A DNA stretch of 64,000 bases, from contig NC_135260.1 of assembly GCF_964204865.1 (NCBI RefSeq), forward strand, positions 14,198,001-14,262,000, given 5' to 3'. The notes beneath the pieces were generated by a model. It made no database searches. It was given only the letters and a program-made list of their open reading frames with translations, and was not told the DNA's origin. The DNA is from Styela clava (Eukaryota). This document shows, in pieces, positions 1-64,000 of this stretch. Position 1 is the first letter of the stretch, and each line of letters starts with the position of its first letter. The translations under genes and the position numbers were made by a program.

Positions 1-52
1 GGGTTCAACAATATATAGTTAGTTAACATTATTGTATTTTTAATTTTTCCAG

Positions 53-272
53 GCTTCTTGAAACTTCAAGAGGTCTATGTAAAAATGCTCGCAAAACACA
101 GAAATCTACACGGTCCCTTCAAGTTTCTAGCCAGCGTCATGTGACTATTGAACAAACACCAAGAAAACCTAGTTTAATACCTCTACCACGTCATTCAAGT
201 GTAACAGCAGCAGGGAACAATCTACAAGTTTCATCAAATGAGGAAAAAGACAAACCAGCAGAAAATAAATAA
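53..272 (+). CDS. 3'-terminal coding exon of a gene that starts upstream of the window (low-complexity C-terminus LLETSRGLCKNARK...EKDKPAENK*)
   Basis: Polypyrimidine acceptor tttttccag ending at 52, then 72 open codons to TAA at 270-272, with AATAAA motifs overlapping the stop. Product not identifiable. Confidence 0.55.
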
Positions 273-631
273 ATAAATGATTATTGTGGAGTTTTGTTTT
301 TGTGTGTACTGCGCTTAACAAGATCTGCATTATATGTGAAAATAACCATAATGATTGAAAAAGTATAGACAGTTAGAATTATATAAAAAGAATGCAAATA
401 GGGAAAAAAGTAGTCACCACATGGCCACTCGTGATGCTGGATAGATACCTAAACCAGAAATGATCTATGTTTGAAAAGCAGACTTATGAGTGAACAGTAA
501 GAAATATTGTATATATAAACAATTATTAATTATCACAACAATACCAAACTAAAATTTAATTTGTTACTAGATTTGACAAATCTTTCATTTTTCTCCCAAG
601 TAATGATGTGAACTTCCTAAAATTAGTTTAC

Positions 632-3600
632 CTTCTCTGCCTCTTTCTGAAAGATGGTCTTTCTTCTGAACCATGTTTGCACTGTGTTGCCTCCTTCTAT
701 TTTGTGCGGCTCTGTTTAGTCCATCTGATTTTGCAAGTTTCTTCTCAAGTTCCAGATCATGATGACGATTTTCATGGATGTATTTTGTAGCTGAGACTCT
801 TTCTTGCCTTTGAAAATACAGATATCATTCCAGACAAACTTGATAAAAAATAGAATTAGCAACAAAGCATAACTGCACTAGCGATGACTGAGAGCAGAAA
901 ATTTTATCAAAGTTGGCAAATAATAAAAGTTTCATGTAAACTAAATAAATATGAATAGAAATGGGCCAAAATTGACATATTACCAGAAACTAGCCGATAT
1001 AGCGTATGGCGCTAAGAACACGCTTTCCATCGCACCTTTGATAACCCTGCGTGGGTTAGCAGGTACGACTCCTGTGGATGAAAGTTATGTGCGGAATATT
1101 TGTTGGACTCTTCGCCGTCTTAGGGTGGTTCACCTAACCGCTGGTCAGATACGGCCTCCTGTCTCATCAAGTCCATGCATTTAAAAACAAAAATTGGTTA
1201 ACTTATCCAATATCCTGAATTGTCCCATATCCTACATCGACCGGTAACCGATCGAGAGGTTGTGGTACTCCATATGATTATTGGCTTTCTTGTCCCACAG
1301 GATAAATGTGTAAATCCTATCTTATCCTATACAAAGTGAACAAAAGTTCGCCTGAAACTTTATCCTCAAAATGATATATTTTGGATGAAGATTGCAGTTA
1401 TGCTGTCACTACAACTACAATATATGTCTTTCATTCCAATTTGAAAAAAAAACGTCTATAAACATCTGACTAGGCCTGTACAAGATATTTTCACATCCTT
1501 ACTTTTTATTTTCAGTTGCAGCAACTCTTCCTTTCATAGATTCCATGTTCATTGCAATGGATAATTCACCGAGTTGTTTTGTTAGTCTAAAAGTTGCCTC
1601 CTCTTTTCTCTTTAGCTTTTCCTCGAATTCCCTTGTTATTCTGTCAATCTCAATTTTTCGAGTTTCAAGTTCAGTCAATTTTAATCGATATTGACGCTCT
1701 GCATCAGTTCTGAAACACAAATGAACTGTTTTATGATGGAAGCAGGGCTGGGGAACTCGTTCGAAATCACAGTAGCTCTGGATCCAGCTCCGGAGCTCCA
1801 TATTTCACATAGAAGCTGGGCTTCAGTTCCTGTTGAGGTTTTTGACCAATTGTGGTTTTTAAGTATGACCAACTAACTACTGCCATGGAATATCTGCACA
1901 AATGCAGTTTAGTGGAAGCAGGACTCAAAACGATGATATGAAGGTTTCAAATTTTTAAAATTAAATTTTGAAAATAAAAATTAAACTTTTAAATTAATAT
2001 TATACATTGAAATTTATCAGCTGAAAAAGATAGATTATAGTATTTGTATATTTGAAAAATCTTAAACGTTAAAAAAAATTCGGTGGTTAGAATTTGGAGT
2101 CACTGAAATTCCACCAGCTCCATTTAACACAGTAATCCTGGCTCCAGCTCAAGCAATGTCACAGCTCTGTGGCGCAAGGCTACGGCTCCCCATCCCTGGA
2201 TGAAAAGATAACTAAATTATGAAAGCTCTTCCTTTCATGAAAAGATGATATCACAATATTAACAACCATATGATCCCAAAGAAAGCTTACCCCATTACTG
2301 TTTTGACTATTATCCTCTGTCATTGGTAGGCTTGACAATACCATTCCCTTTGGATCAAATGTTTTAACCTCATTTGAAGTATCAACAAAATTACAAAATA
2401 TCTGTTCAGTAAGGGTAAATAAAGCACAACCAGTGCTAGCTGGACAATATAAAATGCTGGCGTTTTGAATTTATATACAGAAAACTTCATCAGGGCATGA
2501 TATGGAAAAGACTCCTCCTGCCTGTAAAGAAATTCGAAACATCCGCAAATTACATTATTTTGCTAACACCGGTTGTGCTTTATTTACCCTCGACATGAAT
2601 ATACCTGGTGGTAATCATGCGCTATATGTTCTGTAGGTTTTTGTGGTGAAATATTAAACGTAAGATCTTGTGTTTTCCAATATTACATCTAGTAAAAAAA
2701 AAATCAAACAGTAGAAAAACATAGAAGTTTATTTATTTCCTACACAATCAGTGCATTCTTCCTCAGCTTTGCTTTTGCCTGTTGAAGATCATCATGGGCT
2801 TTTGCAATTCTTTGTTTCGTCCTCTCCTCCTTTGCATGAGTGGCTTCAACTTTGACCTTCAAACAAATCAAATCGATATATATATACTATGTGCATGCCC
2901 CCAATAGACAATACGTTTATTTCGTCGTGCTAGAAATCATGACTCAAATTCGAAATAAGAAAAAAAAATATGCATCACAGTAACAGATTTCATTGCAATT
3001 GAGTGGAAGTCGCGAAGGACCAGAAATGGTCATCATAAGTCTGCGACACCAAGATTTAAAACAAGTTAACATTAAAAATTGAAATAAAAGAAAGCAATAA
3101 ACACAACGAGAAACTTAGTCCTTCAATAATTTACCAATAAGGTTGATATGAATCTTCATATATGATTTGAGAGAGAGAGTAAAAATAAAAGTCGGGAAAA
3201 TTCAATTGATATACAGTAATTGTAAAATAAATCACCATATCATTCAGCTGTGCTTCTGTACAATTGCAGCAATTAAATTTTCATCTATTGTCATATGCAA
3301 CATTAAATCGAGCAATCATTTTATTTGATAAGAAAAATTAAATTAAGATGGAATTTTTTCATATGAATTTATGAAACAATTCATTACCTTTTCTGTTTGT
3401 TCAATCGTAGTGTTTAATCTTTTTTCTTCGTCCAACATCTTTTTAGCCATTGCTGAGAAAAAGACAAAAAAATCTATTACTTCACATTTTTTTGGTTTTC
3501 AATAGTTGCTTGAAACTGAGAAATTAAGATTGAATTTTATCACATCGATCTAAGTTTTGTATCTGCCAGATTTAAATTGGTACAAACGGTATTTGTGTGA

Positions 3601-5594
3601 TATTTACAAAATTGTTATTATCGTTTTATTTTTATTGATGAATAAATCTGTGTCAGAAATAGAAATATTTAATTTATGATCTACAGAAAACTCACTAAAA
3701 ATTTTCTTCACCCCATAGAAAAAACAAATTTGATTGAATGCACTATTTATTTGAATTAAATCCTCTAAAATACTCTACTGAGTAGCTATTGAATATGTGA
3801 GTACCATTTTCATATTCTCTCATATTTCTTTGCAATAATCTTTTCTTTTTAATGACGTCTCCTTCCACTCTTTTTATTTCTCTTTCTTCTTGCTTGTGTT
3901 GCCACATGTGATCCTGAGAATGAAACGCAAATCATGAAACAAGATAGAAATTTCAATCTGGCATTCCATTCCTCTGACATTTCTTTAATGCTTGAAAGAT
4001 AACAACAATATTATGCAATACAGATCAATTTGTATGGGACGTTTCTCTGTACTTTCATTTAGAAACAAGTTTCGGAGCAAACGTTTATTGACAGCTAATG
4101 TTCTAATGACATAGTTAGGCACAGACTACCAAATTTTCAACATTATGTGTGAAATGCAAGTTCACTTGACTAATGTAAAATAAACTAATGGGTGTCATTT
4201 TCAATCATTTATTTAAAAGAGTTTATAACGGTAGAAACATCGCCGGAGCCACAATTGTGCAATGTCATTTGGTCTCCTGGTACAGATTTCATCTGGGCAC
4301 TTGGTATTTTGAAATTTGACGTTCGAATAATGTCAATTTGATAAAAAAAATAGGTCCTTGAAGTGAAGTTGCAATCACTTCTCATCTGTGACATCATAAG
4401 GAACCCCATCATCAAATGTCAATTATAATGATTAGAATGGCCAAAAAATAATGCAAAGGAACTTTTCATCCTGACATGTGTCCCTAAGCACTAGCCTTTT
4501 GCATCAACAATGTACATCGCATTCATACACACACACATATCAATTTCAAGAATATGAAATATAAAAAATGAAAGTATTACCTCAATTATTTTCATTCTTC
4601 TTTCAAATTCTTTTTCATAAGCTGCTGTTTTATGAGCAAGATTAATAACATTAGTTGGTTCTGAATCTGGTTTCTTGAGAGCGGCTACCCCGGCGCGAGG
4701 AGGGGGAACAGTTAAACCTCTCACATTGAAAGTATGGTTGTATCTCCTGGAGTCTAAAAATCCACTAGGTCCCAGAGTTCTCTCATTTTCTCTGCAAATT
4801 TCAAGTGAATTGCAATGATTTAGCTATGAAATCATTAACCACATTTTTACAAAGTTCAGTAGGCTATAGGCTATACAATCATAACAAATTGGCACATTAC
4901 CCTGAGAGATTGGCACATCTCACATGTTCGTTAACGCTTTGTTTACTGCATGGTACAGAGTGTCAAAAAATTTGAGTAATTCATTGAATAAATAAATAGA
5001 AATACATACTTTAAAAATTTTGCATATTCTACTCCAGACATTTCTTTTTGTTCGTCTTTCTTCACATCTCGTACAAACCCAAGGCTTGTCCGCCGAGGAC
5101 TTGTGGGAGTCTGAATACAAGGCTTTAGATGAATATAATATTCTGTTTTTGAAAATGACATTCCAATTTTAATTTTAGCTTATCTAATGCAGGTTGTCAT
5201 GTATAAACAGAGTAAACAATATATATTGCTTCGTAATCTAGAAGAATTTCCACGCTGCTGTCATAAATGTCAATGAAATTTTCAATAATAATTTCAGACT
5301 CATTTTATGGAATTATGAAAAAGAAATCACCATCAGAAAGCCAGTTCTTTCGATACACAAACGTGTATATTAATATTTACTCATTACCATGCACAAATAA
5401 GTGTATATGAGTACCTTTGTCCTTGGTTCCAGAGGTTGATGAACACTGGACGGCCGAGTGACATACTCATATCTATTCTGTAATTTAGGTCTCATTTCGA
5501 ATGGTAGATTGGTGAGAGTGTGATAGGTTGATTGAGCTTTCGGGCCTCTGTCCAAATATGGAACATGCATTCCATGGCCAAGATGAGAAGGCAT
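632..5594 (-). CDS. Uncharacterized coiled-coil protein (at least 8 coding exons, about 390 aa visible, 3' end unresolved)
   Basis: Phase-consistent GT-AG exons 5415-5594, 5010-5122, 4581-4791, 3805-3913, 3388-3452, 2744-2856, 1503-1709, 632-807. Spliced product MPSHLGHG...KEFERRMKIIE|DHMWQHKQEEREIKRVEGDV...TDAERQYRLKLTELE...QERVSATKY...ERGRE is E/K/R-rich. The last exon still ends in a donor (gtaaac at 631). Confidence 0.8.
993..1330 (+). mobile_element. tRNA-derived SINE
   Basis: tRNA-like head GCCGATATAGCGTATGG (A box), B-box-like GCAGGTACGACTCCTG at 1059-1074, unrelated body and (ATCCT)-type tail at about 1315-1330. Lies in an intron. Confidence 0.6.
1743..2198. mobile_element. Non-autonomous hAT-like MITE
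   Basis: Terminal inverted repeats (TIRs) cagggctgggga / tccccatccctg, GGCTCC/AGCTCC subterminal repeats, degenerate 8-bp target-site duplication (TSD) gatggaag/gatgaaaa. Confidence 0.6.
2412..2590 (-). other. 29-bp inverted repeat (predicted pre-mRNA stem) in an intron of the coiled-coil gene
   Basis: Arms 2412-2440 and 2562-2590 match at 27/29 positions. Both mismatches are G:U pairs on the - (sense) strand. Confidence 0.7.
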
Positions 5595-6104
5595 TTTGTA
5601 ATTGAATATACAGAATTTAATATAAATGAACCTAATGAGTTGTTCAAAGTAATATATTATAATAAAAAGTGTTCAGTGCATTAATGTGCTCGACTTGAAT
5701 TTACCAACAGGACATACTTGGAACTACACATATCTTATCAAAGTTTGAAAACGGTGGTTTGTCCCTAGTTCCGTGGAATTGCCCTTATGTACTACTGGGC
5801 CAAATGAAAATTTTTCGGGTAGTGTGCTAGCCATATTTATTTCCGGCTGTCAACAATTGCGACATTCAACTTCTAATGATGGCGCTCACACCACTGAACT
5901 ACAAAATAAACACCTTAAAACAGCCATTATTGTGACATACATTCATGCACAGATAATAATGATTTTATTAGCCTTTTTTGTAATATGCTCTGAAAATGAG
6001 GTCGTTGAACGCCACAAAAAAAATTTTGCAGGTCAGTTTGCCAATTATTGCTTCAAAACAAGTAGCCTACCACAAGCAAATAAAAATACTTCTATGCATT
6101 AGAC

Positions 6105-6735
6105 CAGGGGCCTCCAACACGCGGCCCACCAGGCATTTTTTTGCGGCCCGCATCATGGTTGGGATTTTTCCACAAAAAACTAATGTCACTATTAGTAAGT
6201 TTTATCGTGTCATTTATCATCAAGAGTCTGGTCTGACAAACTGTATAAAGTGAAGCAAAAATTTCCCCCTGTTATCCATGTCCATGTTTTATTCCATTGG
6301 TATAATTCAATTATAAATGCAATAATTTCATTATGCGTGTTCATTGTGACGAAATAAACGATTTTGTTCAGTCCATTGTGCCGAAGAAAGGTTCGCAAAG
6401 CTAATTGCACATTCATGTCGCATATGTTTGGCAGTTCTTATATTTGCAAGCAGTTTTTTTTTTCAACTATGAATGTTAGTCATTCCTCCGCGCACGACTA
6501 ACGGACGAGCATTTTCATGTTGTCTTAGGACTAGCAAACCAACGCAAAATAAGGCCAAACATCGAGACCACGTAAATGAATATGTTTCATGTCTCATTTG
6601 CTGTAAGATTCAAGTGTAATTTCAATACATTACATTCAGATACCCTCTTTCGTACCTAATTTATTGGCTTGCGGCCCGCGTAGTGGATAAATTTCAAAAA
6701 GTGGCTCGCGACATGTTCTGAGTTGGTGACCCCTG
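6105..6735 (+). mobile_element. Non-autonomous hAT (Buster/Charlie-type) element with transposase remnant
   Basis: TIRs caggggcctccaac / gttggtgacccctg, perfect 8-bp TSD CATTAGAC (6097-6104, 6736-6743), internal decayed hAT C-terminal motifs (MFGSSYICKQ...RLTDEH). Confidence 0.85.
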
Positions 6736-9729
6736 CATTAGACTATTGCCAAATGGTTTTGAATTTGAGTCTGACTTGATCTGACTTTAAATCTTTAGAA
6801 ACAGTATGTCAGTAAAAACTCCCCAATCAAAATCCTGGCTCATTATTGATCATGATAAACAAAACCTCTCAAGAGTGTTGTCTTCAATTAATAAATTTAG
6901 TGCCAGCAAATGCACTTGACCTTCATCTGTTTGTGAGTGTCTGTTTCACAAATACAGAACTAAAATAAAAGATATACCGGTAGTCTATGTTATCCCCTAT
7001 CAAAGAGTCTCACATTCAACTAAATATAGATTATGCACATATTGATATAAAATGCTCAAATATTAATACTCAAATAAAAAAAATAACTTAATCTGTTCAC
7101 ACAGTATTTGCAATTACGCTTTTTCTGTTTCCTGTTTTATCACTTCTATTGTGGATGTACACTATGGCAGATTTATCTTCACCATTGTATCAAGGGGATA
7201 TTTTAGTATTATGTGAAGGCAGTCTTGAATACCTCCTTTGTATTTATACAGGTAATCTGAAACAAAGGACACTTAAGAGTCACGTTTCAATAATAAAAGA
7301 ATAAGTCAATACACGATGTCGATTATGATACCACTTTTACCGACAATGTAATACAACACCATTCTTAAAACATAATGTGGTACAAGTTAATTTCAATTAG
7401 TAATTTTTAAAGTAATGAAGGTCATTCCAGGGCCTGATGCCTATTTTATCTGCTTTGCTACAAAATTTTGATAACATTTGTAGTCCAATGAATAGTCAAA
7501 AGTCATCTTATGATAAGATAAGAGAATAAAAAAATAGGAAATAAATATACATCTCTAGTAATTTTTGATATATCAAAATACATTTTTTAGCTTTCTACAC
7601 CATCCAAGGGTATGTGTATAGAACAAACAAATGTCTAGTCAGTTATTTGCATACACAAATCTCTTGCTATAAACGAAGTCAAAAGGTATGACTATTTTGT
7701 TTATCTGATAGCCGATTACTGTTATAGTTTTTAGATTTGTCAATGAGTTTTCATTCATAAATAATTCTAGTCATTCTAGTGATTGCATTGAAGCGTGGAT
7801 ATGCGACTGAAATAAGAAAAATTTCTGAACCCTTTTTTCAGAAATTTATCTACCTGCATACTTTATCAGACACTATGAAGAAAGTTGATGTTCAATTTAC
7901 TTAAATTTCCAGATCTACTTTCGACTTTCGCTGTGTATGATACAAGTTAAACCCGGAAAATGACTCAAATAAAAATGGGAATGCAAAAGAGAAAATAAGA
8001 TTGTAGTAATTAATCCCTAATTAATTAATTTTGAATGAATTATGAGTGATGCCCATGGACAAGTGATTGTAGTTGATGTCTTCTGGACAAAACATGGAAG
8101 ATACAAAAAGGTGGTGAAAAAGAGTTCAATCTATGATTTATGTTCAAAATTGAAAAAAATAAAACAAACATACATGCACACAGTCGAAAAAATCAACGAA
8201 TAATCCACCCAAAAAACTGCTAAGCTATGTAAAATTTGTAGGATTGGCATTTTCTAAATAAAAATCTTGATGGTGGCGTGGATCTCAACACAGCAACACA
8301 ATGGTGAGTTAGTTGTGTATGTAACTTTATACCACAATGAATTTTACTGTTTTGGGAGAGGAAATTTTCATTTTTTATTTGTGTGCATTATTACTAATAT
8401 TGACTCATTTAGTAGTATCGGGATTATATTTATACACACATCACAAACTATTCAAAAAAACGAGTGCAAGTTGCACAAAGCACCAGTTAATGACCCAATA
8501 ATGGTTGAACAGCAAAAAACAATGATATGCATAGTGATTGATGAACTTGTAAATCAGCAAATATACTCAAATAGCCTGAATAGCAGAGAATACTGGAGTA
8601 GATAATTTGAATAGCTATTGCCTGATTATGGTATTGAGTCACACTCCATATGTTGATATGGCACCTACTACAATGCGAGGCACTTGGCACTCAGGTAAGT
8701 GATCATTTCTGAATACCATACCTGTCTTCCTAAAATATGATTAAAATTTGGGACTCCAGGAATTACAAAGTTCTTGAATTAGTAGTACATCTGACAGTAC
8801 AGTACAGCAGCAGCGGCTACCTATCTCAACTTTGAAAAGTTGGTCTACCACAGTACTACTGTATGACTGTACTGAGGCTATTGCAACTTGACAAGTCCTG
8901 CTACTGCTGTAATATATATCTGTATATTGATTGATAGGCGCTGCCAATATACTGATAAGTCTATATCAGTGGGGGTAATTACTCCTAAAAGGGTAATTTG
9001 ACAATTTTTATGGGGTAGTCAGATGTTCACTGACTTAACAATTTCATTTGTGATCGCTGGTCTATGAGAAGGCTGGACGTGAAGCGTAAAGAACCTACAA
9101 CAATGCTTTGACGTAAAGAACGCTCAAAATGATGAGAGAATGGCACAGAGAGGCAACACAAAAGGCTACATTGCTATGATGACACATGAAAATACTACAA
9201 ATGTGGAAACCAATGTGGAATGTGAGTTCGTGCATGATAATTCCACTCACTTAATTGTAATAGAAACTGCTGTCAAACAGTACGGTACTTTTCTGGAAAT
9301 GAAGATCCACATTAGAACTTGTAGGTCTGTAGGTAGCAAGCCATTTTGGGGTAAAGCAAGCGCGATTACCGTAGTTATAACGATATGGCTACGAAAGTTG
9401 AATTTCTCAGATTGCGTCTTACTCGAAAATGAGAATATCACATTATTTTCCAGAAGGCATTGACATTTTTGATTTAATTTCATTCAACTTATCGCCATAG
9501 AAATAAAATAAGGAAACAAGCTTATGATTTACATTAATATGGGATGCTTTCCTCTTTGTTGGCTAGATTTGATAGTTTGGTATAATAGATGCAGTGACAT
9601 CTCTCCACTGAGAATAAACCAGGTCTCTCTTCTGTTCTTTTGTTTACAGGTCTATAAGTTCTTATGTTATTGTGGCTAATTAAGTCTGTAATCAATATTG
9701 CAGTAACAGAACTGCAGAATGGTCTATAC

Positions 9730-10507
9730 TAGTGGTCTGCAACCACCGGGACGCGGCCGGTCGGCAGAAGGGTGACAGAAAACGGGAAAGGCCCCAATAA
9801 CAATTGTGCAATCTAACCCCAAACACTGCGACTAAAAACAGCAAACCAGGCAAACACAACGCATTTTAGCAGCATGTCTGACTTCAAACGTAACTACGCA
9901 AGTATGTCGCAATAATGCTGCGTCCTTTGCATCTACGTAAAGAAGTCTTATTCCAATCCGAATAAGATCTCTCAAACAAAATGATTCTCGCTGACAGTGT
10001 GACTACTAACTAGTAGCTAACCGGTCATACCTAGTCAGTGTTAATTCTATACTTTATGATAATCCTAAGGGTAGCACATTTTGTAGTAAAATTAGTTATG
10101 GCTAAACAAACATAAATAACGTCAAACATTAATCAATACCCAGACATAGCTACAGGAGCTTTACAGGCATAATTACCTTTTCCGACATCGTATTTATGTG
10201 AGGCCAAGTTTTTAATATTGACAACTACAAAAACAAAATATCAAAGTAGTCTGGATGTAAGATAAGGTGTATCACTTTCCGCCATATCTCCAAATTGGGA
10301 ACAGTTAATGGTCAGTAAACAAATACAGATATCGCATTAAATAGCATCACCTTCGTTTTTGAGTATACTGTCAACATGAATATCCTAACTCGTATAATTT
10401 ATCACATAAGCTTAGTTCGTTTGTATAAAAGTCTGAAAGTGGTCGGACAAAATTTTGGTCAGGCTTTACCGGTCCGTCACTCAATTAAAAAAGGTTGCCG
10501 ACCACTG
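9730..10507. mobile_element. Non-autonomous hAT element
   Basis: TIRs tagtggtctgcaacc / ggttgccgaccactg, perfect 8-bp TSD GTCTATAC (9722-9729, 10508-10515). Confidence 0.85.
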
Positions 10508-10689
10508 GTCTATACTGATACTGCAATATGTATTAGAAGTAACTAAATATGTGAACACAAAAATAAAAGCTAGATTATAGTAAAAATGTACAAGCATATC
10601 ATCGCAAAGTCGCATTACAGCATAAAGAAACCAAAACTTGATCTCCCTTGATTGATGCCGAAACATGCTATGCTAGGTCATAGGTCAAG

Positions 10690-10737
10690 CAGCTGATTAA
10701 CAGGCGTCGTTGTCACGACAACAACATCAGCTGATTA
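10690..10737. promoter_or_regulatory. Candidate RFX X-box flanked by two E-boxes
   Basis: GTTGTCACGACAAC at 10709-10722 (consensus GTTGCCATGGCAAC), between two identical CAGCTGATTA 10-mers (10690, 10728). YY1-like AACATGGCG at about 10838. Confidence 0.45.
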
Positions 10738-10884
10738 GTGATATATGTCGCCCACTACTGGACGAAACTAAGCATGGACGATGGCGATGTGATGACATTT
10801 TCGAGAAGGTAAAAATGAGGTTACCATTAAACGATATAACATGGCGCGAAGAAAGCGCGACTGAGTTAAAGAATTACGTCAAAA

Positions 10885-12941
10885 GTTTGGTGCATTCCGT
10901 ATTCCACCGAAAAATTCTGTACTTTACAATAGCTTGCCTCAATTTTAAGTATAATAACCTAAAGAACATGTTGTGAGGTTATCTTGAACAAGATTCAAAA
11001 ATTGTATGTCGAGAACATGTCATAAGTTTCTGCTAAACATCGCCCAAACAAAGAAATTAATATCAAAATTCTAAATATTGGTATTCCACCAAAAAATGAT
11101 GTACCTGAAATAACGACAAGTATTCTAAAACCAAGTTTTAATGAAATTGTATGTCGGGAACATATGATAATATCTTGTCAAACATGGTCCAAATTAGGAT
11201 TGTACACCAGAATTCATAACTATCGGTATTCTACCTAAAAAAAATCTGTATTTTCTGTTAGACGGTCCTACGACCAAGTGAAATATCCTGATAGAACATA
11301 TTGTAAAGTCATCTGGGACAAAGTTTTATAAAAATTGTATGCCGGGAACGTATGGCCCGAACATGAATTTCACACAAAAATTCACGAATATCGGTATTCC
11401 AAACGGATATTCATTTTGATATTTGTTTCTAGCTTTGGTCATATGAGAAGGGAAAACACATATTTGTCATTTGAATTGGATTTCATTTAAGAGCTCTCAT
11501 AAATTTGTATAATATTTTGATCAGATATATTTGACACCGTTACCACTGATTCACATGCACAAATCGAATTTGGCAAATTTATCCGAAGCAACGTATATTA
11601 TAAACGTATATATACTATGTGTAGTAAATCAGTCTCCTCTGAAAATAATTTTGAGTTTCGTAATTCATTATTTACGGGGTGAAACATCTTTAGGGGTCCA
11701 ATAGTGGCTGGAGATATATTCTTGTCAATTTATCTTTATTGGGCACGTAGTGGACATAACGATCGTTTCAAAATTTTATTGTTATTATTTGTCTCCGTCA
11801 ACACGTTTTGAAGAAATCGCTTTTCTCTTCGAATACTGGACCAATTGCTTTGAAATTTTCAGTGGGTTAAGATAAAAATTTTCTTCAAAAGGCTATTACT
11901 TTTTTTTCCGCTATGACGTCATCAAAATATGTGACTCTACGTGTCCATATATTTGAGCATAGCTCTCTTGTTTTCAATTCGGAATCGTTTATTTCTCTAT
12001 TTCTCAATTTCCTGATCAATTTGTTTCTTGTTTTCAACTTTCCTTTTTGGGACAAACAATCAAATTATCTTTGTATTCCCTATTCAGAGAATTATGGAGT
12101 TCACCATACACTGTATCAATCTCTCCAAGACGTTTAAATCGCCTGTTGTTTAGTTAAGTTCGCTTCTGTTCTTACTGACTTTTTTCTATGATTCCTTTAG
12201 TGCAATTATCTCGTGATATATTTTGTTTCTCAGAAGCTGAGACTTTGAAACAGAAGGTCGAATATCTCGCATATCCAATTGAATTTTCATATCTGCCGAA
12301 TCACCTACTATCAGACTTTTCCAAAAAGATATTTCGGGGACACAATATGTTCATTTAGAATATCTTGGGTAAAAGTGGGGACGGCAAACGAAAAGTAAAG
12401 GATTTTTGGATGGAATACCGATATTTATGCATTTGGATGAAAATTTCTTTGTTTGGGTCCTTTTTAAATTGAAATTTATGACATGTTCGCGATATACAAA
12501 TGATATAAAACTTGGATCGAAATGACTTCACAATATGTTTTTAGGATATCTCACTTCAATGTGGGACCGCCCATCGGAAAATACAGAATAACCGAGTGGT
12601 ATATCGATATTCGTAAATATTGATGTAAATCTCTTGTTTGGGCCATGTTTGGAAAGATATTAAAACATGTTCCCGACATACACTCATTATGACGTCACAA
12701 TATATATTTCTCAGCGTATCGTACTTAAAAGAGGAGCCGGCAACTGGAAAGTGCAGAATTTTTTGAGTGGAATATCGATAAATTCATGTTTGACAGGAAT
12801 TCATGAAATGTTCCCGACATACAAATTTCAAAAAACTTAGTTCGAGATGTCACAATACGTTCTTTTGGATTATCTTACCTAAAAGTGGGGCAGCCCATGG
12901 AAAGTACAGAATATTCTGGTGGAATATGGAATGCACCAAAC
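10885..12941. mobile_element. Foldback-like element with long modular inverted repeats
   Basis: Left arm about 10885-11400 and right arm about 12400-12941 are inverted copies (outer ends tttggtgcattccgtattccacc / ggtggaatatggaatgcaccaaa). Each arm has about 4 diverged 145-185 bp units carrying GTATTCCACC and TGTATGTCGGGAACAT motifs. Confidence 0.65.
11736..11972 (-). mobile_element. HINE/DINE-1-like non-autonomous element, family A
   Basis: Ends aacaagagagc...gctcaaatatatggacacg and cgtgcccaataa (on - strand). Related copies at 51867-52257, 53788-54043 and 60017-60698. Confidence 0.6.
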
Positions 12942-13306
12942 ATTCAACCTATATTTGGCAATTGAATAGCCTACATTCCGACCAGCTTTCCTATTTTCAG
13001 TCGCGCTTTTTATACCGCATGTTATATCGTTTTCTGGCAACCCTATTTTAAAGTTCCGAAAAATAGAGACTAGACTTTGGTCTTTGACAAAGAGACTATT
13101 TTGGTCACTTTGGTCTGTCGGGTCAGCCGGGGCGGATGACAGAAATAGCATGAAAAATAGAGAAGAGATCAAATCAATAAGCTGAAAACTGTCGAATTGA
13201 TAAACCTAGCTGTATTAAGTATACAATATTTCTGGCTCCTTCAATTACCGAAACGGGGAAGAATTTTCAACTAATGTTAAACCTTTTTTGACAAAGTTTA
13301 AGCAAC

Positions 13307-14038
13307 ATGACATTACTTTTAGCTTTCGATTTTGATCATACCATTGTTGATGCCAACACTGATACTGCAATTTATAAGCTCAGTCCAAATGGAGATATAC
13401 CATCTGAAGTCAAGTTACCATATAAAAAAGGGCAGTGGACAGCATATACTGCATATATGAATGCAGTTTTCCAATATCTTCATGCAGAATGCGGTGCAAC
13501 AAAAGACAGGTATGAGGAAGTACTAAGAATGCTTCCACTCACTGCCTACATGGATGAGATTTTTCAGTTTATTAGACAGCACCAGGCCAATATTGATTTT
13601 ATCATTATATCAGATTCGAATACATGGTTCATCGATATAGTATTGTCGCAACACAATGCTAAAGATCTCCCAATCAAAGTTTTTACCAATGAAGCATTAT
13701 TCAGAGATGATGGAATGCTTCAAATGACACCTTATCATATTCATGACCATGATATATGCCCTTACAATTTATGCAAAGGAAGAGTGATGCAGGAATTCAT
13801 TGCTGAACGTCAACTTGCTGGAAAATCCTACAGCAACATAGTTTATGTTGGGGATGGAACTAATGATTATTGTCCTGCAACTACTTTGAGTGATAAGGAT
13901 ATGTTATTTGCAAGAAAAGGATTCTCCCTACATAAAAAATTGATGAAACTCGAGAATGATGTTTTGAAGTGTGAAGTCGAGACATGGGAAAGTGGCGTTG
14001 AGATTCTTCCTTCTCTGAAAAAAATTCTTGAAAGTTAA
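13307..14038 (+). CDS. PHOSPHO2: PHOSPHO1/PHOSPHO2-family HAD phosphatase (pyridoxal phosphate phosphatase PHOSPHO2-like), single coding exon, 243 aa
   Basis: HAD motif I AFDFDHTI, motif II IIISDSN, CPYNLCKG and motif IV YVGDGTNDYCP, all typical of this family. Splice-acceptor-like ttttttgacaaag about 10 nt before the ATG. Confidence 0.9.
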   Translation: MTLLLAFDFDHTIVDANTDTAIYKLSPNGDIPSEVKLPYKKGQWTAYTAYMNAVFQYLHAECGATKDRYEEVLRMLPLTAYMDEIFQFIRQHQANIDFIIISDSNTWFIDIVLSQHNAKDLPIKVFTNEALFRDDGMLQMTPYHIHDHDICPYNLCKGRVMQEFIAERQLAGKSYSNIVYVGDGTNDYCPATTLSDKDMLFARKGFSLHKKLMKLENDVLKCEVETWESGVEILPSLKKILES

Positions 14039-14709
14039 ATAGTAAATACCTATATTAAAAAAAAATTCATGAGTCATATTTTTTTTAATTCATTTTTTTT
14101 TCATGCCAATAATGTGCAAAATTACCTTTGGGAAAATATTGGATTTTGTGAATGTTACACTGTGCATCAAGCATGACTATGACGCAATTCACTTCTACAG
14201 AATGTCTGTAATCTATTTTTTATCACATTTGTCTTTTTGTGAACAGGCATTAATAACCTGATTTGAAATATATTATGGGGTTTTGTTTGTAATATAATCT
14301 TGGTGACCCTGTACCATTGATAATATTATGACCTACATGCCATTTTAAACTAACAGTTGTTGAATTCAGCATGTTTTATTGTTGTGATATATATATTTAT
14401 AGAATAACATTTTGCACATTTGAATTTAATTGGTTATTATATTTAAAGCCTCAATTACTTCAAGTTTGTTTATTCTTTTAAGTTAGCTGCCTTTTTGTAG
14501 TCTTCTTAAGAGTGAGGGTGTGATGCACCTATGCAAATATTTGTATTCAATGTTGCCTATTTACGTACTTCAACTTTGTCACAAAAGAGCTAAGCACAGT
14601 TTTTAAAAATTGCTTATTTTCAAGCATTTATATTTTTAGACAATCATTCTTGTTGTAATTCAGTACAGAAATTGATCATACATAGTATGAGCATTTATAT
14701 TTACATTTA

Positions 14710-14765
14710 AATAAAGCATACTGGTACATATTTTATATCAATGTCATTATTTTCATGTATCACAG
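14710..14765 (+). promoter_or_regulatory. Poly(A) signal of PHOSPHO2 next to the splice acceptor preceding GDPGP1
   Basis: AATAAA at 14710-14715; acceptor ttttcatgtatcacag ending at 14765, 33 nt before the GDPGP1 ATG. Confidence 0.45.
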
Positions 14766-14797
14766 ATATTACCATATTTTTCTAATGTTCATCACAA

Positions 14798-17105
14798 ATG
14801 GAAAAGGGAAAACTTTTCACATATTCTGTTGATGATTTGATTGAAAAACCAGTTGAATGGGAAGAATGTGGGAAATGTTTGTCTGCATTTGACAAGCAAC
14901 TCCGAAATGCATGGGATAAGGCAGTAAAGGATGGTAAGTGATTAAAAGTAGTTCTGAATTTTCTGGTTTAATAGGAGAAAGTCCCAGTCAAGAAAATCTG
15001 GAAAGAAATTTACCAAATCTTGATCTAGTTGTCATAAGTATATGGGATGCCTGTGGAAACAATCAGGCTTGTGCCCTTGATCAACTAAACTGGAGCATTA
15101 AGTCCTTGCATTTATTTCTACCCAATTATTTTTTATCCATTGCTACTTTTACATTATCAATTTCATCTTTCTTTTCAAATTTTGTCTCTCGGCAACATAT
15201 ATTTTATCTGATATGAGAAGGTAGAATTATACCATTTCTAAGATAAAACAGTGTTTGAATAAATATATTAAAAGTATGTTTCATTGTGGATATTTCTTTG
15301 AAACTAGGTAATACCGGTATTGCCCTTTCTAGAAAAATTACATTTACTACTAAAGATGAGATACAACTCAAATTACTGTGGATTATGTGAGTCAATTCAT
15401 TTCAGCTACTTTTGGGTAGGTTTGTTTCGCTACTCATTGGATGATCTTGTTTACAAGAAGTTGAATTTACAGCAAAATGAAGACTTTCCTGTCCCTTGTG
15501 TCGCTCAGCTGAACCCACAGCGAGCAGTGAACAGAAGGAAAAGAGAATGTTTTGAATCTATGAATGATGATTTTGATGAAAAACAATTCAACTTCACAAA
15601 AATAGCAATACAAGAAATTTTAATGGAAGTTTGCTTAAAATCTGATGACAAGGTCATAACAAAAGAAAAAACTGAGATTTTGTTGAATATCAGTCCAATT
15701 GAATATGGTCATATTCTAATTGCAACGAATTTGAGCGATTGTCTCCCACAAAAACTAACAGTGAAATCACTACAAATTGCCTTCGATATTCTACAGCTAA
15801 GCTCCCAGCCAGGTGAGAACTGTCAGTTTATTACTCATATGGAAGATATCGAGTTCATGAATAATTATGAGAATAATGGACAAATGTTTAGAGAATTTGA
15901 ATAAAATTGATTTTTCCACCAATCAGATATTGCTTTTTCCCAAATATTTGTACATGAATCTTTATCGAAGCTCCTTTTTGTGGGGTTAGAGTTTACGTGT
16001 TTACTGACCAAATTGGTATTGAGATAGGTAGATTAAATTATTTAATGAAAATTCTTGCACTTCGCAGGTTTTCGGCTTGGGTTCAACAGTCTGCATGCAT
16101 GGGCTTCAATCAATCATTTGCATTTCCATGGAATGTACTGCGATCACGAAATTTTTGGTGATATATTGCCTGCAGAATATCATTTATCAAGTTCATGTGC
16201 ACTAATCAATATAGCAAGTCCTCTGCCTGCATTTGTCTTTGTTGTTCCTGATGGTGACAAAGGCAGGCGAAAGGTGGATCAATCATTTCATATATTTGCT
16301 ATTGCGTGCAAGCAATTTATTATATTCAAACTTTGCGCAATACTCTTGTCTCGAACCACAATCTGATCATGACCAAAAATATATGAATGATAATTTTTAC
16401 TTATTTCATATCGTTCTGGAAAAGGTATTTCTGGTTTATATTTTGCTTCAATCTGTTTAGTTGTCGTTCGCTGTCTAAGATGAGTGGAGAATCTGTTTAT
16501 TTCTATTAGCAAAATAAACTAAACTAAATTTAGTTCAGCCTTGCGATACCAGCAAATGTCCAGTTACGTTAGGACCATGAGATGTTACAATTTTTTCAAC
16601 TTTAAAAATTGACGAAAATTATTATTAAGTTTTAACTCGACGGAAGATCATGAACAGTATCATATTTTATTTGTAATCGACTGATGGAGATGGTGTATTT
16701 TGTGGAGGGGTAAATAATATCATGCAAAATCATAAGTAATGCTAAATTCTTTTTGCACAGATTGCAGAAGATGTTGTGAAAGTTACTGATTATCTTCATC
16801 AAATATCCACACCATACAATATACTTTTGAATCGAGGAAAATTGCTTCGGAAAGATGGTACTCAAAGTGATAAATGGACAACCAGAGCCTTGGTATTTCC
16901 CCGAAAATCAAGCAAAAATCTTCAACCTGCTGAACCGTTTGATGTAGCATGTATAGAAGTTGGTGGACATTTTCCTGTAAAGGCTAAGGCATCGTTCGAA
17001 GATTTAACGGATACTAAAGTTTCAAATTGCCTGAAAGAAGCTGCGTTAGAAGAAGAAGTTTTTAATGATATTGTCCAATATGTCAAAATCTTACTGTCGG
17101 GCTAA
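14798..17105 (+). CDS. GDPGP1: GDP-D-glucose phosphorylase 1 (VTC2-like HIT family), 4 exons
   Basis: Phase-consistent exons 14798-14933, 15420-15812, 16068-16273, 16761-17105. Family motifs GLFRY, AQLNPQR, FNFTKI, INISP-type [27 protein letters not shown] (HIT motif), PYNILL. Confidence 0.9.
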
Positions 17106-18355
17106 ATGATTGAAAAGTATGTTGAATGCAAATTTTTGCAGTTTTAATTCTTTTTTTAATCAATTACAATCAACAATCAATCGCACACCCGCCCGGACTG
17201 TAACGATGCCAGTAGTTTAGCTGGGCTGGTCTGAAAGTGGGCATCAATCACTACTGAAATTTACACATCACGATTACGTAAATTTCCAACGAAAAAGTCG
17301 ATTGGCAGAGGGCATATACAGGCTTGTTTCCAAATAATTGATAGACTTCATGCTCTAGTCTGCGTGTGCTATTTTGAAACAAGAAATTTTCCACTTGCAG
17401 CTCTGACATTTTCATTTAATGGTTATATGTCAATCATTTCGGCAACTGTACTCTGACATATATTTGAACATTAAAAAAGTAGACAGACAATAAATTGTAG
17501 AGATGCAAAGTTGAAAAAAGGTATATGAAAGTAAGCGCCCACTCACAAAAAAATAACACAAGCACACAAAACAGTGTTTTAATTCAAAATCGGGCAATAC
17601 TTTTAACTTGGTTTAAAATGAGGAAGCACCCAACAATCGCATATAAAAACCCGAATAGTTTCCGAGCAGTGATATGCAAAAAGCACTAGCGCGACAAATA
17701 CATTAACTTTACAATAACAGTGTAAGACTTCGAAACAGTGAAATTTAAAAATCGATGTAGAACAAATGTTTACTGAGCAACTTTTGTGGTAATTTGTCGC
17801 TGTTTTGTACAGTATCTAACGTATTCATAGCCGTTTCGGCTAACTTGTTCGGCTGTTTACCGTTTCTCTTCCGTCGTTCCCAGTACGATAAACAATACCT
17901 GTACTATGTCTGAATTTACTTAGTGCAGCGTATTTTGAAAATGGGTATTAGCTAGTTGATTTTTACATAGCACAACAGGATTGTCATAATTTAATCCACG
18001 TTAACGAGTTTGTCGAGCCCGAAAAATATATTTATAGATTTTGAAAAAGTCTAGAAAAAATGCTAAGTAAATATAGTAATGAAGACACCAAATCAACAAT
18101 ATTTCCGGTCTCAATATTCGTTGGGTATACTTTTACGAGACAATAGTACTAATCTTGCCTGCTGTAGTTTCAGGTGCTGATTGCGTCATCGGTTTTGCTT
18201 AACGTATGAAACAGATAACGCAAACGGAAAAGCATTTATATATATATATATATGAATGAAAATAATATATATATATATATTCAATACCAATCAAAAAAAT
18301 TTTGAATAAAAATACATAAAACGATTGGTTGTGTTATAGCATGTATTATTGGTAA

Positions 18356-19202
18356 ATGAATGTGATGTTACCGTATATTGCTATATCGTAAATTGTCTCT
18401 GACTTGCAAGTTACCCGTTCACCCTTCAGCTTCAACGCCCACGTGAATGAAGATGCGTTAAAAATCTCTATATGTTTTTATTCGTAAATTTCCACAACAC
18501 ACAGAATATAAATCTTATGACATTTATCCAGACTAGCTTAGAATGGTTTACATCGTCTTCTCTCTCCCTATCGAAAGATATCGGAGTCGTATTTATACGT
18601 TGATCATAAATCCAATTAAATACTGTAAACGTGAGCTCGTGATTCACGTTATAAACAGAAATTCCTATTATCTCAACAAGGGTAATTAGGTACATCGTAC
18701 GGATGGGAACTTAGATATAATTATTTCAATCAGTGCCAAAGGTCTTGAGAATATAGATTTTAATTTGATAATGACTGGATGGAACCTGTTATGTTCTTAA
18801 ACCTGGTGTAATTTGATTCCTACGAAAGTCTTTGTTCGAATTTTGGGAAAAATTAACTTTGTTTTCATATTTTTAACATGAAATGGGGTACATTTGGGGG
18901 TTAGTTGCTATATTATCTCCCCATCTTACTAACTGGAAGTTTAAAGATTTGGCACCCTCTAATAAATTGAAAATATATATTTCATCAATATAACACGTTC
19001 TGTACACCTATAGCATATATGGTTGTTAGATGAATGTGATGTTACCGTATATTGCTATATCGTAAATTGTCTCTGACTTGCAAGTTACCCGTTCACCCTT
19101 CAGCTTCAACGCCCACGTGAATGAAGATGCGTTAAAAATCTCTATATGTTTTTATTCGTAAATTTCCACAACACACAGAATATAAATCTTATTCCATTTA
19201 TC
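18356..19202. repeat. Two direct copies of a 173-bp sequence
   Basis: 18356-18518 is identical to 19030-19192 (163 bp); the match extends to 18528/19202 with 2 mismatches. Confidence 0.9.
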
Positions 19203-19455
19203 TCTCATTTGGGCCACTATTTGGACCGTTTGTTTTATCAAGAAACTTTGCCCAAAACTGAGAGATGAAGGACTTCCTAGAATACAACGGCTTCGGCAAT
19301 ACTTGGCTGCTCGCAGGGAACAAGTGAACCCTGTTGAACCACCTCAACCTCTTGTGCAAAACAATAGACAAGATCAGGGGGGTCAAATCTATCAATCCAG
19401 ACCAAATCCCAATAATAGATTAAATTCGAACTTATACCCTAGTCTGGCAGACTAG
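19186..19455 (+). pseudogene. Orphan terminal coding-like segment (hydrophobic stretch plus Pro/Gln/Asn-rich tail ending LYPSLAD*)
   Basis: 89-codon open frame ILFHLSLIWATIWTVCFIKKLCPK...NLYPSLAD* in locally GC-richer sequence, with no ATG or usable acceptor; it begins inside the second direct-repeat copy. Confidence 0.35.
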
Positions 19456-20953
19456 TCGAATAGCAATGCTCATATTGTACATATATATTATACTTTAACA
19501 TGATTTCTTTCTAACATGTGTTTTACGAAGAATTAAATACTTTGTGCATTTACATCAATACCTATAACAATAATATACCTCATGTATAACTATCTCAGGA
19601 ATAACTATATTTAATCTATCTTTATACAGCTTAAAATTTATTTTTTATTTTTAGTTGAATTTCATGAAAACAGCACGTCATTTCCGCCTTCTCAGCCCAA
19701 ATTGCATCCTTAGAATTCTCCGAACTCCTGCGGGGGAGTTATGTAGCCAATTAGTTGTTATGTAACTACAAAACTACACCAAATTGGCCCAATTCGTGAG
19801 AAACTCATGAAAACGAAAATTAATTATTCCCGTTATAGCAATTATCAATTTCTCAAAATCCAATTTCAAGATTTAATAGCATTTCGGTGCCATCCCATGT
19901 AAAAATAAAATTTATTTCCAGTAATATTCCAATAACGTAAATTCGAAATATCTTGTTAAAACCAAATTATCCACTTGAGAACAATTTTTTACATCTCATA
20001 ATTGGAGTAAGTACGTGACCAGGAACGCGGTGACTTGGCAATAACAAGTTAATTGCTAGTAATGAACTTCAAGAAAACACTTTTAATAATGTTTGATTAT
20101 AGTGAACCGAAAGCTAACCAGAAACCGGAATGACGCGTGATTCTTTAATCGTTAATGTAAAAATCTGTTTCTTTATTCTATTTTAATTGCTTGGTAGAAA
20201 GCTATATATTCAGCAATGTGTTTTGTGTTAATCAGACTAGATTTGATCAAATTGTGTGTACATTGTATTTCTGTATATATTGTCGGAATTGCAATAAACT
20301 CATAAGGTGTTTTCAAACGTCTCCTTACTACAGCCGAAGGCTATCGACAGATAGACAGTTCGAGTTAACGAACGCAAGACAAAACTATTGTCAGTCAATG
20401 CTGGGGTTATAATACATAAACCAGACCAATCTACAAACAATCTATGTGTAGTGGTAACTAATCACTATAGTGTAATACTGAAATTATTAACTTAAAATAT
20501 ATTCAAAAAGAATCCATAGACTTGCATCATGGCAGATTCACAGTCCACGTGTTGGTAAAATGGTTGGTAAAATGGTAAATACCGTTCATTGTACAAATTA
20601 TACTTGGATCTATCTCGTGAGCTACTATTAGTCATAAAAGCAATTAGTTGTGCGTTACATGCCACGTGTTCATCAAGGTTTCTGCTTATTGATGAAATCG
20701 TTCTTAAATATATAGACATCCATTTTGGTGCACATTTTCCCTACTACCCGTCTCTCTTGACGCTTCAGCAGCATCATTTACTTTAAAAATTTAATTTGTT
20801 TCTTTTCGTCACTGCTCCAGTGGAAGTTCGTCGTATAATGAACATTGTAATCTTTATTATTGGAAGATTTATTGCCCTGGTCGAAATTGGAGTTGCTTAC
20901 ATCCATGGTTGATAATCACCTTCCGAGTTTCAAGTTTTTGCTATTAATATATT

Positions 20954-22137
20954 TTATGTAACAGTGTGCAGATTAACTATCTCAGAGTCGTCGCAGTAAT
21001 CTTCATGAAATATTCTTTCCGCTCGTGATGTGCGTATGGAACTCCGAAACGCAAAGCTTTCTGTGCTATGATCTTGTGTTAATCCTCGTTCTGGAAACTC
21101 TAGTTTTGATAAATCTGGTTCACAACAACAGTTCTTGCGAGTCAGGTACAAAGTCAATAAAATTAGAAACACTGATAAAATAACGACAAACACGAATGCA
21201 GCTACGAATAATATCCATATCGAAATGGAATCTGCAAAGAAAAGTAATTTGAATTATTATAAATTTGAAAATCAGTCAAGTTTGCGCTAGTGCAAGATTT
21301 TTTTGGCGAATTTACAAACAAACGATACTGTCGTCTGCTCGTACTATAGACCTGCATAGTATCACTTTGCAGTTTGCACTACCTTAAATTTACCCCTGGT
21401 TATTTCAACTTACCTACGTATATATATGGGGTTTTACTTTTTGCGCAATTATTCAATCAAAATAAGAATTGTTTTAAAAATATTACTGTATCATGAGCCA
21501 TGTTTCCTGTAGCCATTCAATTCAAACATGACCTACCTTCACCTTGATTTCGGAAACTGTCGCTTTCCATTGGATCTCTTGGTCCCAAATATCGTGCCTG
21601 AAATTAAAAAATCTCAATGCAGGAATAGAAGAAATGGAAAAGGTTATGTTGAATTTTTGTAAATCTGAAACTTACCAGGCCTAAATGGTATATTTTATTA
21701 CGCTTCATATTTAGATGCAAATCTAGTCGCCTATTTATTTTTACCGCGCTGTTACTAGCGTATTCTGTGGAGGAAATTCTGAATATATATCTGAAGAAAA
21801 AAAACGCAAACACAGTCTAGCCTAGATTTGGAATGTGCTTCATTGGAAGCAAATAAGAGCTACTTAATGTGATTAGATTGGTCATCAAGGTAATCTCGAA
21901 TACACAACATCAATGAACTTATCAAAATGTACTGAAAAAATAAGTGATAAAGTCGGAGTTTTGTAGCAGAGATGACTTTATTTGAGAGGATATGATTAAA
22001 ATGTATCATTTGTAATATCAGTGAATTATCGAGTAAATTGTAACGTACATAAATTTTTTAGACCATAGAAAAGTACTTACTTCTGTGGACGAAAGTAGGA
22101 TCAGCATCACAAGAGTCGGGTGTTCAATTGTCCTCAT
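20954..22137 (-). CDS. Small orphan type I single-pass membrane protein (about 131 aa)
   Basis: Exons 22081-22137, 21537-21597 and 20954-21231 join in phase: MRTIEHPTLVMLILLSSTE|ARYLGPRDPMESDSFRNQGE|DSISIWILFVAAFVFVVILSVFLILLTLYLTRKNCCCEPD...TVT*. Signal-like peptide, TM helix, basic stop-transfer residues and a Cys cluster. Confidence 0.65.
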
Positions 22138-22259
22138 TTTTTATTTGCTTCAAGTTAATTGACTAGTCTGAGTATCAAATTTTTACGCAGATTGCTATAA
22201 GAAAGTTCAAAGTCGGTTATCAAATTAATTTTTAGCAAATATGTAACTCTAGTCTAGAG

Positions 22260-22680
22260 CAGGGGTCGGCAACCTTTTGTCGCTTGTGGGCCAAAATTAA
22301 GGGTTGCAAGTCATTGGCGGGCCGCACATATTTTTAGTAAGTTGGAAACTGAACAGATGATCCTTCTTATAATAAAAAATCAAGCAGTGATTCATCTCTC
22401 AAATAAAATATGGGTTTATTTCCTAATTGCATTGCATCTCAAAAAATCCCATTTGAATATTTTTCTGCGCCATCAACTTTTCTGCGTTTTGTTGCCATTT
22501 ACCTAATTATAATTAAATTATAGGCTCATTAAACAAGTAATTGTGGATTATATACTTGTTTGGTTATAATATAATTTAGTCTACACGTGTCTCACAATAG
22601 ATTCTGCCGTCTATCGTCAAATCAGCTGTTTTTTTACTATAATTCAGTGAAGCTTCGCGGGCCGAATTATTTTACGCCGC
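22260..22680. mobile_element. Truncated hAT-like MITE
   Basis: Begins caggggtcggcaacc after GTCTAGAG, with GCGGGCCG subterminal motifs at both ends; right TIR not found. Confidence 0.5.
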
Positions 22681-22831
22681 GGGAACATGAAATGCTTAAA
22701 CCTTGTTAGAACAATAAAAGAAAACTTATTGACTAGAGTATCTTTAAAAATATAATATTGTTAAAGCACTAGCATTCTGCCCGAGCACGTATAAACGTTG
22801 CAAAAACGACACTAATAGGATTTGAAAAACA

Positions 22832-23271
22832 ACTTCGGACTTGGGGTCTTGGAATATGGAATAAAGTCGAAATATATAATTTATTTAAATTGAACGTTAC
22901 TGAAAAGACATAATAATGGCAGTAAAAGCTAAACAAATTCGATCAGTTTAATGTCAACTATCACATTTTGGAAGGTTGACTATATCGAATCGACAAAAAA
23001 TAAACTGCTTATTTAAATAATAACAGTCGTCCAATATTATCAACAATATCTACTTCGGACTTGGGGTCTTGGAATATGGAATAAAGTCGAAATATATAAT
23101 TTATTTAAATTGAACGTTACTGAAAAGACATAATAATGGCAGTAAAAGCTAAACAAATTCGATCAGTTTAATGTCAACTATCACATTTTGGAAGGTTGAC
23201 TATATCGAATCGACAAAAAATAAACTGCTTATTTAAATAATAACAGTCGTCCAATATTATCAACAATATCT
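22832..23271. repeat. Perfect tandem duplication, 2 x 220 bp
   Basis: 22832-23051 appears identical to 23052-23271. Confidence 0.9.
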
Positions 23272-23677
23272 GATAAGTTGTTGGGACGAAAATATCCCCA
23301 ACTGCATATATCTATAAGTAGATTGTTGTCTCTTTAGAACGTTACTACCTTTATTCCACTTGTTTTTTTGTATCCCCTTGTCCCCCAAATTATGTATCTG
23401 CAGTATGGCAACCCTGGTCTTTGCAACAACGAACAAGTCCGCATTGTTTTTGGACTGAGTGTCGATTGAAAGAACAAATTTTATATTATATCACTTGCTC
23501 TTTCAACTGAAGCGTCGCCATATTGCTCTACTATACACCGAGATATTCCCCTTGAATTGAACACCTATCACTCCCACCGGTTATGCGCCTTTTGGCTTGG
23601 ACAACACCTGGATGATTCTGATTATCTAGGAATTTTAAAGGAGCTTGGGGATGAACTTGATACTCTCTTTTGTATTA

Positions 23678-24030
23678 CCTTGTTTCCCCGAAAATAAAAC
23701 TTGGTCTTGAAAAATACCACTAGGGCTTCTTTTCGGGAATGTCTTATATTTTTGTTCATCAAAAACAAAATTACAAAGTAGAGAATTATGAGATTTTAAA
23801 ATATACAAAATATGCAAACCGATATCCATTTACTTTCAAATAACACTTTTTTATTCAAAATAACTGCAAAACATAGATTATCAATTATTTAAAACGTGTA
23901 GGAGAAATTTCTTTCTATCGCCTAGGTCAAAAAAAATTTCGCGTTATTGACTAGGTCTTATTAAGAGGAGTGCTTATATTAAAATCATTCTTAGAATTCA
24001 GGCTAGGTCTTTTTTTTCGGAGAAACACGG
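23678..24030. mobile_element. Tc1/mariner-pogo type MITE
   Basis: TIRs ccttgtttccccgaaaa / ttttcggagaaacacgg, TA on the left flank, internal CTAGGTCTT repeats. Confidence 0.6.
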
Positions 24031-24382
24031 TTTCAACCCTTTCGGAACTGACTAATTTGGTATACTGGGTTTGAGGAAAACCAATTTATATTCGGTAGCA
24101 TACTCTGAGTTATACAGCAATGCATGTAAAGTGGAACTCATACTTGTTTCGTATAGTCTTACGCAGCAATTTACACCAACGCAAATTTTGATAGACTCCT
24201 AAATTCAATTTTGTTTAACACATTTGCTGGAAAACTCAACCAATAATTAACTAAATAAATAATACGTATATTGTACTTGATAAAATTTAATTGCATCTCT
24301 CACAACGTTTTATTTTGTGTTTATTACGAATTTCGGTGGCTCCAATTATTTGAACTTGAAATCACAACAAAACATTGAAACT

Positions 24383-24480
24383 CCTGAAGTATGCGTACCA
24401 AGATGGCGCACAACCTGAACTTAGGTTGTGTACCAGGTTAGGGTTCAGGTTATGCGACAACTTGATGCGCATACTTCAGG
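24383..24480. repeat. Short palindromic element (38-bp arms, 22-nt spacer)
   Basis: cctgaagtatgcgtaccaagatggcgcacaacctgaac pairs with gttcaggttatgcgacaacttgatgcgcatacttcagg at 33/38 positions. Confidence 0.7.
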
Positions 24481-27400
24481 CGTACCGAAACGTTCTCTGG
24501 TCCGATCTCCGAGCCGACAATGCGAGCGCTAACCGGTTTCGAATTACACCCCGGAACGTTCATCAATTTATGTAATAGCAAGTTCAGAATGATAAATAAA
24601 TACAGCAGAATAGGTGAATAAAATTGAACATTGTTAAAATTATCCGCTTGTTTCTACATAATTTTATTTCCAGAGGGAGTCATAAGGAACAGGATCAGTA
24701 ATCGAGCGACGCTGTATCAAGCGACATATTATCATCATTGAAATACAACTAATCAATTGATTAGCGATTGTCAAATTTGACGGTGTGTGATGGATCACTA
24801 TAAAAGTGAATTGATTTTTATAAACATGTGTAGGCCTGATTCCAAAACATCTAGCTAGCGTGTAGCATCCTAAATCGACTGCGAACTGGGTCGAAGAATC
24901 TAAGTACATGTCTCGTTAGTGGGCTAGTAACACGCTATTTCTAACAAAGTTTATTTACCATTACTATTTTGCTTCATTGTTACATCATAATAAACCATTC
25001 GTGGTTTAGGACGGGTATTCGTTCGCCAGTGCTATTTGCAAGTGCAACATGTGTCTACTGCCTACTATGGGATATCTCGATACAATTGCATTTCTAGATA
25101 ATCTCATCAACATTGCGCTATAAATGCTTGGAAACCCGCTACAAGGTGCGCAATTTTAATTTTGATGGCGATGATGCACACAAATAAATGAATCCCATAG
25201 AGCCCACATAAATTTTTGAAATGAATAAAACCCCAAAAAGAGACGTCTAGCGACAAATACATTTTCATTAGGCTAGTGAGTCACAATTAGTGTTCTGTCA
25301 TTCGTATCTTTGAATGTGAAGGAATTAAATTACCGTCATATTTTGCTACATTTTGAAAATTACTAAACAGATATTGCTCTCGAAAATATGTACACATAAT
25401 ATCTTTTCACAGTCATTTTTGCTAATATTCCGTATGTTTGTTTGCTCTGTACAATATTGAAGTATATCTCACTCGTATCCAATCCTAAGTTTACACTCAG
25501 ATAAGGATTATATTTCATATCCGGTAAATAAAACTTGGTCAAATACAGACAAAAAATAAAATTGTGCATTTTAGTGCGACACATACACTTGGCTCAAACA
25601 AATCAAGTCAGCTCAACTTTTCAACGCAAGATAAACGGAAGGCACAGGGATAAAGATATTTTTATATGTTTTGCGGCATGTCATACAGTAACATTTTACT
25701 TTTACAGTGGCGAGTAATGTATATATCATATTTTATACTTGCCATACTAGCGTAAGGCAAAATTCAAAGAGTATTCACTGTTTATTCTATTCAGGTTAGG
25801 TATATATAAGGTTTCATGAATGGTATTTTCATTTAAATATTAGAATGTTTAGCATACGTATATATCAAATCATCATATCATACACATCAGCGTTTTACAA
25901 CAACCGAAATATCTACATAAATTATCGCACCTTTGCCTAAAATGAACATTCTAATTTAAATATTATAACAGTTCTGAATCAAATTTAACATAATACTATA
26001 TTAAAAGTCCGTATCTGCATCGACACTACAAATTCTCTCACAAATATAGGACTGAGCAAGCCGGAATATTACTAAAGGTAACTAAATACTGACGCGTAAA
26101 TAAATTCCATCAAATCATTTTCCTACAGGATTTGGATACAAAGAAAAACCTGAAAAATAAAAATACTATGCAAAAAATATTTCTGTAATTATTCAATAAT
26201 GAATGTTTTTTTTAATTCTTACTGCCGTTGACTATACGCCTCAAATAAATTTGCGTTTGATTTGTGACCCATTAACAGATCCAAACAATTGCTTGGCAAT
26301 TTTTTATCGCTCGGCTGTGTCAATTCAGCTAACATATTATAAAACGCGATTACTGGTGATTAAAGTTTATTTCAATCAAATCAGGCGCACGTAACGCAAC
26401 AAGCTAATAACAAAAGGTTGTTTTTGTGAAAATTGGAAAGCATGGACCTCCCGCGTGGGATAAAAGGCTTAACCGTGGTGTTTTTTTTTTTATTTTGCTC
26501 ATTAATATCAACCTAACATTTCAATGTTTACTTCATTGTAGTATGTAAATAGCAACAAATATATTTGCGTTTCTTGAGTTTCATACAAAAAGGAAATTGC
26601 GAAATATGCTTTCAAGGCTACACAAAAATCGCATTCGCTGAAGGAACGCAAACAACACCGTTTTGAAACATTGTACAATTTTTTTTGTGTATTGATATCC
26701 TATTCCGAGGTGCTGATTTTCAGTAATATCACCAATCATGAAGGCTTGTACAGCACGACATAAATGTCGCGATTCTTCCGAGTTCCGATTTTATCTGAGA
26801 CAACCCTTTAAAATATTGAATATGCAATAACGCTCAACTCTCTATATGACACACGTGTCAATTACAGCAAAATTTGACAAACGTGTTTTGACTTTGCTTG
26901 GGAAAATATCCAACTAGTATATTTATTGTCCGCATTTAGTTTTGCGTTTTGTGGCAAAATTGAAATCTCGAAACTCGATATATTTCAGTACAAAAGGTTG
27001 CGACGCCTTTGAGTAAATTTGAGTAAAAAACACTTGTTACACGGATGATTAGATTTTTATAGTGTTTGAATACACTTAATTTTCGACCTTATATGCCAAA
27101 TAATGCTGCGTTAGAGAAAGCAGCATTAGGGCGCAATTTATGTGCATCCATATTTGATAAACCCGGCATTTTACTGCGAAATTTAATAAATGAGGGTCTA
27201 AATTAAAATTAATTTCTCGGTTGAAAAATATGTCTTTAAAATTAATTCCGTTGAAGCTAAGCGAACTTTGTATAATTTGTATTTGAAATTCCTCCAAAAA
27301 AGGTTATATTTTACTCGCCAATCAAATACACATCAGGGTGGAACAAAAGTAGGGTAAAAGTTATTAATAATTAATTAATTCAATAACTGCTACCCTATCT

Positions 27401-30400
27401 TTTGGACGCCCTATATATGAGTTAATACATTATCAAGTGCGGACATATTCAGTCATACATACTCGACCGTCGTGTAATTCCGAAAACTCTTTATCACTAT
27501 CTGGCCTTTTACTGTAACTGTAATGCTGCCCTAAAAGAAATACTTATCAGGTCAAAGCATATTTGAAATCATACTTCAATTTACAGCCTGTAAGTACAAA
27601 CCACAAGTTGTGCCAGATAAAAGTAAATACCTCTAAACAGTGATTCTCTATATAATGTTAAACAACAACCGGCGCCGGATAACCACAATTCATAATTTTG
27701 AATACGTCACTATTCCGCAGAACTAAAAGTATCCTGAGAACTCTGACGAATGAGACCAAATACCCAATGAAATACGTAGTTCGAAGATTACAAGTCCCGT
27801 TAAACTTTGAACTGTGGTGCGTAATGCCGTACGCATGCTATTTTGATTTTACCCTTTCTCCGAGATGTTAAACATTTGCACTTCAAAAAAATCAGCTTCG
27901 ATTATACAGAATTTCAGCTTTCGACACAGCCTATCTAATTTATCACGTCTTGTTGGCGTTGTTAGTTTGGTATATCCTCTTGTTTGACCCGGCTCATACT
28001 TTAAGATGCTCTCGATATAAATATAAAACCATTTTACAATATCCTCAAACTCTCTTCAAAGAATATAAAACCTTAATATCCAGTTTCGATTGAAATTTAT
28101 TTTAAAATCATAAATTTAATCAACTCGCCAAGATTAATTGGTGATATTACTTCTCATATCAGACGCTTTACCTCATCAACTTATAATTTCTCAGATACTA
28201 ATATATCATCACAGCACAATATTGATAATATACCTTATTAGAAACCCATCGATAATAATTTGACGATCTCATTTTATTGCCTACGTCACTCAGCATTCTT
28301 ATTTTGATATAAATATGATCGATATTATTGTTTGTTGTATGACTGGTTGAGTCCTTGGAACTCAGGAAGTGAATATATTTGTATTTTCGTCATTGGCTCG
28401 GCTGCCCGATAGAATACTATATACCATGGAACGAAATTTCGTTTATACCAAATTTAAAATAAAAAACGCTCATATTTTGTAATAATATGTAACCGTAGAA
28501 CGAGCGAAACCACCACGTAATAAAATTACGAAGAATTTCATAGTCGTCAATTCGTTTAGCTAACTAGCTAGCGACGAGAATAACATATTTTAGTAGCCTA
28601 TAGCCATACCATTATTTTACCAACAATCCAAACATCAAGTTTGAACATTTGATAACAGAACCTGTCGTATTATAATGTTCACGCTGTGAGTATTCCTATG
28701 TACAAACGCCTGTATGACCATTGGAATACAATTGTGGAACTCACAATAAAATCGAATACCGTTAATAGTCGTAATAATGTAACATTAATTTTTTCGGTAT
28801 CGAACTTTGATAAACAATTCGAATTCAGTTATAACAATGGATTGAGCAACCCTAATTTAAGGAAGTACGGCAGATATTTACAATAATGCAGTACTGATAG
28901 ATAAACGGTTATGATATTTCTTCTGCTTTTCCCATAAATTATTACGATTAAAAGCAAGATTGCGTCCGTGCGTGCTGACTTGATTCGTATATAATATTAC
29001 ATTATTTAGAATTTGAATTTAACGATTAATTAGATAGAATAGGTACAATCTTTCATTGATTACGAAACTGATGATATATCCATCTTACGTTAGACTTCAG
29101 ATAATAATGACGAGGGAAGATATTGGGTGCGTTTCAAGTATTTGCTTAAAATGATTTTATGCTTTTGGAACAATATATTTGTCGATATTATCCTTCCTCT
29201 TAATAGGTTTAAAGGTACTCCCTACTCACTCGTACCGTGTATAATAAATTTGATGAACGTTACGCATTCAGAAATATGAAATTATAGCAAAACCGGAAGT
29301 CCAATACTTTTAGTGATCTCTATTTTCAACACCGGATCCGAGATAATGTGACAAATTAACAACAACTTCGTGAGCAAAGTATAATTTATAACTTATTTAA
29401 CCTGACAGTAGCGAAACTTCACCCATTATATACTAATATCTAACGAAACATAGCTGTGCCAACGAACCTTGCTACGCTATTATGGTTTTTAAAATCCGCA
29501 CGCCACAAGTAAACCACTAATTATCAAGAAGACGAAACAGATTTCAATAGATAGTAAATTTTGACTATCAGAGAACATTATTGTTCTCATCAAGTACAAA
29601 AATTGATATTAGTTGTCAAACTGATTACAAATTACTGCTATTCTAAAACACAATATAAAAGCCTTTTAACGTGTGCACATATCAATGTTTTCCCTCAATT
29701 TTCTTTCCATATAATTAAATTTAAATGTCAATTTCTCATTGGTATCGTATAATTATATTTCTTTCGTAAAATCGAGACATAACATTCCTTTATTAAATAA
29801 AGCCATCTGCGTCACAGAGTCACAAACTATCGTCTAGGAAATACCGAACCTTATGGGAGTGCAAATTAAACTGAAGCTGAGCCAACAATTCATATATTTG
29901 TTGAAGGCGAAAAGACGGATATTTACGACCCTTTGGTCACATTGTCGTGTTTATCGAGAAATAAAATTGCTTTAACATCGATCGAGTTGGCATCCTGTAA
30001 CCTCAGCGCAGCCTAATTTTGTTTTTCATTGTTCTATTTTATTGCTTCGAGAGGCATACAAGATTTGAAGGGATGTCGAATTAATCCAACTTAATTGAAT
30101 TCATAATTTTTGCTGCAATCATTTTCAAATTTGCATAAATTTTTTTATGCACCTTTACAGGATATTATCTCCATATACCGACAAACTTATACTTTATTGT
30201 ATTAAGTTCGTGAAATTGCGTGCGACCTTGTTACAGCTGCTATTTTCACTTATTACACGTTGACTTTTAACCTTGCTTTGAGCCCTATAAAAGAATGATA
30301 TTAGGTCTGCTACTAAGCAACAATATCTCTTAGTTTTGTATGATACTATCATATCATACATTCAGCCCGAACATGGCTCCTTTCGAGAAACCACTCAAGA

Positions 30401-32415
30401 ATAAAAAACTTTTCTATGTTAAAAAAAAACTTCAAAATCCAGCTTTACAGGCTAAATTGAGAAAAACAATGAAATGAGCATGACCATCCCTCGTGATCTT
30501 CAAACTGCGATTCTAAAATAATTTGATCGGCGCTTTTCAAAATATTTGTGAATACGTTCAATATTTATAAACTTCTACCCGAGCTATAACGAGGTATAAA
30601 CTCCTGTTAAATTTAGCAGTATGTTTGGGTACGGTCGATTTCATTATCTTTACTAAACTGTTCACAAACCTACTAATAATAGGGCGATCAACCGTCTGTA
30701 TGAGAAAAATTCTCGGTTTGAAATTTCCTGTCTTTCAAATGAAAAGAGAAATACTTGACGAACATCGCCAAGTTTCTATAGTACGGAAAATGAGGAAATC
30801 ATTCATGTCATCCGACTGTCTGTAAAATTCGTGCGAGGCGTGAACGATATTCGTTCGCTTATTGCCCAGTGATATTTGTGTCGATTTGATAACACACATA
30901 AACAAATCATTGGCAATAAAACTAAAGTACAACTCACTATTCTACGATCTGGAATATTTTTATAACTGTTCAGAACTGTGTACAATTTTGGTTCATTTGC
31001 TCCACCAAGTCACAAAAACATTGTATAGATAAAAGCTTATACTGCCAACTTTGATTGATTTTATAGCGGTTATATGAACTGCACACAATGTTCCGTACCC
31101 GCAAGAATAAAGTTCAATAAAAATTTTGAGCAATACTAGACACCTGTAATAGATCACAACGACTTATAATCCAGCTTAATTTAATGATGAAGCGACCATA
31201 CCGATTTAAATCACGCTATATAATTGCACTGATTTTACTCCAAGTTAAGAAAAAAAGGCAATAAAATCTTTTTTGTGCTCCAATTATTCACGTGCTGTGA
31301 TGGGAGGTGTTGCGTGAGAATTTGTAGTACACGAATTGACTGTTTATATTAAAATTATAATTCGACTGTATGTGCACACAGCGTTTGAAAATCCATTTTA
31401 AAGCATGGGCCAAGATAAATTGCGTCATATTTCCAGTTTCAATTAACTTTTGGTTATTATAAAGAGGCTATAATTTTCTTCTTTCTGTAGTTTTAGGCCA
31501 CAGTGGCGTCTAATTAAGATATTATTAAGAAGTTGAAAACGAACCACGATCAAACCAAACCGGAACTTTTAGTCAATTGCCCAAGCCGTGGAGGTTTTAA
31601 CATCACTTCAACTCAATACCAAAACAACATTCGATTTCCTCAGTTTCCCATTCTATGGTTGTTGACTATGGCCATGTTCGTTGTGAGTCACTCAATGGGC
31701 AGAATAATGCTCAATAAAGAAATAATGATCAATTATGTTTAGTAGCAGCAATAAAAGACCGAGTACTAAATGGTTGGTTATGAAACCAGGCTAGCCGTTT
31801 AAAATTTGGAAGGTCAATTTTGTCTCGTTGCATTGTATCATATTGATAACATATTGTTTTATTTTTGGCTTGTCCTCAATTTTCCCGCCGCTTTACAGCT
31901 TTTCGCCGTAACTATAGTGCCGAGCAATTTCAAATTCACGGGGAATCCACAGAGCCCTATATTTTTTTGTTTTTGTTCAATTCATAAGAACACATTTTAC
32001 GACGTATTAGAACACTGTCGATCTTGTTCAGTAAATTCGGTGCTCAGCTAAGACCTCACTGATACCGATTCACGACATTTGTATCCCCATATATTTGAAC
32101 ATCGTTTGACTTAATAACACAGCGAGTTTTTCCAGCAGTTATAGTAGCAGGAACAGCTGAATCGCTTTTGCTGCAATGTCAATATTACACGATAATATAC
32201 GGCATTATCTTGTATTTGTATGTAGTCTAAATAAAATGTTAATTAAACTGAATAATACAAAATATAATAAGAACTTTAGTTTACATTCTTACAAGCGTGA
32301 GGCGTGTGCATTTAGTAAGCTGTAGATATGCAAATGTATATGAAAACCTATGCACAGTACTTAAAAAAAAATTTATGGAAAATAACAATATATATATGTG
32401 ATAAATTTTCTTGAG

Positions 32416-35400
32416 TTACAACTCCAAGTTTTTGTTCTGGGAAGCTGAATACATTTTTGATTTAGATGAATCACAATTGCCATTTTTGAGATTATCACAC
32501 TTGTTAATGTTCGAACTTTTTTGGGAATTATTTGGAGGTTCTTTTCCTCTTGCCAGAGCCATCATTGTGTCTGAAGTATTGTCGTCTGGTACCGCCGCCA
32601 TGTCTGACTCTTCGTAACTGTGGTTACTAGGGACTCTAAACGCTACTGTCGGACAGCCCTCAACATTATCGCAAATGAGTTTCTGTAGACTTGCTGTTTT
32701 AACTATATTGAATCCTACATCACCCCCGAACGTCACCGGTTTCCACCATCCTGGAGATCCAAGTGGACTACCGTAAAGACCTGAAATATACCAAGTTCAA
32801 AATATCATATAGGCATTATTTATGTATGCTAGTCGAGAACAAAAAACGACACCGAGGATGGCATCGGTGACCGAATAGACAAGAAGTTTGCATACAGTTA
32901 GAAAGGTTGGATTAAGTTAAACTTGCTTTCACGCAACAACTTATTTTTATCAAATTTCAAGCACTTACCTTTAAGAGAATACGGTGATCCCATTTCTGTC
33001 AATGTTTCGCCAAAAAGTTGCTTTTTTCTTCTTTTCTCCGTCATTAGGCCGAGATATAATTCCAATGCATCAATATCACCATAGAGTTCTTTTAATTCCG
33101 CTGCCATTTCTTTTTCGCCTGTGCAAGAATTGAATTTGTTAACAATCAACCATGCGTCTATGTTTCTCGATCAGAGAATGAATAATTAATACAAGCGATG
33201 CCTAAACTAGGCATGGCTTTATCACGTTCGTGTCTATTCTTGTGAGACATGTATGTGGACAAAACAAATTAACACATATTCGGAAAATAAGAATTATTAG
33301 TGATAAATACAATTTTAGAGATGGATTGTTTATTTCTTAACTATTTAATACCACTTGATGTTCTTGCCTGTAAAATCTTCGAATGTTGTGTACGGCTTCA
33401 ATCCAATTTTTTTCCTATAATTATTGAAGGATTGTAGTCGCATACTTCGTCCATCTTTTATAGCCTGTACTGCAACCGCTAACGTTCCTGACCCCTGATT
33501 TTTTCCTCCTGCCACCTAAATAAAACAATTTTGAAACGTTAAATAATGACAAATTTAGATCTATTCTAATTTGGTTTTTCAGTTGGTCTAATTGGAGAAG
33601 ATTTATGTTTTTCCTGAGAAATGAGCAATATTCAGAAATATATAAAAATAAATAAACTCAGTGAAAATCGGGTTTGATCGGTAGCAGGATTCCCTCTAGC
33701 GGATTGCACCAAAGAAACAAGTACATTCTCTACATTCTACAAAACAGGGGTGCGGCATACGCCACGATCCGGCACGCGGAACCTATTTACATGACCCGTA
33801 AGAGGTCTGGTATCTCAGGCGTGTTTTAATTGTTACGGCACCATCGGTGTTTTCAACGTTGTGTTGCGCGATAACGTCACACTGCAGTGAAAATTCGTCG
33901 GATAAGGGTTCAATAACACAAAACTTGTCTGTATTGGTTGGTATTATGTTGTAATTGTCCTGTGTTGGGAGAAAATTAAAATGTCTACCAAAAAACAAGG
34001 AATGGTCACAATGAATGGCGGTAGTTCAATACTCCGTGGAGTCTAGACTCTAGAATATATACTCCTTTGTTCAATGCAATCAAAATGTGGTTAGCGTAAT
34101 TTGTCAAAGCAAGCGATACTATTGTGGACAATAAAATACTTTGCGTTCATCGAAAAGTGTCTCAGCAGATGAAATATTGATGTATCTTTCTCATTTTACA
34201 GTGACTCGCCGAATGGACGATCTCTCGTTAAATTTCAAAGTAGAAAAACATTATAGGTAATTGTTGATCACAAAGGAGCCTATCACAGATTTGCATATTT
34301 TTTACACAAGCTAAAAATATATATATGGGTATTACACCACTCAAATGATACATATAAAAAGAAATCTCCATTTCGGTATCGTTTATGCTGCTGTGAGCAG
34401 TTCATTCTAAAACTGACGCTGTGTAAGACACAATCCGCGAGTAAGATCAAAGTTGTGCTAGCTCAACTTTTAGCTGCTAAGAAATAATGAGGCGTTCGAT
34501 GGTCCGGCTCTTAGAGTCGCCATATTTTTTTGTTTTGGCTCATTGCAATAAATCATTGCTCGTTCCTGCTCTATAAATTATAGGATACGTTTAAAGATGT
34601 TCGTTATATATAATTTTTCGGCATATTTGTTCATGGATAAAAATATTTTATTCGTTGACAATCCTTTTTAGGCAATAGCGCGCCAAAGGACATTGCGAAA
34701 ATTATAATGGGAAATTGGGATAAATTAGAATGATGAGAAAAAATTAAGGATCTGTGTTCCAAGCAATAATCAATTTCCTAACATTTTGAACAAAGCTACT
34801 AGTCTGCTACAGGCGACATTAGGGCAAAATATTTTCATTTACCTGTCCAGCAAATTGAGTGTTCAAATCTTGAAATGTCCTCTGTAAACCAGCGTCAATT
34901 ATTGGTCCCGGATTGAACAGTAGTTCTTTGATTTTGTAGGTTTTGTCTTCCAAACTGCATAAAAAACAATTGTAACTATCAACAATAGCTTACTTAATTT
35001 ACCAGGATCTTAATCTAAAACGGAGCACTTGACAAGATTCACTGACTGTGGCGCATCTGAACATATAGCTCTTGCTATTATTGTTAGGAACGTCGAGTGA
35101 AAACACTACAGTCCGAAAAAGTAACTTTCCACACATAATTAATAAACCTGATTCGGAGAGTCTCATACTGTAGTAATATGTCAGATACGGATTATTTTTA
35201 GTGTCTTGACACTATTATACCATTATCTATGCACAACTAGAGATGTACTGATACCACTTTTGTCGCCGATACCGATACCGATCCGATACCAGCTAAAAAA
35301 GCCGATACCGATATGCCGATACTACAGAAAGACCGATATTACCGATATTCCGATACCGATACTATGTAAATATTACTTAATTAGGTGTGCTGTGTAGGGC

Positions 35401-38400
35401 AGACGGGTTAAAACAATGGTCTTTGAGCGTTGTTCATAGTACACATTATTTCAGATCGAAATAAAGATATATCACATAATATGAAATTAATGTTTGGTGT
35501 TTGCTTTAACTGATTAAGATACACTGTACAGTAACGCTAGTAATCTCGGTGTTCAATTAGAAAACTCATAAGCCGGGATGTCCAATTTGAATTTAATGTT
35601 AATATCGCGACCTTCGAATATCGTTATTCGTGTTTAAAAGAATATCGAATATCACCCACACATTCTAGAGCCGCCGTCCTACGTTCAAATTAAAAGCATT
35701 TTTCAAATATTTTATTTCGTGGCTAATCGTAATCGTCGACGCAATAAGTCAAAGCCAACATGAAAGAATATCAATCAGCACCGACCAAAAGAAGGCCTAC
35801 ATATAACCGTCGAGGATGTTTTTTTACTTTACTATTTTATATTATTATGCAATTGCCATCATATATTTTGAGACAGTCTAGGACTCTAGGCCCTCTGGGG
35901 CTAGGCGGTCATGTCAATATATCTATAAAGAAATTGTGTAGTTAAACAAAATTAATATCTGCGTAGATGGATAATTGTGTCGGAATTTAGTTTATCGATT
36001 TCGTCGGACTAAATGACATTCGTACTTGACGACAAACAGTCAGAATTTATACCCGTGTCAAAAGTCCATGTGCCGTTAATAAGGACCCCAATTCCACTGT
36101 ATGATTTAAAACTGGGCGCCTAATTGCTTTTTGTTATGTGCCGTGTTGATATATATCTTCATAATTACTATGTAATATTAAAAATGTCAATATAAAAATT
36201 TGACAGCGAAAATAGCTAAAAATACGTGAATCCTATTCTCTCGCGGGGGTAGGGACATGTATGGCTCATAGCTTACGATCTCTCCAGACAAAAAATAAAT
36301 TAAAAAGTGGTATTCCAACTTATCTTTTAAAACATTCTGGACCATATCAAAAAGGTAAATATATCGGAAATATCGGCCTTAATCTAACCGATACCGATAC
36401 ATGGCCGATACCGAAAAAATGGCCGATATTGCCGATACCGATACCCGATACATCGGTACATCTCTAGTTGCACAACACCGCGCATATGCGTTTCTCAAAA
36501 TTTCAATAAAAACGGCTATTGCTGTGATGTTAATATTGACACCTATACGTGTAGCACGAAGCTACTAAACCTTTTATGTAAAATTATGTCAATGTATACA
36601 ATGAGGAACATTTTGGAATGACATTCAGAAAAAATTCCAATTCCAGTTAAAATACATCTCACTTACACAACATTATCTGGCATCAGTGCATGCCAGTGGT
36701 ATAAACTATGGAATTCAATGTGGATTTGATTATGATGAGACATTCCTTCGTTCATTAAAATATCTGGATCATACAATAGTTGAAAATGGAATCCACTCAA
36801 GTGTTGAACGTAGTCTTCAATAATAATTTTTATTGTTTCTCCTGGTAATCAAAAAATGTAAAGCATGAAATAAACATTTTACTTTACATTTTGTGTAAGA
36901 TGTTTATAACGTTAAAAATGATAAATAGTATTATCTTAAATACATCAGTGACCAGCAATCCCGAACTAAGTCACGTGGAGTCTCAAGTATTAATATCCAG
37001 CTATTTTGATGTCGACTTCACTTGAGTATATATTTAGAAATTGGAATAATGAATATTCGTGAAACATTGGCATTAAAAGTGATTGATTACCAGATAAAAC
37101 AGTTCCGTGACGATTCAATCAAAATTCCCACAAAAAATATTTTCACAAACTAATTTAACAGTGATCATAGAGCACTGTGAGAGCCTTTGTGTGATTGGAG
37201 GATAATTTTGTCGTATGAGTGCAGGAGTACGTCATGCTACTTGCTGTGTAAATTCATAACATTTAATGTCTTATAAAACAGCCATTAAAAACTAGCGGTA
37301 ATTATTAGACTTGGGTATACCTGTAATGATTAGTCTTGTTGTTTGAAAGAGTCTTTCATCGTCCCACTCTGGGTGTTCAACTTTGAGTATGTCACACACT
37401 CGATTATGCTCTCTGAATAACATAATAACAAACGAAAAATAACATTTTAATAATAGATAACTTAGCCGAATATACCCGATTGATTTTCTATGTTGGGGTT
37501 GCCACCAAGATATGGTTTTCCGAATCATCAAATTGAGTCGAGTCATAATACTTTCGCGTGTCACAGTGATACAAAACGCTGTTTCCTGATGGTACTGATA
37601 AACAAACAACTTGAGTCACTGTACAAATTTTAACGCGGGTCAGCTTACTTTCATCAACGGAGTCGAGTAGATTCCCACCACTAAATTGACTTGAGCGAAG
37701 CTGAGTTTATAATATTTATAATATTTCACTATTTTGCGAAACCTGGCAACGCTAGCCGCTGCCTAACCACGTCAAATATCGAGATAAACAAAATCACTCA
37801 AACTCACCTTATCCACAGTGTTGAATACAGTAGGAAAGTTGGCATCGCTGCGAACCCTTTATGACCAAATGCCAAACGATGTTCTTTTTTAATAAACTGC
37901 GATCCAGCCATTCTTAAACCTTCAGTATCTTCAAGTCGGGGCGGAAACGCTTCTCCGTTGAAGATAGAGACTTTCATTTTACCATCTTGGTGGGATCGCA
38001 ATGCATGTTGCCGCTGATCGGTATCACCATAAATGTGGGATATATCGACCTAAATTATTAAAAAAAATGTCATACGCTTGTTAGGTAGACGTGATAAAGC
38101 AGAAGAAAGCTATGTATTTTATAACAACGCACGGTGACTATAAATAATAAGCCACAAGGCTTTAATTAGGACTTAGTATGATTTACCGATTAATCAGATA
38201 ACAAAATGTGTATGTGATACAGGCCTAAGTTCTATCGGTAAATGTTGCATTAAGTATTATTGCTTGAGCCTCCAAAGGTTTCGATATTTTCAGCGCCAGC
38301 GATTGCACGAACCCATTTACTCATAATTTGTTCATATGTCGTAGCCTTGCTATACGTTTTGGAACTATTTGCCTTGTTTTATAGGATCTATCATGACTGA

Positions 38401-41400
38401 GCAACATAAATTCCATTTAGATCAGTATCGTCAAAAACAAATTTTGTATCTTTGAAAGCTTTGTAATAGTAATTGTCAAATGCATAAACTCATTGGTATT
38501 GAGACGTCTTTCAATCTGGTAGCATTTGGTTGGTTGTTTACATTTTAGCGACGTCCAAAACGTATAATTAAGATAAACTTACGTAATGACTTCCCCACTG
38601 AAAAGGGATTCCTTTACTAAAATCCGTTTTGAAATATTGGTGATTGAAATGTTGAGCAAAGAACGGAAATAATACATTTGTATTTCTTGGACACGGAAGG
38701 AATTTTCGTCGCAATAAAAACTTCTTTGCAAGGAGTTCTGGGTTTGGAAGTTCTTTTTTCCCTGCAAAATAAAAATGTTATGCAAACTTGCTGTATTGTT
38801 TAGCATTGATATGAAATTTATATCATGGCACAGTAGTGATGGTACAGGTACATGATACAGATATGATTCATACTTTACAGAAAGCTCGGCTACCCGAAAG
38901 CTCGGTAAGGCCATTTAACCATTTCAATTTTTCAAATGATTCTCGTCCCATCGATAACAAAGCTGTACCTATTAACGAGTATAACAGATACGTTGGTAAC
39001 CATTATGTTTTAGAGTTAGACGATGTCTTTTAATATAGAATTTACAATTCAACCTTGGGAGCAGTCTGACTTGGATGGATAATCTATCGGTTCGATTGGA
39101 GACAGTCCAATTTCGTACATCCCAGATGACTGAACGACGTTGAACTGAACTTACCCTTTACACCCATTGGAGTCGGGCAGTTTTTTGGAACAGGATGCAG
39201 TGTTCGTGCATAAACCGATTTGTTGGTGTATGTATCCCATGTTGTATAATCATCCCAACCGATGTAGGCCGTTGGTTCATCAACAATGGACATACGCACT
39301 GAAATATAGCAAGAGAACACAAAGTTAGAAACTAATTATAAATAATAAACAGAATGACACGGTCTAAATCACGGCTGAGTAAGGTTTTTGGATCAGTGGC
39401 CGAAAAAATTTGCCCAACCGGCCCTGGGGCATGTAAATTCGATGTAAAAAGTAACATTTTATGAACAGTATTTACAGTGTTTAATTCGATCATTGATTAC
39501 TGATTTATTTGGTTTCTATACCATTTCTACAAAATATCACGCGTTATAAATTTGTGCTATTTGTGGTTGCTTGGCTAGAAATCACCAACCAGCCTGCTGA
39601 TTCTTATCGTTAAATGGCGAAATGTTTTCTTCGAACAAGTTTATTGCTGAATGTTTTCTACACGGGATTGTTTTCGTTGAAGCTGAGATTGAATTAAACA
39701 CCGCAAATCAGACTAAAATATACCGCAACAATTTCACGCTTGGCAAAATATTTTACGCTTTGGCTGTATATATAGTTTTATATTGAATCCATCGATTCTT
39801 ATCAAGTTTTACTACGATTTTTAGTGCTGAAAGAATCAGCGAATTGTTCTATTTTTCCTATATATGTGAAATTACAATTTGCATAGCAGCTGATGCTATG
39901 GATTTATCACTCGAAATGGCATTTTGCAAGTTAACTCAATGGTAAAGAAGACATAATTGTTTATTATAAATACATTTGAATCGAATATTTTTATTCTGAA
40001 ATTTATATTCGGAATTTTTTACAAAAAACATTTTATTGGTATAGCTAAAACTAACGTACACGCACGTAGATAAAATTAATTGTTTTTGGATATTCCCTAT
40101 AACATAGCAATATATTTTAGATATGCGAATCCTTTAGTCGGCCGTCCGCCTCACAGCGAAATGCTGCGGTTCCTTCTTGTTCGCGCAAAACAAACAAGGG
40201 AAACGCTTCATAAAATTCAGGAAGATTTGAATGAATAAAAACGATCGATCGGCCAAAAAATAGTTATTTTATTTGAATTATATACTTTAACTTGTGATGA
40301 ATATAATAGATATATATTTATTTCTTCTTATATTCCCCGCAAAGTCGTTACCCGCCATATTTGTAAGTCAAAAATTCCTAATTGGGTCCTGATTCCTTAC
40401 AAACTTATGCCCAAATCATATCCACAAGGAACGCTAACCAGAACCGAAAGACAAATCAAAATTTAAATAGAAGACGAACTATACGCCCACCCGGAATGGT
40501 AGAGAATCCTGAGAAACATGTGTACTCTGGTGATAAATATAAAGCGATCTGGTCAGGCAGAGGTTTTAATATCCAAATTGCCCAACATGGAGAGGTAAAT
40601 AGAATGTGGTATACCACACACTCGTGGTTGTGATGGTAATCGAATGTCTAACTGTTAGTCAGGATTGATATGAACGGGTTTTCAAAATTAAATTAAATGC
40701 ACAACCGGATTTCATATATCGGAAACCCAAGCTCCTCCTGCTTTAGCATTTCCATTAGGTAATGCATATGCTTCCGATTGAAGCTCAATAATTTTAGTCA
40801 AACGTGTTTAAATTTCAGTGTAAGTTAATGGGAAAACAACATAAATCATGGTGAAAATGATGTTAAGTTAATGAATAATTAAGTTTGAAATTACCTTTCA
40901 AAACAAGTCTCATCACTGCTTTCTTAAGCCAGTCCGTTTTATTCACAATATACCATAAATACTTGTAGTTTGTGACCAAATGTTGTAAAGTATCTCTTGA
41001 TGGTTTGAAAAACTTTTTGATTCTGGTTGAAAATTCCGCTAGTAAAATGTAAAGAACAAAGTAGGTAAGAGATACTGATGGTTAAATAAAAAAAGTATGG
41101 CCAGGTAGAAATCAAAACGTACCAGTTTCACAATGCCTTCCATAATATCCTGTTCTTGTGCATTCGCAAATATAATCATCAAATCCCTTTGTGTAACATA
41201 TTCCGTTATTTTGGCAGGGGAACGAACAACATGGGTTATCTGTTAAAAGTTTCATTAATTATTAGCCTGAGAATTGAAACTATCAAATGATAAAAATGTA
41301 CATATTTAGGCAGTTTTGTTACTGTATAAATAGTATTCCACAAAGTCTGGAGAAATTTAAATGAATAAAATATTTAAAAAAAGATTTTTCAAACATTTCA

Positions 41401-44400
41401 AGGTTTTAAAAAGTTTGACAATAATGGACAACAACAAGAAAATAGTAAAAAAAATTAAAAGAATATTCCCCTTTTACGTACAGAGACTCAAAATATTGTT
41501 TAATTAATTTCGTTTTCAAAAACTTGGTCTATTCAAAAAATATCACGCGTTATAAATTTGTGCTATTTGTGATTGCTTTGCTATAAATCACCACCATGCA
41601 AAACCTAATTCTTTTTGTTATAATCATACGCTAATTAGATCGTTAAACGTCGAAATGTTTTCTTCAAAATGGAACATGTTGATTGTTGAATATTTTCTAC
41701 ACGGGACTGTTTTAATTGAAGTTGAGACTGAATTAAACACCGTAAATTAGACTAAAATACCGTAACAAAATGGGTAAGAAATAATGATGATTAAATTAAA
41801 AAACATAGCCAGGTAAAGCAAAACTCAAAAAAGATTTTTTTTTCCATATAAACCCACGAAATTCAAAATATGATAAAAAAAAATAAATATGTACACAGTT
41901 ATGCACCGACAAAAAGAAAGAATGAGAAAAGAAGTTTCATATGGGTGTCGCCGTTGTTTACGCGGCACAATTTAAAAGCCAAATCGACTACTGACATATT
42001 TCACGTTAATGTCCAAATTTCCAACCGTGCGGAGAAGCCACAGGTTAGGTTAATGGGAAGGCCATCACAAGTCAAATATTTTTACCCAATTGTCGCTTGT
42101 CAATATAACTTCATTTTAATGACTTTCCCTTGGTACAATTCTCCTTCACCTATTGCTCTTTTCGTGACAGTGTTGACTTGTATTAAGTCAAGTCTCACGT
42201 TAATCGTATATACGAATAGCTATAACAACGCCAATGGTCGCCACCAACCCTTCTATTCGCACGACTTAATTTTGGTTGGAAGCTTGGAACCTCAATTTAA
42301 ACAAACTACATATATAAAATATAATTTGGCTGTTGTAAAGCTTTTCAGCCATGTTAAAATGATGACCTTCACTGGCGCCAAAACGGGGGCTCACGTCACA
42401 ATGCCGCAATTGAGAATGTTTATTCAATCATAGTTAAAATATTTTTCAATTGCATTCCGTTTTTTATATTTAATCAGAGTACAGCAAAAACATCTATCAC
42501 CGAGAATGTATTTCACACGAAAGGCATATTCCGACTTAAATGACTACTGACTGATAATTATTAGACCATGAGCGGATAAGTGTCATTGAATATTGTCAGT
42601 CATAGAAACCCAGTTTTCAGTTAGCTTGATATTTCGCTGCGGAATCACAACAAAATTTCAGGATAATCTACATGTAGTCACCAAGAAATCAAAGAATAAT
42701 TAAATAATGTGACATATTTGCTTTTGTGTTATTCAGTTTCAAAATAGGGAATCGGTTCATCCCACGAAAAGCACAATAAATTGCATAATCATTCAAAAAT
42801 CGTACTGAAATGTTGAAAACAAACATGATATACTCACATTGAATTTTGTTTGATTTACAGCTACGTATTGCAACTATTTCCAATATGAGCATGAAAAATA
42901 CTGAAAAATAAAATATAAAATTTAAATAGGACAGTTCATCTAGATGTCCAAAAGTAAAAATTGTGTCTTCAGACTATCATCAAAAGTTAAAAGTTATTTA
43001 TTTACAAACGGTCAATAGCTAATATCTGGGAATCTTATACGAGCTCTCTGATATTTTGGAATATATTTTCTGGTCACCCCATGCTGGGCCGCCGCAACAC
43101 TAAACAAAATGTCGTATCACGTTCTTCACCGCTCACCACTTTTGACATGATAATAGTTGAAAAGTTACAAAATTAGGAATGTTTAACAGAGGAAGACACC
43201 AAAAGCCCCACAATCCCTTTAACCATGACCACTTAAGTCTTGTACAAGCGGCGAGATGATCGTTTTGTCACTCTTCTATGTAGCAACCACAAAGCCGGCA
43301 CTTTCGTCATTGTCCGCAAACGTAAATTGCCCTTTTTATGTATACTTTTTAAACTTTTAATAATTATTTCTCGACTGCTATCCCAAATTTCATGATTCAT
43401 CGTATATGTTACGGGAAATACAGAATCATGTGTTCATAAAGCCTCATATGACGATAACATTTTGCATGGATTTCAACATAGTTCGTAAACTGTTTTATTT
43501 GTTTGATATTTAGCACTTTGGATGTATTAGATCCATATCATTGTATCGAATCGCCTAAATAGGACTCGCGAAGATTGCGAAGTTCGTCAAGTTAGGAGAT
43601 GCATATTGATACAACCTCATATTAACAAATTGATTTGCGAATGTCACTAACGCGACACATTTTGTCGTCAAATCGGAAATCATTAGTCGTAACTGAAGAT
43701 TGATTTACGAATATTAATTTCCGGCAATGTGTCACACTCTTCCAACACCCTGTATTTAAAAACAAAAACTCATATACCCTTTATTATTTTACAACATTTG
43801 AGCATGAAATTATTGGCAGTGGATAAGGTTAGAATCAGAAATCATGAAATTTCGCGTACAAACTGCAGAAATCGAACGACATATTTTGGAACTTATCTTA
43901 ATTAGCCATTTTCGGGCATAGTTTATTTTATGAGAAGCAACAGTCGTTTAGCACTATTCCATGGCGATAGCCGCTGGCTACCTATACTGAGCCAATTATA
44001 AGTTTATTGAAAATGTATAACGAAGAAATGTCACGTGTATTGTAATAGGTAATCGATCCAAATATACTGGAAGCCGATTATGAATCATGGGATCAAAAAG
44101 TAGGAATTATTTGACTTGAACATGTTTTGGGTATGAACAATAAAGACATGCCGTCGGAGCTTATATATGGTTTATATATTACTGATTAACATATTGGGAA
44201 TATTTGACATTTTCTGGCGAATTAATCGTCTTTCCGACCTATTTGACTGACCTGCCGACTAGAATGTCAAACGATTTCCCTTTTTATAAGTACTTGTCTT
44301 CAAATTTAAAGTAATTATGACAATTGAAAGCGATAATTAATAGCAAACGCGCGACTGCACTAAGTACTTTGAAGAAGAAAATTACATATTCATACAATGA

Positions 44401-44585
44401 TATTATAACGTCTACTTATATCCTATGAAATGTAGATGTTGTCATGTCGTTTCTAAACTGCGATAGTATTTCACTCAGTAAACCATAAAACGCTAATTTA
44501 GGTTGAACAACTTTTCAAATAAAATACGACTTGCAATACAATGTTTATAAAACTGATAAACCATACCTGCTTTCGTGATAGCCAT
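32416..44585 (-). CDS. PTGS: Prostaglandin G/H synthase (cyclooxygenase), 13 coding exons
   Basis: Phase-consistent exons 44567-44585, 42838-42900, 41123-41239 (EGF domain [14 protein letters not shown]), 40895-41038, 39155-39298, 38583-38761 ([12 protein letters not shown]), 37808-38049, 37321-37412 (REHNRVCD), 36667-36841 (EFHSLYHWH; Tyr385 and His388), 34843-34954, 33368-33515, 32969-33118 (GSPYSLKG; Ser530), 32416-32780. Signal peptide and C-terminal NLEL*. Confidence 0.95.
33745..34568 (+). mobile_element. Degenerate hAT element in a PTGS intron
   Basis: Ends caggggtgcggca / ttgctcgttcctg, decayed CCCEQF-like hAT C-terminal remnant near 34385, TSD degenerate. Confidence 0.45.
35238..36466. 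mobile_element. Non-autonomous hAT (Ac-type) element in a PTGS intron
   Basis: TIRs tagagatgtac / gtacatctcta, dense CCGATA subterminal repeats at both ends, flanking duplication TGCACAAC (35230-35237; 36469-36476, offset by 2 nt). Confidence 0.8.
39531..39730. repeat. About 200-bp interspersed repeat, second copy at about 41537-41768
   Basis: Both copies start aaaatatcacgcgttataaatttgtgctatttgtg and end gaattaaacaccg...gactaaaata...ccg(c/t)aacaa; they sit in two different PTGS introns. Confidence 0.75.
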
Positions 44586-44708
44586 ATTATCGTGCAGCAA
44601 AGTCGATCCTTGTCAAAATCGTTTGATTATCTTTTTCTGAAGAAGAAACCCCCAAACTAGTAGCTATGTAGTATCTCAATAGTCTATGAATTTAATGAGA
44701 TGCGTTAG

Positions 44709-44714
44709 TTTATA
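44709..44714 (-). promoter_or_regulatory. Candidate TATA box of PTGS
   Basis: TATAAA on the - strand about 125 nt upstream of the predicted ATG at 44585. Confidence 0.45.
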
Positions 44715-46203
44715 AGTAGCCCAAACAGGTGACGATTCGGCGAAAGTTTCAAAATTTAGAGAATTCTCACTACCCCTTCACCACTTTAAAGACTTCATGC
44801 GTGGGTTCATTCGCATTAAAATTACAGTAGGATGCGTGAATCATAGAAAAACTAAGGCTCAGTTCTGAACTACATTTTTGTACAATTCATGGTAGTTGGG
44901 GCGTAACGTTTTTACGTACGCATACGTAATACGTGATCCTTACGCAGACAATGCGTAAGTTTGTAACCGGTAACATAATTATATGGCAGGCCTAATTTTT
45001 TATAAAAAACACCTTGGGAAGGATATCGTATTCGTACGCAAAATAGAAACGTCTGAACATGAGAACACAGCCCGAACAAAATATTTGGGTGTGTCGTGAA
45101 AACAATTTGATGAAAGCACTTAAAAAAATCGGAAGTTCCTCCTTAACTTTCTAAATCTGTTCTTCAATTTATAATTCTTTTGGCCTGAAATGCGTCGCCA
45201 TAGAAGGCCAGCACTATTTATATTCATGATGACAAACTCAAACCATGTGTTGCAAATGGAAACGCGTAACCAAGTATTCACTAGCCCGTCAATCTCGCAT
45301 CTACGTCTATCGTACCCTTTCTTTCAAACCTCTTCAGCTTCCAATTCTTTGAAGCAAACGAACAACGCGTGATTCACAATTTTTTTTTTTCATTTCAGAA
45401 ATAACCCCGTTATGGGTACAAAGATTCAATTATGTTGTTAACATTTCTGACCAGATTTGATGGAAAACAGATTTGTAATAAACCTTAATAATATAGGCCG
45501 AGTTTGTTGAAAAGCTTTTCGGTAAAACGGCATTGACATCCGTTTTCACAACATTTTTATGAAATTCGCAAAACGATAAAATATTCACGCAAGATTGTGA
45601 ATAATGGAATCTTGGTATTCAATCCAAAACCTCATATAGCCATTAGAATTTTTAAAATAATGGCTTAGAAAAACTGCATTTTACCGTTTAAAATTGTAGA
45701 TAATTTGTGTTGAATTTTTTTCAGTCTTGTCTCGTAGTTTATAACTCTGTTGGATGTTGGATTTTTTTTTCTATTCGCTTTCTCGTAAAATAATAATTAA
45801 TTATCTGTTAATAAATCTGAAACGCATACCTGAATGGCGTATGGCGACTGAACATCGACGCAAAATTAAATATACTATTCTATTATTTTCTAAAAATCAG
45901 TTTATACACTGGAAAGCTGTTTTTGCAATATGCTCAGTGAATAAAAAAGTCTTCAAACTTTTTGAAATAGCCTATGACTCTTGATGAACGAAATAATTTC
46001 GAGGGACTACTATAAACCGTATATCTATAGCTGTTCGTGAATTTATAGGAAAGGGTATGTTTTGCAGGATACGGTTTAGTTGATATTCGTGTTTCCTCTA
46101 AACCAAAGTATAGTAAACAAATTGATCATTGATGATAACGCAATGATATATGTCCGTGAGTCAATGACAAGGAGCTGTAAGCAATAGCCAATTTCAATAT
46201 AAT

Positions 46204-47016
46204 TCGTCACGCTAATAACCGAATTGCGTAAGTCATTTTTAGCAGTTTTGTGAAAAACGTAAAAAACTTCCTAATGATATTGTTATGCCATTGAGAGTCA
46301 ATAATTTGCCATGGTTCAATTTTTTGATGGTAGCCGGATTTAAGTCAATTTGTATGACGCAGTTAAGTGACGTCATAATGGCGCACTGTGACTCAGGCAG
46401 AAATGTGTCTATGACTTGGGGACATACGCAATTTTGCAACTTTACTATATGCACCAGTCCTGAAAACTAAACATTCCACAAACGAATGTAATTCTCAGTA
46501 TCTACAATGTCCAATCCCCAAAATATCTAATCAGTTTCGATTACATTATTTTTTATGTTTAAAAATATATATTTCATCAATATAACACGTTCTGCACACC
46601 CACCAAAATAAGATTAAGATTAAATATAAAGAATAAAACAGCAATGCATCCAATATAAAAGCCAACCAAGGCGAATTGGACTCGGACAGTGAATATCACA
46701 AGTGCACGCCTTCCCATACTGTAGTATAAATTCAAATTAATACGCGCTAAGCTAGAATCCGAAATGCAAAAACTCGAAAAAACTTCGCCAAGGTTATTTT
46801 GCCTTCGTGACGTCACAATAATTCTGCGGTAACAATGATAATTCATTATGACGAAACAATTGCACAAATGTACATGTCATACTAAACCTCCTTTTTTATG
46901 GGTTTTGGAATTCTTAAAATAAAACAGACAGGTGCGCAGCATTACATAAATACCTATTTTATAAAAAACTCAAAATCGCCAAAAATGACTTACGAATTCG
47001 GTTATTAGCGTGACGA
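46204..47016. mobile_element. MITE with 36-37 bp terminal inverted repeats
   Basis: tcgtcacgctaataaccgaatt(g)cgtaagtcattttt at 46204-46240 and its reverse complement at 46981-47016. An internal 38-nt stretch also occurs at about 18971-19008. Confidence 0.8.
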
Positions 47017-49416
47017 TATATTTTTTGATAAAATAAGGTCATAGCAGAGTACCAAGAATTAACCAAAAATGATTAAAACCGGAAGCATTATTGCGACCCA
47101 ACTTAAGTATCATAAAGTTTTTATTTCAATTTGCAATTATATGCAAAAAATTGTGTCTGATAATGAATTTATGAAAAATCACAGCGATATACACGCATTC
47201 GAGACATTCTGATCACATACCCAAATGTGCAAAATTAAATTTCGGAAATTCTGCTGTCTTTAGATGTTAATTTTAACTAGTCATACATAAACTTCTACCG
47301 AAGTTGAGAATATGTCATTTTCCACTCAATACTTAGAGTCATCTTGAGTTCATAAAGTATGACCAAATGTTCTGGGGACAAACGCAGATGCTTAACAAAC
47401 CACCACTACTGAAATTCCTCCATTCATCAGAACATCCCTCTTTACATAGAGAGTTAAACAACCCACTTTGTCCATATTTTGAGAAACAATGTGACTAATA
47501 CTAGGTTAAAATCAAGTAAACGGAGTACCGACTCCTGTTCCTAGCAAAAATTGTGTTCCATGTAAAAAAAAAAAGGTTATGTAAATGATAAACATTTACT
47601 TTTGAAACTTGAAAATAAAAATAAAGTCATTTAGCAAAAAATAAATATATAAATAAAAATGAAAATACCTATGTTTACATGGGAAATACTTTTCATGATT
47701 TTGCTTTGTTATTTCCGTGTAATGCTTAACGGATTACTCCTATCATTCATGATCTCGTTTATTTTTGGCGGGAACTTGAAGAATAGTTAATCATTCAAAT
47801 CGAATACGAGACTTTACCTGCTACTGTAGTAGTGTGTAAGCCCATTCCGAGAATATCGTGTCATTGTAATTCACTTTTATTCGGGTAATGTTAATTATAT
47901 TTTGTAAGGAATACCACTCTATTTGTCTTGTACTTCGTTCACTAAAGCGACTTTATACCTGGTGGCCACGAAGCAATTCAAGGGAGTGGAATAGTTGTAA
48001 TAAAATGAACTTACAACATGTAGCAAAAACATAAATAAAATCATAATATCGGGTTTATCGAGTGATTTCACTATCTTTCATTGGTTATTTTAATCATACT
48101 CCAGGTTGAAGTAGATGTGAACATAAAGTGATGAGCATAATACCCATTCGTGATATGTACGAGACTGTATCATTGCCAATGCTGGACACGCGATAATGAA
48201 TATTGATGATGTCTGCATAAATTTGGAAATCTTGTAGACAGACGCTCCATTCAAACCCGTGCCAAACTTCTGTCATTTTCAAAAAAATCTGGTTGAAAAT
48301 TTGATGAGATTATTTATTATATATACATCAAGGGTGGATTCGTAACAAAATTTCAGCCACGCCTGGGACAAAAGAATATTTTTAATAAAAGTTTTATTTA
48401 TTTTATAGTTCCCGGAGTCGAATTGTTCATTCCCAATCGCGCTGTTAGAATTATTTTTATCGGCTTCCCTGTTTGTCTTTCTACTGGCTTAAAAAAAATT
48501 TAAATTAGAATCGAGCATCGAGCATTGTTTTAAATGCAACGAAGATAATCGATTTTTGGCAAGGCAATTATTACGATAATTCAGAGATTTTAGGAACTTC
48601 TGCATACGCAGAGCAATCAAAAATAGCTTGTTAGCTTAACGATGTGCCTTTTTCTTTGGAAACAATCCTCATTGGCATTGGTGTTGGATTGATAAAACTA
48701 ATTGGATTTGTACTGGTTTGAAAAAAATTACTTGGCAAAGTATATTTTAAGTTTTTTTAAACATTTCAATTGGCTATTTTAGTATATCGTCCATTTTAGA
48801 AACTAGCTAAAATCAATTGAATGCAAATAGACCAATACGATAAAAGACGTACAATTCAGAACAGCATTATTAAATTGTATATATTTATGCCATGTCAAAT
48901 TATATTAGACTACGGCATTCATAACATTGAAAACATTGTGCAATGCGATAACATTAATTATAAAATGGATATGATATACCAGATGCAATTCATTTCCTTG
49001 TTTCATAAATAATTTCCGCAAACTATGCTACCATGTCGAATATTTATAATAAATTAGCATCAACCCATTTAATTTGAATTGACTAATCTTTGATTTATGA
49101 TGAACAACAAAAATATTATTCACTATTATCATGCTGTTGTGAACGTTGACTCAGAGAGATGTACGAAAAAATCGTGAATAAGTTGTTCTTCTATGACATC
49201 ATAGCAGATAGCTAAGCTCACAGAATTCAGACTTGATAAATTGAGGAGAATAAATATTTGGTCTTTTCTGTTTATATAAAAAAGGCTCAATTGTATTTTT
49301 AAGCTTTCATTCATATAAAGTCGAGCAAACAGTTTCCGATTCAACCGGTAGCGGCGCCATATAATATGAATTCCACATTGGTCATTGTGATTTAGTGCCA
49401 CCTTACGTGTTATATC

Positions 49417-49882
49417 CAGTGATGAGCTGGAAAAATCGTAACAACCGGAACGCACCTAATTCGCAAAAATGTAATATATTTACAACAAGACGCGGACAGA
49501 ATGATTTGACTGTCCTAAGATAGAGTCGAAGAACTGCAATGAAATATGGAGAAATTATCTGAAATATGTCTGTGTAGAATTACAAGAATATTTATAGCAA
49601 TTCAATACAAATGTTATTTTTAGAAAGGTATAAGATGAATTTCCATGGGATTAAAGGTCGGGGAAATATCTTTTACACGTTACTTTTGTACTAATTATTT
49701 GCGCGATGTGATGTAAGAATTACGAATTATATTGTAACAAAACATAAATTAATCACTAGTTTAACCAGAGAAACTAGACTTTTTGTACCATAATTTAATT
49801 TTAACAACAGGAACGCAAATGCAATAAAATGTCCAACAACCGGAACGCCGTTCCGGTGCGTTCCGGCTACAGCTCACCACTG
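49417..49882. mobile_element. Non-autonomous hAT element
   Basis: TIRs cagtgatgagctg / cagctcaccactg, perfect 8-bp TSD GTTATATC, CCGGAACG subterminal repeats. Confidence 0.85.
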
Positions 49883-51133
49883 GTTATATCTGATGTACAG
49901 CTATTTTCACTTTAGATAATTGATATTGTCTGGCTCGATATCATTTTTTGCCGGTACTTCGGAAATGCAGTGAGCGCTAGTTTTTACATATTTTAAGCAC
50001 TTTGCAGAAGTTCGCTGGTTATATAACTCCTTTTTACAAGATTTTGTTGTATTAATGGCCTGATTATTTATCCCCTTTAACCAATTCGACATTACAAAAC
50101 CCGAATTTATAACTGAAAAATGCTTGTAGAATTAACCAACTACCTAGTAGTCTCAAATACTAGTCTCAAATATAAATAGATAAAATTGACATGTTGAATA
50201 TTACCAGAATTTTTATTATTATTACTGAAATCATTATTTTCATCAAATTTCGATAGAATATTTACCAATTATATTGGGTTGGTGTAAAAAAAATGACCAA
50301 GAAATGTCGAACCCTGAAGTTGACTCCTGTGTTTCAGTTGCTGTTTGTGTATAATTGTGTTCGGAGAAAAGGTTGAATCACGTCACGAAATTAAAAATTC
50401 TTCACAGCACACCCCATTGGCACACCAGGGAGTGGGAGAAGGGAGTTGAGGGTCATGCCCCACGCCTAATTTTCAACATTTATTCAAAATGCAATTTTGC
50501 GGCATTTACAATGAGACATTAATTTCAAAATTTGTCTCCCCAACCCCCCACTAAAAAAAATTTGGGCTGTCTACGCTCTTGCCTTATCCTGACCAGCTCG
50601 AACAACGGCTATGGCGTGAAAAATAACAACACAATAAAACACCATGGTTGTTTATTAGCACTCAAATTAATCGCAAACGATCCGAACAAGCTAGAAAAAA
50701 AATGCGTTTTACATAGTTTTGCTATGTAATAGTATAAATGGCGCTTACGCAATCAAAAATCACTATCCTCGTTACAGTGTAGCGAATGTGGGATGTAACT
50801 ATGGATTTTAATGTTATTTAACCGCTTTATATTAATAATATGTGAATTTAATGAATAGGTCAGTGCCCTATTTTCCCTGATTATAGTTTTCATGTTTTGT
50901 GTTAATTACTTATTTAGATTTCAACCGTATAACTGGTATTATTACTTAAGTGTATATTTTAATATATTTGTTTAGATTCAATTCGATCGTGCAACTTTAA
51001 AATATACGAATATTTGGCATTACAATAAATTGTGTGCCTATTGACCTCTGAGGACTATAATAAAACGGGAGCAAGAACACGCAGATATAGGGACACTCAA
51101 TTCCCTATACCAAATTGCCAAGTATTACAAGAG

Positions 51134-54100
51134 ATGAAAAATATCAAGACGAAACTGGTTATCATTTTTTTCAGGTGAGTATCTATGCGCCTTCAATATT
51201 TTTCTGTTCAAGTTTTCACATCATATACGAGGAAACATTAGTATTATGTGGTTATCCATGTAAGAAATAAGAGCTGTCATGATTATATTGTAGTTCAATG
51301 GATGTAAACAAATAATCCTTTTAGTATAATAAACGTATTTCGTCCACATGTATCGATTACAACAAAAAATGCACAAAGACTCTTTCTTACAGACCAAATT
51401 TAAATTTTAGACTTTTTCCGAGTGTTGTCCTCGGATATTTTATTGGAATGCATTTCCGTGCAGATTGGTGCGGAAGCCGCTTGAGACAAAGAAGTTGGAA
51501 CGAAATTGAAGAACACTTACAATCAGTCAAACTTAAACCCCAAATATATCAGAGAACCCGTCTAAGTCAAACCAAAGGATTAATATATATTGGTAAGATC
51601 AATGCAAAGGGTATAATAATTCTCATTTATTTTGACGCATTGAAAACTTAAAAATTTCCTAAGTTACATATTAAGGCATTCAGTCTAAAATATCGAAAAC
51701 TATGATTGGACGGGACTGAAAGCGCGGACTTAAAATCATAAATGTGTAATAATTCATAAAGTACTAAATTTGGAGACATTGTCAATACTGCTATCTGAAA
51801 AATAGGGGCAATTGTCCTCCTAGCGATATAGACAGTATATTACAATATATAATATTTTGAATAATGTTATTGGACACGAAGTTGTCACACCACAGAACGT
51901 TTTGTTATTATTATTATGTTGTTGTCATTGTTGAAAACAAATCGATTTTATCTTAAACTGCTAGTAACAAGAGCAATTGCTTCAAATTATTCAGTAGGTA
52001 AAGATTGTATCTTTCACTCAAAGGTTATTGCTTCATTTATTTCAAAAATTTCTGTGGACTCTGAGGGATTTAATTTTTGTGCGCGATGACGTCATCCAAA
52101 TTAAAAATTGCGCACCTTATGGCGATTCCGCGTTAGTAGACAGGCGAAGTCGTAACTCGTAAGGACACGGTACCGTTAGTCTGCTGTGGCAGATTGCATA
52201 CCCGTACTACTTCGTTTTGGCCTTTATGTCCATATATTTGAGCAATGCTCTCTTGTTTTAGTTTCTCATAATAAATTATTTTATTTAAAGATTTGAATTT
52301 TTCTAAATTGATGTAGTTAGAGAGTAATTAATACTCAATGTTTTTCAGTAGCCAACTTCAACAAAATACACGGCATTCATAACTTGCATTGCCGTCAGGA
52401 AGCATAAAAAGCTATATAGGCATAATTAGCATAATAAAATCAAATATAATAGTTATCCTTGCATACTCGTATTATCAACCAATGTTCTCTCATGTTTTCA
52501 TACTTTGTATTCGCGTTTGTTCACCAGGTATATTATCAATGGAAAAGCATAGAAATACTCGAATACCAGCTATAACAGATACTTGGGGTCGGAAACATAA
52601 AAAATATCACAAAATTGAATTTTTTACTGGGAACAATGGCACGGCCAACAATCCGCGCCTCGGTGAAGTTATCCCTTTGGATGATGACATAAAACTTATA
52701 CAGCTACCCGGTACAGCTGATATTTCATATCCACCACAAAAGAAAAGTTTCGCGATGCTGAAATTCATTTATGATAATCATTTAAACGAGTAAGTAATAG
52801 TATTCTGTTTAAAACAACGGGAATTTGCATAGACTATAGAGAAATTTGCATCTGGGAAAGGCCAACATAATGCAATCACAATTGTCACCAGCACGACATT
52901 CGTTAAATATTTGATTAATTTATTTTATTGACTTTTGTGTTTCACATTAATACGGAAATATAAGTGCGAAACTATTTATATGTACTAGGTCTAGGCTAAG
53001 TGATTTAACCGTTTGTAATCTTGAGCATGTAATATTGATACGCACTTCAATGCAAGGAGATTGAACAGACATGGTTTGTCACTGCACTACCCTGAATCAC
53101 AACTGTTAGAATTCGTAGATCGAAGCCCACTTGTTTATTTTTATATCACACTTTTTCTGTGTGGGGGTATATTTAGAATTTGGTGTTCATTTACGACTTA
53201 CGAGACATGTATGACTGAATTTATTTATACTGCAGCTGCTTTTCAAATACTAGTTAAAAACGTGATCTCTCCAGGTCGGCACACAATTTATTTCCTTATT
53301 GACTTTTATATAATTTATAGTTTTGAATGGTTTGTGCGAGCTGATGACGATAGTTACATAAAAGTTGACAAACTCGTGAAATTGTTAAGCAGGGTTAATT
53401 CTTCAAAACCATATTACATTGGACGACCAAAACAAGGAAAACCGATCGATTCTATGAACCCTTTGGATATTTACTGTGTGGTAAATATAATATTTAAATA
53501 TTAGAAAAAATCAAGAATTCACCTTCCTTTACACTTTGTTACGTCATTATTTTTTTACATGTTTATCTTTTTTCTTCCCTGTTCGTCTCTTTTTTCCATC
53601 TTTATTCCTTACCATTTTCTCCTTCATATACCTGATTTTGTCTTCTTGTTTGACATCAAGTGGACCTGTGGACCGTTTTGTTAACTTGCTGATGTTTGTA
53701 TTCTTCTTCTTATTGTTGTTGTTATGCAAAATTGTTCCTTTTCTTAACTACCGGACCAATCGCTTTAAAATTTACACTAGGTAAAGATCGTTGTTGTTGG
53801 TAGGTCACTAGAAGGTTATTTATTCCAAAAATTTTTGTGGGCTCTTGGAATTCATTTTATACTTGTTTTGTGTGATGACGTCATCAAAATTATGCACCGC
53901 GTGGAGGTTCCGCGGTCGCATTCCAGCAATCTGGTGGTCAGTGAAGTCGGGAGTTTCTGTTAAGGAAGACTACCGGTACTGTAAAAGATTTGATACTACT
54001 ACGCTTTGGCCTTCACGTCCTATTTGAGCATTGCTCTTTTGTTATGAACTGTTGTTTTACCACTGCTAAAACCACGATTTCGTTCAAACCTCCATTAGCT

Positions 54101-55064
54101 GTTGCAGTTTGCGATGACGGAATATTCCCAATGCATCTCAGCTGTTTTACACTTGGTACTGAAAACAGTTCCCATCTAAACTGCCTACCTGTCATGTCAA
54201 TTAAATTGTCGTGGTCGATTGAATTTCAGGGTGGTAGCGGAATGCTATTCTCACGGAAACTATTGAATTTAATCGGTCCACATCTAGAATCATGTCTTAG
54301 TGAAATGTACTCCGGACACGAAGACGTAGAAATTGCACGATGTATAAGAAGGCATACGGGCATAGCCTGCTCTGACAGCAATGAATCGATGGATATGTTT
54401 TATCAAAATTATGGTGGAAAAAGTCGTAAGAATATTTATGGTCGAAATATTAGAAATATTTCGAGGAAAAACAGAAGTACGAAAATAATTGCTTTGTATA
54501 GATTTTCCGAGTTGCTGTGGTCCCTTCACATGGCGTTGACCAAAATTTTTAATTCTGGCCAAATGAACTATTGAAAGTAAGCCCATAATTAGACTAGATG
54601 TTGTATCAGACTTTAAGCCAATTTAAAATCATAAAAAAGATGAAACATTTTAGATAATCAGCGAAGCAAACTCGCGACATGCATGTAATACAATTAAATA
54701 TCATATATATATCATATAATCCTATTAAAAGTATTTGCATATTCGAGATTGGATTGAAATAATTAACAAGCACTGCATCAATGACCTCATGAATTGAAAA
54801 TGAATAGCAGAGGCTATTTGCTATATTTTAAATTACTATAAAATAGTTTATTCATGTCATTAAATTTTCTACCACTGTCACAGAAAGAAAAAGTAATATA
54901 ATGTTTTTTGTTTTACAGCCAACGCAATATCATTCCATGCAAATAAAGACCCAAAATATCAATATAAACTTCATATTGGAGTATTGCAAGACCAAATCAG
55001 AACATTGTTGAAGACAATTACAAAATCTAGGGCTGCAGCATCATTCATAAATAGGCTACTTTGA
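51134..55064 (+). CDS. Chondroitin sulfate synthase 1-like glycosyltransferase, N-terminal GT31/Fringe-like domain only (6 exons, about 345 aa)
   Basis: Exons 51134-51174, 51411-51592, 52528-52789, 53321-53480, 54230-54476, 54919-55064. Type II signal anchor, SYPPQKKSF, FEWFVRADDD, HEDVEIARCIRR and FHANKDPKYQYKLH match the CHSY1/3 N-terminal domain; ends TGA TGA. Confidence 0.88.
51867..52257 (-). mobile_element. HINE-like family A copy in an intron
   Basis: Ends ttattggacacg ... gtccatatatttgagcaatgctctcttgtt shared with the other family A copies. Confidence 0.6.
53788..54043 (-). mobile_element. HINE-like family A partial copy in an intron
   Basis: Shares the gatgacgtcatcaaaa core and the tttgagcattgctct...gtt end with family A. 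Confidence 0.55.
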
Positions 55065-55458
55065 TGACGCGTTCATATCACTATCTGTCTTTCATCTGCT
55101 GTCAATTTTATTGTTAAGCACGTGTAATATACTATTTCCAGCATTTTGGATGATGGTTTCACACTGAATTGTAATTTATATATGATTCAATAATGTGGAA
55201 AATGGGTCGCAGACTTTGGCAATAACTGGCATGGATTCCACTTTGTAATTGGCTTGTATATGCAATTTCATTTCCATCGGGTTATTTCTAAAATTAACAG
55301 GTTAGAAATTCTCCCTGTTTTTTCACTGAAGCTTTAGCCAGATGACAACGTTTTTGTGGCTACGGTTTCATTCAATCATTCTAGAAAAATTTGTAATATA
55401 ATTTGCCAAACTTGAGCAAACTTTTTTTCATAACAACAATAAGAAAAAAATGAGGATA

Positions 55459-55726
55459 TCGGTCGGAGACCGAAGTCTTATCGATCGAAACTGCGGTTTC
55501 GATTCATGACTCTATAGTCACACCGCGTGTCCCATAACTAATTTTTTAATAAATCTCTAATTATACGACATAATTCATTCAAAATCAATAGGCTTCTGGT
55601 CGGAGATATGATGAATGCACATGCAAAATTCAACCACGCCTTCGTGAGATATCGCGTGCATCTAACAGACATACAAACAGACAAATACCTATCAACATAC
55701 TTACCGATCTAAAGATCGATAAGTAA
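55459..55726 (+). mobile_element. HINE/DINE-1-like element, family B
   Basis: 5' hairpin TCGGTC-GGA-GACCGA, subterminal inverted repeats CTTATCGATC / GATCGATAAG, (ACAG/ACAA)n microsatellite and 3' stem-loop. Close copy at 60355-60637. Confidence 0.7.
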
Positions 55727-58518
55727 CAAGAACAATAATAATAACAAAACGATTTATAATCCATTTCGTGACCAATAATGATTTGCCCATAGCGCCCTCC
55801 AATTTTTTTTAAAAGTTGTATTTCGCGCGATGTTTCAAAACTCATAGAAACGAGGCTAACACAAAGTAGCCTTCCAATCCACTCTTTCTAAAATCCTGTG
55901 TTTGCAACAGTAAAAGGAATGGAATAATTTAGTTTCCATGCTATATGGAATGATGCCACGTGCTAAAAGCATTCTATTCGTCAATCTAACCAGCAGGAAT
56001 CATACTTCATTTGGAACTTTCTTTCTCTCTTTTGCGTAAAACGTCTTACTTGTACCTAAAACTAAACATAATACATTTTACCGTACTGGCAAACCAAAGT
56101 CACCAGAGTTCTTCAAGTCTGTTGGTGGCGACCAATAGTGGTATGACCGCAATGTATATATATACTGTATTTAAAAACAGTAAGTAACAATTTTACAAGC
56201 CAGATGATTTGCATTTTCCCACAAAACAAGATTTCACTTTTGTAAATATCTCTCCCACTATTTGAGAGCCTCGGTGTTCAATGAAGCAGCGAATTGCAAA
56301 CGTAGCTGTCGATGAACCGTTAAAAATAAGTCGATATTTCCAAAAAAAAGCATTATGTCGACAGCAAATCAGGATTTAGTAATGTTAGTTGCGCAAAAGC
56401 CCTCACGCAGTTTTCATGGGTTTTGGTAAAAAATAGATTCAGGATAATCATCCGCGTTTTTTATTCACGCCGAGAAATGTTTTTGTGAAAAATTATTTGT
56501 CTCTACAATAAGAACCAAACGGTACGTGAGTTGGTCAGGTTGTTATCGAGTGGCTCAGGGTGCAATGTGATTAGATACGGAATAATAAACCATTTATTTC
56601 GACAGTATAGCAGTGTTTTAGAAATTAAGCTCTCGATCGGAGCGAATATGTGAAACTTGTAATAATAAGTGAGAAAATAAATTGAACACAATTGCTAACA
56701 TTGGTTTATTTAGTGGTGATTTTAAAATGTCATTCATATTTGTAATACCTAAATAATATTGTTGTATATATCACAAACTATTACAGTCTAAACAGCTATT
56801 ATAATTTTCGAATCTATTCGTAACAATTTGATAAAATTCAAACTCGTTGGAATTGAGTCTTATAAATACACTTGCACACGGACTTAACAATGATGTAGGA
56901 CAGTGGTCGGCAAACTGCGGCCCAAATACGGCCCGCGAACAGATCTTTTATAGCCCTCGAACGACAACAGGACAGACTGTTTCGTTTCGACAAATCATCT
57001 GATATATCCAAAATAGCATATTGTGTAATAGAGGAATTATAATGAATAAAGCGGATTTCCCACGAAAACGAAACTTAAAGTTGACAATACTACGCGTCAA
57101 CAACGACACAGTACATTTTCTTGGGAGCAATACAAATATTGAGCACATTCATCTCTGGTGATGAGATGAGTTTATATTAGTAGCGCTATACAGTTCAAAT
57201 TATGGCCTTTCGCGGAGTGAATGAAATTTCGGGATAGCATTTCTTAAGACTTATTCAATACATACAAGAGCACTGCTGAGCGCAAAATAACTCATCAAAT
57301 TATCTACCGCAAATTGACTACCGTACAATAATTCAAGATGATCGCGTTTTCACTGTCGTCGACACCAACAAATGCATCTTACGTGACTTTAGTAGTAAGT
57401 TTTTGTTTCAGCGGTAAACAATTAAAACTTTGTAGTGCTTCATAGTTTATATGAAGCTATTTTTTCGAAGTTGTTTCGAAATGATTTGTTCGTCTTCTCA
57501 CCACACATACTAGCTATCGAAATATTTCGTCATTGTAAGAGGTTCTTATAACGCTGATTGTGCAATAGCGTGGAATGGTTGATACAAAATACTTGTCTAT
57601 GTTGTGGGGGTAATACAGAGGGAGATTATCTTGAATAGAAGACGTCAGGTAATACGTATCATGTTCCCAATAATTAAGATTATGTTAGAATGACTAAAAA
57701 ATACTAGATTACAATATATTGGAACATACATGTAAGTTTTAATAACCAGACGAATCTATATTATCTTTTTGTTATGTCACAATGAATGAATTAGTTGCTT
57801 GAATGGTCACGAATACGACGTAGTTGCACATGACTAGGCATCGTTAGAGATGAGTGGCGCGGAAAGTCGATTTTTATTTCAAGTAGATATCACACAAAAT
57901 GCGCTTTCGTTAATATTTAGAGTGCATTTTTCGATGATACAGGTGGTAACTAACAGCGTCATTTATAATAAAAAGTATTGTTTTAGGTATGTGGGTACAT
58001 CACCCCCCAACGTCGGTTCTATAAAATATAGCAGTGTATCTGAATTTATCATTACCCTAGCAGGTTTATGTGCAAATACTATTTACCACACATTGTGTAA
58101 ATATGACTTCGTTTTGTGTAATACGACATATATTATGGCTTGCGTAATATGACATTCAATGCGTAGTTTGCGTAATATCACGCATGTTGAATGTCCGTCC
58201 TGAATGTCCATTATGTTTGTTTTCTAGGCGAAACTCGAGACCGCAATATTTTACAGCAAACATAATTTAGGTACGCCAAGTACTAACAAAAACCACGCCC
58301 AACGTATCTGATATATATATCATCAAATCATACTTGAGCAAGCAATAAAACAGATAAAAACCTCTTCACTATTGTCTTGTAAAGCGTAACTTGTTATTTC
58401 AGCAGTGAAATTTTAGGTATAGGCTCGTGTCGTTTCAGAGGGATCAGATTATTTTTGCACACCAGCTGAGCGGACACGACGAGTTGTTGAACACTGTACA
58501 GATTGTACGAATACAAGA

Positions 58519-61500
58519 ATGGGAAAGTTCAGTCGAAATGTGGAAACACTCGTTTATAGGTTAGTAAAATTAATCTATTTTTTGTACGAAATACTCATAT
58601 TGGCTTGGTTACAGGAATAACGTTTGAATTTAAAACTTGCCTATATTAGGAATAACCTTCCCAGTGAGCGCCAAGTCAAGCAAGACGATTTAGTCAGCCT
58701 GCCCTGGCCTAGTGTCTTCGTATATTTTTAGTCGCTGAAAGCGAAAGTTTCAAGCTATAGTATAGTCGTTCAACAAATTAACAACGATTCTCGTGGTCTT
58801 TATATATAGAAGTACGCAGTGGTGGAATTCAGTCGGTTCGCACCGGTTCTATAGAACCGTCTCACCGAATTTTATGAGATCAGCGAACCGGTTAGTATTA
58901 CTGGTTACTGTCAATGTTCTGTTTGTAACAATGTTCTAACTTCGAATTCTAGGAAAATTCATAAGATTTTCTGATCACAATTTTGTCCTGGAGTCTGCAG
59001 AATTTTTCTTGTTACAGTCGGAAAATTTTTCAGTCGAGCTTGCTATTGTCGAATGACGCGGATTTGAATAGACCCTTTCTCCGATTTCACACTTAGAAGT
59101 TAGTATGCGTTAATCGACCGTTCAATGTTATAATTTCGCAATATTGGTAGCGGAGGAATTACCCCAAATCATTGCAGTAAATAAAGCACGTGGTTGTTGA
59201 GTAATTTCTCGCAAAAATAAAAATAGGATTTTGTTGTTTTTGATTAGCTCGGGAAGAATGTTGCGTAGCGAAATATAATGGTAAATTTAGGCGTCTCGTG
59301 ATTTTTTGTTTTCACTGATACGTAAATTCCAAGCACACAATTTAGGCGTGTCAGTTAATGGGTGAATCGGTCTGTTAAACGTGTTTTGATTCATATTTTA
59401 TGATGATGCCAATTCCGTGAGGTTTCCCCAGTTTTTAGGAAAATAGTTGGTAATCTGCGACTGAGACTAATTAACAGATTATATATATAATTTATTTAAA
59501 TAGCGAACCAGAATAATAAATTGCTTTACAAAATGGGTTATTAGTACCAGATAAGCAAAACGTATCCATCGATAAAGGACCTAAAGACACTAAGTGTCTT
59601 TTGATAGAAAGCAACCATGGTTCACTGGTTACCGCACGTTCAGTCCGGCGATGCTTTAGTATGTTGTCTCTCAAAATGGCACCATTTAGCCCATTCATTT
59701 TATATAAATATAGCAGACAATTAAACGGGATTCAAACAAAAAATCGTCATCGAATGAAGTTTGCACAACACTTGGGAAAACTGAGGATTAACTAAATTTA
59801 TTTTAACTGGCTATTTAAGCTCTTGTTAACATTTCAGAGCTTTTGGATTGGGTATATATATTGTAACTGTTGTATCTAATGCGCTACTTCCCGTATTCTT
59901 GATTGGGTTGAAAAAATTACGAAGTTAATTGCAAAAGAGAATTTCAAACACCATATGAACATTCATATTTTGATTACTCCAACTAGAGATAATATATTGC
60001 TATCTCAAGCATAGAGAACAAGAGAGCAATGCTCAAATATATGAACACGAAAGTCACAAAAAAGTAGTTCAGGTATCAGATCTTTTACAGTAGTTTATCG
60101 GTACGAAGACTTTCCGTAGTCTTCCTTCGACTTCGCCTGACCACAATATCGCAGCGAACGCGGAACCGCCACAAGTTGCGCAATTTTCAATTTTGATGAC
60201 TTCATCACAATAATTCATATTGAAATATGAATCTCATAAAGCCCATAGATATTTATGAAATAAATAAAAGTGATAGACTTCTAGTGACAACAAAAATCTC
60301 TAACCCTTGAAAATTTCAAAGCACAATTTCACAACAACATGAAAAACGAGAAAATCGGTCGGAGACCGAAGACTTATCGATCGAAACTGCGGTTTCGATT
60401 CATGACTCTATAGTGGCACCACGTGTCCCATCACTAATTAATTAATAACTCGCTAATTATACAACATAATTCATACAAAATCAAAAGGTCGAGATATGAT
60501 GGATGCACATGCAAAATTTGGAGCAGATTCAACCTCGCCTTCTCGAGATATCGCGTTCATCTAACAGACAAACAAACAGACATACAGACAGACAAATACC
60601 TATCAACATACTTACCGATCCTAAGATCGATAAGTAATAATACCCATGACAACATAATAAGAACAAAGCGATTTCTAGGTTCATTTCGTGTCCAATAAAT
60701 AGACTATTGCGGTCCTAATTGCTCGTAATTCTTATTCACTAATAATTATCCATTATTGCTTTGATTTTGTTCAGATTCATCATCAGTTTAGTGGTGGGAT
60801 TCTTTGCTGGCTCGTATTTAATAACTCATTCGGACAGTCATGCTGCCAATCAAAAGCTCCGTCAGATATCATGCATCAGCAAATTATTCCCAGTTGCCTC
60901 GCCAAAATCACCTTATGTGGATGAAGATAAAACGAAAAAGACGGAATTAAATGTCACGCGAGGAGTGCTGTACATTGGTATGCATTGGGAATATTGATAT
61001 TATTAATTTAAATTTTTGTGGTTGTCTTGTCGGGAGTGCATCGACTTAGAAAGAATATTTGGCGCTCTCCAGAAGTTTGTTCGCCTACTTTACATCAAGT
61101 TGTGTACAGGGACTGACTACTACAGACACAGACAGTCCCTGAACTCGTATAGAACTAAAATAAGGAAAATCGAAATAAAAATATGGCCTAACCTGGTACA
61201 CACACTACGGGATACCGATTTTCTTACACAACCCAGGCTTTTCAGGTGCTAATTGTAACATGAGAGCCGCTAATGAAAATGTTAAATTTCATCATAAAAA
61301 TACTTATATAAAGTAATCTATCATTTTATCCAATTAGTTTGGTTTTGCCAGGTTGTTATCTTTCCTCGTTCAGAATAAATATGAAATATTATTCTGTTGA
61401 CGCAACCCGCCATTGAAAGCGAAATCATTCTTTATTGATGAAGCAGAAACAAGTGGTTCTCAAAAGGTCATCGAGTACATTTTCGAAAACTTCGAAAACC

Positions 61501-63955
61501 GCATCATATTTTGGGGTTTACTCAGTCAACATTTGGCTGTAGAAAATCAAAATTGTACATTGTGTTTTCCGTTTGTATAAATTATGTTGCATATAATTTT
61601 TTATCCATTCGTATAAAGACGTATAAGTTAACGGAATGTGTGGAAAGTTGGGAAGTGTTGGGATTAACTTTACCTCAATAAGTTCTAAACACCACAAAAT
61701 CATGTTCCAAAACCGAACCGTGTTTTGCATGCTTATGCCGATTTTATTATTTAATTCAGGTATAATGTCAACAGCAAGAAACCGTAATTCTAGGGTTGTT
61801 GCAATCATGAACACGTGGGCAAAAAATCAGAATATAAAATTGGAGATTTTTTCGGACAACAACGGTACAATCGGTAAAGGTTCTGGGCGAACCACGACAT
61901 TAAAGAATGGGGCTAATATTATTCAGCTTCCCGGAGTACCCGACAACTCGTATCCACCCCAGAAGAAAAGTTTTTCAATGTTGAAATTTATTCATGACAA
62001 TTATTTAGAAAAGTGAGTGAATACTGTATTGTACATTATACCTTGAAATGTTGGAGAAACTGTGTTTTGAGCTGAGGATTTGCGTGAGTGGATTCGTGTC
62101 AGTTTAAAGTTATTATTGGATAATATTGAAAGAAAGCTCATAAAATTTAACAATTTTTCTCGACGAGTTTGTTAAGGAACTTACAAAGGTTATACGTACA
62201 CTCACTCACTTAGTAGTAAATGATATTCGTCACCGAAAACGTTACAGCCGAGCACTGAAATGCTAACAGCTTAATAAGTTATTGGGATGATGCTCGATAT
62301 TGAATATACGTATATGAGTGAATATGCCATTCTGGTTTTACTATAAAATATTACAAATGCTAAGCTTATTCGATTGATTCTGAATGCATTGCCGATTACA
62401 AAACGGTTTCCAGTCGACGTTTCAGCACTAAAATAATAAACTTGAATTCTCCAGAAATATTTAAATGTATTCAAATAGTTACTTTACTTTCTATTAGAAT
62501 CAATACCTTTTGTCTTCGAATCCAGGTTTGATTGGTTTTTACGAGCTGATGATGACACGTACCTAAAAGTTGACAAACTGATAAAATTAGTTTCTCGTAT
62601 TGATCCTAATAAGCCCTTTGTTGTGGGAAGAGCAGGGTATGGAAAACATGCAGAAGACTATTTGAAGCCAGGAGAAAATTATTGCATGGTAATTATGAAG
62701 ATATTTGCCAATGTAAATTATTATAATCACCAAAAGATATTTGAGTAACCAATAATTAAATCGATTTCATGTATTTGTAAATCTCATTTTTTAATTTCTA
62801 GTTATTCAGTGATGGTTCATTTCCTTGTGCACGCCTATTTTGAATTAGTGCTGTAACGGGATTGATATATTCGAATTCGAGTCTAGTCATTTGTTTAGAA
62901 CTTTAGATAACTCGAATGAATAAAAAAAGTATCTCGATTTTCCCAGACAATATAATTACAGGGTTGAGCAAATTCTAAATATTTATTGCATGGCATGGCT
63001 TAGGGTGGTACCGGCGTATTTCTATCACGGGAAATGTTGAGAAGAATCGGTCCCAATCTATCAGCCTGTCTGAAGGAAATGTACACAAAACATGAAGATG
63101 TGGAATTAGGACGATGTATACGAAAAATCACTGGCATGAAATGCACAGAATCATGGGAGACAACTCACTTATTTTATCAAAATTATGATAGCAGTGGCAC
63201 GTACGGTTCAAATATTGACAAGATTAATCCTAGGAAAAGAGGTATTAAGTCATTTTATTGATACATCTTTTTTAAAACAAGGACGTAAAAAATTATGTAA
63301 ATGACCTATCATTCAAGCGACTCAGGAAAAGTGTTCACTGAATGCACTAATTCTTGTATAATAATAACTTTGTGCATAAATCAATTATATTATTATAAAT
63401 ATAAGAATTTGAAAGTTTAGTATCAAAATGACTCCCGTTTGGCTATATTTTAAACTACTTATTGGTCTTGTGCTATCGATTGGGTTTCTGCGGCATTAGT
63501 TCATCTTCTATGATTTTGTGCCGGAGCAAAAAAGCAAGGATGCTGTGGCAAGAGGGAAGATAACTATCCTATAAGTGATTCAAGAGTCTTGCTGCACACT
63601 AGCACATCTTTAATTTCTGTACAGAAATAAATTTATGCAGTGTGAAGTAAGACTCTTGAATCACTTAGGATACTTACTATTATGGTTACAATTTCTGCGC
63701 TTTCATGAAATTTATATATTTCCACGACAATGCACGCTTTTTATATTTACAGCTTCTGCAGCTACATTCCATTCAAACAAGGATCCCAAATATCAATACA
63801 AACTTCACATTGATGTATTAAGTGACAAATTGAACCAGTATTTGACAAAGATAAGCAATTCTGAGCAAGAAATAAATAGCATGTCATTGCTACTGATCGG
63901 CAGAAATTTTGACATTAAGGTACATACTTTCAGTCATGTACGGGACTTTGATTAA
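58519..63955 (+). CDS. Second chondroitin sulfate synthase 1-like gene (tandem paralog; may continue past the window)
   Basis: Exons 58519-58559, 60775-60977, 61760-62012, 62526-62688, 63004-63241, 63753-(donor at 63919 or stop at 63955), with the same intron positions and phases as copy 1. Motifs PDNSYPPQKKSF, FDWFLRADDD, NYCMGG, HEDVELGRCIRK. Confidence 0.88.
60017..60698 (+). mobile_element. HINE-like family A element containing a nested family B copy (60355-60637)
   Basis: Starts aacaagagagcaatgctcaaatatatgaacacg and ends tttcgtgtccaataa; the family B copy interrupts its 3' AAC-rich part. Confidence 0.7.
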
Positions 63956-64000
63956 ACACGGTTTGCGAATGTTGCAACTTATTGAAATGAAGAAATAATT

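What the first reader, a model, noticed from the sequence alone, without database searches (positions are those of the whole stretch)
13284..17105. PHOSPHO2-GDPGP1 looks like a two-gene trans-spliced operon
Seen: both genes are on the same strand and only 759 nt of AT-rich, 3'UTR-like DNA separates stop and start, with no promoter-like segment. Each ATG is preceded by an acceptor (13296 and 14765) with no convincing donor upstream. AATAAA (14710) lies about 50 nt before the GDPGP1 acceptor. Established: tunicate operons are resolved by spliced-leader (SL) trans-splicing, and in Ciona the upstream 3' end directly abuts the downstream acceptor. Inference: one promoter near 13.1 kb drives a dicistronic precursor. 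A shared non-coding first exon is the alternative.
Basis: partly seen in the sequence, partly recalled or inferred. Interest (0 to 1): 0.7.

Follow-up and report, generated by a model that had tools for sequence, protein, structure and literature searches.

The report
Sea-squirt two-gene operon, zero spacer
In a sea squirt, the assembled RNA of a phosphatase gene stops at the same two DNA letters where the RNA of the next gene, a sugar-nucleotide enzyme, begins, so the two are likely read as one transcript that a spliced leader would split, an ordinary arrangement already known from the sea squirt Ciona.

Summary
An intronless PHOSPHO2-like gene (13307-14038) and a four-exon GDPGP1-like gene (14798-17105) lie 759 nt apart on one strand; top hits are named Styela clava. 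In 8 RNA-type contig sets from 3 studies, no listed contig bridges the acceptor AG at 14764-65. The farthest upstream contigs stop at 14765 and 14766, past the AATAAA, and the earliest GDPGP1 contigs start at 14764 and 14766. That is the zero-spacer layout of Ciona operons, with a single-exon first gene. The genome has a tandem array of candidate spliced-leader genes (136 matches, control 0). The leader itself was not seen on GDPGP1 (0 of 8), so trans-splicing is inferred. Conserved adjacency in other tunicates could not be tested. Verdict: a likely Ciona-type operon (about 0.8), a new member of a known kind. This scan has noted the same layout in other sea-squirt genomes. Interest is low.

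The parts
13070..13306 (+). Unique 5' region of PHOSPHO2: likely promoter/start region and unspliced 5' UTR with three short upstream ORFs (ATG 13136, 13150, 13274)
   Evidence: Contigs start at 13099 (X2), 13140 (X6), 13052 (X8) and upstream of 12950 (X1), all unspliced; a dispersed repeat ends at 13069; uORFs
13295..13302 (+). Two acceptor-like AGs (ending 13296 and 13302) with a branch-point-like motif at 13271; use not shown
   Evidence: read through unspliced in 4 of 4 runs
13307..14038 (+). PHOSPHO2-like HAD phosphatase, intronless, 243 aa, with DxDxT and GDGxND motifs; one match in the genome
14039..14765 (+). PHOSPHO2 3' UTR (727 nt), transcribed up to the acceptor AG
   Evidence: Upstream contig ends 14759, 14766, 14705, 14705 and 14753, 14765, 14697, 14654
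14710..14715 (+). AATAAA 50 nt before the AG; read past by at least some molecules
   Evidence: 4 of 8 upstream contigs extend 38-51 nt beyond it
14764..14765 (+). Cistron boundary: unpaired acceptor AG, predicted trans-splice site and likely poly(A) site of the upstream mRNA
   Evidence: Farthest upstream ends 14765 and 14766; earliest downstream starts 14764 and 14766; bridged in 0 of 8 runs; previous AG 49 nt upstream
14766..14933 (+). GDPGP1 exon 1: 32-nt 5' UTR with an out-of-frame uORF (14785-14832), coding from ATG 14798
15420..15812 (+). GDPGP1 exon 2; an alternative acceptor starts it at 15473 (RefSeq isoform X2, 297 aa)
   Evidence: Joints in 4 of 4 runs, alternative joint in 1 of 4
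16068..16273 (+). GDPGP1 exon 3 with the HIT-type motif HLHFH
16761..17700 (+). GDPGP1 exon 4 (stop ends 17105) and 3' UTR, which runs to or beyond 17700 in 3 of 4 runs

Best explanation
PHOSPHO2 and GDPGP1 likely form a Ciona-type two-gene operon: their assembled RNAs meet without spacer at the AG at 14764-65, and a spliced leader is predicted to be joined there to start the GDPGP1 mRNA. Mechanism: a promoter near 13.1 kb (inferred from contig starts) makes one precursor. PHOSPHO2 keeps the original capped 5' end and a 5' UTR of roughly 170-250 nt, unspliced in the contigs (shown for at least part of the molecules). The spliceosome attacks the unpaired acceptor with the SL RNA donor (inferred), which caps GDPGP1 at 14766. 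The upstream piece ends at the same AG and is polyadenylated there (end shown by contigs, tail not seen). The three GDPGP1 introns are cis-spliced (shown). The two enzymes have no evident pathway link.
For: (8 contig sets, 3 studies): 0 of 8 bridge the AG among listed contigs. The two farthest upstream ends are 14765 (X4) and 14766 plus one unaligned letter (X2); 14766 is an A, as the first tail letter would be. The two earliest downstream starts are 14764 (X8) and 14766 (X7). The site was named before the RNA was laid; a crude null gives about 1 in 100 for such a meeting in a 100-nt window (0.016 for 60 nt, 0.005 for 200 nt). No donor in the spacer; spacer CpG-poor. Candidate SL RNA genes exist: 136 exact matches of a leader-plus-donor motif against 0 for the control, most of the 100 listed in one cluster on contig C8, part of it with a 1,634-bp period. 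The array unit has a TATA-like box, a leader ending in AG, a consensus donor and a short stem-loop. Leader end and genomic acceptor share exactly 2 letters, so a leader/genomic branch would start a contig at 14764, where X8 starts. Ciona precedent: cistrons abut with no spacer (PMC1488885); 60% of operons start with a single-exon gene (PMC2760879). Trans-splicing is stated for Botryllus, a related ascidian (PMC3691228).
Against: No leader letters on any GDPGP1 contig (0 of 8; only X7 and X8 reach the acceptor). No poly(A) letters were displayed. No dicistronic contig was seen. All data are contigs, not reads: no strand, cap or true ends; runs are 'RNA?' by guess (the spliced joints support it); a filter may drop records; table 8 left 26 rows unshown; no DNA run was laid as control. 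4 of 8 upstream contigs stop at 14654-14705 (all depth under 8) and 4 of 8 downstream contigs start at 14819 or 14905, next to SNPs, so only half of the ends are informative. A start at 14764 also fits a pyrimidine-purine initiator or a cis exon ending in AG. Unlike 16 of 18 Ciona cases lacking AATAAA within 40 nt, this locus has one at 50 nt.
Confidence: 0.8

Rival explanations
1. GDPGP1 has its own promoter inside the PHOSPHO2 3' UTR and starts, capped and without leader, at about 14762-14766; the genes are merely close neighbours.
For: No leader letters in 0 of 8 runs; X8 starts at a C-A step (14764) that fits an initiator. The Botryllus fuhc pair, 227 bp apart, showed no leader on the second gene (PMC3691228).
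Against: It leaves unexplained why upstream RNA ends at the same two letters (X2, X4) and why the start sits on an acceptor as good as the gene's cis acceptors. The spacer has 2 CpG in 727 nt.
Confidence: 0.08
2. GDPGP1 is trans-spliced at 14765 but from its own promoter within PHOSPHO2 (an outron of a few hundred nt overlapping the upstream gene), so there is no shared transcript.
For: Median Ciona outron-type 5' regions are about 458 bp, and a two-promoter model is discussed there (PMC11155486, passages). Contigs cannot show where a discarded outron began.
Against: The PHOSPHO2 RNA itself reaches the AG (X2, X4), so its transcripts already carry the acceptor; no promoter-like composition in the spacer.
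Confidence: 0.07
3. One promoter and a shared non-coding first exon: GDPGP1 is made by cis-splicing from an upstream donor to 14766, skipping PHOSPHO2.
For: A cis exon ending in AG would also start a contig at 14764. One 6-of-8 donor match lies at 12625, outside the stretch laid.
Against: No joint into 14766 in 4 of 4 runs laid over 12950-17700; no loose end at the acceptor in 8 of 8, while the exon 1-2 splice showed as a loose end in 4 of 4; PHOSPHO2 contigs are unspliced at their 5' end; 12625 lies in a repeat.
Confidence: 0.05

Closest known systems
Ciona intestinalis/robusta SL-resolved operons without intercistronic DNA (Satou 2006, PMC1488885: passages and section 17 read, 2 of 3 supplementary files searched; Satou 2008, PMC2760879: passages and section 10 read)
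   Same: Two genes, same strand; upstream 3' end at the AG of the downstream acceptor; single-exon first gene (60% of 1,310 Ciona operons); first gene need not be trans-spliced; genes unrelated in function.
   Different: Another ascidian lineage with a larger genome (377 Mb) and a different, longer candidate leader. An AATAAA lies 50 nt upstream, whereas 16 of 18 Ciona cases lack one within 40 nt. Leader addition is not shown here. Whether Ciona has this same gene pair is unknown.
Caenorhabditis SL1-type operons and Oikopleura operons (as described in PMC1488885 passages)
   Same: SL1-type operons have little or no spacer and carry AATAAA in the upstream cistron, as here.
   Different: Oikopleura has 23-30-nt spacers and most C. 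elegans operons about 100 nt with SL2; neither fits contig ends meeting at the AG.
Botryllus schlosseri fuhc-sec / fuhc-tm pair (PMC3691228, passages)
   Same: Close same-strand gene pair in a related ascidian with a featureless gap.
   Different: There a 227-bp intergenic region remains, linked transcripts were seen and no leader was found; here the gap between RNAs is zero and no linked contig was seen.

Membership tests
Ciona-type SL-resolved operon | Same-strand genes whose transcripts lie less than 100 nt apart | tested here: met
   Upstream contigs reach 14753-14766 in 4 of 8 runs; downstream contigs begin at 14764-14776 in 4 of 8
Ciona-type SL-resolved operon | Upstream poly(A) site directly at the AG of the downstream acceptor | tested here: inconclusive
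   Ends at 14765 (X4) and 14766 plus one unshown letter (X2) fit, but no tail letters were displayed and contigs cannot prove an end
Ciona-type SL-resolved operon | Spliced leader joined to the first base of the downstream cistron | tested here: inconclusive
   No leader letters in 0 of 8 runs; only 2 reach the site; the X8 start at 14764 equals the predicted branch point
Ciona-type SL-resolved operon | Unpaired acceptor: no upstream cis donor or exon | tested here: met
   No donor of 6/8 or better in the spacer; no joint in 4 of 4 and no loose end in 8 of 8 runs; limited by contig depth
Ciona-type SL-resolved operon | The organism encodes an SL RNA | tested here: met
   Candidate gene array with leader, donor and stem-loop, 136 matches against 0 control; predicted from DNA, no Rfam model matches, expression not tested
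Ciona-type SL-resolved operon | Single promoter and dicistronic precursor | not testable with these tools
   No bridging contig (0 of 8); needs CAGE, nascent RNA or RT-PCR
PHOSPHO1/2-type HAD phosphatase | PF06888 above cut-off with HAD motifs | tested here: met
   234 bits against cut-off 27; the label PHOSPHO2 rather than PHOSPHO1 is the database's name, not tested by a tree
GDPGP1/VTC2 HIT-type phosphorylase | Full-length homology and HxHxH motif | tested here: met
   48% identity over 97% to Ciona GDPGP1, E 4.5e-98; HLHFH in exon 3

The most novel reading that the evidence does not exclude
The locus is a two-way switch. The same precursor is either cut after the AATAAA at 14710, which would remove the branch point and forfeit GDPGP1, or trans-spliced at 14765, which itself creates the PHOSPHO2 3' end. 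It would then be a natural test case for the question left open in Satou 2006 of whether trans-splicing makes the upstream 3' end and whether the two mRNAs exclude each other.
Probability: 0.12. Interest if true: 0.55.

Novelty: new member of a known kind. Interest (0 to 1): 0.25.

Why it matters
It adds one more case of the Ciona zero-spacer operon design, in a styelid ascidian with a 377-Mb genome, which suggests the design is not just a product of genome compaction. I found no paper in the held library on Styela operons (searches; 0 occurrences of operon or trans-splic in the S. clava genome paper) or on this gene pair as a unit; most subscription journals were not searched. A specialist would expect it: about 20% of Ciona genes are in such operons. 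Its one useful feature is having both an AATAAA and the abutting AG, which makes the 3'-end mechanism testable here.

Tried and rejected
No run is on record as RNA; the nine 'RNA?' holders are guesses, 8 of 9 were laid, and spliced GT..AG joints support RNA. The gap 14767-14818 in X1, X2 and X4 lies next to a SNP at 14818 and is not used as evidence. Loose ends at 14842/14880 are a 39-nt match with 7 differences inside a longer unrelated contig; rejected as chance. Conserved adjacency: GDPGP1 orthologues of Ciona, Clavelina and Phallusia were found, but no named non-Styela tunicate PHOSPHO2 among 120 listed hits or among the 9 further PHOSPHO-type hits looked up, so accession order could not be compared. 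Consecutive RefSeq accessions in S. clava show only the same species. 0 of 80 metagenome PHOSPHO-type loci had a GDPGP1 match (only 25 of 80 are 4 kb or longer and none is identified as tunicate). The Satou 2006 supplements gave 0 hits for the gene names (one file could not be searched and may hold the operon table). An SL search using the Ciona Sm motif gave 22 matches against 54 control and no leader among 12 inspected; rejected. The looser leader pattern was not enriched overall (391 against 470), but one 20-mer recurred 6 times in the 100 rows listed and led to the array. Rfam: 0 matches in window 10000-20000. A third cistron downstream: no Pfam match above cut-off for the one ORF tested there, and the nearest acceptor-like site near 18173 is followed by only a short ORF (read by eye). 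Matsumoto 2010 is not held; Gasparini and Shimeld 2011 was seen only as a reference title. PMC13746493 has 0 occurrences of operon terms.

Full report
Observation. The sequence is as described. An intronless 243-codon ORF runs 13307-14038 and matches PF06888 at E 1.9e-69. It has one match in the 377-Mb genome, and its best database hit is named Styela clava PHOSPHO2-like (97%). The second gene has four coding exons, 14798-14933, 15420-15812, 16068-16273 and 16761-17105. All three introns are GT..AG joints in 4 of 4 runs, and the joined frame gives 359 aa, matching S. clava GDPGP1-like and Ciona GDPGP1 at 48%. The 759 nt between stop and start are 73% A+T, hold 2 CpG in the 727 nt up to the AG and have no donor matching 6 of 8 consensus letters. 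The acceptor at 14765 is as good as the gene's cis acceptors on a crude score, but ties for 2nd of 28 AGs in the spacer, so sequence alone does not single it out.

RNA at the junction. One search listed nine probable RNA runs as assembled contigs; eight were laid (3 studies). Upstream contigs cover the spacer as PHOSPHO2 3' UTR and end at 14759 (X1), 14766 plus one unaligned letter (X2), 14753 (X3), 14765 (X4), 14705 (X6), 14697 (X7), 14705 (X8) and 14654 (X9). The four short ends all have depth under 8. GDPGP1 contigs start at 14819 (X1, X2, X4), 14905 (X3), 14774 (X6), 14766 (X7), 14764 (X8) and 14776 (X9); the first four start one base after a SNP (14818, 14904) and say little. No listed contig bridges the AG (0 of 8; 26 short rows were not shown, but the depth bins of X1 and X2 leave no room for one). 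The farthest ends from both sides therefore meet within one base of the AG named beforehand. A crude null puts that at about 1 in 100. Four of 8 upstream contigs run 38-51 nt past the AATAAA, so at least some molecules ignore it. These are contigs: the tool itself calls shared stops a weak hint, and no DNA run was laid.

RNA at the 5' end. Contigs run unspliced through 13296 and 13302 in 4 of 4 runs, starting at 13099, 13140, 13052 and upstream of 12950. X8 does so at a mean depth of 7.9, which is hard to reconcile with the region being only a rare outron (inference). Trans-splicing of PHOSPHO2 is therefore not supported as the main route. A minor share could be hidden, since short side branches are commonly removed from such contigs (my own knowledge of assemblers). 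Ciona first genes may or may not be trans-spliced (PMC1488885), so this does not weaken the operon reading. A dispersed repeat family ends at 13069, leaving about 240 unique nt before the ATG, in line with a promoter near 13.1 kb.

Is a leader available? A pattern with the Ciona Sm site failed. A pattern from parts of the Ciona leader returned one recurring 20-mer. Its exact form has 136 matches against 0 for the control, with a large cluster on contig C8 that includes a 1,634-bp tandem period. In the three units read, a TATA-like box precedes a leader of about 24 nt ending in AG, a consensus donor and a small stem-loop. This is a predicted SL RNA gene; Rfam has no matching model. Leader end and the 14765 acceptor share two letters, so where leader-joined and genomic paths merge a contig would begin at 14764, as X8 does. 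The same start would follow from a cis exon ending in AG or from an initiator, so this is supporting, not decisive. No leader letters were seen in any of 8 runs.

Mechanism. Shown: gene structures, cis-splicing, an unspliced PHOSPHO2 5' region, transcription of the whole spacer, contig ends meeting at the AG, a candidate SL gene array. Inferred: one promoter, a dicistronic precursor, leader addition at 14766, polyadenylation at 14765. I put this at 0.8. Rivals are an independent leaderless start at the junction (0.08), a separate internal promoter with trans-splicing (0.07) and a shared first exon (0.05).

Comparison with what is known. Satou 2006 (passages and section 17) found upstream 3' ends and downstream acceptors directly juxtaposed in 19 Ciona operons, and left open whether trans-splicing itself makes that 3' end. 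Satou 2008 (section 10) counted 1,310 operons, 60% with a single-exon first gene. This locus works like those. Of six defining features, three were met, two were inconclusive and one could not be tested; none was tested and failed. It differs in lineage, in leader and in having an AATAAA 50 nt upstream. The Botryllus fuhc pair (passages) is a caution that close pairs in related ascidians need not carry a leader. Conservation of the pair in other tunicates could not be tested.

Novelty. No paper in the held library describes Styela operons or this pair, but the kind is established, and this scan's earlier unchecked notes report similar pairs in other sea-squirt genomes. Verdict: new member of a known kind, interest 0.25. 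The boldest reading left open is a switch between AATAAA cleavage and trans-splice-made 3' ends (0.12).

Noticed in passing
window about 10797-13069: Degenerate foldback-type element: long inverted arms (about 10.8-11.4 kb against 12.3-13.06 kb, 70-90% complementary) built of internal repeats. Its right arm has 66 matches in the genome, many ending sharply at 13069; three other copies continue with a shared end that this copy lacks. Two PHOSPHO2 contigs (X1, X8) begin inside it, so some transcripts may start in the element.
   Followed up: partly
G000:C8 about 4.23-4.58 Mb (L106) and dispersed copies L100-L105: Tandem array of candidate SL RNA genes, 1,634-bp unit. Five dispersed copies share the leader-like motif in a different, mutually similar context, one followed by a T run; probably part of a mobile element.
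   Followed up: partly
window 14785-14832: The first ATG after the acceptor opens an out-of-frame 15-codon uORF overlapping the GDPGP1 start, so translation would need leaky scanning. The plant homologue GGP/VTC2 is uORF-regulated (recalled, no call); any link is untested.
   Followed up: no
window 15471-15473: Alternative acceptor in GDPGP1 intron 1 (1 of 4 runs). It shifts the frame; RefSeq models it as a 297-aa isoform starting at the ATG at the end of exon 1.
   Followed up: partly
window about 13442-13450: A 9-nt tandem duplication (three extra residues) in the window's PHOSPHO2 allele; 4 of 4 runs and P0001 lack it.
   Followed up: no
window about 585-7260, minus strand: Multi-exon gene with charged, coiled-coil-like exons, divergent from PHOSPHO2; 0 of 5 ORF pieces matched Pfam. 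Its 5' end was not located.
   Followed up: partly
window 18316-18528 and 18990-19202: 213-nt direct duplication, 92% identical.
   Followed up: no
window about 32400-33170 minus; 52400-54600 and 61600-62000 plus: An animal haem peroxidase exon (PF03098), and chondroitin synthase/Fringe-like exons (PF05679, PF02434) with two similar ORF pieces at 52.4 and 61.6 kb that suggest a tandem duplicate.
   Followed up: no
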